Part shown: piece by piece, positions 1 through 32,000 of the stretch
Layout of the letters: every line of letters starts with the position of its first letter
How positions within the stretch are numbered: position 1 is the stretch's first letter
NCBI GenBank assembly: GCA_021777035.1
Contig: JAIQZR010000192.1
Coordinates: 185-32,184 of the forward strand
Reading direction: 5' to 3'
Origin: Candidatus Scalindua sp.
GTDB taxonomy: Bacteria; Planctomycetota; Brocadiia; Brocadiales; Scalinduaceae
Length of the DNA stretch: 32,000 nt
Position numbers and translations under genes: made by a program
The notes under the pieces: model-generated
Told to the model about the DNA's origin: nothing
Database searches by the model: none
The model's input: only the letters and a program-made list of their open reading frames with translations

Positions 1-410
1 ATCTGTTTAACACCCGCAAGGTTGTGGATGGCCATTTGCGTGCTGGCATGGATATTAAATCCGGGGAATTGGGATTGAATCAAATAGAGAAGCCCCAGAT
101 CCTGGATGATTATTGAGTCTGGCCGTATCTCTTCCAGTGCCACTAAGAGGTCAACCGCCTTTTCCAGTTCTAAAGTCTTTACGAGTGTATTGAACGCGAT
201 ATAGACTTTAATTGATTTCCTGCGAGCATAGGCAATGGCCTTACTAGCATCATCCAGAGAGAAGTTCTGCGCGCTTGCACGGGCGCTGAAATCCTTTAAT
301 CCAAAATAGACAGCATCAGCCCCATTTTCAACTGCGGCAAAAAAACTCTCCATATTACCAGCTGGTGAGAGCAACTCCGGTTTCATACTCTGAGAATAAT
401 GGATAGACAT
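1..410 (-). CDS. Peptidase U32 family protein (YhbU/collagenase-like), N-terminal part; the gene continues beyond the window start
   Basis: Absent from the ORF track because it runs off the edge. My reverse-strand translation from the ATG (reverse complement of 408-410) reads MSIHYSQSMKPELLSPAGNMESFFAAVENGADAVYFGLKDFSARASAQNFSLDDA...FNIHASTQMAIHN. This matches the conserved U32 N-terminus (ELLxPAGN, GADAVYxG, FSAR, STQ). Confidence 0.75.
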   Translation of the reverse strand, partial: MSIHYSQSMKPELLSPAGNMESFFAAVENGADAVYFGLKDFSARASAQNFSLDDASKAIAYARRKSIKVYIAFNTLVKTLELEKAVDLLVALEEIRPDSIIIQDLGLLYLIQSQFPGFNIHASTQMAIHNLAGVKQ

Positions 411-584
411 ATGAATGTTTTAAAACTTAAATTTTAATGACTTTAGGAAGATAGAATTGATGAAATTCTAAGAAGACGATTTTAGAATCAGAATCACCAA
501 TATTCAAGCCCTTTATGGAGAATGGTATAACGCGTCAACAAAATTATTACATTCTAGATTTGTTGTACCACCGATAAAATTATC

Positions 585-620
585 TTGACACAATATGCCT
601 TAGTAATTACAGTAATTACA
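585..620 (+). promoter_or_regulatory. Sigma70-like promoter with tandem palindromic operator for the toxin-antitoxin pair
   Basis: TTGACA (585-590), a 17-nt spacer, then TACAGT (608-613). A perfect tandem GTAATTACA GTAATTACA (603-620) overlaps the -10. Each unit contains the self-complementary octamer GTAATTAC. Confidence 0.45.
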
Positions 621-659
621 TTCTTATTTGCCTTTAACACTTCTGGAAAGGATAAAACG

Positions 660-932
660 GTGGAAAAACAAATACGAACTAAAGACATAAAACTAATTCC
701 CATTGGGAACTCTAAAGGAATTCGCTTGCCTAAAAACATTCTGCAAAAATATGGGTTCTCAGAATCTGTAGTGTTGGAAGAAAAAGAAGAGGGTGTTTTG
801 CTCCATAGGAAGGAAGACAGTAAACTAACATGGGAAGAAACTTTTAAGGCGATGTCTGAGGAAAAAGAAAATTGGGATGATCTTGATATAACTTTGATGG
901 ATGGATTGGAGGATGAACACCCTGGCTCCTAA
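660..932 (+). CDS. mazE: AbrB/MazE (SpoVT-AbrB) family antitoxin
   Basis: Carries the SpoVT/AbrB motif IKLIPIGNSKGIRLPKNILQKYGF and an acidic C-terminal tail. I prefer the GTG at 660, which lies 7 nt after GGAAAGGA at 645-652. The ORF-track start at 585 coincides with the -35 box. The 3' end overlaps the toxin gene. Confidence 0.7.
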   Translation: MEKQIRTKDIKLIPIGNSKGIRLPKNILQKYGFSESVVLEEKEEGVLLHRKEDSKLTWEETFKAMSEEKENWDDLDITLMDGLEDEHPGS

Positions 933-1248
933 GAGATATGAAATTTATTATGCTGATCTTAACCCTACAGTGGGCGGTGAAACAAAAAAAATTCGGCCTG
1001 TTGTTATTATTAGCCAGGATGCCATGAACCGGAATCTGGATACTGTTGTTGTTTGCCCTTTAACCAAAAAACTACATTATCAATGGCGAAGTCGCATGCA
1101 AATTCAGTGCTCTGGTCAGGATGCGGAAATTGCGGTTGATCAGATAAGAACAATTAGCAAAAACAGATTGAAACAAAAAGTTGATAAGCTATCAACGGAA
1201 GAATCTCTACAATTGAGACAACTTATTACAGATATGTATGGAGAATAA
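901..1248 (+). CDS. mazF: MazF/PemK family type II toxin (mRNA interferase)
   Basis: Family-typical N-terminal region YEIYYADLNPTVGGETKKIRPVVIISQDAMN...VVVCPLT and size (about 111-115 aa). It overlaps the upstream antitoxin by 20-32 nt. The start is ATG 901 or ATG 913. Confidence 0.75.
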   Translation: MDWRMNTLAPKRYEIYYADLNPTVGGETKKIRPVVIISQDAMNRNLDTVVVCPLTKKLHYQWRSRMQIQCSGQDAEIAVDQIRTISKNRLKQKVDKLSTEESLQLRQLITDMYGE

Positions 1249-1283
1249 TATCAATCTGCAACATTTTAAGAAAGGAAAAACAA

Positions 1284-1847
1284 ATGACTAAAATTTTACA
1301 ATTACTACTTATTCTGGGATTTTTAGTTTTTTCAATGCCACAGGTCTTTTCTCAAGATCAGAAAAAACAGAGTTGTTCTTTCTGTGAACTAAAGGCAAAA
1401 GGCGTAGAAAAGTGTCAAAAATGTCTGTCTAATGAAAAAGACAAATGCCGCCTACCGAATAAACAAACCGGCTGTAGTGATAAGGATAAAAAAGAACTGT
1501 GTAAAAAGTTTAAGCGTGGCCCTTACATCAATATTGCTGTACTTGAGAACCTAATCGAAAGCAATGTTCCTATGGTGCTTTTGGATGCCAGGTCAGGAAA
1601 GTGGGATGATAAATCCAGGATCCCGGGCGCTCAGAGCTTAAATGATAAATCTACCAAAGAAGAAGTTGAAAAAACCATCAAAACCAAAGAGGCCCTAGTG
1701 GTTACTTATTGTGCCAATTTGAAATGCCCCGCAAGTAACAAACTCTACATTCATCTCAAAAAACTGGGCTATAAAAATGTCCTTGAATATCCTTTCGGTA
1801 TTCAAGACTGGCTGGAATCCGGCAACGACATAGAAATGGACGAATAA
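1284..1847 (+). CDS. Secreted rhodanese-domain protein with a Cys-rich N-terminal linker
   Basis: Signal peptide MTKILQLLLILGFLVFSMPQVFS. A 7-Cys linker includes CSFC and CQKC. The rhodanese core is LLDARSGKWDDKSRIPGAQSL...VVTYCANLKCPAS...LGYKNV. An SD-like GAAAGGA lies upstream of the ATG. Confidence 0.7.
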   Translation: MTKILQLLLILGFLVFSMPQVFSQDQKKQSCSFCELKAKGVEKCQKCLSNEKDKCRLPNKQTGCSDKDKKELCKKFKRGPYINIAVLENLIESNVPMVLLDARSGKWDDKSRIPGAQSLNDKSTKEEVEKTIKTKEALVVTYCANLKCPASNKLYIHLKKLGYKNVLEYPFGIQDWLESGNDIEMDE

Positions 1848-1961
1848 TACTGAGATAAAACGGTCAGCAACTATTCTGAATAAGAAACTGGTCGCTATCC
1901 GGATATCATAAAAATTAACAGATCCATGTATCACAAACACTTTTTAATCAGGAGATAAAAA

Positions 1962-3029
1962 TTGAAGTTATTTGTCATTTCCATCGTAGTTTCTTTGGCC
2001 TTAATCGGGTGCGTTAACACAAAGACAGAAACCATTGTTTCTGAAAAAAAACAGTCTGAAGTTACCATTTTTGAAGGAGAAACTCATTTAAGAAATATCA
2101 GGCAACTTACTTTCGGCGGAGAGAATGCTGAGGCCTATTTCTCTTATAATGCAGACAAACTCATATTCCAGTCGAAACGTGATAATCTGCAATGTGATGC
2201 TATATTTACTATGGATCTCGATGGCAACAATGTAAAAATGCTGTCATCGGGCAAAGGTACTACTACCTGTTCTTTTATTGCCCCTGACTATAAATCGATA
2301 ATTTATGCGTCTACTCACCTAAGTGGAGAAGAATGTCCACCCAAACCGGACATGTCGAAGGGTTATGTCTGGGCGTTATATAAAGGCTTTGACATTTTCA
2401 AGGCCGACCCTGACGGTTCGAATCTCAGGCGCTTAACTCACACTCCGGGATATGATGCAGAAGGGGTCTATTCTCCAAAAGGAGACAGGATCATTTTCAC
2501 GTCAGTCCGTACCGGCGACCTGGAACTTTTCCTGATGGATCCAGATGGATCAAATATTGAGCAACTAACTGACACCCCCGGCTATGATGGCGGTGCTTTC
2601 TTTTCTCTCGACGGTAAATGGATCTGCTGGAGGGCGTCAAGGCCACAGGGTGAAGAACTTACAGACTACAGGGACTTACTCCGGAACGGCCTGATCAGAC
2701 CAAGCAAACTCGAAATATATGTCATGAACCTGGAAAAGCGCAAACCGATCCAGTTAACATTTAATGGCGCCGCTAACTTCGGCCCATATTTCCACCCGAA
2801 CGGAGAGAAGGTCATCTTTGTATCCAACATGGATGATCCGCAACACCGGAACTTTGAAATGTATATGGTTGATATTAAAACCAAAGAAATAGAACGTATA
2901 TCATATAACCCTACATTCGACGGGTTCCCCATGTTCAGCCATGACGGAAAGAAATTGGTCTTCGCCTCAAACCGTAACAACAGCAGGCCGCATGAAACAA
3001 ATATATTCATAGCCGATTGGGAGGATTGA
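1962..3029 (+). CDS. TolB-like WD40/PD40 beta-propeller lipoprotein
   Basis: Lipobox LALIGC. PD40-type blades repeat through the protein: SPKGDRIIFTSVRTGDLELFLMDPDGSN, SLDGKWICW, HPNGEKVIFVSN, SHDGKKLVFASNRNN. TTG start 7 nt after GGAG. Confidence 0.75.
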   Translation: MKLFVISIVVSLALIGCVNTKTETIVSEKKQSEVTIFEGETHLRNIRQLTFGGENAEAYFSYNADKLIFQSKRDNLQCDAIFTMDLDGNNVKMLSSGKGTTTCSFIAPDYKSIIYASTHLSGEECPPKPDMSKGYVWALYKGFDIFKADPDGSNLRRLTHTPGYDAEGVYSPKGDRIIFTSVRTGDLELFLMDPDGSNIEQLTDTPGYDGGAFFSLDGKWICWRASRPQGEELTDYRDLLRNGLIRPSKLEIYVMNLEKRKPIQLTFNGAANFGPYFHPNGEKVIFVSNMDDPQHRNFEMYMVDIKTKEIERISYNPTFDGFPMFSHDGKKLVFASNRNNSRPHETNIFIADWED

Positions 3030-3045
3030 ACAAGAAAAAGCTAAG

Positions 3046-3078
3046 CCTTTTTGACAGGATTAACTGGATAAACAAGAT
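3046..3078. repeat. Left arm of an inverted repeat flanking the GxxExxY fragment
   Basis: CTTTTTGACAGGATTAACTGGATAAACAAGAT. Internally it is three degenerate ~9-nt units (ACAGGATTA / ACTGGATAA / ACAAGATAT). It is near-identical to the reverse complement of 3322-3354. Confidence 0.6.
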
Positions 3079-3126
3079 ATATATCTAGTTAAACAAAACA
3101 TCTATCACAACCAGAGGGAAATTGTA

Positions 3127-3309
3127 ATGGAATATAAAGAATTGACTGACACAATTATTTTGGAATTAAAGTCACTTAGGCAAATTATTAAGGCTCATGA
3201 AGTACAATTGGTTAATTACCTTGTAGCTACGGGAAAACCAGCGGGGCTTATTCTTAATTTTGGGGAGAGTAAAGTTGATGTTAAACGAAAAGTGAAGAAT
3301 TTAGAATAG
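3127..3309 (+). pseudogene. Truncated GxxExxY family (PD-(D/E)XK-like) protein, C-terminal half only
   Basis: The 60-aa ORF reads ILELKSLRQIIKAHEVQLVNYLVATGKPAGLILNFGESKVDVKRKV. This matches the C-terminal half of the ~125-aa GxxExxY proteins (VELKAV..HEAQLLNYLKATG..GLLINFG). The N-terminal half with the GxxExxY motif is absent, and only 97 nt lie upstream. Confidence 0.6.
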
Positions 3310-3321
3310 TATTATAAAAAC

Positions 3322-3354
3322 ATCTTGTTTTATCCTGTTATCCTGTCGAAAAAG
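3322..3354. repeat. Right arm of the inverted repeat flanking the GxxExxY fragment
   Basis: ATCTTGTTTTATCCTGTTATCCTGTCGAAAAAG. Its reverse complement, CTTTTTCGACAGGATAACAGGATAAAACAAGAT, aligns with 3046-3078 with only small indels or mismatches. Confidence 0.6.
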
Positions 3355-6300
3355 TTATCTCTCAACCACCTTAGTTGTAACAGTATATTCTATGCCATCA
3401 CGCGTAAAAATTATCATAATCTCATTGCCTACCCGTAATGACTTTAAGACATCGGAAAAGGTTTCCAGATCTTCGATTGCGATTTCCCCGATACGTACAA
3501 TTATGTCACCCTTCTGAAGCCCGACTTTGTCTGCCGGAGAATCGATCGTCACACCGTCAAGCTGAACACCTTTACCGGTAAAATCATAGGCGGGAACAGT
3601 ACCAAGGACGACACGCCTTTTCTTATGTGACTGTTTTTTCTGTGGAGACAAACTCTCTTTTGCAACAGTTAGTGTTGAGGTCAAAGGTTCCGGCCTTGCG
3701 GCAAGGTACTCAACCGCTTCCTTTAAGACGGCAGCAGTCTTTACTAAACCTGCCGTATCTATTCTATCAACCGTATCAGTTGGACGATGATAGTTATCCC
3801 GCGCACCACTGAAGAGATGCACAGCAGGCACACCGGCATCGATAAAACTCTTCTCATCTCCGTTGCCAGTATCCAGAGTTGATTGTTTGATAGAGACTCC
3901 AGTCACATATCCTGCACCACGAAATATATGTACCCATTCGCTAGCAGAGTAATTACCAAAAATAGTTAGCGCATCATGACCTAACTGGCCAACTGTATCA
4001 AGATTGATCATCGCCATAATTTTAGAAACAGGATATTTTTCTGCATTCTTTACATAATGTATTGAACCGAGCTTGCCGGCTTCCTCAGCGCTGAAGGCTA
4101 CAAACACAATCGTGCGTTCTGGCTGCCATTTTTTACCAGCCAGTCGTGCAAATTCCAACAAGACGGATATCCCACTGGCATTGTCGTCTGCGCCAGGGTG
4201 GATTTTACCTTCGTTACCTGCAAGGCAATCAGGCCAACCCAAACCATGCGAATCATAGTGGGCTCCGATAACCACACTCTGCCCATCAAATTGAGAATTA
4301 TTGCCCGGTATAATTCCAATAACGTTCTGAACCGTAACAACATCATGCTCAGATATATCCACCTTTTCAGTCCAGGTTTGAAAATAATCATCCGACCTGT
4401 CTCCGCAAGGTTGTAAACCCGCATCAGAAAATTGCCTGGCGATATAGGCAGCAGCTTTATCCAGTCCCTCAGTCCCAAGTCCCCTTCCAGCCAGTTCGTC
4501 AGAAGCAAGGTATTCAATATCCTTTAACATTCTCGCCTCTGAAAAAAAAGGAGGCAGTTGCGCAAGGGCAGAACGTGGTTTCAGTTTGGCTGTTACCAGT
4601 TCAACTTCTTTACCATCTTCTTGAGAAATGGCAATGGACATGGGTGAATTGACTACAGGCCATTGCCCCTTGAAGACGTTGGCCGGCTCATCACCCGTAA
4701 AGCCAAGATAGCTATATTTATTGTAGTGTGGTAGTTTCCTTCCCAACCCAGGCATTGCGGCAATATTGTCAGTCGCCAGCCACGCCAGAGCATGGGCATT
4801 ATTAGACGGGTGACGCCCCATTATTACAACAGAATGTTTATCTCGTTTCATTTCAGTATTTTCGATAGATACACCACTCTCATTTTTGGCATACTCATAA
4901 TCGGATAGCGCATTGTTAAACATTGGACGAAAGCGATTTTCCCATCCAAACAACCATACTGCACGATCTGCCGGTAATTCTTCCAGTTCATTATCAAGCT
5001 TAATCTCCATGTTCACAGCACGGCCTTTCTGCCAACCTTTTGCCAATTCCTGATAGCCCAGACGGATTGATGCAGAGGTACTTGCAGGTAATACCACCAA
5101 TACCTGCTCTGCTCCAAATACCTGACTTAATGCCGGTGGACTTTCATTGTGATCTAATGTGCGAAAAATATCAAATTCAGGATCAACGTCCAGTTGCAAC
5201 GGACGCACAGGAAATTTTAGTTCCAGGTTGTACAGCTTTGCATCGACATTAATGGTTGTCTGGAACGCATTAGCGACCCCTTCCATGTGGACAGCAATTG
5301 GCAGTTTTAACAGATATGGCCCTGCTTCCTGTGTCTGTTCAATAACAGCTGACAGCACGTAACCATCGCCTTTTGGTTTAGCAACCGCCTGACTCACTTG
5401 CAAAGAGGGTGAACCAGTCCTCTTTACCCATTGTTCAAACATGGATTCCAAGGGTACATTGTTTACATTATTAAAGACCGTTTCTACATCATCAAAAGAA
5501 GCGAGCTTAAACTTATATTTTCTATAAAATCTATGAAGTGCTTTGACAAAGTCTTGATCTCCCAACTCCTGCCGAAGCATATGGAATAGCATCATGGTCT
5601 TACCATATCCTACGGCCTCTGTGACGGCACTATGCCGTGATCTAAATTTTGTCAGTGGAAAGTCCTTCTCCTTATTAGCAGTCACATAGTTCGTATATTT
5701 CTGGAGGACAGACCGACGGTATTCAACGGCCGCACCACGCTGCTCTTTAATAAGATGGTCAGCAAGATACGTTGTCAATCCCTCCGCCCAATTACCCTTT
5801 TCGTAATCAGTATATACCCCATTACCCCACCAGTTATGCAGAATTTCATGAGGATAAGAGGAATGAAGGATAAACGGAAAACGAATGACCCTGGAACCAA
5901 GAAGAGTGAATGAAGGCATGCCATAACCTGTCTCCCAGAAGTTCTCGACGAGTGCAAACTTACTGTAAGGATACGGGCCGAGGAGTTTCCGATACATCTC
6001 AAGATACTGTGCGGTTGTATCCAGGTATTTCTGCGCAAGTTGTGGATCAGGGTCTCGTAAGAAAGCCATTGCTTCCACTGCGCCAGCAGCCTGGTTATAT
6101 TCAGTAAACTCGGAAGATATCAGATATATCTCTTCCTGCGGTGTATCTGCCACCCATACATCACGTCTTGAGTCGGCACGGACATCACTCTTTTCACGTG
6201 TACCCTGACTCACAGACGACCACCCTGCCGGTAATTCAACATCCAGATTAAATGTTACCAGTTCATCTACAAAATGTGGATACCAGTAGGTTGATCCGCT

Positions 6301-6765
6301 TAAGAAAATACCTTCCGGGAAAATTATGCCGGGTGACACACTAAAACTGCGTGCGTATTCTTCACCATATTCCCTGACGGGATGATAGATCTCACCAGCG
6401 TATTTGATTGTAAACTGATTGGTTCCAGATGGGAGCTTTACTTCAAAAAGATCCATCTTAATATTACTATGTTGAAGTGACTGATTGTCGCTGAAAAATT
6501 GTCCGGCTTCAGCACCAAAGTTTTTTCTTAGTATGAGATCTTTATCTAAAATTTCAGGCCCGAGCCTCTGATGAAGCGTAAATCGAAGCGGCCCTGCTTT
6601 TAAGGACTCCTGATGCAAGGTTATTTGATCAACTACCTCAATCCGATGACTGTCCGGATCCAGCTTAACCTTAAGGTCATGGTTGATCTGTCCGAATGCT
6701 GTTGGTGATATAACCAGGACAAACAATGCGATCTGTAAAAAGCGCCAGAACAGTTGACAATTCAT
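3355..6765 (-). CDS. Secreted multidomain metallopeptidase: M1 (aminopeptidase N-like) + M28 aminopeptidase + C-terminal PDZ
   Basis: M1 gluzincin motif HEILHNWWGN followed by WAEGLTTY (HExxH-x18-E). M28 ligand motifs GAHYDSHG, GADDNASG, FSAEEAGKLGS, NLDTVG and YHRPTD. PDZ-like GVQLDGVTIDSPADKVGLQKGDIIVRIGE. I prefer the ATG at 6765, which follows GGAG and begins the signal peptide MNCQLFWRFLQIALFVLVISPTAFG. The ORF-track TTG at 6810 adds 15 aa. Confidence 0.8.
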   Translation of the reverse strand: MNCQLFWRFLQIALFVLVISPTAFGQINHDLKVKLDPDSHRIEVVDQITLHQESLKAGPLRFTLHQRLGPEILDKDLILRKNFGAEAGQFFSDNQSLQHSNIKMDLFEVKLPSGTNQFTIKYAGEIYHPVREYGEEYARSFSVSPGIIFPEGIFLSGSTYWYPHFVDELVTFNLDVELPAGWSSVSQGTREKSDVRADSRRDVWVADTPQEEIYLISSEFTEYNQAAGAVEAMAFLRDPDPQLAQKYLDTTAQYLEMYRKLLGPYPYSKFALVENFWETGYGMPSFTLLGSRVIRFPFILHSSYPHEILHNWWGNGVYTDYEKGNWAEGLTTYLADHLIKEQRGAAVEYRRSVLQKYTNYVTANKEKDFPLTKFRSRHSAVTEAVGYGKTMMLFHMLRQELGDQDFVKALHRFYRKYKFKLASFDDVETVFNNVNNVPLESMFEQWVKRTGSPSLQVSQAVAKPKGDGYVLSAVIEQTQEAGPYLLKLPIAVHMEGVANAFQTTINVDAKLYNLELKFPVRPLQLDVDPEFDIFRTLDHNESPPALSQVFGAEQVLVVLPASTSASIRLGYQELAKGWQKGRAVNMEIKLDNELEELPADRAVWLFGWENRFRPMFNNALSDYEYAKNESGVSIENTEMKRDKHSVVIMGRHPSNNAHALAWLATDNIAAMPGLGRKLPHYNKYSYLGFTGDEPANVFKGQWPVVNSPMSIAISQEDGKEVELVTAKLKPRSALAQLPPFFSEARMLKDIEYLASDELAGRGLGTEGLDKAAAYIARQFSDAGLQPCGDRSDDYFQTWTEKVDISEHDVVTVQNVIGIIPGNNSQFDGQSVVIGAHYDSHGLGWPDCLAGNEGKIHPGADDNASGISVLLEFARLAGKKWQPERTIVFVAFSAEEAGKLGSIHYVKNAEKYPVSKIMAMINLDTVGQLGHDALTIFGNYSASEWVHIFRGAGYVTGVSIKQSTLDTGNGDEKSFIDAGVPAVHLFSGARDNYHRPTDTVDRIDTAGLVKTAAVLKEAVEYLAARPEPLTSTLTVAKESLSPQKKQSHKKRRVVLGTVPAYDFTGKGVQLDGVTIDSPADKVGLQKGDIIVRIGEIAIEDLETFSDVLKSLRVGNEIMIIFTRDGIEYTVTTKVVER

Positions 6766-7212
6766 TATAAATTCTCCAGTTATTATGATTTTTAAACGCT
6801 CCCCGGACAAAAGACACCGGAGAGTGGTAAATATAGTTTTTATCGTTATTCTAATCCTTGACCTCCTATTATAATCTGAGGATTTTCACAATCTACTAAA
6901 TTGTCATTCCTATAACGCATTATCATAATTTATTATAATTAATGAAGTCACTGTCTACTGTAAAAATACTAAGTTTTTCAAGATTTGCGATAGCGATAAT
7001 CAAGAAATCAGTTGCTGATCCTTGAATCCCATTTTTACGACAGAAACTAGTTAGCCAATGCTGTATTTTAGCGTTTGGTTAAACGACTGATTATGTACAT
7101 TTTTTGTTAATAGATTGGACAATCAAACAGGTTTTTTTCCTTGTACTTTCGTATTTATTAACTAAAATAACCATGTTGTTCTTTCTCATGGAGGGGACGA
7201 GAATAATTCCCC

Positions 7213-7249
7213 GGGAGGTACAAGTTCACGCTTGTACTTCCCTTTTTTT
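7213..7249 (+). terminator. Rho-independent terminator not attached to any annotated gene
   Basis: GGGAGGTACAAG (7213-7224), loop TTCACG, CTTGTACTTCCC (7231-7242), then T7 (7243-7249). The stem is 12 bp with one G-U pair. It sits in a 790-bp gap between divergent genes. Confidence 0.6.
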
Positions 7250-7405
7250 GTAATAATAAAAAATCAACTGTCGCCAACTATGTCAGAATTGGCAGTAACC
7301 AACAGGAATTAGCAGAAAACAGTTGAAAACCTTAAACTATTATGGTATAAGGTGTAACAGTATAACAAACACTATGATCGGCAGTTTTAAAATTAATAAA
7401 AATGG

Positions 7406-7461
7406 TTCTGCCATACCTTGGAAGCAGAAGATCGCTGGTTCAAATCCAGTCGAGCAATCCA
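7406..7461 (+). pseudogene. tRNA-Pro(UGG)-derived 3' fragment (anticodon arm with a 5-nt insertion, T-arm, acceptor 3' strand, CCA)
   Basis: The sequence reads TTCTGC-CATAC-CTTGGAA-GCAGAA-GATC-GCTGG-TTCAAAT-CCAGT-CGAGCAA-T-CCA. It has a canonical T-loop and a CTTGGAA anticodon loop (UGG). I found no D-arm or 5' acceptor strand (TTGYTYG) upstream. A T7 run follows at 7462-7468. Confidence 0.45.
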
Positions 7462-7552
7462 TTTTTTTGAGCCACAAAAAATAGAAATGCACACTTTATC
7501 AGCCTATTAAGTACCAGGTTTTAACTTTCTAACAAAATCTCTGAAAATCAAT

Positions 7553-8578
7553 ATGCGTGTAGCAATGTATTACAATAATAGTGACATTAGAGTTGAAGAG
7601 ATGCCAACACCGCAGATTGGTCGGGGTGAGATATTACTAAAATCGCTGGCCTGTGGTATCTGTGGCAGCGATGTGATGGAATGGTATCGTATCCACAAAG
7701 CACCACTTGTACTTGGCCATGAAGCGACCGGTGAGATTGTTGAAGTCGGAGATGGTGTTACACGATTCAAAACAGGGGATAGGGTTTTTGTATCACACCA
7801 TGTTCCCTGCAATACATGTCATTATTGTTTAAATGGCCACCACACGGTATGCGACTCCCTACGTAGTACTAATTTTGATCCCGGTGGCTTTGCAGAGTAT
7901 GTACGAGTGCCGGAAATTAATGTAGACAGAGGAGTCTTTGTACTTCCAGATAATATGTCACTGGAAGATGGCACATTTATTGAACCATTGGCCTGTGTGG
8001 TTCGAGGACAAAGAGTAGCACGTATTGAACCCGGCCAAACTGTAGTTATTATCGGCAGTGGTATGTCAGGGCTACTTCACATACTGCTTGCTCGATCACT
8101 CGGAGCCGGAAAAATAATTGCTACAGACATAAGTGAATATCGTATGGAGATGGCGAAAAAGTTTGGAGCTGATTCCGTTATTTCCGCTCATGATGACCTG
8201 CCCTCACACCTGCTCAAATTGAACAGTAACAGGCTTGCCGATCGTGTGATAGTAACAGCCGGAGCAGACTCTGCCTTAGATACCGCTATAAAATCTGTAG
8301 ACCGCGGTGGTACTATCCTGTTCTTTGCACCTGGCGGCCCGGATACCCATCTTTCCGTACCGTTTAATGATTTTTGGAAAAATTGTTTTACTTTATTGCC
8401 AACATATGGTGCCAGCCCTCTTGACATAGAAGTGGCAATTGAGTTGATTAGTTCTCAGCGCGTTCCAGTACAAGAGATGATTACCCATCGTTTAGGTTTG
8501 GCAGAAACCGAACGAGGATTTGAGTTGGTTACTGAAGCCAAAGAGTCTATAAAAGTAGTTATCGAGCCACACAAATAA
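7553..8578 (+). CDS. Zinc-dependent medium-chain alcohol/polyol dehydrogenase (threonine/sorbitol dehydrogenase-like)
   Basis: Catalytic Zn ligands in CGICGSD and GHEATGEIVEVG. Structural Zn cluster CNTCHYCLNGHHTVC. Rossmann motif IIGSGMSG. Confidence 0.8.
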   Translation: MRVAMYYNNSDIRVEEMPTPQIGRGEILLKSLACGICGSDVMEWYRIHKAPLVLGHEATGEIVEVGDGVTRFKTGDRVFVSHHVPCNTCHYCLNGHHTVCDSLRSTNFDPGGFAEYVRVPEINVDRGVFVLPDNMSLEDGTFIEPLACVVRGQRVARIEPGQTVVIIGSGMSGLLHILLARSLGAGKIIATDISEYRMEMAKKFGADSVISAHDDLPSHLLKLNSNRLADRVIVTAGADSALDTAIKSVDRGGTILFFAPGGPDTHLSVPFNDFWKNCFTLLPTYGASPLDIEVAIELISSQRVPVQEMITHRLGLAETERGFELVTEAKESIKVVIEPHK

Positions 8579-8628
8579 GCATCTTCTAAAAAAAATAAAA
8601 CCTCAAAAGTTTCATTCCGTTAAAACCC

Positions 8629-9453
8629 ATGAAACCCGCTCGTTTAATCGCTGACAAGATAAAGGACAACCTACACACAAATGTAATAGGCCGCGAAGTA
8701 ATTACACTTGAACGTGCCGCTTCGGCAATGGACATTGCAAAAGAGATGCTCAAGGAAGGTGCTGCAGAAGGAACAACAATTTTCGTTGAAGAGCAAACTC
8801 GAGGAAGAGGACGGTCAGGGAGAGAGTGGTACTGCAAGGATGGAAAAGGGTTGTTGCTGACGGTTGTCTTAAAACCAGTAATTCAACCTAAAAAATCGTA
8901 TCTTTTAATGGTTTTTACTGCTGTTGCAATCGTAAAAACGATCAGGGATATGTTCAAATTACCAGTGGAAATCGACTGGCCTAATGACCTTGTAATTAAT
9001 AATAAGAAATTAGGCGGTATAATTGTAGAAACACAAAATAATACCGGACAATCAAAAGACTACATTGTAGGCATTGGTATTAATGTCAATTTAAAAAAGC
9101 ATGAGCTTCCGGGTCACATAGATCAGCCGATAACATCTCTTGCCATTGAAAAAGAAACATTTGTAGACCGTGCCAATTTTGCAAGAGCATTGCTGCAGAA
9201 TCTAGATTCATGGTACTTAATCCTAAAAGATGAACGCCACGAACATATTGTGGAGAAGTGGCAAGAATTCTGCGTGAACATTGGAAGAATGGTCAACGTA
9301 CGTAATGCTAAAAAAGAATTTACGGGAATTTTTCTAGGAATTTCTAATAACGGAGAATTGATACTACAACTCGATAATGGACGCAAAAGAAATTTCAAAG
9401 TTGAACACACTATTATGAATCACCATACATCATCCACTTTTGTATCCTCGTAG
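8629..9453 (+). CDS. birA: Biotin--[acetyl-CoA-carboxylase] ligase (group I, no N-terminal HTH)
   Basis: BPL signature EEQTRGRGRSGREW (GRGRxGRxW), followed by KWPNDL-like IDWPNDLVINNKKLGGII. Confidence 0.8.
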   Translation: MKPARLIADKIKDNLHTNVIGREVITLERAASAMDIAKEMLKEGAAEGTTIFVEEQTRGRGRSGREWYCKDGKGLLLTVVLKPVIQPKKSYLLMVFTAVAIVKTIRDMFKLPVEIDWPNDLVINNKKLGGIIVETQNNTGQSKDYIVGIGINVNLKKHELPGHIDQPITSLAIEKETFVDRANFARALLQNLDSWYLILKDERHEHIVEKWQEFCVNIGRMVNVRNAKKEFTGIFLGISNNGELILQLDNGRKRNFKVEHTIMNHHTSSTFVSS

Positions 9454-9989
9454 TTAATTAGACCCGCATTAAGTTGTTTTTCCACAATTTCCAGCTTTGT
9501 TTCCAATCTATCGATTTGTTTTGTCAAATCTTTATAGACTATGAAACCAAGAATCAGCAATAAAACTGTGTAAACAATTACAAATGTAGTTGCGGGGCTC
9601 TCTTTGTGTGTTGTTTCATGAGGTTTTGCATGATAATCATACGTATCTTTACCCAAAACAACCTTCCGATTTGCCTCTGTTACGTCACCGATCCCAAAAG
9701 CGTCTTCATCCTGTTTATCACTAGATTCTATTACGCTACCAAGCTCCCGGATCTTGTTCCCCTGTAGACTAAGCGTCTCTGATACATCAATAGGTTCGTA
9801 CGCTTTTTCTTCCTGTTTTTCTTCGTACTTTGTACCTGTCTCTTTGTTATCACTTACTGGGTCAAGCGGTTTTTCTGTCTGCACTTCCTGACTATCTATA
9901 TCACCCTTCAGGTTTGCGGTATCTTCTTTTTTGTCATTTTCCTTCAACCACTTAAAAGGATCAGTCCCAAGCACACTTTTCTTTTGCAT
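9420..9989 (-). CDS. Hypothetical acidic, single-pass membrane protein with C-terminal coiled coil; candidate ParA partner
   Basis: The N-terminus is MQKKSVLGTDPFKWL. A long D/E/K-rich segment follows, then one TM helix (TTFVIVYTVLLLILGFIVY) and KQIDRLETKLEIVEKQL. The ATG at 9989 is preceded by AAGGAAAG. It lies directly downstream of the ParA-like gene. Confidence 0.55.
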   Translation of the reverse strand: MQKKSVLGTDPFKWLKENDKKEDTANLKGDIDSQEVQTEKPLDPVSDNKETGTKYEEKQEEKAYEPIDVSETLSLQGNKIRELGSVIESSDKQDEDAFGIGDVTEANRKVVLGKDTYDYHAKPHETTHKESPATTFVIVYTVLLLILGFIVYKDLTKQIDRLETKLEIVEKQLNAGLINYEDTKVDDVW

Positions 9990-10130
9990 AAAGCTTTCCT
10001 TCAGTAACAAACGTCACCAAAATTATACAATTTACAAACTAACAAATACGGCTGGTACAACTCAAGAGTTGTTATTAATATCGCAAGGAACACACGCCTT
10101 TCAATATTAATAATTTATGTGTCCCCCACT

Positions 10131-10898
10131 TTAAATACTTTTCTCTTGAGCAATTATCTCTTTAGTTAGTGCCACATAATCCTGAGCGCCATTAGACTCT
10201 GGAGCGTATACCGTAATTGGCATACCATGGCTTGTTGATTCTGAAAGTTTAATATTTTTTCTTATACAAGTGACAAACACCTTGTCTTCAAAATATTCTT
10301 TAATCTTGTCAAGCACCGCCTGCCCCAACTTTGTCCTGCTATCATACATACAAGCTATTATTCCGGTAATCTCTAACGAACTGTTCAGCCTTTTCTTGAT
10401 AATATCAAAAGTTTGCAACAACTTGCTTACGCCCTGTAACGCAAAGAACTCAGTTTGCACAGGAATGAAAATTTCGTTAGCGACAGTAAGTGCATTCAGG
10501 GTTAGAAGCCCTAGAGAAGGTGGGCAATCGATTAAAACGTAATCATACACATTTAACATCTCACCAAGATAGAACTTAACTATCGTTTCACGCCCCACAG
10601 TGTTAACAAGCTCCACCTCCGCACTTGCAAGATCAATATCAGAAGGAATAAGATCCAGACCACTTATGGCCGTTTTGATTAATACCTCAGAAACGTTCTT
10701 CTTACCGCACATTATCTGATAAATTGATAAATCTTTCCCCTGAGCGTTAACACCGTAATGGATACTTAAATTAGCTTGAGGATCGAGATCTATCAGTAGC
10801 ACCTTTTTACCAAGTGCAGCGAGACATGCTCCAACGTTTGCAGTAGATGTCGTTTTCCCAACCCCGCCTTTTTGATTTATAAACGCAATGCTACGCAA
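10131..10898 (-). CDS. ParA/Soj/MinD-family P-loop ATPase (orphan; no ParB adjacent)
   Basis: Deviant Walker A INQKGGVGKTT, Walker A' LLIDLDPQANLS and Walker B VLIDCPPSLG. TTG start after AGAGGG. Confidence 0.85.
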   Translation of the reverse strand: MRSIAFINQKGGVGKTTSTANVGACLAALGKKVLLIDLDPQANLSIHYGVNAQGKDLSIYQIMCGKKNVSEVLIKTAISGLDLIPSDIDLASAEVELVNTVGRETIVKFYLGEMLNVYDYVLIDCPPSLGLLTLNALTVANEIFIPVQTEFFALQGVSKLLQTFDIIKKRLNSSLEITGIIACMYDSRTKLGQAVLDKIKEYFEDKVFVTCIRKNIKLSESTSHGMPITVYAPESNGAQDYVALTKEIIAQEKSI

Positions 10899-11247
10899 CT
10901 TGACCCTCTTTGATATACGTTTTTTGTGGAATACACAATAGGCTAATAGCGGAAAGTTTATCCATACTAAATATTGTTGTCAAGGATATTTATATAAAAT
11001 GCCCGTTATAATTATTATAAAAATCCTATAGCTTTACATACTTGTGCATACATTGTCAGTCATGCACAATGTCGTTTCAGCACTCTTTTCGCGGACTTAT
11101 TAATCGAAAAAGCATACATTATCAACACTTTCTGCTCTTGACTCTTATTATATTCCGTTTGGAAGGAATATCTATTATTACCAATGCTAATCATCCACAC
11201 AAAAACACAACGCAAATTGTCCTAAGATTGTTGTTGTAAGATTGTTA

Positions 11248-11276
11248 TTGACATATCGATAGAAGTCTGTTATTTT
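11248..11276 (+). promoter_or_regulatory. Candidate promoter for the ACP-led operon
   Basis: TTGACA (11248-11253), 17 nt, TATTTT (11271-11276). A 10-nt direct repeat TAAGATTGTT (11223-11232 and 11237-11246) lies immediately upstream. This would give a leader of about 160 nt. Confidence 0.3.
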
Positions 11277-11442
11277 CCCTATTTCATTAATTTTCTTTTT
11301 GTCATAATCAAATTTCATCAATATATTATATAGGCCAGCAGTTTTAAAAAACAACTCCATATTGCCAATTTACTTATTTTAATTTGGTTGGCATTTTGAG
11401 TACAGTTTAGAGTTCTGGTTGTTTATTAAGGGAGGTAAGATA

Positions 11443-11697
11443 TTGTCTGTAGAAAACTTAGAGAAAGACATCACTGCAATTGTCGCTGAAGTAACCGAAC
11501 TGGAAGAAAATGAAATATGGGAGAAAAGGGATGCCGACTTTTTTAAGGATTTGGAAATTGATTCCTTACTAGCACTAGAAATCCTGGCCCTTATAGAAAA
11601 GAAATTTAAAGTTCAAATTCCGGAAGAAAAACTCGTAGACATTACATCGTTGAATGCAACAATCGAGATGACAAGATCTACACTTGAAGGAAAATAG
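11443..11697 (+). CDS. Acyl carrier protein (cluster-specific ACP paralogue)
   Basis: Phosphopantetheine attachment motif DLEIDSLLALEIL (DSL). Length is about 84 aa from the TTG at 11443, which lies 7 nt after GGAGG (11431-11435). The ORF-track start at 11419 adds 8 aa. Confidence 0.85.
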   Translation: MSVENLEKDITAIVAEVTELEENEIWEKRDADFFKDLEIDSLLALEILALIEKKFKVQIPEEKLVDITSLNATIEMTRSTLEGK

Positions 11698-11797
11698 AAA
11701 AAAGCACGTAACGTTTCTTAGTCATCTACGTGTCTATCCACAAACGATAATAGTGGTCATGCAGTGACTATCTAAATAGAACGAAAGGTTATTATAA

Positions 11798-12247
11798 ATG
11801 TTGAATTTTGAGGAAGTAAGAGAGTTGGTTCCTCAAAAATACCCATTCTTATTTATTGATAAAGTTGTTGAACTTCAAAAAGAAAGCAAAATTGTTTGTT
11901 TAAAAAATATAACGGCTAATGAGTCTTTCTTTACTGGACACTTCCCTGATTTTGCCATAATGCCTGGAGTTCTGATCGTAGAAGCCCTGGCGCAAGCCTC
12001 GATTATCCTCTTCAAAAAGAGCTTCGATACTGAGCAGTACAAAGATAAGATCTTTTTGTTGGCATCTGCTAACGTTCGGTTTTCAAAACCTGTTTTTCCT
12101 GGCGACCAGCTTTTTCTGGAAATTGAAATAGAAAAAGTAATTTCCAGTGCGGCAATAGTTAAGGGTGTGGCCAAAGTGGGAGACAAAGTTGTAACAAAGG
12201 CAACTTTGAGTTTTGGAGTTGCAAATAAAGATACATTAACGGGTTGA
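11798..12247 (+). CDS. fabZ: 3-hydroxyacyl-ACP dehydratase, FabZ family
   Basis: Hot-dog dehydratase signature FFTGHFPDFAIMPGVLIVEALAQ, with the catalytic His and Glu present. Confidence 0.9.
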   Translation: MLNFEEVRELVPQKYPFLFIDKVVELQKESKIVCLKNITANESFFTGHFPDFAIMPGVLIVEALAQASIILFKKSFDTEQYKDKIFLLASANVRFSKPVFPGDQLFLEIEIEKVISSAAIVKGVAKVGDKVVTKATLSFGVANKDTLTG

Positions 12248-12276
12248 AAATATGAATCTTCACAAAGTAAAGAACC

Positions 12277-13497
12277 ATGGATAAAAGAATTGTAATTACC
12301 GGTATGGGTGTAATTTCTCCCATAGGAAACGATAAAGATGCATTTTGGGATGCATTGATTTCCGGCACGTCCGGTGTTTCAGATGTCACATCATTTGACA
12401 CCTCGCCTTTCAAAGTACATAGAGGCTGTTTCGTTAAAGATTTCAATTATGATAATTATAAAAATAATGGTTCAAGTCGTGAAATTGGCAAAGGCTCACA
12501 ATTTGCGGTTGCAGCGGCAAAGCTGGCTATCGAAGACTCTAATATTGGTTTAAAGAATATTGATCCGGAAAGAGCTGGTGTTTCAATTGGAACAACTGCA
12601 GGAGAAATTCAGATTCTGGAAAAAGTGAACTATGTAAGACATGAAAAGGGAGAGGATAGTGTTGACCCTAGCTTGTTCCCTATGCATCCTTGCGTTAATA
12701 TGCCATCTAACATATCTATTGAATTTGGCTTTAAGGGACCAAGCACAATAATACCTACCGCATGTGCGGCTGGAAACTATGCAATCGGCTACGCATGTGA
12801 TTTGATAAAACTAGGAAGAGCCGATATAATGCTAGCCGGTGGATCAGATCCATTTTCTAAAGTAGCGTTTGTCGGTTTTAGTAGGTTAAATGCCATCGCG
12901 CCAGACATTTGTCAACCTTTTGACAAAAACAGAAAAGGCCTGTTAGTTGGCGAAGGCGCAGGAATGTTGGTATTAGAATCCCTCGAAGGTGCACTGGCCA
13001 GAAACGCAAATATTTATGCAGAAATCCTGGGTTACGGCTTGAGTTGTGATGGTTATCACATTACAATCCCGCACCCGGAAGGCAATGGCGTCACTTCTGC
13101 TATGAAAAAAGCCTTGAAAGATGCCAAAATTAGACCAGAAGATGTTCAGTATATGAGTGCGCATGGCACAGGAACAGTTGCCAACGACAAGGCCGAAACC
13201 ATATCGATAAAGAAGATCTTTGGCGAACATGCAAAAAATCTGGCCATAAGCTCTATAAAATCGATGCTTGGTCATACAATGGGAGCTGCCAGCGCCATTG
13301 AAGCAATTGCATGTGCTTTAGCTATAAAAGAAGGTGTTGTGCCGCCAACAATAAACTACGAAACAAAAGACCCTGAGTGCGATTTGGATTTTGTTCCAAA
13401 CGTTAAACGCGAAATGCAAGTCGATATTGCCATGAATAACGCATATGCTTTTGGTGGTAACAATAGTAGTCTCATACTCAAAAAGTTTACTGGTTAA
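12277..13497 (+). CDS. fabF: Beta-ketoacyl-ACP synthase II (FabF-type), catalytic triad intact
   Basis: Active-site Cys in PTACAAGN, and the two His in SAHGTGT and [12 protein letters not shown]. The C-terminus is the typical [14 protein letters not shown]. Confidence 0.9.
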
Positions 13498-13589
13498 GAA
13501 TTCAAAACTAAGATAGTGTTAATTTTCATACCGATATTAGAATTGTTCGGTTTAAAAAAGATTTTAAGTAAAAGAGGTTGGCAATTTAT

Positions 13590-14825
13590 ATGAATGGTCG
13601 TTTGGTCATAACAGGAATAAGCGTCTTATCGTCAATCGGAGAAAACCAGGATGAGTTCTGGACTAATTTGATCAATGGTGTTTCCGGGATAAAAGATATC
13701 ACGCTATTTGACGTCTCAAAATACAAAAGTAAAAAAGCTGGTGAAATATCAGATTTTGATGCTAAAGCATACTTAGGCAAAAAGGGGATTCGTCATATAG
13801 ACAGGACATCGCTATTGGTATCTTCGGCGGCAAAACTTGCCATGGACGATGCTAATATCACCCACGAAACTTACAGTGCCGATGAACTGGGAATAGTAAT
13901 CGGATCAACGTATGGCAGTATTGACAGTATCGGTTCATTCGATCTGGAGGGATTAAAGGAAGGTCCAACTTTCGTAAATCCCATGGATTTTCCAAACACT
14001 GTCCTTAATGCACCAGCAAGTAGGGTATCTATTTTCTGTAATGCTACCGGTTTAAATTCTACAATTTCTACAGGAACTGCCAGTGGATTGGATGCTATCA
14101 TTTATGCCTCTGATTTTTTAAGACTAGGCAGAGGAAAAGCCGTATTAGCCGGTGGAGTCCATGGTTTAACTCCGGACATTTTCTGGGGAGCTTACAGATC
14201 AGGAGTATTGTCGGCCAGCAGTAACGGTGGTATAGAAATATCCTCTCCATTTGATAAAAGACGCAACGGTTTCATAATTGGAGAGGCGTCGGCGTTACTG
14301 GTAATAGAAAGACTTGATGACGCACGGGAAAGAAATGCTAAGATCTATGCCGAGATAAAGGGATACGGAAGCACATTTAACCCTGACAAGATTTCTCATG
14401 ACAACATTGATACCACTCAAGGCGTAAGATGCATATCTACAGCAATGAAAGACGCCGGGATTAATTCTGACGAAGTTTCTTACATATCCGCATGCGCTAA
14501 TTCCAGTGTGACCGGAGACAAAATGGAAGCTAAAATTATTAGAGACTATTTTGGTGATAACGCTGATAATGTCCCTGTAAGTGCTATAAAATCAATGACA
14601 GGAGAATGCCTGGACGCATCAGGGTCACTACAGAGCGTTGCTGGTGTATTGGCAATTAATAATAGTATTATCCCTCCAACAATTAACTATCAGGAAAAAG
14701 ATGAAGAGTGTAATCTGGATTGTGTTCCAAACAATAGCAGAAAATCTGAAGTTAAAAATGTACTTATCAACTCCTTTTCCGATACAGGCAACATTTCTTC
14801 CTTAATCATCTCAAAATATTCATAA
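13590..14825 (+). CDS. Ketosynthase-like protein lacking the Cys-His-His triad (chain-length-factor-like partner)
   Basis: Aligns with the upstream KS along its whole length. PTACAAGN becomes STGTASGL (Cys to Thr). SAHGTGT becomes SACANSS (His to Cys). KSMLGHTMG becomes KSMTGECLD (His to Glu). I prefer the ATG at 13590; the ORF-track TTG is at 13578. Confidence 0.85.
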   Translation: MNGRLVITGISVLSSIGENQDEFWTNLINGVSGIKDITLFDVSKYKSKKAGEISDFDAKAYLGKKGIRHIDRTSLLVSSAAKLAMDDANITHETYSADELGIVIGSTYGSIDSIGSFDLEGLKEGPTFVNPMDFPNTVLNAPASRVSIFCNATGLNSTISTGTASGLDAIIYASDFLRLGRGKAVLAGGVHGLTPDIFWGAYRSGVLSASSNGGIEISSPFDKRRNGFIIGEASALLVIERLDDARERNAKIYAEIKGYGSTFNPDKISHDNIDTTQGVRCISTAMKDAGINSDEVSYISACANSSVTGDKMEAKIIRDYFGDNADNVPVSAIKSMTGECLDASGSLQSVAGVLAINNSIIPPTINYQEKDEECNLDCVPNNSRKSEVKNVLINSFSDTGNISSLIISKYS

Positions 14826-14844
14826 CTTCATAGCGACAGTTTCC

Positions 14845-16278
14845 ATGAGTAATTTCTCCCTGAACAAATCTGAAATAAAATCTAAGTATGACGTAATTGT
14901 ACTGGGAGCTGGGATTGCCGGACTAATCTGCGGAACTTTCCTGGCAAAACAGGGAAAGAAAGTTCTAATTATTGAACAACATAGTATTCCCGGAGGTTAT
15001 TGTACTTCTTTTAAGAGAAAAGGTTTTATCTTTGATGCCGCTGTCCATCATATTGGTGGGTGTGGAAAATGGAGCGTAGTTGGTAGGTGCCTTAAAGAAC
15101 TCGATATAAATATTAATTTTCTACGGCTTGATCCTATGGACAGCATCCATTTTCCTTCATTTTCAGTGGAAATACCTGCTGATATTGACGATTATGTAGA
15201 TCTGTTGAAGGAACGGTTTCCATCAGAAAGTAAAAAAATATCACTTTTCTTTAAAGAATTTATTAGACTATACAGGGCTACATTTAGCACAGATGAGCAT
15301 GAAATGCTTATCAAATACCAAGACCTTACTTATAAAGAAATGCTGGAGAACTTTTTTACTGATGAGCAGCTTAAGATGACTTTATCTGCACAGTGGGGAT
15401 ACATTGGTTCACCACCACATGAGGTTTCGGCTATTGGTATGTGCCAGATGTTAGTAAATTATCTAAAAGACGGAGCCTATTTCCCCGTCGGTGGTACCCA
15501 GAATTTTGCCGATGCAATCACTCAAAAATTTATTGACTATGGCGGCCACATTATGCTATCTTCTAGCGTTGAGACGATTTCCACAGATAGTAATATTATA
15601 AAAGGAGTTACAACGAATAAAGGGGGAGAAATTATGGCTGATACCTTTGTGTCAAATATTGATCCCAAACAAACCTTTTTGCGCTTGTTAGACAAAAATA
15701 CCGTTGATAGCTCATTTCTACACAGGATCGAGAACATGAAAGAAAGCGTTTCATTCTTTTTACTATACCTTGGCCTTGACAATAGAGTAGACTTAAAAAA
15801 GTTAAAAAGGGGTTTTTACCATACATCAAATAACTTAAGCGCTTCTGATAGTGATTGGTTTTATATTTCCGTTCCCACGGAGGTTGATTCAAGCTTGGCA
15901 CCTGATAATAAACAGATAATATCTGTTGTTGTCTCTTCAAGGGATAGTTACGACGACATAGACAATTGGGACACGTACAAAGATAAAATGAAAAAATACA
16001 CATTAAATTACCTGGAAAATTTTGTACCCGATATTCAGAATCATATTGTTGTAACTGACGCTGCCACGCCTAAAACTCTATATCGTTATACACACAACTC
16101 AAAAGGCGCAGCTTATGGCGGGGCCGTTACCGTAGACCAAACATGGTCAAATAGACTTCCACACACAACACCCTTCAAAAATCTTTTTCTAGCGGGGCAC
16201 TGGACAAATCCGGGTCCAGGAATATGTGCGGTTGTATCCTCTGGTTGGAGGGTAGCTAATATGATTTTAAATAATTAG
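14845..16278 (+). CDS. Phytoene-desaturase-like (CrtI/CrtD family) FAD-dependent oxidoreductase
   Basis: N-terminal dinucleotide fold YDVIVLGAGIAGLICGTFLAKQGKKVLIIEQHSIPGGYC. C-terminal FAD motif LFLAGHWTNPGPGICAVVSSG. Confidence 0.85.
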   Translation: MSNFSLNKSEIKSKYDVIVLGAGIAGLICGTFLAKQGKKVLIIEQHSIPGGYCTSFKRKGFIFDAAVHHIGGCGKWSVVGRCLKELDININFLRLDPMDSIHFPSFSVEIPADIDDYVDLLKERFPSESKKISLFFKEFIRLYRATFSTDEHEMLIKYQDLTYKEMLENFFTDEQLKMTLSAQWGYIGSPPHEVSAIGMCQMLVNYLKDGAYFPVGGTQNFADAITQKFIDYGGHIMLSSSVETISTDSNIIKGVTTNKGGEIMADTFVSNIDPKQTFLRLLDKNTVDSSFLHRIENMKESVSFFLLYLGLDNRVDLKKLKRGFYHTSNNLSASDSDWFYISVPTEVDSSLAPDNKQIISVVVSSRDSYDDIDNWDTYKDKMKKYTLNYLENFVPDIQNHIVVTDAATPKTLYRYTHNSKGAAYGGAVTVDQTWSNRLPHTTPFKNLFLAGHWTNPGPGICAVVSSGWRVANMILNN

Positions 16279-16290
16279 GAGGATAACAAT

Positions 16291-17757
16291 ATGAGAAAAA
16301 TGATGCTGATAAACCCACATCCCCCTGGAAGGCATGGCGAGGAGAGCATATCTGTCATAGTCCAAATGCCTTTAAACCTGGCATACATTGCAGCCCTTAC
16401 ACCGGGTGACTGGGAGTTTGATGTAATCGATGAAAATATAGAGCTGGCCCTTGATGATAATGGAGATATTACATTTGAGCCGGTAGATATGGTTTGTATT
16501 ACTTCTGTTACCTATCAAGTGTCTAGAGCTTACAAGATTGCAGAGATCTGCAGAAAAAAAGGCATGACCGTAGTCATGGGTGGCATACACGCTTCAGTAG
16601 TACCTGAAGAAGCTTCAAAATATGTAGATGCAATTTTTATCGGAGAGGCCGAAACACTGTGGCCACAAGTCATTAAAGATTTTGAAAATGGCGAACTCAA
16701 AAAGAGGTACGAAGGCGGGCTGCCAGGCCTGTCAGAAATGAAACATGTATTTCCGAATAGGGAACTCCTGAAAAAGAAATATGATTACAAGTTATCATCA
16801 ATTGTTACAACTAAAGGTTGTCCAAATTACTGCGATTTCTGTAGCGTACCAACCTTTCAAGGGAAAAAGTATAGAGAAAGACCGTATGAAGATGTTCTAG
16901 ACGAGATGGAAGCCACTGACTACAAGGGCCTGATGTTTGCCGAAGATAATTTTTATGGCCATAGTAAGAACTCTGCCAACAGAGCAAAAGCCCTCTTTCG
17001 TGGAATGATAGAAAGGGGCATTAAAAAGGACTGGCTTGGATTTACTGCACTCAATATATCAAAGGATGCAGAGGTACTTGACCTGATGGCGAAAAGTGGA
17101 AATTTTGGTTTTCTCTGCGGAATAGAATCGACAAATGAGGCTGTTCTGGAGAAGATGAATAAAACTACTAATTTAAGGATTGGGGCTGATAATTATTATG
17201 ACAGCGTTCAGAAAATCCATGATCATGGTCTTGTTGTTTGGGGGTCAATTGTCCTTGGAGCAGATGGTGATGATAAAGATTCCTTCAAAAGAATGACAGA
17301 GTTTGTATTGGAAAACAATATAGACGTACTTACCTTTGGTATTAATTGCCCGTTTCCAAAGACTGCGCTTTATGATAGACTGGATTCTGAAAAGAGGATC
17401 TTCAGAAAGAATTATCCTGAAGACTGGAAATATTATGATACTGCGCATGTTGTTCACAGACTAGTTGATATGACATTAGAGGATTTCATTGAAGGTATGC
17501 AATATATGTATGACCACCTATATGCCGCCGACAATCTGAGGCTGAGATTTAGGAAATCACTACAAACTATTGGCAGTACGACTCACGGCAAACGTAATGC
17601 TATGTTCGGCTTCAGGGTTGGTTCTGATTGGATACAGGTATTTGAACAAGTACTGGAAAATCTTCGTCTACTATACGATTCAGGTGATTACTACAAGGAT
17701 TGGTATAAGAGCAGTGCCGTTACTGTACCATCGGGTAAAGGTGTCGCGGTAAGTTAG
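16291..17757 (+). CDS. B12-binding-domain radical SAM enzyme (class B, DUF4070-type C-terminus)
   Basis: N-terminal cobalamin-binding-like domain (MMLINP...VVMGGIHASV...IGEAE). Radical SAM cluster motif GCPNYCDFC (CxxxCxxC). AGGAGG lies 7 nt before the ATG, which is 12 nt after the desaturase stop. Confidence 0.85.
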   Translation: MRKMMLINPHPPGRHGEESISVIVQMPLNLAYIAALTPGDWEFDVIDENIELALDDNGDITFEPVDMVCITSVTYQVSRAYKIAEICRKKGMTVVMGGIHASVVPEEASKYVDAIFIGEAETLWPQVIKDFENGELKKRYEGGLPGLSEMKHVFPNRELLKKKYDYKLSSIVTTKGCPNYCDFCSVPTFQGKKYRERPYEDVLDEMEATDYKGLMFAEDNFYGHSKNSANRAKALFRGMIERGIKKDWLGFTALNISKDAEVLDLMAKSGNFGFLCGIESTNEAVLEKMNKTTNLRIGADNYYDSVQKIHDHGLVVWGSIVLGADGDDKDSFKRMTEFVLENNIDVLTFGINCPFPKTALYDRLDSEKRIFRKNYPEDWKYYDTAHVVHRLVDMTLEDFIEGMQYMYDHLYAADNLRLRFRKSLQTIGSTTHGKRNAMFGFRVGSDWIQVFEQVLENLRLLYDSGDYYKDWYKSSAVTVPSGKGVAVS

Positions 17758-17789
17758 ACCACAGGCATTTAATGGTAGTTAAATATAGC

Positions 17790-17837
17790 GAGTTCCATGT
17801 TACATGTTGTGTGTTTTCTACTTGTAACATGGAACTC
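17790..17837 (+). terminator. Perfect 15-bp stem / 18-nt loop hairpin just after the operon; no U-tract
   Basis: GAGTTCCATGTTACA (17790-17804) pairs with TGTAACATGGAACTC (17823-17837). It begins 33 nt after the radical SAM stop. Confidence 0.35.
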
Positions 17838-17938
17838 TGTACTCTATTGCTAAGGAGTATATCCAACCACAATGATCACTCCTCTATTTAACCATATCTC
17901 TTCACTTTAACATTGTCAGTGTCTTTATTGGCAAAATA

Positions 17939-17966
17939 TTGACAAATGTTATTTTTAGGGTAAAAT
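17939..17966 (+). promoter_or_regulatory. Sigma70-like promoter for the 18052 gene
   Basis: TTGACA (17939-17944), 16 nt, TAAAAT (17961-17966). It lies about 85 nt upstream of an ATG preceded by AAGGAAGGTGG. Confidence 0.4.
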
Positions 17967-18051
17967 CGATCTTGTACTTAATATTACAAGAACAAGAACT
18001 ACATACATAAGACAGTATTATGGAAGCGTTTAGAAAAAGGAAGGTGGTCCA

Positions 18052-18543
18052 ATGTTAAATTTTTATAGAAAACTTTTTACCTCTACAGTTGCCCTGTTTG
18101 TACTTGTTGTATTAAACTTTACAAATAGCTCAATTAATAATGTACAAGCAGTAGATTATATAAAAAAACCATCAGAAACTCATCATCAGTCATTCGAACC
18201 TTACGAAAACCCAATTGTTATTCCTGATCCAAAACCAAGAGGTGTTGTTGTAAGAGTCAAAGAGATTACAACATACGAAGTAGTTGTTGACGAGCAAAAG
18301 GTGAATGCAAACAAAGTGACCATGGAGGATCTAGATCTTATAGAGTTGAAAGATAAAAAAGATATCAATTTCCACCAGGTGGACTGTTTTTTTTATGCAA
18401 AGGTAAAGCAGACTCAAACAAAATCAACAGACTATATATCAAGCACTAGATGGAGAGAAGGTGAACAATTCTGGTTGTCAGACGGTGGGAAATACGTTGA
18501 GTGGGAACCGTGGTCTGAATGGTATTCAGGTAATAAATGGTAA
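18052..18543 (+). CDS. Hypothetical secreted protein
   Basis: N-terminal hydrophobic signal (LFTSTVALFVLVVLNFTNSS), a strong SD and its own promoter. I recognise no family. Confidence 0.5.
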   Translation: MLNFYRKLFTSTVALFVLVVLNFTNSSINNVQAVDYIKKPSETHHQSFEPYENPIVIPDPKPRGVVVRVKEITTYEVVVDEQKVNANKVTMEDLDLIELKDKKDINFHQVDCFFYAKVKQTQTKSTDYISSTRWREGEQFWLSDGGKYVEWEPWSEWYSGNKW

Positions 18544-18779
18544 TACGTACAACAAGTAGAGAACCTTGTATTCAGAACGTAACTATTGTAGGTTAAGTTT
18601 GCAGTTGCAGATTAGCTTATTTTTACTTCGTTAAAACCTACTGAAAGTAAAAGGAGGTACAATTAACCATACGAGAACCTCTGCTCTGATGAGCAGACAC
18701 TATGAAATACAGGCGCTTTTTCTAGCACTTTGTTCTCCTGGTAATGCCAGACACTTCATCGTAATAGGTGATTGTCACC

Positions 18780-19451
18780 CTAGTGATCTTGAACTCCTTC
18801 TCTTTTTGTTTTATACAATTCGAAAGATTCATCTTTTTTTGCATACTGGCTGATATTTCTGTCAGTATACATTAAAGACATTACCCTGTTCACACCCCTA
18901 TGTGACATCAAATGGAACTCTTCAAGTGTCACCTCCAGATCTTCCTTTAACCACACCATCTTTTTATGTGATTTGTCTTCTTCTACAAAATCCGGCTCGC
19001 CATTTCCCTCTATAAAGATTGTTTCAGTCTTCTTTATATCATTTTCAGCAAATTGTAAAGTATAATCACTCCAACTACTAAGTATGACAATCTTATACAG
19101 TTTATTTTCATAAAAGAAGAATGTGAAACGTCCTCCACCAACACCCCTTGTAAGTAGTGTGACCTTATTGTTTACCATCGGCTCATATTCAGATTTGTCA
19201 GGAGCAGGAAATTGTTTCTGTACTGCACTTAAGCTGATTCCAAAATCAAGCGGTTGTTCTGCTGTTACTGATTCCGAATTGGATTCATTTTCAGATGCAT
19301 AACCAAGCATTGTTTTAATGGTTTCTACATCCTTATATATTTCTTCATCTGTGATTGTCTTTTGATCGGTAGCAACATTCTCTGTTGTGGTACAGTTTTG
19401 AATAATTACCATTGAAAGAATCGACAATAAAACAAACCAGATTTTTTTCAT
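18780..19451 (-). CDS. Hypothetical lipoprotein
   Basis: Signal peptide with a lipobox-like MVIIQNC. It lies downstream of, and on the same strand as, the MoxR gene. I recognise no family. Confidence 0.5.
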   Translation of the reverse strand: MKKIWFVLLSILSMVIIQNCTTTENVATDQKTITDEEIYKDVETIKTMLGYASENESNSESVTAEQPLDFGISLSAVQKQFPAPDKSEYEPMVNNKVTLLTRGVGGGRFTFFFYENKLYKIVILSSWSDYTLQFAENDIKKTETIFIEGNGEPDFVEEDKSHKKMVWLKEDLEVTLEEFHLMSHRGVNRVMSLMYTDRNISQYAKKDESFELYKTKREGVQDH

Positions 19452-19509
19452 ACTAGTTTTTCGATGTCATGGATGAGAATTGAAAAACGGACTCTGAAGT
19501 TCTCTGATA

Positions 19510-20502
19510 TCAAGGTACTTCTATATTATCAAAGATATTTTGTATGACTTTTTCTGCTGTCATTTCTTCTGCCTCTGCTTCATAGGTGATGATCACTCTA
19601 TGACGCAGTACGTCCATTCCTATTGATTTTACATCTTGTGGAGTAACATAGCCCCTGCCTTTGAGAAAAGCATATGCCTTTGACGCAATAGCGAGGTAAA
19701 TAGTCGCCCTGGGCGACGCACCATATTCAATGAATTCGTCTAAATCTAGCCCGTACTTTTGAGGATCTCTGGTGGCAATTACCAAGTCTACTATATAATC
19801 TTTTATCTTATCATCAATATAAATCTGATCGACTACGCCGCGTAAGCGCTTTATATCGCTTGATTTTAAAACAGAATTTACTTTGATACTTGTATCGGTC
19901 AAGGCCATTCTATCCATGATTTCACGTTCTTCACTTTTATTAGGATAATCCACATTAATTTTTAACATGAATCTATCAACCTGTGCTTCCGGTAGAGGAT
20001 AAGTACCTTCTTGTTCAATCGGATTTTGCGTAGCAAGTACCAGGAAAGGGTCTTCAAGTTTAAATGTATCACTGCCAATCGTTACCTGCTTTTCCTGCAT
20101 CGCTTCCAAAAGAGCACTCTGTACCTTTGCGGGTGCCCTATTAATTTCATCAGCAAGAATAATATTTGAGAAAATAGGACCTTTTTTAGTAGTAAACTCT
20201 CCGCTACGAGGATTATATATAAGTGTACCTATCAAGTCTGCCGGCAGAAGATCTGGTGTAAATTGGAGCCGTTGATATTTTACCTGAATTGCTTTTGCCA
20301 GAGTCATTACAGATAATGTCTTTGCTAACCCAGGAACGCCTTCCAACAGGATGTGGCCATTAGCCAGGATGCCAATCAGCAATCTTTCTATGAGATGTTT
20401 TTGTCCTACAATTACTTTCCCCATCTCATTACTCAGATCAGAAAGAACACGGCTCTCTTCCTTGATTACATCAGTTATATTTTTTATATCTTTTGATTCC
20501 AT
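19510..20502 (-). CDS. moxR: MoxR-family AAA+ ATPase
   Basis: Walker A LLEGVPGLAKT. Walker B / sensor region ILADEINRAPAKVQSALLEAMQEKQVTI. Size is typical at about 330 aa. Confidence 0.85.
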   Translation of the reverse strand: MESKDIKNITDVIKEESRVLSDLSNEMGKVIVGQKHLIERLLIGILANGHILLEGVPGLAKTLSVMTLAKAIQVKYQRLQFTPDLLPADLIGTLIYNPRSGEFTTKKGPIFSNIILADEINRAPAKVQSALLEAMQEKQVTIGSDTFKLEDPFLVLATQNPIEQEGTYPLPEAQVDRFMLKINVDYPNKSEEREIMDRMALTDTSIKVNSVLKSSDIKRLRGVVDQIYIDDKIKDYIVDLVIATRDPQKYGLDLDEFIEYGASPRATIYLAIASKAYAFLKGRGYVTPQDVKSIGMDVLRHRVIITYEAEAEEMTAEKVIQNIFDNIEVP

Positions 20503-20719
20503 AATTTATACCTTTTCAGTCGTAGCGACTATAGCCTTTTTTTTGGGAGTTATTCTCTTGCACGTAGACTTTCGCTGGAACTATGGATGTTAGAAGAGAA
20601 CTCTTACTAAAAAAGCGATTAAAAAGCCAGCTAGTTTTTTTCAGATTTGCATAAAACCATAGCCTAGTAGTCGTCTGGAGCAAAAGCCAACGTCTAATAA
20701 TCTTATTAATCAGTATTAG

Positions 20720-23023
20720 TTATTGAATTTCTCTTACTACACTTGCTTCTATCAGATCTTGAATCTTGTTTTTGTTCATTAGGTAGACAAAGTTTGTCTC
20801 TGAACCGGTAACATAATAATCATTACCGGCCTCTTTCCCTACCAGCAATGAAGCCTCGCCATCGTCAAAACTGATAGTGATGTTAAACTGTGGGTTATCA
20901 AACCCATATTTTGATAAATTCTCGTTTGAATACTGTACAATAAACTCACCCATCAGCAATTTCATTGAAGAGATTATTCTATCTGCCAAATTCCCGCTCA
21001 ATAGTATATTTTCTGGCTTGATCATACGCCACATCTGTTCTTCATTTTTCTGAAAAAGCAACTCCTTTTCAGGATGTATTATTTTAATAGACTTTGCATT
21101 CGCACTATCGAAGCTGAACAACGTTCTTGTGACAAGCTCGATACTATAATCCCTGACGTCAGTCCACCCTACCTGAAAAATCATGCCTTCGCCATCCACT
21201 TTCGCATAATAATTAGACTTATCTTTCTCCGGTTCCACTTTATTTCCTATCAGGAGTGTCTTTGTCTTCAATTCTTTTGGCTTTACCAGATCATCTTTCT
21301 GGCTAATTACATGATCACCTTGTGGAGCCACACCAGCATCTTCATATGTTAAAGATGCACTTAACAGGGGATTATCAAATCCATAATCAGCAGAGTTTTC
21401 GGATGAAAGAGCAACTATCTTATCCGCCAACAGAAACGAGAGGTTCCATACCACTTGATTAATGGAGTCCAGTTCAGCTTGCATTGATACAGGGCTAATC
21501 ATATTCCACTTCGGTCTACGCATAGTAGAATCGTCTGCCGTCTCACATATGAGTGTTTTGCCATCCCTTTTGATAACCATTTTCTGAGCACTTTCCTTAG
21601 GGAATTCCATGACTAACTTGTCTCTGAATGCGAGATAACCTTCCGTGGCAATATCATAGAAATTCTCCGATGGTACCGTATAAACCGCATCTTCTCCGTC
21701 TCGTCTCACGTAGCACAGTCCACCATTTTCATCAGCATTACCTATTAAGAATTTCACAGTTTCACCTTCGCCAATCCTCCTGAAGACTGAAACTTCGATA
21801 GGTGAACCTGCTAATCCATACTTTTCAAAGTTAGTACCGCTATCATCAACATATTGCTGTATCTGCAAATCCTTAATTTTTTCTACAAATTCTCTTACAA
21901 CGTCTCTATCAGCAAGAATCTCTTTTGGCGATTTAATCATCCAATCATATTGTACCGTTTTTTCCATAACAAGTGTCGAATCAGGATATTTTAAATCAAT
22001 TTTTTCTATACCGTAAGTGCCGATTGCATCAAACCTCAAGAGCTGCTTGTCACGCAAATCATTTAATTCCAGATCCAGATCGCGAAGAAACATATCCTGT
22101 ACAAAGAAAATTGAACTTTCTCCGTCAAGCTTTGCATAAATTTTTTCATCCAGGCTGTGTCCCAAATGGATAGTTTGCACATCGTTTGCAGTACCAATGC
22201 TGAGAGTAAACACGGGCTTATCCAGTCCGTAGTTGATAATATCTTCTTCGCTATCGGACACAAAATCTTCTTTAGCGATCTTCAGGTTTTTCAATTCATT
22301 GAGCATATCATTGATTCTCTCAGTATCAGCACGGTCTGAAAGCGGTTGTGTTATCCACCAGAGTTGCTCGGCCTTCGAACACACCACAGAATCATTCGAC
22401 TCTCTCTCAAGCCGAACCCTCTCTACCGAATGTTTATCAAACTCAAAAGCCCATTTACTTCTTAAATCATTGATATCTTTGTCTATTTTCTCCAGGAATT
22501 TAGCGTCAACGACAGAAACATCCTTGTCGTCACCCACTGTTATATATACCGTGTCTTGTCCTGCAGCCAGCTTGTCTCCGATATTGACGGTATACCTGGC
22601 AACATCTCCAGATGTTCCGCCAACCATTGAACCCTTTTTCAACCAGAGGCTAATGGTAATAGCTGGAGTTTCAAGACCATACTCTTTCAAACTGAAATTT
22701 GTAGTCTCACTTTTTTCAACAATACCTATTTTTCTCAGAAACTCAAATTGTGAGAGAATTTCAGCCACTTCAGCTTTGTCAGCTCTTAACTGTAGCGGTT
22801 CCAACATCCGCCATGTTTCATTATCAGTGCTCTCAAGGACAATATTAGTATTCCCCTTTTTCATTTCTATTTTATTAATCTGGCCTGGTTTATAATCTGG
22901 CAGTGCCATTTGTTGTCTCTGTACCCACACATCTGTTCTATATTGCTTTCTGTCATATAGAAATATGTATGCCGCACCAATGCCTGCTACTATTAAGAGT
23001 ATTATTGTAGTTTTAAACTTCAT
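20720..23023 (-). CDS. DUF4340-domain protein (accessory component of GldG-type ABC systems)
   Basis: N-terminal TM anchor. Five repeated modules each carry a YG(L/F)(D/E)xP motif: KEYGLETP, INYGLDKP, EKYGLAGSP, ADYGFDNP, SKYGFDNP. It lies directly downstream of the GldG-like gene. Confidence 0.7.
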   Translation of the reverse strand: MKFKTTIILLIVAGIGAAYIFLYDRKQYRTDVWVQRQQMALPDYKPGQINKIEMKKGNTNIVLESTDNETWRMLEPLQLRADKAEVAEILSQFEFLRKIGIVEKSETTNFSLKEYGLETPAITISLWLKKGSMVGGTSGDVARYTVNIGDKLAAGQDTVYITVGDDKDVSVVDAKFLEKIDKDINDLRSKWAFEFDKHSVERVRLERESNDSVVCSKAEQLWWITQPLSDRADTERINDMLNELKNLKIAKEDFVSDSEEDIINYGLDKPVFTLSIGTANDVQTIHLGHSLDEKIYAKLDGESSIFFVQDMFLRDLDLELNDLRDKQLLRFDAIGTYGIEKIDLKYPDSTLVMEKTVQYDWMIKSPKEILADRDVVREFVEKIKDLQIQQYVDDSGTNFEKYGLAGSPIEVSVFRRIGEGETVKFLIGNADENGGLCYVRRDGEDAVYTVPSENFYDIATEGYLAFRDKLVMEFPKESAQKMVIKRDGKTLICETADDSTMRRPKWNMISPVSMQAELDSINQVVWNLSFLLADKIVALSSENSADYGFDNPLLSASLTYEDAGVAPQGDHVISQKDDLVKPKELKTKTLLIGNKVEPEKDKSNYYAKVDGEGMIFQVGWTDVRDYSIELVTRTLFSFDSANAKSIKIIHPEKELLFQKNEEQMWRMIKPENILLSGNLADRIISSMKLLMGEFIVQYSNENLSKYGFDNPQFNITISFDDGEASLLVGKEAGNDYYVTGSETNFVYLMNKNKIQDLIEASVVREIQ

Positions 23024-23046
23024 AATTTAATTAAAGCCTCCGATTA

Positions 23047-24633
23047 TTATCTTCTTCTTCTCCACCAGACGAAGCCGCCAATTATTATTCCAATAGAAGG
23101 TAGTCCTGCAATAGACAACCAAAATATTGCGGCTAGTTGTCCAGGTCTGACAATAGCCCTTCTGACATCAGGAGCCTTTGCTGATATCCCTAACTCCTTT
23201 TCCCTCCTAGCCAGCCAGCTTATCGCATTTAAGACAAGATCCTGATTACCCGGATTATCAGAAAATGCGTTTGCGGCAAAATCTGTATCACCAAAGATAA
23301 CAACACGTGGCCCCTTTTTACCAATATCTGCAAACGCCTGCGTAGCATGTGGAGGTGCAGTAGGATTTGGCTTCGCTTCTCTTAACTCCGATGCCACTGC
23401 TAATATAATCGGAGAGCTGATGTCCGAATCCTCATCATATTTTGGTCTTTTTTTACCAACTATCTCAGTTTCACCCCAACTTTGATCAGGGGCCTGTACA
23501 ATCCCTACTGCAGAAAATGCCATTGCATCACTCAATGGGACAATACTAAGTGCGCTTGAACCATAGAAAACAGACGTCAGCTTTTTGATGTCGTTTGTGA
23601 TTTCGTGGTCTAAGTACTTATCATCACTTATATATACCTCAACAACTGTCTGCATACCAAAAAGCGGCATATTCACTTTGTTGTATACAACCGCATCATC
23701 CCTGACCACTACGCCATACTCTCCTAGCAATGCACTTAAGCCGGATGATTTATTCACACCTACGGCAGGCTCCAGCATTACGATTAACTTGCCGTTTTTA
23801 AGTTCACCCTTATCATTTATCAACCTTGCTGAAGTCCCTACATAGTCGCGGATGTAGTTTGTCTCTTGTGTTGAGAAATTCTTTGTTGGTCCTGCGATGA
23901 AGAGTATGTCGCAATTTTCAGGAACTCTCTTCTGTTTTAGCAAATCAAGAGGCAGGACGTTGTAATTAGCACGCTTGATAGCACTTGCCAGATTTCCAAT
24001 CCCTGCTCGCTCAAAGTCTCCGTAATCTCTCTCTCCATGTCCTTTGGTAAAGTACACGTTTGTCTGTTTTTCTCGTGTTACATTTAAGACGGCAGACGTG
24101 AAGATCTCTTCGCCCTTGAATTTAAAAGGAAATTCTCTTTCAATTACTTCAGATTGCAGTACATGCTTACTCTTATCTCCACAAGTGAAAATTATGGAGT
24201 TTATTTGCAATTGCTCCAGATCCATCTTGAGCTTCTCTGCAAGCTCAGTTATTTTTGTACGATCGGTCAAAGGGTTCAGAAGAGTAACCGTTATTTTATC
24301 TGATAAATACTTGTATTCCTCTAGTATGTCTATAACCTGCCCGTAAAAACGGTAGTCCTGTTTTTTTACCAGAAGTGAAGTAATAAAAACGGGTTGATCT
24401 AGATTTTTCAGAATTTTCTTTGTTTTGGCAGTTAATGAGTATTTTCCCGACGCAGTAAAGTCGCAACGATAATAATGCCTATCGTTAATGTAGCTGACAA
24501 ATACAAAGATGGCTACTGCGATAAGTATCATAAAGATTACATTAGCCCCGATCAGGGTTTTCTTTTTTCTTATATCTTGTGGATTCTCTGATGTTGTTAC
24601 TTCTTTATTATTCAATGACTTTCCTACCTCCAC
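23047..24633 (-). CDS. GldG-like ABC-transporter auxiliary protein (ABC_transp_aux)
   Basis: TM helices at both ends (C-terminal LAAIFWLSIAGLPSIGIIIGGFVWWRRRR) flank a large extracytoplasmic domain. It follows and overlaps the ABC-2 permease. Confidence 0.7.
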   Translation of the reverse strand: MEVGKSLNNKEVTTSENPQDIRKKKTLIGANVIFMILIAVAIFVFVSYINDRHYYRCDFTASGKYSLTAKTKKILKNLDQPVFITSLLVKKQDYRFYGQVIDILEEYKYLSDKITVTLLNPLTDRTKITELAEKLKMDLEQLQINSIIFTCGDKSKHVLQSEVIEREFPFKFKGEEIFTSAVLNVTREKQTNVYFTKGHGERDYGDFERAGIGNLASAIKRANYNVLPLDLLKQKRVPENCDILFIAGPTKNFSTQETNYIRDYVGTSARLINDKGELKNGKLIVMLEPAVGVNKSSGLSALLGEYGVVVRDDAVVYNKVNMPLFGMQTVVEVYISDDKYLDHEITNDIKKLTSVFYGSSALSIVPLSDAMAFSAVGIVQAPDQSWGETEIVGKKRPKYDEDSDISSPIILAVASELREAKPNPTAPPHATQAFADIGKKGPRVVIFGDTDFAANAFSDNPGNQDLVLNAISWLARREKELGISAKAPDVRRAIVRPGQLAAIFWLSIAGLPSIGIIIGGFVWWRRRR

Positions 24634-25334
24634 TTTCTACTCTCAACATTTCGTACTGTAATAAACAAAAGTAATGTCGTAAAACTCAAATAGTAAATTA
24701 CATCCCTGGTATCCACAATGCCTTTTGTAAAAGAAGACCAATGATCATAAGTCCCAATATATCTTAGAGCTTCGTAAAACCAACCATCCCCATATGTACT
24801 CAAAAAACCGACTACCCAGAGAATTATTAATGCAACTATCCCTATCACAGCAGCAACAACCTGGTTCTTTGTTAACGATGACACAAGCAAACCAACAGAT
24901 ACAAATAGCGCACCCATGAGCAACAGTCCAATATAACTGGAAAAGATAGGCCCGAAATCAGGATTTCCAAAAATGGACAGGAACAATACATAAATCCATG
25001 TAGGAAGTATCATCACCGCATACAAGCTTAAGGCGGCAAGAAACTTACCAAACACCACATCAAAATCCGTTACCGGAGAAGTCATGAGAGTCTCAATCGT
25101 TCCGGACTTTGACTCATCCGAAAAGAGTTTCATGGTGATTACCGGTGTAAGCAACAGAAGGAAAAATTGAATTGAGTCCAGGCTACCCTTAAGGGACGCT
25201 TCCTGCCAGAACTGCAAATTACCCGCAAAAAAGAAACCGGCTGCGATTAAGAACACAGAAATCACAACGTATGCAATTGGCGAATAGAAGTAGGACAGTA
25301 ATTCTCGTTGATATATAGCAGATACATTACGCAT
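24624..25334 (-). CDS. ABC-2 type transporter permease
   Basis: A 236-aa polytopic membrane protein with about 6 hydrophobic segments. Its start overlaps the ATPase stop by 8 nt. Confidence 0.75.
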   Translation of the reverse strand: MRNVSAIYQRELLSYFYSPIAYVVISVFLIAAGFFFAGNLQFWQEASLKGSLDSIQFFLLLLTPVITMKLFSDESKSGTIETLMTSPVTDFDVVFGKFLAALSLYAVMILPTWIYVLFLSIFGNPDFGPIFSSYIGLLLMGALFVSVGLLVSSLTKNQVVAAVIGIVALIILWVVGFLSTYGDGWFYEALRYIGTYDHWSSFTKGIVDTRDVIYYLSFTTLLLFITVRNVESRKWR

Positions 25335-26280
25335 TGGCTGTTTCTACCTCCGTTTCAGTGGTTGTTACTTGATGAAAAATTTCTTCTAAGGTAATAGTCT
25401 GTCGTTTCAATTCTCGCAGTATATAATTGTTTTTTACAATGCAATTAAAAGTGGCTTCTCTTATATCTTTTTCACCATTTCCATTGATATAAAACTCATT
25501 TGCATCGTCCTTTTTTCTATATGATACTGATTGGACGGTGTCAATTTCAGACAGACTTTTCTTTATCTTTTCACCATCACCCTTCACCTCTAAAACCAGA
25601 TTTGAACCTGTCTTCAACTGCTTCATGAGATTTCCAGGTGTATCCATAGCCACTATCTTACCCTTATTAATTATCATAACCCTATCGCAGACCATTTCAA
25701 CTTCAGGAAGAATATGTGTTGACAGCAAAACAGTATGCTTCTGTCCCAAACCCTTAATAACACCCCTGATCTGCCTGATCTGATTAGGATCAAGTCCAAT
25801 AGTAGGTTCGTCGAGAATCAAGATTTTTGGATCATGGATTAACGTGTCTGCAAGACCTACCCTCTGTTTGTATCCTTTTGACAATGTACCTATAATCTGT
25901 TTCTGCACATCTGTTATTCCTGTCACTTCAAGACAATATTCTATCTTCTTCCTTCTTTCTCTTCTGGGTATATTCTTAAGCTTTGCGCGAAACATCAGAT
26001 ATTCATACGCTCTCATATCCAGATAAAGAGGAACGTTTTCAGGTAAATATCCAATCTGCTGGCGTACGTTTAGCGAATCAGTAAATACATCATGACCGGC
26101 TACCATTGCAGAACCGGCAGTCGCCGGCATAAAGCAGGTTAATATACGCATAGTGGTCGTTTTGCCAGCCCCGTTTGGGCCAAGCAGACCAACTATTTCA
26201 TTTTCATTCACATGGAAAGAAATGTCGTCTACTGCATTTATATTTACATATCGCTTCGTCAAATTTTTTACTTTTATCAT
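25327..26280 (-). CDS. ABC transporter ATP-binding protein
   Basis: Walker A GLLGPNGAGKTT, signature LSKGYKQRVGLA and Walker B ILILDEPT. Confidence 0.9.
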   Translation of the reverse strand: MIKVKNLTKRYVNINAVDDISFHVNENEIVGLLGPNGAGKTTTMRILTCFMPATAGSAMVAGHDVFTDSLNVRQQIGYLPENVPLYLDMRAYEYLMFRAKLKNIPRRERRKKIEYCLEVTGITDVQKQIIGTLSKGYKQRVGLADTLIHDPKILILDEPTIGLDPNQIRQIRGVIKGLGQKHTVLLSTHILPEVEMVCDRVMIINKGKIVAMDTPGNLMKQLKTGSNLVLEVKGDGEKIKKSLSEIDTVQSVSYRKKDDANEFYINGNGEKDIREATFNCIVKNNYILRELKRQTITLEEIFHQVTTTETEVETANA

Positions 26281-26357
26281 GTGGGAAATCTCCAGACAAC
26301 TTTTTAATATGTTACAAGCTTTTTATACTCAACATTACTTTAAGAAAATAAGTTCCC

Positions 26358-26561
26358 TTATTCTTCTTCTTTTTCAACATCCTCAGTAACGATAAGTCTA
26401 CCGCTTGCAAGCTCGTCAAATGCAGCCTTAACGGGATCACTCGTATCCGTCTCTACACGAGCCGGTGCACCATCCATCAATTCTCTTGCTCTCTTGATCA
26501 AGATGGTGGTCAGGTGGAAGGTTCCATAGTCTTCTGCAGGAATATATAAGTTCTCAGTCAT
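26358..26561 (-). CDS. rpoZ: DNA-directed RNA polymerase subunit omega
   Basis: The pattern FHLTTILIKRARELMDGAPARV...DPVKAAFDELASGRLIV matches RpoZ (YxLvxxaaKRARqL..GA....kPvxxAlxEixxGki). I prefer the ATG at 26561 (67 aa). The ORF-track TTG at 26624 is the TTG of a TTGACG -35-like box. Confidence 0.65.
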   Translation of the reverse strand: MTENLYIPAEDYGTFHLTTILIKRARELMDGAPARVETDTSDPVKAAFDELASGRLIVTEDVEKEEE

Positions 26562-26860
26562 GTTGTATAGATGTGTCGAAATAATTAAAACCATTATTGT
26601 TACCATGTTTTTTGTATTCGTCAAGGAAAAACTTCACATTTTTTATTTTTAAAAGCTTCCTGAGCAAGTCTCGTTTATTCATACATACTTATAGCTTGAC
26701 TTTGTTGTTTCACAGAAGTATTTTATGTTGACGACAAAAAGACAAACAGTTGGAATCGCGTACCTTTTCATTTCGCAGACGGGTTTCTTTAAACGGTAAA
26801 GTATCATGAAATGTAATTAGTGAGGTCAGGACAATTGAATCTAAATACGGAGAGATTAAT

Positions 26861-27268
26861 ATGGGTTTAGCTGGTTCAGCATTCAAAGATGTTGGAAAAG
26901 AGTTTCCAAAAGGCACCACATTATTTAAAGAAGGCGATGAAGGCAAGGAAATGTTCCTGATAAATTCAGGTGAGGTTAAATTGATCAGAAAAACTTCACA
27001 GGGCGATGTGGTGTTGGCCAGATTGGGCTTCGGTGAATTCTTCGGAGAAATGTCCGTAATTACAAACCAGAAAAGAACCGTTACCGCTGAAACAGTAACT
27101 GATTGTCGATTGAATATCATAACTAAAGATATATTAGAAACATTAGTGGCCGGTAAGCCTTTAGTCGCGCTGAGCATTCTAAAAAAGTTAATGTTCAGAC
27201 TGGAAAATGCATACGACACTATAGAAGATCTTTATGTCAAACACATTAAAAATGATAAAGCAAAGTAG
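26861..27268 (+). CDS. Stand-alone cyclic-nucleotide-binding (CAP effector) domain protein, no output domain
   Basis: cNMP-binding motifs LFKEGDEGKEMFLINSGEVKL and GEFFGEMSVI...RTVTAETVTDC. It is 135 aa with no HTH. GGAGAG lies upstream of the ATG. Confidence 0.75.
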   Translation: MGLAGSAFKDVGKEFPKGTTLFKEGDEGKEMFLINSGEVKLIRKTSQGDVVLARLGFGEFFGEMSVITNQKRTVTAETVTDCRLNIITKDILETLVAGKPLVALSILKKLMFRLENAYDTIEDLYVKHIKNDKAK

Positions 27269-27280
27269 CCTATTTCAAAA

Positions 27281-27556
27281 ATGAAGATCAATGAAGACTT
27301 TGTACCCGTGACGAAGGAATGCGTTGAGATTGAGGAACTTGATGATGGCTGCATACTCTATGATACAAAAAAAGATGAAGTGCACAGCTTAAATAGCACT
27401 GCGGCTTCTGTCTGGTTATGCTGTGATGGAAATCATGCAATAAAGGAAATAGCGGACGTTGTAGAAACATGTTTAGAGTCTGAAAGAAAGCCGATATTGA
27501 GGGATATAATAAAAATCATAAATGATTTCTCAAAAAAAGGACTTTTAACACCATAG
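27281..27556 (+). CDS. PqqD-family protein (RiPP recognition element-like peptide/carrier chaperone)
   Basis: Typical PqqD layout: ELDDGCILYDTKKDEVHSLNSTAASVWLCCDGNHAIKEIADVV. It is 91 aa and starts 12 nt after the preceding gene. Confidence 0.75.
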   Translation: MKINEDFVPVTKECVEIEELDDGCILYDTKKDEVHSLNSTAASVWLCCDGNHAIKEIADVVETCLESERKPILRDIIKIINDFSKKGLLTP

Positions 27557-27601
27557 GCATTGTACCGTCCGGCACAATGTCTATTTTACATACCGATTTT
27601 T

Positions 27602-28435
27602 ATGTATACACTACATTACAAACTCCAATCACACCGGTTCTCTATACAGACAGCAAACAAAAAACTTGCAGGTTTATGTTCGCAGCTCTATCCAACTTCC
27701 AGATCTAAACGCAACGGATATGCTGATATTGTTTACTCACTGAAAATGAGAAACGATAGCGCTACAGGTGTGGTTTATGAGGTCCTTGTCAACGGCAACA
27801 AAAAACATCAAACTAGTATAAAATCAGGACTATTTTCTTCACTCGAATGGATGATTACATGCAATGCATTGTCACATCTTCGCGAGTTCCTCCAATTGCA
27901 CGCAGGAGCTGTCGTAAAGGAGGGTAAAATCATACTTCTACCTGCAAACCACGGCTCAGGAAAGACGACCTTAACGTTAAATCTTACCAAAAATCGTTAT
28001 CGCTGCCTCTCCGACGATATTGTCTTAATTGGGCCTGAAACAACCAAGATTATTCCTTTCCCACGAAGCTTTCTTATAAAAGACAAATCAATCAAAAAAC
28101 TGGCGGAATCCCATTTAATAGATAAAAAGAGTGGTTACTATTGTAAATCAGACGACATTTTATACTATAATCCCTATTCCACGAAAGGGCCATCTATCGG
28201 AAATGCAAAACCGTATGCGATAATCGAATTAAAACACAACCACCGTTTCAAAAACGAACTGATACCGGCCAGCAAATCACAGATGTGTATTCAACTATTA
28301 AAACAGTCGTTTAACATTCACCACTACAAACGTAGCGGAGTCTCTATACTGACAAAGCTGGTCAGAAACTGTAAGTGCTATTCTTTGAAGACAAACAATG
28401 TAACAGATGCTGTTCGCCTGGTCTCTCAAATATGA
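27602..28435 (+). CDS. HprK-related P-loop kinase
   Basis: LHAGAVVKEGKIILLPANHGSGKTTLTLNL...LSDDIVLI resembles the HPr kinase C-terminal catalytic domain family. The start is uncertain, either ATG 27602 or TTG 27560. Confidence 0.7.
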   Translation: MYTLHYKLQSHRFSIQTANKKLAGLCSQLYPTSRSKRNGYADIVYSLKMRNDSATGVVYEVLVNGNKKHQTSIKSGLFSSLEWMITCNALSHLREFLQLHAGAVVKEGKIILLPANHGSGKTTLTLNLTKNRYRCLSDDIVLIGPETTKIIPFPRSFLIKDKSIKKLAESHLIDKKSGYYCKSDDILYYNPYSTKGPSIGNAKPYAIIELKHNHRFKNELIPASKSQMCIQLLKQSFNIHHYKRSGVSILTKLVRNCKCYSLKTNNVTDAVRLVSQI

Positions 28436-29628
28436 ACGAACCAACTACTAAAAGATATATTGCCAGGTTACTGAACATTAAGAGAGGAGAAGACGGTATT
28501 GATGAAGTATACAATACATTAGAATCAATAGGATGGAATGAAATTATTAATATTGCCCAGGAACATCGCGTAATGACATTTCTGTTTTATAAAATAAAAC
28601 ATCTCGGACTGGAAGAGAGACTAGGGACGGAAACCCTCCAGGTTATGTCACTCAAATATCAAAAAGGAGTGGCGAAAAATGTTGTTACCAGGCATGTGCT
28701 AAAGGACATAATTCAATCGTTAAATCAATACGGCATAAAAGCCGTCATTCTGAAGGGTGCAATAAATTTCTGTGAAAATATTTATGAAAACTGGAATTTA
28801 AGATCAATGGAAGACTTGGACATTCTCATTAAAGAAGAGGATTTTCCTGTTGCAAGACAATGCATGAAAACTGCGGGACTACAGCATGTAGAAGGACAAA
28901 TCCCTCACGACCTCAGCGAAGATTTTCAAGGCAGGGGTATAGCCGTTGATATGCATTATCTACCGATCCATGAAAAACACATTTACCTTTTTGATATGAA
29001 TTCCTTCTGGTCAAACACCATGTGCGTAGAAATGAACAGTCTTAAAATGCACATTCCCAGCCCGACAGACCAAATCTACCACAAGTTTATTCACGACGTA
29101 ATACGACACCAGGAATTAGTAAATTTCAGAATTCAGAATTTGTGTGATTTTGTAAATATCTCCCAATATTACAAAGACAGGATAGACTGGAAAGAGATAT
29201 TACGCAGAACCAGGAAGAACGGTATTGAATCTTTATTTAAGTTTCACTGTTGGCAGATCAAGAAAAATCTTGAAACAGAGCTGCCGGAGCCAATAAACAA
29301 CCTGAGTAATGATAGTGTTAAGTGCTACGAAAAATGGTACAACCAACTAAGCGGATGCCCGGAGAGACTAAAATCTGCAAGCGAACGCCTCATTGTTATC
29401 CTGGCCAAGAGCAGCAATAATTTTGGACACCTTAAGCACTCATTTAATGTCCTTGTGAGAGAGTCAGTCATTAACGAATCTGGTGGACTCCTGCTCTCCA
29501 CATACAACATTAAGAAAAGAAAATATCTGTTACCATTCATTCGTACAATACACCTGGCCAGGATCCTCTTTCTACACATCCTGATTATCGCCTATCTCGC
29601 CAAACAGCGCTTGTATACACACAAATAG
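28432..29628 (+). CDS. Nucleotidyltransferase family protein (PF14907 / NTP_transf_5-like)
   Basis: Core sequence VILKGAINFCENIYENWNLRSMEDLDILIKEEDF (KG...R..DxDxL). The ATG at 28432 overlaps the kinase stop as ATGA, which suggests translational coupling. The ORF-track start at 28375 is less likely. Confidence 0.7.
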   Translation: MNEPTTKRYIARLLNIKRGEDGIDEVYNTLESIGWNEIINIAQEHRVMTFLFYKIKHLGLEERLGTETLQVMSLKYQKGVAKNVVTRHVLKDIIQSLNQYGIKAVILKGAINFCENIYENWNLRSMEDLDILIKEEDFPVARQCMKTAGLQHVEGQIPHDLSEDFQGRGIAVDMHYLPIHEKHIYLFDMNSFWSNTMCVEMNSLKMHIPSPTDQIYHKFIHDVIRHQELVNFRIQNLCDFVNISQYYKDRIDWKEILRRTRKNGIESLFKFHCWQIKKNLETELPEPINNLSNDSVKCYEKWYNQLSGCPERLKSASERLIVILAKSSNNFGHLKHSFNVLVRESVINESGGLLLSTYNIKKRKYLLPFIRTIHLARILFLHILIIAYLAKQRLYTHK

Positions 29629-29719
29629 ACCTGGCATCTTAGTGAAGAAATTATGTATAGTCTCTTTTAATTTATTGCTTATATTAGAAATCCCATCATC
29701 TACCACTAAACTAAAAAAA

Positions 29720-30910
29720 ATGCGAGAAACTATTCACAATGAAGTCCGTAAAATAATTGATAAAGCAATCGATCTAAGGCATCGGTTTCATGAAATACCG
29801 GAAAGCTCATTTGAAGAAAACAGAACCTCACATTTGATTGTTCGAGAGTTACAACAAATGGGACTTGATGTTGAAGAAAAAATCGCCGGTACAGGTGTTG
29901 CCACAAACATAAAAGGCGAACTCTCCGGCCATACTATTGCTTTGCGTGCAGATATGGATGCTCTTAATATCGAAGAGAAATCTTCAAAACCTTATGCATC
30001 AAAACACAAAGGGTTTTCACACAGTTGCGGACACGACGGGCATATTGTCTGTTTATTAGAAGCGGCCCGCATACTTGTAAAACTTCGAAAACAATTAACA
30101 GGTACGGTAAGGGTTATTTTCCAACCAGGGGAAGAAAATGGAACAGGCGCACAGTCTATGATAGACGCCGGTGCACTGGGCGACCCCCTGCCTTCTGCAA
30201 TTTTCGCCTTACACGCATGGCCTCATTTAGAATCCGGTGTGGTTGCTTCAAGACCAGGCAATATAACCTCTGCAATAGACTACTTCAGCATAACTGTCAA
30301 AGGTAAAGGTGGTCATGGAGCACGGCCACATGAAAGTATCAGTCCTATTATAAGTATATCACTCATAGCACAAAAAATAAGTGCTCTTACGAATAACGGT
30401 GTTAACGGTAGATATCCATGTGTTGTAAGTGTGGGGATGATACAGGGTGGAACAGCACCAAATATAATCCCAGACCATGCATCTATCCAGGGGACGATTA
30501 GATCCCTTAATGAAACAAATCGTCAAAAAACACTTGAAAAGTTTAATAAGGCTGTAAACAAAATTGCCATTCAACAGAATGTTCAGGTAGCGATAGATTT
30601 TATTAAATACGGCCCACCCGTACACAATAATCCTGACTTGTACCATTTATTTGAAAAAGTAAGTGAACACCTATTGATTCCTGAAAAACGAGCCTATATT
30701 ACACAACAGAGTATGGGGTCAGAAGATTTTGGTAATTATACACAACTCATTCCCGGTATTCTGATTCGATTGGGAATGGGAAAGTCGTCCCCTCCACTTC
30801 ACACAAGCAAGTTCGATTTTTGTGATAAATCTCTCGATGCTGGAATCACGATACTGGTTGGCCTGGCAATGAAGGCCACAGAGAACGATTTTAAGATTAG
30901 TACGACATAA
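29720..30910 (+). CDS. M20 family amidohydrolase (N-acyl-amino-acid / hippurate hydrolase-like)
   Basis: LRHRFHEIPESSFEENRT, metal ligands in HSCGHDGH and QPGEENGTGA, then GGHGARPHES. I prefer the ATG at 29720. The GTG at 29642 adds a non-conserved 26 aa. Confidence 0.8.
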   Translation: MRETIHNEVRKIIDKAIDLRHRFHEIPESSFEENRTSHLIVRELQQMGLDVEEKIAGTGVATNIKGELSGHTIALRADMDALNIEEKSSKPYASKHKGFSHSCGHDGHIVCLLEAARILVKLRKQLTGTVRVIFQPGEENGTGAQSMIDAGALGDPLPSAIFALHAWPHLESGVVASRPGNITSAIDYFSITVKGKGGHGARPHESISPIISISLIAQKISALTNNGVNGRYPCVVSVGMIQGGTAPNIIPDHASIQGTIRSLNETNRQKTLEKFNKAVNKIAIQQNVQVAIDFIKYGPPVHNNPDLYHLFEKVSEHLLIPEKRAYITQQSMGSEDFGNYTQLIPGILIRLGMGKSSPPLHTSKFDFCDKSLDAGITILVGLAMKATENDFKISTT

Positions 30911-31205
30911 ACAAGTTGCCCAGGGATTGCCATTCATGACTTCCAGGCTGACGAGTGCAGTGAATAATCTTTTATATTGCAAAACAACCTCACTCTTTTA
31001 TAATATCCTGCAGAAGAAGTAGCTACCTGTCTATTCTGCCACTTAAAACAACGAACGGTATACTGTCGTGGGTAGTTTACCAGGACGAGTGGCATGAGTC
31101 GAAATGTATCCTATTTCTCATTTAAAGATACTTTCTAACCCTCGTCCTGTCTGCAATACATTATAATTTTGCGGATGTAATTTTATTTCTCTTCCGGAGG
31201 AAATT

Positions 31206-32000
31206 CTGAATAAAAAGCTGCTATTAGTACTCCCTGACAGTCAACGCGGTTATTGGGGGAAGGTATCGAGAAGCGGGAAGGCCGGGTTTGTACGCATGGC
31301 ACTTCCAACGATTGCAGCCCTGACACCATCTGACTGGGATGTCGAGATCCATGACGCACGTACAACTCCCGTAGACTATAACATAAATGTTGACCTTGTT
31401 GGTATTACTTCCTATACAGCAGATATAACAAATGCCTGTAAGATAGCTGACGGGTACAGAAACAATGGAATAAAGGTCGTTATGGGAGGGGTTCATGTAT
31501 CCGCGCTTCCTGGCGAGGCGCTACAACATGCTGACGCTGTTGTCGTGGGCGAGGCAGAAGCTGTGTGGAAAAAACTGCTTCGTGATTGTGAAAAAGGCGA
31601 ATTAAAAGCAATCTATAAAAGCGGTTCATTAATAGAAATGGCTGATATGGCTATACCACGCCGAAATCTGCTGGACAGCAGTATGTATTCATCTTTTTAT
31701 TCCGTTCAGGCCACACGCGGATGCCCATTTAATTGCGAGTTCTGCACCGTTACTGCTTTTTTTGGACAAGAGTTCAGGGTGAGACCAGTGGAAGAGGTTA
31801 TTGAGGAGATCAAAGGATTTGACTCTAAAGAGTTCTTTTTTATCGATGATAACATCACGGGACGATCCGGTTTTGCCAAGAAGCTATTTAAGGAGCTTAT
31901 TCCCTTAAATCGCAAATGGGGTGGACAGACAACACTAAACTTTGCTAAAGATGAGGAGCTACTTTCATTGTACGCTAAAAGCGGCGGTAGATATGCCTTT
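31206..32000 (+). CDS. B12-binding-domain radical SAM enzyme, paralogue of 16291-17757; 3' end beyond the window
   Basis: My translation reads ...KKLLLVLPDSQRGYWGKVSRSGKAGFVRMALPTIAALTPSDW...VVMGGVHVSALPGEA...VGEAEAVW...ATRGCPFNCEFCTV... It aligns block by block with the first radical SAM. The frame is open from 31167 and the first ATG is at 31296. The conserved N-terminus requires an earlier start, probably CTG 31206, 5 nt after GGAGG (31196-31200). Confidence 0.75.
   Translation, partial: MNKKLLLVLPDSQRGYWGKVSRSGKAGFVRMALPTIAALTPSDWDVEIHDARTTPVDYNINVDLVGITSYTADITNACKIADGYRNNGIKVVMGGVHVSALPGEALQHADAVVVGEAEAVWKKLLRDCEKGELKAIYKSGSLIEMADMAIPRRNLLDSSMYSSFYSVQATRGCPFNCEFCTVTAFFGQEFRVRPVEEVIEEIKGFDSKEFFFIDDNITGRSGFAKKLFKELIPLNRKWGGQTTLNFAKDEELLSLYAKSGGRYAF

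Follow-up and report, generated by a model that had tools for sequence, protein, structure and literature searches.

Cluster I of the anammox bacteria (kuste3603-3608 in Kuenenia stuttgartiensis, with orthologs in Scalindua brodae and Brocadia fulgida) has been the main candidate for the genes of their ladder-shaped lipids since 2009. Rattray 2009 did list it, as the original prediction said, but as one of four clusters and with kuste2803, not kuste3608, named as the B12 radical SAM enzyme; kuste3606 and kuste3607 were singled out, and synteny with D. psychrophila, which makes no ladderanes, was described. Javidpour et al. give the gene list as ACP, FabZ, FabF, non-canonical FabF, phytoene-desaturase homolog and radical SAM (PMC4790861). 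Expression of kuste3603-3608 in E. coli, correctly described in the original prediction as having failed to give ladderanes, led to transcription of all six genes and detection of all six proteins, and to no ladderanes or new fatty acids (PMC4790861). Among the candidate clusters of Kuenenia, Cluster I ranks second in expression (PMC4790861).

The original prediction called the enzymology of the cluster undescribed, a view that is out of date: the ACP, the dehydratase and the KS/chain-length-factor heterodimer have already been characterised (2023, 2026). Work on amxACP and amxFabZ (PMC10139942) found that the orthologous dehydratase acts on substrates bound to amxACP, not on those bound to canonical ACP, and prefers C6-C8 chains. 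Orthologs of the KS and dead KS form a heterodimer resembling KS/chain-length-factor pairs, and this heterodimer decarboxylates malonyl-ACP (bioRxiv 10.64898/2026.05.19.726425).

Gene content and assignment to Cluster I

The window (the whole 32-kb stretch of DNA that was analysed) holds six co-directional open reading frames on the + strand at 11443-17757, separated by gaps of 100, 29, 92, 19 and 12 nt. Pfam and NCBIfam models place their domains in the order PP-binding; FabA/FabZ; ketoacyl-synt N+C, twice; Amino_oxidase/crtI_fam; and B12-binding with Radical_SAM. This is the Cluster I order ACP-FabZ-FabF2-FabFmut-PDH-B12 radical SAM, on a single strand. Both the tight packing (gaps of 12-100 nt) and the domains named in the original prediction were borne out. 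Four of the six proteins matched the solved structures of amxACP, amxFabZ, amxFabF2 and amxFabFmut in a PDB search (E 1e-44 to 1e-203), and the best protein matches were from Candidatus Scalindua (84-100% identity). On the strength of the domains, these four matches, the signature residues, the kept gene order and the gene list in table 2 of PMC4790861, the operon is almost certainly the Scalindua-type ortholog of Cluster I. The cluster itself is already known, and the window holds its Scalindua-type copy. Gene set, order and signature residues are identical to those of kuste3603-3608, the proteins are 59-100% identical to the anammox orthologs, and nothing of substance differs. In all, 33 anammox-like loci have the six genes in this order, 31 of them found in a metagenome scan and the other two being L003 and L086. 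Hydrazine-synthase genes were not found in the 32-kb window.

The first gene (11443-11697, + strand) encodes amxACP, a dedicated acyl carrier protein of 84 aa (PF00550, E 1.3e-13) close to solved amxACP structures (7qv0_D, E 1.1e-44; also 7auf and 9s5i_E). It carries a DSL phosphopantetheine site and, in alignment with E. coli AcpP, a two-residue insertion ('WEKR') before helix II. Its start codon, predicted as ATG, is the TTG at 11443, with a GGGAGG Shine-Dalgarno sequence 6 nt upstream; another TTG, at 11419, was rejected as the start since homolog alignments favour 11443. The 3-hydroxyacyl-ACP dehydratase amxFabZ (11798-12247, + strand; TIGR01750, 154.9 bits; PDB 8ayi_A, E 4.8e-84, and 7qv0_A) has the catalytic residues His48 and Glu62 and the amx-specific bulky Ile69 where the canonical residue is Gly, the numbering and the bulky-apolar-for-Gly criterion being taken from PMC10139942.

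The ketosynthase amxFabF2 (12277-13497, + strand; PDB 9s5h_B, E 1.2e-203, 680 bits) has a Cys-His-His triad. It is followed by the homolog amxFabFmut (13590-14825, + strand; PDB 9s5h_C, E 2e-174, 583 bits), which starts at ATG 13590 or alternatively at TTG 13578, the latter reducing the third gap from 92 to 80 nt. Cys/His/Lys/His/Phe in the first protein align with Thr/Cys/Lys/Glu/Asp in the second, i.e. Cys is replaced by Thr, one His by Cys, the other His by Glu and Phe by Asp. An intact triad is thus followed by one with all three residues replaced (C/H/H versus T/C/E), which confirms the description of the second protein as a dead KS. Elsewhere, Thr in place of this Cys is known as the Scalindua brodae state (bioRxiv 10.64898/2026.05.19.726425). 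As in KS/CLF pairs of type II PKS, an active KS adjoins a dead-triad homolog, the heterodimer being known from orthologs only; by this analogy amxFabFmut would be an inactive, chain-length-factor-like partner of amxFabF2. The CLFs of aromatic PKS have Gln at the KS cysteine position, which in the alignment is Thr here and Val, Ala, Leu or Glu in relatives.

The fifth gene (14845-16278, + strand) encodes PDH, a CrtI-family FAD flavoenzyme (PF01593, E 2.7e-25) with an N-terminal GxGxxG motif, 84-90% identical to Scalindua proteins and 59-63% to Brocadia-type proteins. It falls under the NCBIfam cut-off for the CrtI phytoene desaturase family (TIGR02734, 165 versus 238 bits), scores 150 bits on the carotenoid isomerase model TIGR02730, and aligns with PDB CrtI 4dgk at 94 bits. 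It is a candidate desaturase, isomerase or saturase. Kuenenia kuste3607 failed to replace CrtI in E. coli (PMC4790861).

The last gene (16291-17757, + strand; PF04055, PF02310, PF13282) encodes a radical SAM enzyme that shares 78% identity with protein P0009 of K. stuttgartiensis. An N-terminal B12-binding domain (PF02310, 39 bits, cut-off 32.1) precedes a radical SAM core (PF04055, 57.7 bits) with three invariant Cys in the CxxxCxxC arrangement (C177-x3-C181-x2-C184) and a C-terminal DUF4070, the layout of class-B radical SAM enzymes. Literature places 'ladderane synthase' among ring-forming radical SAM enzymes such as BchE, OxsB and HpnJ. These non-methylating class-B enzymes and the B12-domain dehydratase AprD4 have the same layout of an N-terminal Rossmann B12-type domain and a radical SAM barrel; the fold matches to this group reach TM 0.55-0.65 and the scores 78 bits on BchE and 82 bits on HpnJ, at identities of just 13-20% and with no family cut-off reached. 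An AF2 model (pLDDT 81) has AprD4, MgmA, TsrM, TokK and OxsB as its best fold matches; from the modelled fold, methylation, dehydration and ring formation cannot be told apart. The B12 dependence of the enzyme is regarded as putative because AprD4, its best structural match, presumably works without cobalamin. On the model TIGR04072 (rSAM_ladder_B12; curated cut-off 360) the enzyme scores 86.3 bits, and the kuste2803-type paralog, at 84.7 bits, is likewise far below the cut-off.

Related gene clusters and carriers outside the anammox bacteria

The kuste2802-2805-type module (B12 radical SAM, FabF and non-canonical FabB) consists of paralogs of the Cluster I radical SAM enzyme (51% identity), KS (46-48%) and dead KS (34-41%). 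It has no ACP, FabZ or CrtI-like gene, and in many cases a FadH/OYE-type reductase, crotonase, FabG and a MIase-like protein come after it. The module adjoins Cluster I in locus L086, follows it as a downstream fusion in L084, L089 and L099-L101, and is absent from the 32-kb window.

Polyene-forming highly reducing type II PKS (ishigamide, Iga10-16; aryl polyene/flexirubin, Ape/Flx) share with Cluster I a free-standing ACP, a KS with a dead CLF, a FabZ-like DH, and the combination of a KR with no enoyl reductase. In structure, amxFabF2 comes nearest to the ishigamide polyene KS (6kxd_A, 349 bits), the DH homologs match ApeI/ApeP-like Pfam families, and the associated FabG reaches 273 bits with the FlxB (flexirubin) model. 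Unlike these systems, Cluster I has no aryl or amide starter or tailoring genes, its CLF has Thr or Val in contrast to the Gln of aromatic-PKS CLFs, and it adds the CrtI-family flavoenzyme and the B12-domain radical SAM enzyme, both of which the ishigamide, Ape and Flx systems lack. TIGR04072-type clusters of Desulfobacterota (Desulfotalea, Geobacter) and antiSMASH 'ladderane' BGCs have a radical SAM gene beside KS pairs, sometimes with a CrtI-like gene (loci L010, L013 and L021); identity is 25-37% and the six-gene order is not shared.

Cluster I has been stated in print to occur only in ladderane producers. This is contradicted by complete orthologous operons in contigs with a GC content of 50-72%: at least seven distinct high-GC contigs, labelled Acidobacteria/Vicinamibacteria or Planctomycetota, share both gene order and signature residues with Cluster I, an observation that is new here. 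By script count the complete order occurs in 43 loci, of which 10 belong to the high-GC group, and the proteins of the anammox and high-GC groups are 36-58% identical. The complete operon is also present in soil bacteria not known as ladderane makers, and the argument for a ladderane link from exclusivity falls. Exclusivity is a claim on the family, and the membership of the window's operon in Cluster I is unaffected. Occurrence of the full order in organisms that make no ladderanes, named in the original prediction as evidence against its own reading, was accordingly seen in part, in the high-GC Acidobacteria- or Planctomycetota-labelled contigs. The high-GC operons are usually longer, with FabG and FabH added, so that the non-anammox versions encode FabG themselves; extended homologous operons add FabG, FabH, a crotonase, a FadH/OYE-type dienoyl-reductase-like enzyme and a MIase-like protein. 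FabI occurred in no extended homologous operon examined.

Proposed pathway and alternative products

A self-sufficient type II fatty acid synthase comprises FabD, FabG, an enoyl reductase and a release enzyme. Neither the operon nor the rest of the 32-kb window contains FabG, FabI, FabD, a thioesterase or another enoyl reductase, so the prediction that the operon is no self-sufficient FAS held across the window. The preferred reading is a dedicated type-II-PKS-like line, tethered to ACP and kept separate from the housekeeping synthesis of fatty acids; taken as a whole, with its ladderane link, this mechanism is judged somewhat more probable than its negation. The amxFabF2/amxFabFmut heterodimer would prime itself through decarboxylation of malonyl-amxACP and extend short chains, with a preference near C6-C8, as shown in orthologs. 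A FabG from elsewhere in the anammox genome may reduce the 3-keto group, and amxFabZ, as its orthologs do, would dehydrate short 3-hydroxyacyl chains only when these are bound to amxACP. Since no version of the operon has an enoyl reductase, enoyl- or short conjugated polyenoyl-amxACP are the likely substrates of PDH and the radical SAM enzyme. On these, PDH could work as desaturase, cis/trans isomerase or saturase, and the B12-domain radical SAM enzyme would perform radical C-C bond chemistry. Cluster I is present in all anammox lineages sampled and, judged from distribution and expression, its anammox end product is probably part of a ladderane lipid.

In a rival reading the operon makes something other than the ladder. 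Its product would be a specialised acyl unit of short or medium chain length, whether unsaturated, isomerised, cyclised or cross-linked, common to anammox bacteria and some Acidobacteriota and Planctomycetota, with cyclobutane formation encoded elsewhere, e.g. by kuste3335-3352. This is considered unlikely, yet it accords with the at least seven high-GC operons of the same order and signature residues in lineages not known for ladderanes, with the heterologous expression that gave no ladderanes (PMC4790861), and with the preference of amxFabZ and KS/CLF for C6-C8, which is the length of the linear part of ladderane fatty acids and not that of the ladder. Against this, the high-GC carriers could make related strained lipids, the 36-58% identity between the groups leaves room for a change of product, and anammox bacteria universally carry the cluster and express it highly.

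The original prediction favoured a desaturase that makes a polyene, followed by a radical cascade. Such a scheme, also proposed by Rattray 2009 and others, would turn a long saturated acyl-ACP from the housekeeping FAS into a polyene by the CrtI-like enzyme and then into the ladder by a single radical SAM cyclisation cascade. The flavoenzyme is of the CrtI family and its gene adjoins the radical SAM gene, but kuste3607 lacks CrtI activity, the literature calls the one-step cascade energetically unfavourable (PMC4790861), anammox bacteria have not been seen to contain polyunsaturated fatty acids or intermediates, and isotope labelling misfits simple polyene or cyclopropane rearrangement routes (PMC10139942). 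The ACP, KS/CLF and FabZ of the cluster moreover favour short chains, and substrates on canonical ACP are ignored by amxFabZ. The scheme is judged very improbable.

Anammox bacteria contain 10-methylhexadecanoic acid. Also very improbable is an ordinary cobalamin-dependent C-methyltransferase in an operon for methyl-branched fatty acids: methylases make up the majority of class-B radical SAM enzymes, the methylase MgmA (9ccb, E 2.6e-14) is by sequence the closest relative of solved structure, and PhpK, HpnR and TsrM-type methylases are among the NCBIfam matches (40-82 bits), but these matches are far below the family cut-offs, the non-methylating BchE, HpnJ and AprD4 score equally, and the dedicated ACP, KS/CLF pair, short-chain FabZ and CrtI-like enzyme would be left unexplained.

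Predicted transcription signals

The non-coding stretch upstream of the operon is AT-rich, as predicted (30.5% GC versus 39.4% for the window), and measures 544 bp, not 520 bp. An alignment of 23 anammox loci contains an AT-rich block (11161-11182, unstranded; GGAAGGAATATCTATTATTACC), kept in most, not all, of them and partly palindromic in relatives (TAACATAATATATATTATCAGACG in Brocadia/Kuenenia-like loci), which is a possible regulator site. A sigma-70-type promoter is predicted at 11248-11276 (+ strand), with the -35 element TTGACA at 11248-11253, a 17-nt spacer and the extended -10 element TGTTATTTT at 11268-11276 (10/12 consensus matches, TG present). The pattern TATTGAC(A/T)-N17-TGnTAnnnT occurs in all 23 aligned loci, in the Scalindua-like and Brocadia/Kuenenia-like groups alike. 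The predicted transcript start is near 11283, with a leader of about 160 nt.

The perfect 15-bp hairpin noted downstream is real (17790-17837, + strand, 33 nt past the stop codon): its arms (17790-17804 and 17823-17837) are complementary at 15/15 positions around an 18-nt loop, with dG -25.2 kcal/mol (z = -5.8; 0/200 shuffles equally stable). It has no T-run and a terminator scan made no call there; it probably marks the transcript end. The promoter in 23/23 loci, the short gaps and the hairpin that follows the radical SAM gene both in the window and in relatives argue for operon status. Most other anammox loci have a strong hairpin at the equivalent place after this gene, there usually with a T-run behind it, and the sequence of the window's hairpin differs from their AAAGGCACA...TGTGCCTTTT terminators.

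The operon and its boundaries

Open reading frame calling placed six genes, all on the plus strand, at positions 11443-17757 of the window. In order, they encode a carrier protein (ACP; PP-binding domain in Pfam and NCBIfam), a FabZ-type dehydratase (DH; TIGR01750, 154.9 bits), two FabF-like ketosynthases (KS; TIGR03150, 476 and 350 bits), a CrtI-family flavoenzyme with an amine-oxidase fold (PDH; TIGR02734, 165 bits, below the cut-off of 238) and a protein with B12-binding, Radical_SAM and DUF4070 domains (rSAM). The intergenic gaps are 100, 29, 92, 19 and 12 nt. The ACP gene most likely starts with TTG at 11443, because GGGAGG lies 6 nt before it and the homologs begin there. Alignment gave the active-site residues Cys/His/Lys/His/Phe for the first ketosynthase and Thr/Cys/Lys/Glu/Asp for the second, which is catalytically dead. 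FabG, FabI, FabD and a thioesterase are encoded neither in the operon nor in the rest of the 32-kb window. These features agree with the original prediction, which had described six co-directional genes with these domains, gaps of 12-100 nt, a dead second ketosynthase, the lack of those four functions and a perfect 15-bp hairpin downstream. The upstream region, put there at 520 bp and AT-rich, is a non-coding stretch that is indeed AT-rich (GC 30.5% vs 39.4% window-wide) but measures 544 bp.

In an alignment of the 400-nt regions that precede the ACP gene, all of the 23 anammox loci keep TATTGAC(A/T), a 17-nt spacer and TGnTAnnnT, a block common to the Scalindua-like and the Brocadia/Kuenenia-like groups and read here as a predicted sigma-70 -35 box with an extended -10 element. 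The predicted promoter of the window (-35 at 11248-11253, extended -10 at 11268-11276) is among the best matches of a consensus scan and would give a leader of about 160 nt. The Rfam scan of the window found no RNA family, and thus no known riboswitch in this leader, and the tRNA scan of the window found no tRNA. About 65 nt before the -35 box, an AT-rich, partly palindromic block (11161-11182) is kept in most of the anammox loci aligned; it reads TAACATAATATATATTATCAGACG in Brocadia/Kuenenia-like loci and may be a regulator binding site. The 15-bp perfect inverted repeat (17790-17804 / 17823-17837) begins 33 nt past the last stop and has a folding energy of -25.2 kcal/mol (z = -5.8), without a T-run. 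Most other anammox loci also carry a strong hairpin directly 3' of the rSAM gene, usually with a T-run after it, and the terminator stem AAAGGCACA...TGTGCCTTT(T) is common to many of them (homologous loci L105-L158), Scalindua-like and Brocadia-like alike; the hairpin of the window has the same position but an unrelated sequence. Together, the conserved promoter block and the hairpin after the rSAM gene support a predicted single transcription unit of six genes.

The operon is surrounded by genes for a ParA-like ATPase, BirA, a zinc alcohol dehydrogenase, peptidases, a MazEF pair and a MoxR / DUF4340 / ABC-transporter group. The MazEF pair (585-1248) is a type II toxin-antitoxin system in which a MazE-like antitoxin gene (weak match) overlaps a PemK/MazF toxin gene. 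The zinc alcohol dehydrogenase and BirA biotin-protein ligase (plus strand, upstream) and the ParA/MinD-like ATPase (minus strand) lie at 7553-9453 and 10131-10898; together with the gene of a 196-aa protein lacking a Pfam match (9420-10010), the ParA-like gene is divergent from the operon. Downstream, a promoter-like site of near-consensus TTGACA-16-TAAAAT (17939-17966) precedes an ORF of 163 aa (18052-18543) with a hydrophobic N-terminus and no Pfam match. The co-directional genes at 19510-26280 (minus strand) encode a MoxR AAA ATPase, a 767-aa DUF4340 protein, an ABC_transp_aux (GldG-like) protein, an ABC-2 permease and an ABC ATPase.

Identity with Cluster I and published work

Solved structures from anammox Cluster I correspond to four of the six proteins: the ACP (PDB 7qv0_D, E 1.1e-44), FabZ (8ayi_A / 7qv0_A, E 4.8e-84), the active KS (9s5h_B, E 1.2e-203) and the dead KS (9s5h_C, E 2e-174). 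FabZ of the window has His48, Glu62 and Ile69, a bulky residue at the last position being the mark of amxFabZ (Dietl et al. 2023, PMC10139942), and the ACP contains the two-residue insertion of amxACP in the alignment. Where an active ketosynthase has its cysteine, the dead KS has Thr in Scalindua brodae and Val in other genera (Granatino et al. 2026, bioRxiv 10.64898/2026.05.19.726425). The flavoenzyme is 100% identical to one NCBI protein and 84-90% identical to proteins that carry the labels Candidatus Scalindua sp., S. rubra, S. japonica and S. arabica. The 90% cluster of the rSAM comprises Scalindua and Scalinduaceae proteins, and identity to the Kuenenia and Brocadia proteins is 78-80%. 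Gene content and order agree with kuste3603-3608 in the table of Javidpour et al. (2016, PMC4790861) and with 'Cluster I' in the drawing of Granatino et al. On the structure matches, signature residues, Scalindua identities and gene order, the operon is the Scalindua-type ortholog of Cluster I. It is therefore already known, an unremarkable ortholog of a well-known unsolved cluster, to which the window itself adds only one more member; the comparative result presented below matters more.

Rattray et al. (2009) listed Cluster I as one of four candidate clusters, with special attention to kuste3606, a non-canonical FabF, and to kuste3607, a homolog of phytoene dehydrogenase. As B12 radical SAM protein, these authors stressed kuste2803 of another cluster. 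The original prediction gave an essentially correct account of the literature. When kuste3603-3608 were introduced into E. coli, all six genes were transcribed and proteins were detected, with neither ladderanes nor new fatty acids formed (PMC4790861). The statement of the original prediction that the enzymology is undescribed holds for the flavoenzyme and the rSAM, but not for the ACP, FabZ and the KS/CLF pair, which were treated in the 2023 and 2026 papers. amxFabZ dehydrates substrates bound to amxACP, not those on canonical ACP, with a strong preference for C6-C8 chains (PMC10139942). The two FabF homologs form a heterodimer resembling a ketosynthase/chain-length factor (KS/CLF), which decarboxylates malonyl-ACP and prefers short chains; the nearest structure to its KS subunit is the ishigamide polyene KS (bioRxiv 10.64898/2026.05.19.726425). 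By the account of all four studies themselves, direct evidence connecting the cluster with ladderanes is lacking. The two more recent ones describe Cluster I as 'encountered exclusively' in, or 'unique to', ladderane producers (PMC10139942; bioRxiv 10.64898/2026.05.19.726425).

Related operons outside the anammox bacteria

The genomic context was examined for relatives 55-60% identical to the window rSAM, and the complete order ACP-DH-KS-CLF-PDH-rSAM was found in contigs unlike anammox genomes. Loci L081-83 and L092 (GC 60%), with a protein named for Acidobacteria bacterium 13_1_40CM_2_60_7, carry the six genes followed by FabG and a divergent FabH and adjoin pectin-lyase, GH28 and apiosidase-type genes; one neighboring gene is also present in a second Acidobacteria MAG. 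The metagenome contigs L094 and L098 (GC 55-58%) have the layout of L081, and on a 120-kb contig of JGI 3300056388, genes for TonB-dependent receptors flank FabH, the six genes and FabG. In Planctomycetota bacterium GCA_008501825.1 (L084/85, GC 57%), the six genes are followed by a second rSAM, a KS, a truncated KS-like gene and FabG. A further Planctomycetota MAG (L172, on a contig shared with L087, GC 70%) has FabG in addition to the six genes; an MIase-like gene, a ferredoxin and FabH lie close by. The metagenome contig L100 (GC 69%) has the six genes and then a second rSAM, and upstream, on the opposite strand, two more rSAM-like genes and a crotonase. In L140 (metagenome contig, GC 50%), nothing is added to the six genes; the contig also has a KS2-CLF2-rSAM2-rSAM group (L128), at a distance of about 18 kb, and a Pfam search of the flanks of L140 and L128 found no taxonomic or anammox marker. 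The operon of L089 (a 153-kb contig of JGI 3300082212, GC 66%) has about 18 genes: extra FGE-like and cyclase-like genes stand between DH and KS, and the part downstream of the six genes comprises another rSAM, an MIase-like gene, another KS/CLF, a ferredoxin, a crotonase, FabG, two further KS and FabH. Beside two Planctomycetota-type clusters, a protein of about 398 aa, GNAT-like and ending in QGDSDF(F/Y)D, is encoded (L084:19152-20348, L087:5374-6564).

In total, at least seven distinct operons were found, usually with FabG and FabH added and labelled Acidobacteria/Vicinamibacteria or Planctomycetota, the labels being the submitters' own. They cannot be stray anammox DNA, since at least seven operons with coherent flanks have a GC content of 50-72%, vs 34-53% for the anammox loci of the same data set. 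A literature search on the accession numbers of the non-anammox assemblies gave no match.

Identities to the window proteins in the non-anammox loci are 49-58% (ACP), 45-48% (DH), 53-57% (KS), 35-37% (CLF), 39-43% (PDH) and 56-57% (rSAM). In the alignments, the ACP insertion reads ELWEKR or ELWQKR, the Gly position of FabZ is Ile or Leu, the KS triad is intact, and the dead partner is acidic at the second His and has Cys at the first His in two of three loci. With the acidobacterial PDH as query, 36 sequence clusters labelled Acidobacteria, Vicinamibacteria or (twice) Planctomycetota were retrieved at 57-100%, followed by a gap, with the anammox proteins at 47% or less. This identity gap argues that the anammox and non-anammox groups are each other's closest relatives and clearly separate. 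A rough neighbor-joining tree of the rSAM proteins separates the anammox Cluster I, two non-anammox, stand-alone and kuste2803 clades. The best 120 matches to the window PDH were all from anammox bacteria and thus uninformative on other lineages. A scan of genome contigs gave at least four close loci and at least 76 distant rSAM proteins (27-37% identity, without the gene order); flooded by the generic radical SAM motif, it is unusable as a phylogenetic profile.

The published uniqueness of Cluster I to ladderane producers therefore does not hold, which is a new comparative result: strict orthologs that share the signature residues are present in high-GC lineages of soil and of aquatic habitats. 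The original prediction had named common occurrence of the complete order in organisms without ladderanes as grounds for its rejection. This was borne out in part: the order does occur outside the known producers, but it is rare. Instead of being specific to ladderane producers, the six genes may represent the anammox branch of a more ancient operon family. The wider family has the form FabH + ACP-DH-KS-CLF-PDH-rSAM-FabG in soil Acidobacteriota (Vicinamibacteria-labelled MAGs) and high-GC Planctomycetota, where it is frequently linked to a second rSAM-KS-CLF module and to genes for a crotonase, an MIase-like protein and a ferredoxin. That the 'anammox-specific' signatures of ACP, FabZ and KS/CLF reach into high-GC members of these phyla has some specialist value. 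The acidobacterial copies were also considered as the missing synthase of iso-diabolic acid, a membrane-spanning lipid whose pathway in Acidobacteria is uncharacterized in the literature, and this was rejected, with no cultured producer among 111 PDH relatives.

The second module resembles kuste2803-2805 (rSAM', KS', dead KS'), which in Brocadia-like and Subterrananammoxibius genomes (L002, L004) is encoded at a locus of its own and whose 90% cluster includes CAJ73554, a neighbor of kuste2805 (CAJ73556). On a 5.1-Mb contig of 34% GC (L086:3035-18040), it stands back-to-back with a Cluster I whose rSAM groups with Candidatus Anammoxibacter, and the genes after the module encode a FadH/OYE-type flavoenzyme (481 bits on TIGR03997), a crotonase, FabG (318.7 bits on TIGR01830, which exceeds the cut-off) and an MIase-like protein. 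In Planctomycetota-type loci (L084:5338-15838; L089:4101-21437), it is fused directly downstream of Cluster I. This physical joining suggests that the two clusters of anammox bacteria act in one pathway. The accessory enzymes across versions are of kinds that act on conjugated or shifting double bonds, and a FabI-type enoyl reductase is absent from all operon versions compared. The comparison thus sharpens the conserved gene set: never an enoyl reductase, usually FabG and FabH, and often the kuste2803-type module.

Proposed pathway and alternatives

Biosynthesis of fused cyclobutane rings has been an open problem for a long time, with Cluster I as the main suspect in the field. The operon is proposed to form a self-priming, ACP-insulated line resembling a type II PKS. 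KS/CLF, with FabG in trans and amxFabZ, would produce a short enoyl- or polyenoyl-amxACP, which the flavoenzyme and the rSAM would then transform. The steps up to dehydration have been shown in orthologs; the lack of an enoyl-reduction step, the compounds on which the last two enzymes act and the end product are inferred. The link to ladderanes comes from Cluster I being universal and highly expressed in anammox bacteria. The mechanism as a whole, with this link, is judged to have slightly better than even prospects.

Loss of exclusivity weakens the case that Cluster I builds the ladder, because uniqueness to ladderane producers was the main published argument. The main rival, set against that universality and expression, is an operon that makes a non-ladder product common to the other phyla; it is considered rather unlikely, though of real weight. 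Somewhat more doubtful is the use of the operon by non-anammox carriers for ladderane-like or other radical-SAM-cyclized lipids. Were it so, a compact operon of seven to eight genes from these more tractable organisms could help to solve ladderane biosynthesis; the carriers are in any case alternative source organisms for reconstitution.

The scheme of the original prediction, desaturation followed by a cyclization cascade, is improbable in its literal form. CrtI is the nearest solved structure to the flavoenzyme (94 bits), and the score on the carotenoid isomerase model nearly equals that on the CrtI-family model (both NCBIfam). The CrtI family spans desaturases, isomerases and saturases, so that the direction of the chemistry is not readable from sequence, and kuste3607 did not replace CrtI (PMC4790861). 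The proposed line through enoyl- or polyenoyl-amxACP is preferred.

The rSAM has an invariant C177-x3-C181-x2-C184 motif and scores 75-86 bits on the TIGR04072, PhpK, HpnJ, BchE and HpnR models, all far under cut-off; membership in TIGR04072 is ruled out (86 bits vs 360). Its AlphaFold model (pLDDT 81) indicates a class-B fold, nearest to AprD4 (TM 0.65) and then to MgmA, TsrM, MiaB, TokK, CysS and OxsB. AprD4 functions without cobalamin, and B12 dependence of the window rSAM is thus putative. That the rSAM is a plain methyltransferase is likewise improbable. The fold search fits methylation, ring formation and dehydration alike.

Other relatives of these enzymes were observed. The genome of L086 has a second Cluster-I-type rSAM gene (L086:20394-21464, minus strand; 72% to that of the window across 354 aa), separated from the first by about 16 kb. 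A lone PDH-rSAM pair (L091:8610-11395; rSAM 68% to that of the window) follows a HEPN/nucleotidyltransferase pair, with no ACP, FabZ or KS gene upstream. A third rSAM paralog clade (clade C; L088:3080-4516), at 55-58% identity, carries Avalokitesvara, Tripitaka, Hypogeohydataceae and Brocadiales labels; in the one locus checked, L088, the gene stands alone near cbb3-type oxidase genes.

What the first reader, a model, noticed from the sequence alone, without database searches (positions are those of the whole stretch)
13590..14825. Second ketosynthase has Thr/Cys/Glu in place of the Cys-His-His triad, suggesting a KS/CLF-style heterodimer
The two adjacent KS genes align end to end. In the second, all three catalytic positions are replaced: TACAAG to TGTASG, AHGTGT to ACANSS, and GHTMG to GECLD. 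The fold-defining segments (LAGG, KSM, the C-terminal region) are retained. This pattern matches non-condensing partner subunits such as type II PKS chain-length factors and the KS-like partners in aryl-polyene systems. Those subunits shape the acyl pocket and set chain length or geometry. A Thr at the Cys position, rather than the Gln of classical CLFs, argues against decarboxylative priming and for a purely structural or templating role.
Basis: seen in the sequence. Interest (0 to 1): 0.7.

Follow-up and report, generated by a model that had tools for sequence, protein, structure and literature searches.

The report
Inactive ketosynthase partner in anammox ladderane cluster
The second ketosynthase gene has lost its catalytic residues and is the Scalindua copy of "amxFabFmut", an inactive partner that pairs with the neighbouring active ketosynthase in the putative ladderane-lipid cluster of anammox bacteria; this was already published, so it is a correct rediscovery.

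Summary
The ORF at 13590-14825 (411 aa) aligns end to end with the upstream ketosynthase at 12277-13497 (37% identity, E 2e-90). It carries Thr163/Cys302/Glu339 where the upstream gene has Cys163/His296/His333. The two pantetheine-binding Thr and the gating Phe are also replaced.

The gene sits in the order ACP, FabZ, KS, KS-mut, phytoene-desaturase-like, B12 radical SAM. This is anammox "Cluster I" (KustE3603-3608), here from a close relative of Scalindua brodae.

The protein matches PDB 9S5H chain C, Brocadia fulgida amxFabFmut, at E 2e-174. Its neighbour matches chain B, amxFabF2, at E 1e-203.

A 2026 bioRxiv paper (Granatino et al.) shows that the orthologues from other anammox genera:
- co-purify;
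- act only together, decarboxylating malonyl-ACP and forming acetoacetyl-ACP;
- form a KS/chain-length-factor-like heterodimer, in which residues of the inactive subunit line the acyl tunnel.

The paper names Thr as the Scalindua variant. Rattray et al. (2009) had already tabulated the lost triad.

My additions:
- strong purifying selection (dN/dS about 0.05-0.07);
- tunnel residues invariant in 116/116 homologues;
- more triad variants than published;
- a sister cluster in Omnitrophota that lacks the radical SAM gene.

Verdict: already known; interpretation supported; low interest.

The parts
11419..11697 (+). amxACP, the anammox-specific acyl carrier protein (orthologue of KustE3603/Scabro02231). 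The true start is probably downstream of the TTG at 11419.
   Evidence: Pfam PP-binding, E 1e-13. Residues 11-92 match S. brodae amxACP (PDB 7QV0_D) at E 1e-44, differing at two positions in the printed alignment.
11798..12247 (+). amxFabZ, a 3-hydroxyacyl-ACP dehydratase variant (orthologue of KustE3604/Scabro02230).
   Evidence: Pfam FabA-like, E 6e-28. Matches PDB 8AYI/7QV0_A, S. brodae amxFabZ, at E 5e-84. The translation shows His48 and the amxFabZ hallmark Ile69.
12277..13497 (+). KS1 = amxFabF2, the active ketosynthase subunit with Cys163/His296/His333 intact.
   Evidence: Both KS Pfam domains. Matches PDB 9S5H_B, B. fulgida amxFabF2, at E 1e-203 over the full length. Motifs TACAAG, AHGTGT and GHTMG are present.
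13573..13577 (+). AGAGG ribosome-binding-site-like motif, 12 nt upstream of the KS2 ATG. It lies in the 92-nt KS1-KS2 spacer, so the two genes are not translationally coupled.
   Evidence: Sequence read. The ATG form is the called gene in the public collection.
13590..14825 (+). KS2 = amxFabFmut, a triad-less ketosynthase homologue and the CLF-like partner subunit (orthologue of KustE3606/Scabro02228/Broful02170).
   Evidence: Both KS Pfam domains. Matches PDB 9S5H_C at E 2e-174. 37% identical to KS1. dN/dS 0.05-0.07 against Scalindua orthologues.
13989..14003 (+). Codons for Phe134-Pro-Asn-Thr137-Val138 of KS2. They lie in the helix-loop-helix motif that lines the partner's acyl tunnel (B. 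fulgida Phe135/Thr138/Val139).
   Evidence: F, T and V are invariant in 116/116 anammox-type and 120/120 Omnitrophota-type homologues. Their role in the tunnel comes from the paper.
14076..14078 (+). Thr163 codon of KS2, at the position of the catalytic Cys.
   Evidence: Across close homologues this position is T (59), V (45), E (7) or I (5).
14493..14507 (+). Cys302-Ala-Asn304-Ser-Ser306 of KS2, replacing the His-Gly-Thr-Gly-Thr motif (first catalytic His and the two pantetheine-binding Thr).
   Evidence: The His position is C in 98 and N in 18 of the homologues.
14589..14606 (+). Lys334 (retained) through Glu339 of KS2. Glu339 replaces the second catalytic His.
   Evidence: K334 and E339 are invariant in 116/116 homologues.
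14781..14783 (+). Asp398 of KS2, at the position of the gating Phe (KS1 Phe392). The GFGG gate loop reads SDTG.
14845..16278 (+). Phytoene-desaturase-family FAD oxidoreductase (orthologue of KustE3607).
   Evidence: Pfam Amino_oxidase, E 3e-25. NCBIfam crtI_fam, E 2e-48, below the curated cut-off. Syntenic in Scalindua loci L001, L011 and L015.
16291..17757 (+). B12-binding radical SAM enzyme (orthologue of KustE3608).
   Evidence: Pfam Radical_SAM, B12-binding and DUF4070. Cluster members are named Candidatus Scalindua B12-binding radical SAM protein. 87-96% identical in Scalindua loci.

Best explanation
KS2 (13590-14825) is the Scalindua orthologue of amxFabFmut, a FabF-derived protein. It keeps the thiolase/ketosynthase fold but has lost the following:
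- the acyl-accepting Cys;
- both catalytic His;
- the two pantetheine-binding Thr;
- the gating Phe.

It does not condense on its own. It pairs with the product of the adjacent gene, KS1 (amxFabF2, intact Cys-His-His), to form an obligate heterodimer with a single active site.

[quoted passage not shown] KS2 therefore both enables activity of KS1 and influences which chain lengths are accepted, in the manner of a chain-length factor.

The complex works with the dedicated amxACP and amxFabZ encoded just upstream. It can self-prime by decarboxylating malonyl-amxACP to acetyl-ACP and condensing to acetoacetyl-ACP.

Shown experimentally for orthologues in the paper:
- heterodimer formation;
- activity only together;
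- tunnel architecture;
- the effect of tunnel mutations on probe preference.

Shown here:
- orthology;
- synteny;
- loss of catalytic residues;
- invariance of the tunnel residues;
- purifying selection.

Inferred:
- that this particular Scalindua pair behaves the same way;
- that the product feeds ladderane lipid synthesis.
For: Orthology:
- KS2 matches 9S5H_C at E 2e-174 and KS1 matches 9S5H_B at E 1e-203.
- The ACP and FabZ are near-identical to S. brodae amxACP and amxFabZ structures.

Synteny: the order ACP-FabZ-KS-KSmut-PDH-rSAM is identical to KustE3603-3608. It is conserved in Scalindua loci L001, L011 and L015.

Catalytic loss.

Conservation:
- Glu339, Lys334 and F134/T137/V138 are invariant in 116/116 homologues.
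- The former Cys and first His positions vary (T/V/I/E and C/N), as expected if they no longer do chemistry.

Selection: dN/dS is 0.073 against L001 and 0.054 against L011, similar to KS1 at 0.042 and 0.064.

Published experiments on orthologues:
- co-purification;
- no activity of either subunit alone;
- decarboxylation plus acetoacetyl-ACP formation by the heterodimer;
- crosslinking only to amxFabF2;
- the defunct tunnel has no access to the triad;
- F135G/V139G alter probe preference.

The paper explicitly lists Thr at the Cys position for S. brodae.
Against: - No experiment addresses this exact pair.
- For Scalindua, only an amxFabFmut homodimer crystal is reported, with the helix-loop-helix motif disordered. 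The heterodimer was shown for Kuenenia and Brocadia.
- The heterodimer did not elongate hexanoyl-ACP in vitro. Chain-length control rests on a non-physiological crosslinking assay.
[quoted passage not shown] This does not reproduce the charge complementarity that the paper invokes for heterodimer specificity, though such a count is a crude proxy.
- The link of the cluster to ladderane synthesis is still circumstantial.
- The source is a preprint.
Confidence: 0.9

Rival explanations
1. KS2 retains a different catalytic activity, using its altered site (Thr163/Cys302/Glu339). Rattray et al. suggested, for example, that it couples a short linear acyl chain to a separately made ladderane unit. Alternatively, Cys302 could serve as a relocated nucleophile.
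For: - Glu339 and Lys334 are invariant in 116/116 homologues, and the Scalindua lineage carries a Cys at the first His position in 98/116.
- The inactive subunit still has a tunnel, which bound PEG in the crystal.
- Rattray et al. [quoted passage not shown]
Against: - No candidate nucleophile is conserved. Position 163 is T/V/I/E and position 302 is C or N across genera.
- The pantetheine-binding Thr pair and the gate Phe are lost.
- The orthologue alone showed no activity and no crosslinking.
- Electrostatic docking does not place amxACP at its tunnel entrance.
- The authors state that their results refute the early proposal.
Confidence: 0.05
2. KS2 is a KSQ/CLF-type malonyl-ACP decarboxylase, which supplies the acetyl primer in its own active site while KS1 elongates.
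For: The heterodimer, but neither subunit alone, decarboxylates malonyl-amxACP to acetyl-ACP. Classical CLFs were proposed to act this way through their active-site Gln (general knowledge of type II PKS).
Against: - KS2 has Thr, not Gln, at the Cys position.
- It lacks both His residues that drive decarboxylation in ketosynthases.
- The His-His pair exists only in KS1.
- ACP docks and crosslinks at the KS1 entrance.
Confidence: 0.03
3. KS2 is a decaying, functionless paralogue of the neighbouring ketosynthase.
For: All canonical catalytic residues are gone. It scores below the NCBIfam FabF cut-offs: 349.7 against 493.75, and 342.5 against 387.
Against: - The ORF is full length and intact in all homologues examined, which are 63-93% identical across anammox genera.
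- dN/dS is 0.05-0.07.
- 116/116 homologues keep the interface and tunnel residues.
- The partner is inactive without it.
- A sister clade is conserved in Omnitrophota.
Confidence: 0.01

Closest known systems
amxFabFmut of anammox Cluster I (KustE3606, Broful02170 = PDB 9S5H/9S5I chain C, Scabro02228). Sources: Granatino et al. bioRxiv 2026; Rattray et al. 2009.
   Same: - Orthologous sequence (E 2e-174; about 65-66% identity to Brocadia-type proteins).
- Same gene order.
- Same lost triad; the Thr variant is explicitly reported for Scalindua.
- Same tunnel residues.
   Different: Nothing of substance. This copy comes from a different Scalindua lineage, about 88-93% identical to the nearest database entries. 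The Scalindua heterodimer itself has not been solved.
Type II polyketide synthase chain-length factors (KS-beta), for example actinorhodin ActB (PDB 1TQY chain B) and ishigamide Iga12 (6KXD-F).
   Same: - A KS-fold subunit without the catalytic Cys.
- Encoded next to its active KS.
- Forms an obligate heterodimer.
- Contributes wall residues to the acyl tunnel at the interface and so affects chain length.
   Different: - It has Thr, not the Gln of aromatic-PKS CLFs.
- Both His residues are also lost.
- Its nearest solved relatives outside the anammox family are FabFs. B. subtilis FabF scores E 2e-83, the act KS-alpha scores 6e-48, and no chain named as a CLF appears in the 60 best PDB matches.
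- Foldseek also puts FabFs first.
- It therefore looks like an independent, FabF-derived origin.
- The 92-nt spacer means there is no translational coupling.
- It operates with FAS-type partners (FabZ).
Aryl-polyene KS-CLF pair ApeO-ApeC (Acinetobacter baumannii; PMC8358021).
   Same: A heterodimeric KS/CLF complex in a Gram-negative, FAS-like type II system that makes a reduced or unsaturated chain, with a dedicated ACP and dehydratase (abstract listed).
   Different: Not compared residue by residue here. The cluster content differs: aryl-polyene clusters lack the phytoene-desaturase-like and B12 radical SAM genes.
Triad-less KS partners in Omnitrophota 'ladderane-like' clusters (L018, L023, L032, L081, L083) and in one Planctomycetia MAG (L019).
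   Same: - 41-50% identical to KS2.
- Lys334 and the FxxTV tunnel motif are invariant in 120/120.
- They form a 100%-bootstrap clade with the anammox proteins, and the partner KSs likewise.
- Full-length loci on long contigs also encode ACP, DH and a PDH-like oxidoreductase.
   Different: - The triad is Phe/(Ser, Thr, Ala, Cys, Gly)/(Asp, Glu).
- The gene order differs, with KSmut first.
- A FabG-like ketoreductase is present.
- No B12 radical SAM gene lies in the 10-kb flanks.
[quoted passage not shown]
   Same: Same fold and length. It is the best non-anammox structural and sequence match (37% identity to B. subtilis FabF).
   Different: The catalytic triad, the pantetheine-binding Thr pair and the gate Phe are lost. 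The score of 349.7 bits is below the 493.75 cut-off. It acts as a heterodimer subunit, not a homodimer.

Membership tests
amxFabFmut (anammox Cluster I non-canonical FabF) | Full-length sequence orthology to the characterised proteins. | tested here: met
   E 2e-174, residues 8-414 of the TTG-start form aligned to 4-410 of PDB 9S5H_C. 63-93% identity to proteins annotated from Scalindua, Brocadia and Brocadiaceae.
amxFabFmut (anammox Cluster I non-canonical FabF) | Cys-His-His replaced by Val/Thr, Asn/Cys and Glu. | tested here: met
   Thr163, Cys302 and Glu339. The paper lists Thr for Scalindua and Glu/Cys/Asn for the His positions.
amxFabFmut (anammox Cluster I non-canonical FabF) | Position in Cluster I: ACP, FabZ, FabF2, FabFmut, phytoene-desaturase homologue, B12 radical SAM. 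| tested here: met
   Pfam calls for the six consecutive + strand ORFs at 11419-17757. Same order as KustE3603-3608. Conserved in L001, L011 and L015.
amxFabFmut (anammox Cluster I non-canonical FabF) | [quoted passage not shown] | tested here: met
   PMDFPNTVL at residue 131. F134/T137/V138 are invariant in 116/116 homologues.
amxFabFmut (anammox Cluster I non-canonical FabF) | Forms a heterodimer with amxFabF2, and the pair is active only together. | not testable with these tools
   Shown for Kuenenia and Brocadia orthologues. No multimer prediction or wet experiment was available here.
Type II PKS chain-length factor (KS-beta) | KS fold lacking the acyl-accepting Cys, encoded beside an active KS. 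| tested here: met
   KS1 ends at 13497 and KS2 starts at 13590.
Type II PKS chain-length factor (KS-beta) | Gln at the former Cys position (aromatic type II PKS CLFs). | tested here: not met
   Thr163. Homologues have T, V, I or E, never Q.
Type II PKS chain-length factor (KS-beta) | Groups with CLF sequences rather than with catalytic KS/FabF. | tested here: not met
Type II PKS chain-length factor (KS-beta) | Controls product chain length through the tunnel at the dimer interface. | not testable with these tools
   Published crosslinking with V139G and F135G/V139G mutants of the orthologue suggests an effect. Physiological elongation has not been reconstituted.
Canonical FabF (TIGR03150 / PRK07314) | Scores above the curated family cut-off and has the Cys-His-His triad. 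| tested here: not met
   349.7 bits against a cut-off of 493.75, and 342.5 against 387. The triad is absent.

The most novel reading that the evidence does not exclude
The KS/inactive-KS pair is not an anammox invention. It is part of an older five-gene module: ACP, FabZ-like dehydratase, KS, triad-less KS and a phytoene-desaturase-like oxidoreductase.

This module is shared with many Omnitrophota, where it comes with a FabG-like ketoreductase and without the B12 radical SAM enzyme. If so, the heterodimer makes a short or unsaturated acyl precursor that is not ladderane-specific, and the radical SAM gene is the anammox-specific addition that creates the cyclobutane rings.

Comparing the two cluster types would isolate the ladderane-specific step. 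It would also predict an unknown, related lipid in Omnitrophota.

Two caveats apply. 'Ladderane-like' antiSMASH clusters in non-anammox phyla, including Omnitrophota, are already reported. And the trees here are neighbour-joining on 21 sequences.
Probability: 0.45. Interest if true: 0.5.

Novelty: already known. Interest (0 to 1): 0.2.

Why it matters
Ladderane lipids are among the strangest natural products, and their biosynthesis is unsolved. The heterodimer is one of the few experimentally characterised pieces of the candidate pathway.

For this window, the finding correctly identifies that piece from raw sequence, but it adds nothing beyond the 2009 and 2026 literature.

- evidence that the inactive subunit is under strong purifying selection;
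- evidence that its tunnel motif, not its former active site, is what is conserved;
- more variants at the dead active site than published (Ile and Glu as well as Val and Thr);
- a robust sister relationship of both subunits with Omnitrophota clusters that lack the radical SAM enzyme.

Tried and rejected
1. TTG 13578 as the start codon. Rejected: that form is not in the public collection and the ATG 13590 form is. The AGAGG motif abuts the TTG.

2. [quoted passage not shown] KS1 gave -3/+2 and KS2 gave -4/0. A hand count on the B. fulgida chains printed was equally uninformative. The test was dropped as too crude.

3. AlphaFold2 monomer of KS2 from a 24-sequence alignment. Mean pLDDT was 63 and pTM 0.73, with low confidence at 108-163 and 193-230. 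It was used only for a Foldseek ranking, where FabFs came first at TM about 0.70. It was not used for pocket inspection. The Foldseek PDB copy did not return 9S5H among its top 50 matches.

4. A CLF-specific curated family. NCBIfam returned only FabF/KS models, all below cut-off.

5. Promoter and terminator scan of 10800-18200. No terminator-like site lies between the cluster genes on the + strand, apart from a weak one inside the FabZ gene. Promoter-like hits are consensus noise in AT-rich DNA.

6. I considered that the Omnitrophota hits might be mis-binned anammox contigs. Rejected: they are only 41-50% identical, form a large family of their own (120 clusters), and lie on contigs of 246 and 710 kb.

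7. I considered that they might correspond to the second anammox non-canonical KS, Kuste2805. Rattray's table gives Phe/Asn/Glu at its triad positions, similar to L018. This was not resolved, because no Kuste2805 sequence was retrieved.
Full report
**1. The observation**

The finding's coordinates, 13590-14825, are an intact 411-aa ORF on the + strand. The ORF listing extends it to a TTG at 13578. The ATG form is the one recorded as a called gene in the public collection and the TTG form is not. An AGAGG motif at 13573-13577 abuts the TTG but sits 12 nt before the ATG.

The ORF has both ketoacyl-synthase Pfam domains (E 7e-38 and 3e-24). It aligns end to end with the upstream ketosynthase KS1 at 12277-13497 (37% identity, 412 columns, E 2e-90).

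An independent alignment to Bacillus subtilis FabF (E about 1e-83, ungapped around the sites) gives the same substitutions:
- Cys->Thr163
- His->Cys302
- His->Glu339

In addition:
- the two Thr that bind the phosphopantetheine arm are Asn304 and Ser306;
- the gating Phe is Asp398;
- the conserved Lys (334) is retained.

**2. What it is**

Six consecutive + strand genes span 11419-17757:
- an acyl carrier protein;
- a FabZ-like dehydratase;
- KS1, with an intact triad;
- KS2;
- a phytoene-desaturase-family flavoprotein;
- a B12-binding radical SAM enzyme.

Searches of the PDB identify them directly:
- KS2 matches 9S5H chain C at E 2e-174.
- KS1 matches 9S5H chain B at E 1e-203.
- The ACP differs at two of the 82 aligned residues from chain D of 7QV0.
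- The dehydratase matches 8AYI and 7QV0_A at E 5e-84.

The JBC 2023 paper confirms that 7QV0 and 8AYI are Scalindua brodae amxFabZ and amxACP. The window's dehydratase carries the hallmark Ile69.

Exact-sequence look-up and homologue names place the window in a Candidatus Scalindua genome. The gene order equals that of KustE3603-3608, 'Cluster I', the leading candidate for ladderane lipid biosynthesis in anammox bacteria.

**3. Prior knowledge**

Rattray et al. 2009 already tabulated the deviant active site of Kuste3606 as Val163, Asn298, Glu333 and Arg392. They concluded that it had a different function. Javidpour et al. 2016 list it as 'non-canonical FabF'.

The bioRxiv paper of May 2026 from the Barends laboratory characterises the pair. 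It reports the following:
- Kuenenia amxFabF2 and amxFabFmut are inactive separately but co-purify when co-expressed.
- Together they decarboxylate malonyl-amxACP and form acetoacetyl-ACP.
- The Brocadia fulgida heterodimer and its complex with C8-amxACP were solved.
- Only the amxFabF2 subunit crosslinks to acyl-ACP probes.
- Phe135, Thr138 and Val139 of the inactive subunit line the acyl tunnel.
- Val139Gly and Phe135Gly/Val139Gly change the chain-length preference of crosslinking.

[quoted passage not shown] It also states that the His residues are Asn, Glu or Cys.

*Active-site and tunnel conservation.* Among the 116 full-length closest homologues, the former triad reads TCE (59), VCE (39), ENE (7), VNE (6) or INE (5). 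Glu339, Lys334 and Phe134/Thr137/Val138 are invariant in all 116. Conservation has thus moved from the dead active site to the tunnel and interface motif. This is what a templating subunit predicts, and it argues against a relocated nucleophile. The Ile and Glu variants at the Cys position go beyond what the paper lists.

*Selection.* dN/dS for KS2 against Scalindua orthologues is 0.073 (L001) and 0.054 (L011). This is the same order as KS1, at 0.042 and 0.064. The gene is under strong purifying selection.

*Family scores.* KS2 scores below the curated FabF cut-offs (349.7 against 493.75 bits).

*Nearest relatives.* Apart from the anammox proteins, its best solved relatives are FabFs. The actinorhodin KS-alpha ranks far lower, and no chain named as a CLF appears among the 60 best. 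Foldseek on a mediocre AlphaFold model (pLDDT 63) also puts FabFs first. So it works like a chain-length factor but is not a member of the PKS CLF lineage.

**5. Mechanism and rivals**

The best explanation (confidence about 0.9) has three parts:
- KS2 is an obligate, non-catalytic partner that completes and shapes the single acyl tunnel of KS1.
- The complex uses amxACP.
- The complex can self-prime by decarboxylation and condensation in the KS1 site.

The steps shown here are orthology, synteny, residue loss, conservation and selection. The physical and enzymatic steps are taken from orthologues in the preprint. Transfer to this Scalindua pair is inferred.

The rivals are each unlikely for the reasons given in their entries:
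- a cryptic alternative catalysis (about 0.05);
- a KSQ-like decarboxylase role for KS2 itself (about 0.03);
- a decaying paralogue (about 0.01).

Caveats:
- Only a homodimer of the Scalindua protein has been crystallised.
- Elongation beyond C4 was not reconstituted.
- My crude charge count did not reproduce the published electrostatic rationale.
- The link to ladderanes remains circumstantial.

**6. Beyond the window**

The genome scan also returned triad-less relatives at 41-50% identity in Omnitrophota MAGs (L018, L023, L032) and in a Planctomycetia MAG (L019).

A second protein search showed that this is a large family: 120 clusters at 67% identity or more to the L032 protein, and every one that carries a taxon name is from Omnitrophota or Omnitrophica. 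Its features:
- the triad is Phe/(S, T, A, C, G)/(D, E);
- Lys334 is invariant;
- the FxxTV motif is invariant.

Two long contigs (L081, 710 kb; L083, 246 kb) show the neighbourhood in this order:
- triad-less KS;
- FabG-like reductase;
- ACP;
- KS;
- FabA/ApeI-like dehydratase (L081 only);
- phytoene-desaturase-like oxidoreductase;
- sensor kinase.

No B12 radical SAM gene lies within 10 kb.

Identities of the L081 and L083 proteins to the window proteins are ACP 45-48%, DH 46% (L081 only), KS 52-56%, inactive KS 48-50% and PDH 32-34%.

In a bootstrapped neighbour-joining tree, the inactive subunits of anammox and Omnitrophota form one clade (100%). The active partners form another (100%). 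Both are separate from canonical FabFs. The pair therefore predates the anammox cluster.

This is only partly new. antiSMASH 'ladderane' clusters in non-anammox phyla, including Omnitrophota, have been reported.

**7. Verdict**

Novelty: already known. Interest is low (0.2), because the finding rediscovers a published and structurally characterised system. The most novel reading left open is the shared ancestral module with Omnitrophota, with the radical SAM enzyme as the anammox-specific addition.

Noticed in passing
L081 10001-17652; L083 10001-16015; also L018, L019, L023, L032: Omnitrophota MAGs, and one Planctomycetia MAG, carry a sister cluster. Its order is triad-less KS (Phe at the Cys position), FabG-like KR, ACP, active KS, FabA/ApeI-like DH and a PDH-like oxidoreductase. 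No B12 radical SAM gene lies within 10 kb. Both KS subunits are sister to the anammox ones with 100% bootstrap support (NJ).
   Followed up: partly
window 14076-14078 and 14493-14495 (KS2 residues 163 and 302), compared across P0020-P0138: The dead active site varies more than the literature states. The Cys position is T, V, I or E, and the first His position is C or N. The second His is always Glu. The paper mentions only Val and Thr at the Cys position.
   Followed up: yes
L002 (CAXMPV010000082.1, 7,968 bp): This contig encodes a KS2 orthologue 88% identical to the window's, with the same T/C/E residues. It is deposited as an 'uncultured Thermodesulfobacteriota' MAG, so it is probably a mis-binned Scalindua contig.
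   Followed up: no
window 11419-11697: The ACP ORF as listed starts at a TTG with ten extra N-terminal residues (MFIKGGKILS). The solved S. brodae amxACP chain aligns only from residue 11 (VENLEK...). The real start codon was not determined.
   Followed up: no
KS2 residues 108-163 and 193-230 (window about 13911-14078 and 14166-14279): The AlphaFold monomer model is confident for the core but below pLDDT 50 in the helix-loop-helix and partner-helix regions. In the published Scalindua amxFabFmut homodimer crystal, residues 110-130, within the first of these regions, were disordered. This may reflect dependence on the partner, or merely the shallow alignment.
   Followed up: no
window 585-1248 (+): A PemK/MazF-family toxin gene (901-1248, E 6e-27) overlaps a 115-aa upstream ORF (585-932) that has no Pfam match. 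This is a likely toxin-antitoxin pair.
   Followed up: no
window 3355-6810 (-): A 1151-aa protein combines M1-peptidase, M28/M20-peptidase and C-terminal PDZ domains. This is an unusual multi-peptidase fusion.
   Followed up: no
window 18052-18543 (+) and 18780-19451 (-): Two ORFs (163 and 223 aa) lie directly downstream of the radical SAM gene and have no Pfam match. The first has an N-terminal hydrophobic stretch. Whether either belongs to the cluster is unknown.
   Followed up: no
window 19510-26280 (-): A run of genes: MoxR-type AAA ATPase, DUF4340 protein, ABC-transporter auxiliary protein (ABC_transp_aux), ABC-2 permease and ABC ATPase. It appears to be an ordinary transport or gliding-type operon unrelated to the finding.
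   Followed up: no

Follow-up and report, generated by a model that had tools for sequence, protein, structure and literature searches.

The window, a stretch of 32,000 nt from a Candidatus Scalindua genome (GC 39.4%), carries six same-strand genes in a row, encoding an acyl carrier protein (ACP), a FabZ-type dehydratase, an active ketosynthase (KS), a chain-length-factor-like ketosynthase homologue (CLF), a phytoene-desaturase-homologous FAD enzyme (PDH) and a B12-binding-domain radical SAM enzyme (rSAM), separated by gaps of 100, 29, 80, 19 and 12 nt (Table 1). Synteny with Scalindua loci extends to the flanking genes. Several sigma-70-like matches, all of them consensus matches only, lie 5' of the ACP gene (e.g. 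11248-11276 and 11299-11327). The ACP start codon is uncertain, as translation could begin either with the TTG at 11419 or just 3' of GGGAGG at 11430-11435. Neither Rfam nor tRNA scans returned a match in the window, and thus no riboswitch is seen ahead of the operon. At its other end, the row stops at a hairpin with a folding energy of -25.2 kcal/mol (z = -5.83; 0/200 shuffles as stable), which was missed by a simple terminator scan because it lacks a T-run and was instead spotted by eye and confirmed by folding. This hairpin is likely a transcript-end or stabilising element of the operon, and the next open reading frame begins 294 nt past the rSAM stop. Domain and profile scans of the window detected no isoprenoid genes, and no hydrazine-synthase gene was found within it.

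Table 1 Positions of the six genes and accompanying sequence features in the window
Feature	Position (nt)	Strand	Remarks
Intergenic region, AT-rich, 520 nt	10899..11418	+	between divergent ParA-like gene and ACP gene; presumed to hold the promoter of the six genes
Acyl carrier protein (ACP)	11419..11697	+	amxACP orthologue, kuste3603-type; Pfam PP-binding 51.4 bits; DSL motif
FabZ-type 3-hydroxyacyl-ACP dehydratase	11798..12247	+	amxFabZ orthologue, kuste3604-type; Pfam FabA 97.5 bits
Active ketosynthase (KS)	12277..13497	+	amxFabF2 orthologue, kuste3605-type; Pfam ketoacyl-synt N- and C-terminal domains
Predicted dead ketosynthase homologue, chain-length-factor-like (CLF)	13578..14825	+	amxFabFmut, kuste3606-type; from alignment to active KS
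Phytoene-desaturase-homologous FAD enzyme (PDH)	14845..16278	+	ATG start, TAG 16276-16278, 477 aa; kuste3607 orthologue
Shine-Dalgarno AGGAGG	16277..16282	+	overlaps PDH stop codon, 8 nt upstream of rSAM ATG
B12-binding-domain radical SAM enzyme (rSAM)	16291..17757	+	ATG start, 488 aa; kuste3608 orthologue
Hairpin, perfect 15-bp inverted repeat	17790..17837	+	32 nt past rSAM stop; no T-run

The preliminary description had placed PDH and rSAM at the end of a fatty-acid-type operon, and the four genes directly upstream substantiate this. The FabZ homologue, which is syntenic in all related loci, scored 154.9 bits against NCBIfam fabZ, slightly below the cut-off of 155.15. In KS, the catalytic triad Cys163/His296/His333 is intact (contexts TACAA, SAHGT and LGHTM). 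Alignment of CLF to the active KS showed Thr/Cys/Glu at the triad positions, by which this second ketosynthase is predicted to be catalytically dead, in agreement with the published replacement of Cys by Thr in Scalindua amxFabFmut (bioRxiv 10.64898/2026.05.19.726425).

The spacer between PDH and rSAM comprises 12 nt, GAGGATAACAAT, and both this distance and the AGGAGG ahead of the rSAM ATG, as given in the preliminary description, were borne out exactly by the open reading frame map and the sequence. The PDH stop and the rSAM start were a median of 7 nt apart in 70 related loci, and the gap did not exceed 30 nt in 64 of them, with several ATGA overlaps among these, and GGAGG was found at or within the PDH stop region in most lineages. 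Other Scalindua loci have the same overlap of AGGAGG and stop codon, and in Brocadia, Kuenenia, and Jettenia an equivalent GGAGG abuts the PDH stop codon directly upstream. Because such short gaps recur throughout the 70 loci, the tight junction is not a matter of chance, and judging from these sequences translational coupling of PDH and rSAM is conserved. The two proteins are probably made together and act successively or as a complex; stoichiometric production, which the preliminary description had considered probable, would be compatible with this arrangement.

PDH matched the Pfam families Amino_oxidase (90 bits) and NAD_binding_8 (55.6 bits) and carries the residues of the GAGIAG dinucleotide-binding motif. 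Its AF2 model (pLDDT 92.6) retrieved 4REP (TM 0.83) and the CrtI structure 4DGK (E = 7e-27) as best PDB folds in Foldseek, and PDH is accordingly modelled as a CrtI-like FAD fold with a Rossmann and an amine-oxidase-type substrate domain. Nevertheless, PDH stayed below the NCBIfam cut-offs for crtI_fam (TIGR02734; 165.1 vs 238.1 bits), carot_isom (150.5 vs 586.9), CrtD (143.3 vs 549.7), and CrtID (142.2 vs 640). A family-specific segment, FDAAVHHIGG, contains the histidines H68 and H69, which are invariant among 30 cassette-type PDHs, H69 being missing from eight outgroup sequences. Database matches with 84-90% identity were all from Ca. Scalindua, followed by Brocadia and Kuenenia proteins with 58-63%; some matches are named 'phytoene desaturase' or 'prolycopene isomerase'. 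The homologue database also contains an NCBI protein with 100% identity, encoded on a 43.5-kb contig.

For rSAM, Pfam searches returned B12-binding (PF02310, 39.0 bits, cut-off 32.1) at residues 27-123, Radical_SAM (57.7 bits) and DUF4070 (22.7 bits, cut-off 22). The protein has a single CxxxCxxC motif (CPNYCDFC, residues 177-184), and C177, C181 and C184 are its only invariant cysteines among 40 sequences. Foldseek searches with the AF2 model (pLDDT 90.1) identified AprD4, MgmA, TsrM, TokK, CysS, and OxsB as fold neighbours (TM 0.6-0.7). The nearest, AprD4 (6FD2), also has a B12-like domain, and to our knowledge AprD4 does not use cobalamin; cobalamin use by rSAM is thus an assumption. We consider rSAM a class-B-like radical SAM fold, as modelled, with one [4Fe-4S] motif and putative cobalamin binding. 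The preliminary description had called it BchE/HpnR-like, which holds at the superfamily level and not beyond, since rSAM scored far below the cut-offs for BchE (77.6 vs 481) and HpnR (75.5 vs 650), as well as those for TIGR04072 'rSAM_ladder_B12' (86.3 vs 360), PhpK (82.1 vs 600), and HpnJ (81.9 vs 577.6). The ten nearest neighbours of rSAM at the 50% level matched zero NCBIfam families at 1e-30. At that level its family is one representative, with the next neighbour at 47%, and at 90% identity rSAM clusters with Ca. Scalindua proteins. In a neighbour-joining tree rSAM of the window grouped with Brocadia and Kuenenia proteins. Within Brocadiales, few proteins of the cassette are as well conserved as rSAM (69-97% identity, compared to 55-89% for PDH), and the short ACP is similar (71-99%).

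The order of the six genes is kept across 77 genome loci, and about 70 Brocadiales loci have it. By automatic count, rSAM directly follows PDH behind ACP-FabZ-KS-CLF in 69 of the 71 loci with sufficient room; of the remaining two, L019 has a 100-N scaffold gap and in L072 tblastn matched PDH only partly. The same adjacency is found in distant non-anammox genomes, and no isoprenoid genes lie beside the pair in the related loci inspected. The association with fatty-acid genes is hence a general property of these orthologues rather than a peculiarity of this genome, and both proteins score below every curated cut-off for carotenoid, hopanoid and bacteriochlorophyll families.

Gene order, the dead second ketosynthase, orthology of the pair and an anammox host (by similarity) identify the row as Cluster I, described in Kuenenia stuttgartiensis as ACP-FabZ-FabF2-FabFmut-PDH-rSAM (kuste3603-3608; gene names as in PMC4790861). 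The K. stuttgartiensis genome CP049055.1 has the same order (ACP86-FabZ149-KS406-KS412-PDH489-rSAM486), with PDH of the window being 60% identical to its counterparts in the Kuenenia loci L043 and L047, and rSAM 78% identical to the Cluster I protein P0271 in the syntenic position. On these sequence grounds, the pair represents the Ca. Scalindua orthologues of kuste3607 and kuste3608, the last two genes of Cluster I. The pair is therefore already known: Cluster I was put forward for ladderane-lipid biosynthesis in 2009, and work on it has continued (Rattray 2009; Javidpour 2016; Dietl 2023; Granatino 2026, preprint). In this literature, Cluster I is described as conserved and strongly expressed, C6-C8 substrates are favoured by both amxFabZ and the KS/CLF heterodimer, and PDH and rSAM are suggested to serve in desaturation and cyclisation. 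The view of the preliminary description that the pair would act on an ACP-tethered acyl chain rediscovers a hypothesis stated in 2009 and repeated since (PMC2649909, PMC4790861, PMC10139942, bioRxiv 10.64898/2026.05.19.726425).

Cluster I is the leading candidate for ladderane-lipid biosynthesis, and we think it reasonably likely that PDH and rSAM contribute to it, the flavoenzyme desaturating or isomerising an ACP-bound chain and rSAM forging C-C bonds. In such a pathway, the dedicated ACP, the KS/CLF heterodimer and FabZ, together with a ketoreductase acting in trans, would supply short unsaturated acyl-ACP intermediates, and PDH, either as a desaturase or as an isomerase, would add or reposition C=C bonds on the ACP-bound chain in a manner comparable to the CrtI-related UfaD. 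A 5'-deoxyadenosyl radical generated by rSAM would then abstract hydrogen and lead to C-C bonds by cyclobutane closure or skeletal rearrangement, with cobalamin stabilising the radical instead of donating a methyl group, as suggested for OxsB and BchE. Ring-forming or rearranging chemistry is also the role suggested for rSAM in the literature. By the literature's own account, the Cluster I proteins are candidates only: heterologous expression in E. coli yielded neither ladderanes nor polyunsaturated fatty acids, and published isotope labelling is at odds with a polyene-cyclisation route. The proposal is further weakened by the fact that class B, or cobalamin-dependent, radical SAM enzymes characterised so far are mostly methylases.

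Full ACP-FabZ-KS-CLF-PDH-rSAM cassettes were also found in metagenome-assembled genomes (MAGs) labelled Blastocatellia (L064), Acidobacteriota (L067, 381-kb contig), Spirochaetales (L068), and non-Brocadiales Planctomycetota (L076, 479-kb contig; L079, 884-kb contig), and in the contigs L080 and L081. These loci have a GC content of 50-72%, compared to 35-55% for Brocadiales loci, and in them, too, CLF has a dead triad and PDH the HH motif. A ketoreductase gene lies 3' of the rSAM gene or genes, directly in L067, L078/L079, and a JGI contig and farther downstream in L068, L080, and L081, and no enoyl reductase was found in the non-anammox cassettes. Mis-binning of Brocadiales contigs was rejected for L064, L067, L068, L076, and L078-L081 based on GC content, contig size and identities of 39-60%. 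A locus labelled Thermodesulfobacteriota (L002), in contrast, is 87-97% identical to Scalindua and likely mis-binned. We also rejected the second rSAM gene in L068 and L076 as a kuste2803 orthologue: both L076 copies share 71-75% identity with the L067 protein and fall into one group, which points to a duplication inside the non-anammox clade, the anammox paralogue being only ~49-50% identical. Literature 'ladderane' calls of the antiSMASH type in Verrucomicrobia and Streptomyces are not evidence for the cassette, as the only gene detail given there is a ladderane-type ketosynthase in one case.

Two papers call Cluster I exclusive to ladderane producers, and its occurrence outside anammox bacteria may be new. 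We tentatively suggest, as a possibility about which considerable doubt is warranted, that the cassette is not anammox-exclusive and has an intact sister clade in high-GC Acidobacteriota (Blastocatellia, Vicinamibacteria-type), Spirochaetales, and non-Brocadiales Planctomycetota MAGs, where a ketoreductase and, in many cases, a second rSAM-KS-CLF set accompany it. If true, either ladderane-like or otherwise radical-cyclised lipids exist beyond anammox bacteria, or the product of Cluster I is a more general intermediate and the cluster alone does not constitute a 'ladderane synthase'; the homologues would in addition be new enzyme sources, possibly more soluble and tractable, for ladderane biosynthesis.

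Because full cassettes occur in non-anammox genomes, the argument for ladderane specificity is weakened, and an alternative that we regard as unlikely, albeit with a real share of probability, is that the cassette represents a general type II FAS/PKS-like module of several phyla. Rather than a ladderane, its product would be, for instance, a short polyene or a starter unit with unusual unsaturation or cyclisation, and in anammox bacteria the cyclobutane rings would be made by other enzymes, e.g. radical SAM proteins encoded in the kuste2803-2805 or kuste3335-3352 clusters. The MAG cassettes with their dead CLF triad and HH motif favour this explanation, as does a ketoreductase without an enoyl reductase, the gene set seen in polyene-forming type II systems. 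The FabZ homologues match ApeI/ApeP-like dehydratase families, and anammox genomes carry paralogous rSAM-KS-CLF sets (L061, 49% identity), both pointing in the same direction. Against it stand the tight conservation and strong expression of the Brocadiales clade and the lack of a known alternative product; ladderanes are reported from anammox bacteria only, although the MAG organisms may make related lipids.

Clearly less probable, in our estimation, is that rSAM is a conventional class B methyltransferase acting on an unactivated or sp2 acyl carbon, with the flavoenzyme preparing or resolving a double bond, which would yield fatty acids with methyl branches, or cyclopropane intermediates derived from the methyl group and rearranged later. 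Methylases predominate among the characterised cobalamin-dependent radical SAM enzymes and account for four of the six solved folds nearest to rSAM (MgmA, TsrM, TokK, and CysS), which speaks for such a role, and a route to ladderanes by cyclopropane rearrangement has been proposed in the literature. Anammox bacteria also contain mid-chain methyl-branched fatty acids, which would fit a methyltransferase. On the other hand, the scores of rSAM against the methylases PhpK and HpnR were far under their cut-offs, methylation does not obviously need an own ACP, dehydratase and KS/CLF, and the literature reports no cyclopropyl fatty acids in anammox bacteria. An isoprenoid (carotenoid or hopanoid) pair that merely adjoins fatty-acid genes in this Scalindua genome is effectively refuted: despite superfamily-level similarity to CrtI, CrtD, carotenoid isomerase, HpnJ, HpnR, and BchE and the names of some database matches, scores below cut-offs, synteny with ACP/FabZ/KS/CLF across related loci, the change from FDAGPTVI in CrtI to FDAAVHHI, and the failure of kuste3607 to yield lycopene when swapped for crtI (PMC4790861) all oppose it.

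The biosynthesis of ladderanes, in which up to five fused cyclobutane rings are formed anaerobically, is a long-standing open problem, and the pair is regarded in the field as the main suspect for the key steps. As an ordinary orthologue of the cluster described in 2009, the Scalindua copy adds nothing new to this problem. The comparative results may matter, namely the coupling of the pair, the conservation of rSAM, the His-His motif of PDH and the cassette in non-anammox phyla: work on the pathway is blocked since anammox genetics are lacking and heterologous production of rSAM failed, and non-anammox homologues could supply alternative proteins and organisms.

Among known systems, the highly reducing type II PKS polyene systems (ishigamide Iga11/Iga12, aryl polyene) share with the cassette a discrete ACP, a KS with an inactive CLF, a FabZ-like dehydratase and the absence of an enoyl reductase, but we know of none that carries a PDH-radical SAM pair. 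The KS/CLF analogy to these systems was drawn by Granatino 2026 (bioRxiv 10.64898/2026.05.19.726425). CrtI-type desaturases, such as P. ananatis CrtI (4DGK; sequence match E = 1.4e-25) and gamma-carotene desaturase (4REP), share the FAD Rossmann and amine-oxidase fold with PDH at 20-21% identity. In contrast to CrtI, which has Pro-Thr at this position, PDH carries two family-invariant histidines, and its gene partners are ACP, KS, and FabZ instead of crtB and crtE. UfaD, which resembles phytoene desaturases and takes part in furan fatty acid synthesis, introduces a double bond into a fatty acyl chain beside an existing one and demonstrates that the flavoenzyme superfamily of PDH is able to act on such chains, a likeness at the superfamily level (PMC7380195). 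UfaD substrates are phospholipid-bound and the reaction apparently needs O2 (PMC7380195), whereas PDH belongs to a strict anaerobe and would use ACP-linked chains. With its class B relatives, both the non-methylating BchE, OxsB, and HpnJ and the enzymes MgmA (9CCB), TsrM, TokK, CysS, and AprD4, rSAM shares the N-terminal Rossmann-type B12 domain, the radical SAM barrel with CxxxCxxC and the helical C-terminal domain, at 12-20% identity and far under all curated family cut-offs. The closest counterpart remains Kuenenia Cluster I, likewise from an anammox host, with the same gene order and strand, the same pair of KS and dead ketosynthase and a tight PDH-rSAM junction. At the former Cys position, the dead ketosynthase has Val in Kuenenia and Thr in the window, and the PDH-rSAM spacer measures 4 nt in Kuenenia compared to 12 nt with a stop-overlapping Shine-Dalgarno sequence in the window, differences that are lineage-level only.

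The flavoprotein homologous to phytoene desaturases (PDH) and the B12-domain radical SAM protein (rSAM) lie in a compact row of genes on the same strand. The ORF map and the raw sequence placed a 12-nt spacer (GAGGATAACAAT) between them and an AGGAGG before the rSAM ATG, and the spacing and motif reported in the preliminary description were thus exact to the base. The PDH gene is preceded by genes for ACP, FabZ, a ketosynthase (KS), and a second ketosynthase homologue (gaps of 100, 29, 80, and 19 nt), whereas a perfect 15-bp hairpin and a 294-nt gap downstream of rSAM close the row. The PDH-rSAM pair therefore ends a six-gene operon-like unit, as had been proposed when the two were called the last genes of a fatty-acid-type operon. 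The start codon of the ACP gene is ambiguous: the longest ORF begins with TTG at 11419, yet a strong GGGAGG lies inside it (11430-11435, window 11419-11440), and the length of Kuenenia ACP homologues (86 aa versus 92 aa in the window) suggests a downstream start.

The pair is already known as part of Cluster I of anammox bacteria, and the hypothesis put forward for it in the preliminary description is the published one. Searches with PDH returned one NCBI protein at 100% identity, followed by proteins of Candidatus Scalindua (84-90%), other Scalinduaceae (~72%), and Brocadia, Kuenenia, and other Brocadiales (58-63%); rSAM clusters at 90% identity with Ca. Scalindua proteins. The window has a GC content of 39.4%, and synteny of its flanking genes extends to other Scalindua contigs. 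Its six-gene order is almost certainly that of kuste3603-3608 of Kuenenia stuttgartiensis (ACP, FabZ, FabF, non-canonical FabF, phytoene desaturase homologue, radical SAM), and the complete K. stuttgartiensis genome CP049055.1 shows the same arrangement (ACP86-FabZ149-KS406-KS412-PDH489-rSAM486), with an rSAM 78% identical to that of the window. This cluster was proposed for ladderane biosynthesis in 2009 by Rattray et al. (PMC2649909), synthesised and expressed in 2016 by Javidpour et al. (PMC4790861), and structurally dissected as 'Cluster I' for amxACP and amxFabZ (PMC10139942) and for the amxFabF2/amxFabFmut heterodimer (bioRxiv 10.64898/2026.05.19.726425). In the window, the first ketosynthase retains the Cys163/His296/His333 triad, whereas the second (the chain-length-factor-like CLF) carries Thr/Cys/Glu at these positions, a state already reported for Scalindua amxFabFmut (bioRxiv 10.64898/2026.05.19.726425).

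A genome scan covering one genome per GTDB species, with a PDH alignment as query, yielded 77 loci, onto which all six window proteins were mapped by tblastn. Cassette order and strand were the same in every locus on a long enough contig. The rSAM start lay no more than 400 nt after the PDH gene in 69 of the 71 loci whose sequence extends 600 nt or more beyond PDH; in the two exceptions, a 100-N scaffold gap interrupts the rSAM gene (L019) or PDH was only partly matched by tblastn (L072). From PDH stop to rSAM start the median distance was 7 nt, and 64 of 70 loci did not exceed 30 nt; ATGA overlaps occurred in several of them, and in most lineages a GGAGG lay at or within the 3' end of the PDH gene. 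In a few lineages the spacer, normally 4-12 nt, has grown to 81-187 nt; the inserts of L018, L049, and L054 look palindromic and repeat-like, and a GGAGG-type Shine-Dalgarno sequence (GGGAG in L074) is regenerated directly 5' of the rSAM ATG. Among Brocadiales, rSAM (69-97% identity) is one of the best-conserved cassette proteins, similar to the short ACP (71-99%), and PDH shows 55-89%. No isoprenoid genes were found in the window or in any neighbouring region inspected of related loci, and the adjacency to ACP, FabZ, KS, and CLF recurs across loci, contrary to the carotenoid or hopanoid alternative named in the preliminary description.

Features of the window and of related genome loci (L numbers, local coordinates)
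Feature	Sequence	Position	Strand	Remarks
Overlapping MazE-like/PemK-MazF-like toxin-antitoxin pair	window	585-1248	+	
1151-aa protein	window	3355-6810	-	peptidase M1, peptidase M28, C-terminal PDZ domain
PDH	window	14845-16278	+	477-aa ORF; TAG stop; ORF map and raw sequence
AGGAGG	window	16277-16282	+	overlaps PDH stop codon; 8 nt 5' of rSAM ATG
rSAM	window	16291-17757	+	488-aa ORF; ORF map and raw sequence
Perfect 15-bp hairpin	window	17790-17837		3' of rSAM; fold -25.2 kcal/mol, z = -5.8
MoxR AAA ATPase, DUF4340 protein (767 aa), GldG-like ABC auxiliary protein, ABC-2 permease, ABC ATPase	window	19510-26280	-	one row
PqqD-like protein (91 aa), HprK-related kinase A homologue (291 aa), NTP_transf_5 nucleotidyltransferase (417 aa)	window	27281-29628	+	in row
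Full cassette	L064	5798-12050		
Full cassette	L067	6912-12905		
Full cassette	L068	6844-16149		
Full cassette	L076	6810-16252		
Full cassette	L078/L079	6859-13655		
Full cassette	L080	4101-21437		
Full cassette	L081	4852-20117		
Second rSAM-KS-CLF set	L061	7311-11222	-	
Second rSAM-KS-CLF set	L068	12858-16149		
Second rSAM-KS-CLF set	L076	12949-16252		
Second rSAM-KS-CLF set	L080	11481-15635		
Expanded PDH-rSAM spacer	L018	11401-11563		
Expanded PDH-rSAM spacer	L049	6916-7009		
Expanded PDH-rSAM spacer	L054	7008-7093		
Expanded PDH-rSAM spacer	L052	11434-11622		
Expanded PDH-rSAM spacer	L074	11422-11504		

Elsewhere in the window, the PqqD-like/kinase/nucleotidyltransferase trio is reminiscent of the accessory sets of lasso-peptide/RiPP-type cassettes; its HprK-related kinase A homologue reaches 103 bits for TIGR04352, under the cut-off. 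MoxR and DUF4340, the two members of their row that were tested, are kept 3' of the cassette in four other Scalindua-type loci (L005, L006, L007, L011).

Four GTDB loci that are non-Brocadiales by label contain the full cassette: L064 (Blastocatellia), L067 (Acidobacteriota, 381-kb contig), L068 (Spirochaetales), and L076 (Planctomycetota, 479-kb contig). Their identities to the window are 51-70% for ACP, 44-56% for FabZ, 51-68% for KS, 35-49% for CLF, 39-47% for PDH, and 57-60% for rSAM. With the L067 PDH as query, ~36 further clusters were recovered at 55-89% identity, among them Acidobacteria bacterium 13_1_40CM_2_60_7, Vicinamibacteria, and Planctomycetota, followed by Brocadiales proteins at 43-47% and a drop to 37% or less. 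Gene context revealed ACP-DH-KS-CLF-PDH-rSAM-ketoreductase, accompanied by a neighbouring FabH, on the 884-kb Planctomycetota contig of L079, from assembly GCA_004295085.1, and on a 120-kb soil contig, and the non-Brocadiales cassettes are usually extended by ketoreductase and FabH. Larger versions on two contigs (L080, L081) add a second rSAM-KS-CLF set, ferredoxin, enoyl-CoA hydratase, ketoreductase, and more ketosynthases. The dead CLF triad and the His-His motif of PDH are common to these cassettes, whose loci have a GC content of 50-72% compared to 35-55% in Brocadiales; every source is a MAG or metagenome contig. In several non-anammox loci the cassette runs straight on into a second rSAM-KS-CLF set, and the extra rSAM there is a within-clade duplicate (71-75% identical to that of L067), not the anammox paralogue. 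In L061, a Brocadiales-like MAG, a kuste2803-2805-type set lies 5 kb from Cluster I, with an rSAM at 49% identity. A 7968-bp contig binned as 'uncultured Thermodesulfobacteriota' (L002, CAXMPV010000082.1) carries a cassette 87-97% identical to Scalindua together with Scalindua-like ParA and BirA, which probably means that a Scalindua contig was mis-binned.

Two papers restrict the cluster to ladderane producers, calling it unique or exclusive to them (PMC10139942; bioRxiv 10.64898/2026.05.19.726425), and our literature search turned up no account of a complete cassette in any non-anammox organism. 'Ladderane BGC' annotations in Verrucomicrobia and Streptomyces stem from antiSMASH surveys, whose gene-level information is limited to a ladderane-type ketosynthase in a single Verrucomicrobial cluster. 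Of the results presented here, only the non-anammox cassettes might be new.

PDH is of the FAD amine-oxidase/CrtI type (Pfam Amino_oxidase, 90 bits; NCBIfam crtI_fam, 165 bits) and falls under the curated NCBIfam cut-off of every carotenoid family. Its predicted structure (pLDDT 92.6) is closest to gamma-carotene desaturase 4REP (TM 0.83) and CrtI 4DGK. At residues 63-74 (FDAAVHHIGGCG) it has an invariant His-His where CrtI has Pro-Thr (FDAAVHHI versus FDAGPTVI in P. ananatis CrtI). All 30 cassette-linked homologues compared have both H68 and H69, eight outgroup sequences lack H69, and Q201-M202, R322-G-F324, and Y340/S342 are likewise invariant in the cassette-linked proteins. Judged from these alignments, His-His and the other invariant residues are a candidate catalytic signature separating cassette PDHs from carotenoid desaturases. 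The Kuenenia orthologue did not complement crtI (PMC4790861), and UfaD is a known CrtI-like fatty acyl desaturase (PMC7380195).

rSAM combines B12-binding, Radical_SAM, and DUF4070 domains (Pfam) with CPNYCDFC at residues 177-184. Its predicted structure (pLDDT 90) resembles AprD4, MgmA (9CCB), TsrM, TokK, CysS, and OxsB (TM 0.6-0.7), so that the modelled architecture is that of class B. The earlier BchE/HpnR-like label held for the superfamily but not for the families, as rSAM scores far under the NCBIfam cut-offs of BchE, HpnR, HpnJ, PhpK, and even TIGR04072 'rSAM_ladder_B12'. In a 50%-clustered library its relatives comprise one representative at 60%, one at 47%, and a broad continuum at 35-44%; a scan of ten neighbours gave no NCBIfam name. 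The only invariant cysteines are the three cluster ones, indicating no auxiliary cluster. Because AprD4 has the same N-terminal domain and, to our knowledge, does not use cobalamin, we can only infer cobalamin dependence for rSAM.

Within the reach of sequence evidence, our results support the interpretation that the pair would act on an ACP-tethered acyl chain. What they establish directly is the identity and order of the genes, the conserved coupling of PDH and rSAM, and the predicted folds and cofactor motifs of the two proteins. According to published work, the KS and its dead partner assemble into a KS/CLF-like heterodimer, which decarboxylates malonyl-amxACP and, like amxFabZ, prefers short chains (C6-C8) (bioRxiv 10.64898/2026.05.19.726425). 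A dedicated ACP line would deliver short enoyl- or polyenoyl-ACP intermediates, and the cassette contains no enoyl reductase. By analogy to UfaD (PMC7380195), PDH may add or reposition double bonds, and a 5'-deoxyadenosyl radical generated by rSAM could drive ring closure or skeleton rearrangement. Counter-evidence comes from heterologous expression, which yielded neither ladderanes nor PUFAs, from isotope labelling, with which polyene cyclisation is at odds, and from the absence of a direct experimental link between cluster and ladderanes in the literature (PMC10139942). Any single published route type, be it polyene cyclisation, separate synthesis plus ligation, or ring-by-ring growth, appears unlikely to us, whereas identity and mechanism taken as a whole are reasonably probable. 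Recent reviews name a 'ladderane synthase', alongside BchE, OxsB, and HpnJ, as one of the few cobalamin radical SAM enzymes for which a non-methylating reaction has been proposed.

What the first reader, a model, noticed from the sequence alone, without database searches (positions are those of the whole stretch)
26861..29628. cNMP-binding protein - PqqD - HprK-like kinase - nucleotidyltransferase cassette with no visible substrate gene
Four co-directional genes have gaps of 12 nt and about 45 nt (3 nt if the kinase starts at TTG 27560) and an ATGA stop/start overlap. PqqD-like proteins present peptides or carrier-bound substrates to modifying enzymes. HPr-kinase-like kinases and PF14907 nucleotidyltransferases are known as tailoring enzymes in some lasso-peptide clusters, where they phosphorylate and further decorate the C-terminal Ser. 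A PqqD + HprK-related kinase + nucleotidyltransferase trio has also been catalogued, as I recall, only as an uncharacterised conserved cassette. Here there is no lasso cyclase, no B2 protease and no obvious precursor ORF. Instead a stand-alone cyclic-nucleotide sensor leads the block. That suggests a second-messenger-gated phosphorylation/nucleotidylylation system acting on an unknown peptide or protein.
Basis: partly seen in the sequence, partly recalled or inferred. Interest (0 to 1): 0.75.

Follow-up and report, generated by a model that had tools for sequence, protein, structure and literature searches.

The report
Cyclic-nucleotide sensor plus peptide-tailoring trio
An anammox (Scalindua) bacterium carries a tight four-gene operon: a small cyclic-nucleotide-binding protein followed by a peptide-docking protein, an HPr-kinase-like kinase and a nucleotidyltransferase, the enzyme trio that phosphorylates and decorates ribosomal peptides in other bacteria, but here with no substrate gene nearby.

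Summary
Four co-directional genes (cNMP-binding 26861-27268, PqqD 27281-27556, kinase 27602-28435, PF14907 nucleotidyltransferase 28432-29628) have 12-nt and 45-nt gaps and an ATGA overlap. All four are under purifying selection. They stay together in 13 further Scalindua genomes, although the downstream flank varies.

The PqqD-kinase-transferase trio is not new. It is a divergent relative of NCBIfam's uncharacterised "HPr-rel-A system". It uses the same enzyme set as the Bacillota LPP peptides (Popov 2026) and as paeninodin/pseudomycoidin lasso tailoring. The three enzymes also occur fused in one polypeptide elsewhere.

In all eight other lineages I examined, the trio sits next to a gene for a small protein with a twin-arginine-signal-like leader and a hypervariable C-terminus. 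In four lineages the leader carries a [Y/W]xxP docking motif. This protein is the likely substrate. No such gene lies in the window or within 10 kb of the cassette in 13 related Scalindua loci.

The cNMP-binding gene is found only in this Scalindua clade. Its cAMP/cGMP-contact residues are invariant. Gating of the trio by a cyclic nucleotide is plausible but untested. No lasso genes are present.

Verdict: a new variant of a known kind, of moderate interest.

The parts
26625..26860 (+). Intergenic region between divergent rpoZ and the cNMP gene; presumed promoter region of the block.
   Evidence: A weak sigma-70-like match lies at 26696-26724, but the scan as a whole is not above shuffled expectation. 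No Rfam match. No conserved small ORF in this spacer in the window or the eight related loci whose spacer was checked.
26861..27268 (+). Stand-alone cyclic-nucleotide-binding (CNB) domain protein of 135 aa. It has a beta-barrel and a C-helix but no output domain.
   Evidence: PF00027 at 81.5 bits. The best solved relatives are PKG, PKA and CRP CNB domains. The phosphate-binding cassette FGEMSVITN..RT..AE is invariant in 11 orthologues, and dN/dS is 0.05-0.075. The gene lies 12-19 nt upstream of PqqD in the 11 orthologous loci measured.
27281..27556 (+). PqqD-family RiPP-recognition-element (peptide-docking) protein, 91 aa.
   Evidence: PF05402 at 45.3 bits. The nearest NCBIfam models are ScmD and lasso-PqqD; TIGR04353 scores only 17 bits against a cutoff of 35. 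The only PDB sequence hit is the lasso leader-binding protein TfuB1, 6jx3_B, E 9e-4. It is 58% identical to the PqqD of Scalindua AMX11, which has a YxxP-leader partner in cis.
27602..28435 (+). HPr-kinase-like P-loop kinase, 277 aa. The alternative TTG start at 27560 is not supported by orthologues.
   Evidence: TIGR04352 at 102.8 bits against a cutoff of 200. H100, G120-K121 and D138 are invariant across 47 diverse homologues. The AF2 model has pLDDT 89.7. Foldseek matches ATP-PEPCK at E 3.5e-7 and HprK/P at E 7e-4. A profile search hits solved HprK at E 7.5e-5.
28432..29628 (+). PF14907 (NTP_transf_5) nucleotidyltransferase-fold enzyme, 398 aa. Its start overlaps the kinase stop (ATGA).
   Evidence: PF14907 at 139.4 bits. 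LKG107-109, R124, D128-x-D130, H175, H221, D239 and R371 are invariant across 7 distant homologues. Its relatives are fused to the kinase in P0187, P0206, P0298 and P0324, and to both PqqD and kinase in L028.

Best explanation
The block is a Scalindua-lineage version of a widespread peptide-tailoring module, with a cyclic-nucleotide sensor added as its first gene.

Shown: the four genes exist. They are tightly spaced, co-directional, conserved as a unit and under purifying selection. PqqD, kinase and transferase keep the residues expected for a leader-docking domain, a P-loop Ser kinase and a DxD nucleotidyltransferase-fold enzyme. These three proteins occur as single fused polypeptides elsewhere. 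In every other lineage examined the trio lies beside a gene for a small protein with a twin-arginine-signal-like leader (RR-x-[F/L/A/M]-[L/M/I]; where the proline segment is present, it reads P-[V/A/I/T]-[V/I/L/F]-x-[S/T/A/G]-[F/L/I]) followed by an AxA-type site and a hypervariable C-terminal part.

Inferred:
1. PqqD docks on the leader of such a protein. In this branch the leader is of the [Y/W]xxP type.
2. The kinase phosphorylates a Ser in the variable part.
3. The PF14907 enzyme then decorates the phosphate. In the one case with a phenotype the decoration is hexose.
4. The product is exported and the leader is removed.

In the window's clade the substrate gene must lie elsewhere in the genome. 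The 135-aa CNB protein, translated from the same transcript, most likely couples the module's activity to cAMP/cGMP through protein-protein contact, because it has no DNA-binding or enzymatic domain.
For: - Layout and domains.
- The four-gene block recurs in 13 species-level Scalindua genomes, with at least six unrelated downstream arrangements. One upstream insertion, in L019, leaves cNMP next to PqqD.
- dN/dS is 0.05-0.30 for all four genes, and the cNMP phosphate-binding cassette is invariant.
- Kinase catalytic motifs and fold. Transferase DxD and other invariant residues.
- Fusions: PqqD-transferase-kinase in L028 and kinase-transferase in four of four long hits tested.
- The trio occurs in Nitrospinota, actinobacteria-like, Casimicrobiaceae, Sphingomonas, Vibrio and other loci.
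- A signal-like partner lies next to the trio in eight of eight of these lineages. Two reciprocal look-ups that started from the partner landed on the trio.
- The window's PqqD has as its only solved-structure match the lasso leader-binding TfuB1.
- Precedents: PsmK phosphorylates the C-terminal Ser, and the PF14907-like PsmN is required for hexose on that phosphate (PMC6993621). In LPP, RRE, HprK-like kinase and NTP-transferase act on precursors with a YxxPxV leader and variable C-termini (PMC13381572).
Against: - No substrate-like ORF lies in the window or within 10 kb in 13 related loci, so the substrate step is unverified for this organism.
- The CNB gene was absent from every non-Scalindua locus examined and from the Scalindua AMX11 branch. 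Its conservation is therefore within one genus-level clade, where the neighbouring rpoZ/ABC genes are equally syntenic.
- No cyclase gene lies nearby.
- The kinase and PqqD score below the curated HPr-rel-A cutoffs.
- The chemistry of PF14907 is unknown. LppN was inactive in a heterologous host (PMC13381572).
- Two orthologous loci show a truncated kinase (L014) or a split transferase (L010). This could be decay or an assembly error.
Confidence: 0.5

Rival explanations
1. The trio is a peptide-tailoring module as above, but the cNMP-binding gene is only an inherited neighbour or co-transcribed passenger. It has no role in the module.
For: The CNB gene was found only in one Scalindua clade. It is absent from all eight other lineages examined and from the AMX11 branch. 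The upstream rpoZ/ABC genes are as syntenic as the CNB gene. CNB proteins are common in these genomes; other cNMP_binding genes occur in L001 and L010.
Against: The gap is 12-19 nt on the same strand, with no terminator-like site. The adjacency survives an upstream insertion and many downstream rearrangements. The CNB gene has the strongest purifying selection of the four.
Confidence: 0.3
2. The CNB protein has replaced the leader-bearing partner and is itself the substrate. It would be phosphorylated or decorated by the kinase and transferase, much as HPr is by HprK.
For: The CNB gene occupies the slot directly upstream of PqqD. The partner gene holds this slot in Nitrospinota, Casimicrobiaceae, L032 and Sphingomonas. 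No other substrate gene lies in cis.
Against: The CNB protein has no RR leader and no [Y/W]xxP motif (alignment). The window's PqqD is 58% identical to the AMX11 PqqD, which has a YxxP-leader partner. This argues for the same kind of ligand. The partner's position is not fixed in other lineages.
Confidence: 0.07
3. The trio acts on a non-peptide molecule, such as a polysaccharide or lipid precursor. The neighbouring signal-bearing proteins would then be unrelated exported proteins of exopolysaccharide loci.
For: Many loci sit among polysaccharide or PEP-CTERM genes. The AMX11 locus inserts PS decarboxylase, a spermine-synthase-like gene, ACP, an AMP-ligase and glycosyltransferases between the kinase and the transferase.
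Against: PqqD-family proteins of this type are peptide-docking domains, as the TfuB1 match shows. The partner is adjacent in eight of eight lineages and has RiPP-like architecture, with a conserved leader and hypervariable remainder. SET and PRMT-like protein methyltransferases and VKOR-DsbA are fused or adjacent. Characterised homologues modify peptides (PMC6993621, PMC13381572).
Confidence: 0.08
4. This is an ordinary lasso (or other RiPP) tailoring set whose cyclase, protease and precursor lie just beyond the window end.
For: I could not read DNA beyond position 32000. A B12-binding radical-SAM gene starts at about 31206.
Against: No Asn-synthase-like or transglutaminase-like gene lies in the 32 kb, nor in the annotated neighbourhoods of related loci or the L009 downstream genes scanned. 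The downstream flank differs among close relatives, and M20 and the radical-SAM gene are not conserved with the block. Genome-scan hits to the kinase gave no lasso context.
Confidence: 0.03

Closest known systems
Linear Polyphosphorylated Peptides (LPP) of Bacillota (Popov et al., Nat Commun 2026, PMC13381572)
   Same: [quoted passage not shown] LPP precursors are 35-200 aa, with a conserved N-terminal leader containing YxxPxV and a hypervariable C-terminus. The leader is removed by a type-I signal peptidase. The clusters lie in polysaccharide loci, and the biological role is unknown. The partner proteins I found beside relatives of this cassette have the same architecture.
   Different: LPP is described as restricted to Bacillota. 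It is defined by a dedicated SipW-like peptidase and an MsbA-like exporter, and neither is in the window. The leaders here look like twin-arginine signals with AxA sites. The window has no precursor in cis and adds a cNMP-binding protein.
Paeninodin / pseudomycoidin lasso tailoring (PadeK/PsmK kinase, PsmN transferase; PMC6993621, PMC8498205)
   Same: These clusters contain an HPr-kinase homologue that phosphorylates a precursor Ser. A PF14907-type enzyme with a DxD motif is needed for the further phosphate-linked decoration. A PqqD-like B1 protein is also present.
   Different: The window has no macrolactam synthetase, B2 protease, precursor or ABC exporter. The substrate residue is unknown, because the partners in related loci do not consistently end in Ser.
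NCBIfam 'HPr-rel-A system' (TIGR04352 HprK-related kinase A, TIGR04353 PqqD family peptide chaperone, plus a nucleotidyltransferase)
   Same: The gene trio and order are the same, and TIGR04352 is the best-scoring curated model for the kinase. Bona fide examples (L027, L035) also carry a PF14907 gene and a signal-like partner.
   Different: The window's kinase (102.8 against 200 bits) and PqqD (17 against 35 bits) are below the cutoffs. The window's PqqD resembles ScmD and lasso RREs instead. The canonical partners lack the aromatic residue before the Pro. The system itself has no published function that I could find.
SynChlorMet cassette ScmC/ScmD (TIGR04249/TIGR04248; PF27840)
   Same: It pairs an HprK-like protein with a PqqD-like protein. 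ScmD is the top NCBIfam hit for the window's PqqD, and PF27840 is precomputed on homologues of the kinase.
   Different: The scores are far below the cutoffs (22.7 against 125 and 30.9 against 100 bits). No radical-SAM/SPASM partner is conserved with the block.
Tat signal-peptide-binding chaperones (TorD, DmsD, NapD); analogy only, from my own knowledge
   Same: A small cytoplasmic protein would hold a twin-arginine leader until maturation of the cargo is complete.
   Different: The folds and families are unrelated. Nothing here tests Tat dependence.

Membership tests
LPP RiPP family (PMC13381572) | Discrete RRE (PqqD-like) gene | tested here: met
   PF05402 at 45.3 bits; TfuB1 match.
LPP RiPP family (PMC13381572) | HprK-like kinase gene | tested here: met
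   TIGR04352 at 102.8 bits; P-loop, His and Asp conserved; PEPCK/HprK fold.
LPP RiPP family (PMC13381572) | Uncharacterised NTP-transferase gene | tested here: met
   PF14907 at 139.4 bits. That LppN belongs to PF14907 is my inference from the paper's wording.
LPP RiPP family (PMC13381572) | SipW-like type-I signal peptidase (LppS) in the cluster | tested here: not met
   No such domain in any window ORF scanned or in the annotated Scalindua neighbourhoods.
LPP RiPP family (PMC13381572) | MsbA-like exporter in the cluster | tested here: not met
   The only transporter nearby is a divergently transcribed ABC-2/GldG-type set that is syntenic with rpoZ.
LPP RiPP family (PMC13381572) | Precursor gene(s) in cis with a YxxPxV leader | tested here: not met
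   None in the window or in 13 related loci. Precursor-like genes are present, with an RR...[Y/W]xxP leader, in AMX11-type Scalindua, Nitrospinota, actinobacteria-like and L026/L029 loci.
NCBIfam HPr-rel-A system | Kinase reaches the TIGR04352 equivalog cutoff (200 bits) | tested here: not met
   102.8 bits. For comparison, P0115 scores 395 bits.
NCBIfam HPr-rel-A system | PqqD reaches the TIGR04353 cutoff (35 bits) | tested here: not met
   17.1 bits. For comparison, the L027 PqqD scores 38.2 bits.
NCBIfam HPr-rel-A system | PqqD-kinase-nucleotidyltransferase gene trio | tested here: met
   same order as in Sphingomonas L035.
Lasso peptide biosynthetic cluster | Asn-synthetase-like macrolactam synthetase (C) and transglutaminase-like protease (B2) | tested here: not met
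   Absent from all window ORFs of 100 aa or more that I scanned. The region beyond 32000 could not be read.
Cyclic-nucleotide-binding (CAP/PKA-type) domain | Beta-barrel with phosphate-binding cassette G-E-x...R-[ST] | tested here: met
   PF00027 at 81.5 bits. FGEMSVITN..RT is invariant in 11 orthologues.
Cyclic-nucleotide-binding (CAP/PKA-type) domain | Actual binding of cAMP or cGMP | not testable with these tools
   Needs ITC, DRaCALA or a similar assay.
CRP/FNR transcription factors | C-terminal helix-turn-helix DNA-binding domain | tested here: not met
   The protein ends after the C-helix at residue 135, and its length is conserved at 134-138 aa. CRP models match only the N-terminal half.
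Known anti-phage defence systems (PADLOC) | Match to a defence-system protein model | tested here: not met
   The CNB domain alone cross-matches Pycsar/TIR effector models at 16-34 bits. There are no hits for PqqD, kinase or transferase.

The most novel reading that the evidence does not exclude
In marine anammox bacteria a stand-alone cAMP/cGMP receptor directly switches a leader-dependent peptide phosphorylation and decoration machine. For example, it could control whether the winged-helix PqqD can dock a trans-encoded, twin-arginine-leader peptide. That would make this the first second-messenger-gated RiPP-like maturation pathway. It would also reveal that LPP-type chemistry exists far outside Bacillota and uses general export signals as leaders.
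Probability: 0.15. Interest if true: 0.8.

Novelty: new variant of a known kind. Interest (0 to 1): 0.55.

Why it matters
The kinase family is very large. A profile search found 4,073 50%-identity clusters at E<=1e-30. It has no assigned function outside a few Bacillota clusters.

Two results make the family experimentally approachable. First, a leader-bearing partner gene recurs beside the cassette. Second, this Scalindua clade has swapped the cis-encoded partner for a cyclic-nucleotide receptor.

If the leaders are real export signals that double as RiPP leaders, this would link general protein export with peptide maturation. If the receptor gates the enzymes, it would be a new kind of output for bacterial cNMP signalling, and it would occur in an uncultured, biogeochemically important group.

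Tried and rejected
A three-sequence alignment worked but returned mainly Scalindua.
- A metagenome scan with the AMX11-type partner alignment found nothing, because the tool chose N-terminal patterns. A hand-made degenerate DNA pattern found two short contigs, L030 and L031. There the partner-like gene sits beside a PilB/MshE-type ATPase, not the kinase. I could not establish their organism.
- Look-ups of the window's own transferase and PqqD, intended to read beyond position 32000, returned 'not on record'.
- A single-sequence AlphaFold model of the transferase was unusable (pLDDT 42.8), so I ran no fold search on it. No solved homologue exists by sequence.
- PADLOC gave only CNB-domain cross-hits, so I rejected the defence-system reading.
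- Rfam and the promoter/terminator scans gave no signal.
- I considered the M20 amidohydrolase (29642/29720-30910) and the B12 radical-SAM gene (from about 31206) as members of the system. I rejected both because they are not conserved with the block.
- HD-GYP proteins lie near the cassette in both Nitrospinota and some Scalindua loci, but they share only domain-level similarity. This is at best a weak hint of a second-messenger theme.
- I considered the CNB protein as the substrate and ranked it low, because it has no leader motif.
Full report
**1. What is in the sequence**

- The cNMP gene runs 26861-27268.
- PqqD runs 27281-27556, after a 12-nt gap.
- The kinase ends at 28435.
- The transferase ATG at 28432 overlaps the kinase stop as ATGA, and the gene ends at 29628.

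The kinase start is ATG 27602, which gives a 45-nt gap. All orthologues align from that Met. The PqqD-kinase spacer ranges from 45 to 364 nt in relatives, so the TTG-27560 extension is not conserved.

The HMM searches confirm the domain calls.

| Protein | Model | Score (bits) | Cutoff (bits) |
|---|---|---|---|
| cNMP-binding | PF00027 | 81.5 | 27.5 |
| PqqD | PF05402 | 45.3 | 23.4 |
| Transferase | PF14907 | 139.4 | 31.2 |
| Kinase | TIGR04352 "HprK-related kinase A" | 102.8 | 200 |

TIGR04352 is the best model for the kinase, but the score is below its equivalog cutoff. The PqqD scores best against ScmD and lasso-type PqqD models. It reaches only 17 bits against the HPr-rel-A PqqD model, whose cutoff is 35.

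There is no + strand terminator-like hairpin inside the block and no Rfam element.

**2. The organism and the surroundings**

Kinase homologues at 70-100% identity come from Candidatus Scalindua and Brocadiales metagenome bins.

Upstream, on the other strand, lie rpoZ, an ABC-2/GldG/DUF4340 set and MoxR. Further upstream, at 11.8-17.8 kb, is a cluster of FabZ, KS, KS, an amine-oxidase-like gene and a B12 radical-SAM gene, which I recall as the type proposed for ladderane-lipid synthesis.

Downstream lie an M20 amidohydrolase and, running off the window, another B12 radical-SAM gene.

No Asn-synthetase-like cyclase, transglutaminase-like protease or SipW-like peptidase is present among the window ORFs I scanned.

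**3. Is the block a unit?**

A scan of one genome per species returned 17 loci.
- Thirteen Scalindua/Brocadiales representatives carry cNMP, PqqD and kinase after rpoZ. Where the contig continues, the transferase follows.
- Identities to the window are 73-90% (cNMP), 68-78% (PqqD), 71-82% (kinase) and 66-77% (transferase).
- dN/dS against five orthologues is 0.05-0.075 (cNMP), 0.10-0.30 (PqqD), 0.14-0.18 (kinase) and 0.18-0.24 (transferase). All four genes are maintained by selection.
- Conserved synteny stops at the transferase stop codon. At least six unrelated gene sets follow it. M20 follows only in the window and its two closest relatives, and the radical-SAM gene follows in none.
- In S. 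rubra (L019) a nitroreductase gene is inserted between rpoZ and cNMP. The cNMP gene stays next to PqqD.
- Two loci show a kinase with an internal stop (L014) or a split transferase (L010). This could be decay or an assembly error.

**4. The trio outside this clade**

The cNMP gene was absent from every locus examined outside this clade, but PqqD, kinase and transferase recur.

| Lineage / locus | Arrangement |
|---|---|
| Scalindua AMX11/SCAELEC01 | Kinase 54% identical to the window's; transferase 4 kb away, after PS decarboxylase, TPR and a spermine-synthase-like gene; ACP, AMP-ligase and glycosyltransferases follow the transferase |
| Nitrospinota | A PRMT-like methyltransferase lies between kinase and transferase |
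| Actinobacteria-like | PqqD-AhpC fusion; one 1,098-aa PqqD-transferase-kinase fusion |
| High-GC lineage (L026, L029) | Transferase-SET fusion and VKOR-DsbA |
| Casimicrobiaceae; a further PEP-CTERM-associated lineage | Plain trio |
| Sphingomonas and Vibrio plasmids | PGAP names the genes "HPr-rel-A system PqqD family peptide chaperone" (Sphingomonas only), "HprK-related kinase A" and "nucleotidyltransferase family protein" |

A profile of 47 kinases finds 4,073 50%-identity clusters at E<=1e-30. Four of four long hits tested are kinase-PF14907 fusions. The fusions show that the three proteins work together.

- Kinase: H100, G120-K121 and D138 are invariant.
- Kinase model: pLDDT is 89.7, and it matches ATP-PEPCK (E 3.5e-7) and HprK/P (E 7e-4).
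- Transferase: the LKG...R...DxD...H...H...D...R set is invariant. DxD corresponds to the motif whose mutation inactivates PsmN (PMC6993621).

**5. A recurrent partner**

In all eight other lineages the cassette lies beside a gene for a small protein of 64-270 aa.
- Its N-terminus reads [S/T/G]-R-R-x-[F/L/A/M]-[L/M/I] and is followed by a weakly hydrophobic stretch. In seven of the eight lineages that stretch ends in P-[V/A/I/T]-[V/I/L/F]-x-[S/T/A/G]-[F/L/I]; the Sphingomonas partner lacks the Pro at that position.
- An AxA-type site follows about 25-33 residues after the RR.
- The remainder of the protein is unrelated between lineages. It consists of PSK repeats in the AMX11 type and P0170. 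It is charged with "HPSKKKK" in Nitrospinota. It is Cys-rich in actinobacteria. It is knottin-like in L026/L029. In the canonical group it is a larger domain with C..S.MSGNAS..C.

Two look-ups that started from the partner led back to the trio. Only generic Tat-signal models touch these proteins: PF10518 at 28.7 bits on P0161 and TIGR01409 at 24.6 bits on the Nitrospinota protein. No curated family covers them.

In the four lineages whose PqqD is of the ScmD/lasso type, the residue three positions before the Pro is Tyr or Trp. This is the [Y/W]xxP motif that discrete RREs bind (PMC13381572). In the canonical group that position is not aromatic, and where the PqqD was scored (L027) it is of the TIGR04353 type.

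The window's PqqD belongs to the first type. Its only solved relative is the lasso leader-binding protein TfuB1.

**6. The window lacks that partner**

Profile and pattern searches of every reading frame of the window and of 13 related loci (10 kb on each side of the cassette) found nothing better than E about 0.7.

A near-identical leader does exist on two short low-GC metagenome contigs, next to a PilB/MshE-type ATPase. I could not tell whether those contigs come from this clade.

**7. The cNMP protein**

It is a complete CNB barrel plus C-helix with nothing attached. The phosphate-binding cassette (G-E...R-T) is invariant. The best solved relatives are PKG, PKA and CRP domains.

It has no leader motif, so it is a poor candidate for RRE-mediated modification.

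Three things suggest that it functions with the trio: translation from the same transcript, a conserved 12-19-nt spacing, and the strongest purifying selection in the block. All of that evidence comes from one genus-level clade, however, and no cyclase gene is nearby.

**8. Comparison with what is known**

The enzyme trio is the tailoring set of paeninodin/pseudomycoidin lasso clusters. There the kinase phosphorylates a precursor Ser, and the PF14907-type PsmN is needed for hexose on the phosphate (PMC6993621, PMC8498205).

Since 2026 it is also the core of the Bacillota LPP family. [quoted passage not shown] Its precursors carry a YxxPxV leader. The family is described as restricted to Bacillota, and its final product and role are unknown (PMC13381572).

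The window meets three of the six LPP features and fails three: peptidase, exporter and cis precursor. It also fails the curated HPr-rel-A cutoffs.

It therefore works like these systems but is not a member of any of them as currently defined. Full-text searches found no paper on the HPr-rel-A cassette, on Tat-like leaders with PqqD, or on a cNMP link.

**9. Verdict**

The module itself is a known kind. Three things are new:
- the cNMP-receptor gene at the head of the operon;
- the loss of the cis-encoded substrate in this clade;
- from related loci, a candidate substrate class with export-signal-like leaders across many phyla.

The mechanism in this organism remains inferred.

Noticed in passing
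window 11798-17757: Co-directional FabA/FabZ-like, two ketoacyl synthases, an amine-oxidase/phytoene-desaturase-like flavoprotein and a B12-binding radical-SAM enzyme. From memory, this gene set has been proposed for ladderane-lipid synthesis in anammox bacteria.
   Followed up: no
window 31206-32000 (runs off the end): A second B12-binding radical-SAM gene (CPFNCEFC motif) lies about 300 nt after the M20 gene. It is not found next to the cassette in any related locus.
   Followed up: partly
window 585-1248: A MazE-like antitoxin and PemK/MazF-like toxin pair with overlapping ORFs.
   Followed up: no
L028 3217-6513 (- strand): A single 1,098-aa protein carries PqqD, PF14907 and HprK-like (ScmC) domains. 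It is divergent from a 166-aa Cys-rich protein with an RR leader. A WhiB gene is nearby, so the host is probably an actinobacterium.
   Followed up: partly
L026 6391-10882 and L029 1667-6220: A PF14907-SET-domain fusion, a 97-102-aa partner with a conotoxin/knottin-like Cys pattern, a VKOR-DsbA fusion, PqqD and the kinase. This suggests a disulfide-rich exported product.
   Followed up: partly
L005 6477-13065, L007 2313-9120: Nitrospinota loci read: AAA_22 ATPase, HD-GYP protein, FlgO-like protein, 77-82-aa RR-leader protein, PqqD, kinase, PRMT-like methyltransferase, PF14907. In L005, Wza/Wzc-type polysaccharide export genes follow.
   Followed up: partly
L011 12057-13557, L015 7938-9077, L010 11671-11949, L014 12057-12335 (- strand): In some main-clade Scalindua loci the genes convergent on the transferase are a 92-aa protein and a GAF-HD-GYP protein. 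The N-terminus of the 92-aa protein (KVGEYLVREGHITEYILQEALTIQ) looks like the c-di-GMP-binding MshEN motif, but Pfam gave no hit. HD-GYP also neighbours the Nitrospinota cassettes, with only domain-level similarity.
   Followed up: partly
L030 845-1150, L031 320-655: Metagenome contigs carry a 93-108-aa protein whose leader (RRSFLKKLLISAAYITPVILSFSIRD) nearly matches the AMX11 partner. It has a very basic tail. It sits between a protein with MshEN-like repeats and a PilB/MshE-type ATPase rather than beside the kinase.
   Followed up: partly
L019 9634-10001: The PqqD-kinase spacer of S. rubra is 364 nt and contains two copies of a palindromic element (GCATTTTGCT[C/T]CGCAAAATGA). It looks like a small inserted repeat.
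   Followed up: no
L014 10001-10831; L010 10578-11638: The kinase of L014 has an in-frame stop after codon 118, and the transferase of L010 aligns in two separated pieces. These are either pseudogenes or assembly errors.
   Followed up: no
L036 (Crinalium epipsammum plasmid pCRI9333.04): A cyanobacterial plasmid has an ABC-transporter ATPase, a PF14907-like transferase, a TPR protein, glycosyltransferases, a methyltransferase and a gene annotated 'HPr kinase'. This is another layout of the same enzymes.
   Followed up: no
window 3355-6810 (- strand): A 1,151-aa protein combines M1-like and M28 peptidase domains with a C-terminal PDZ domain.
   Followed up: no
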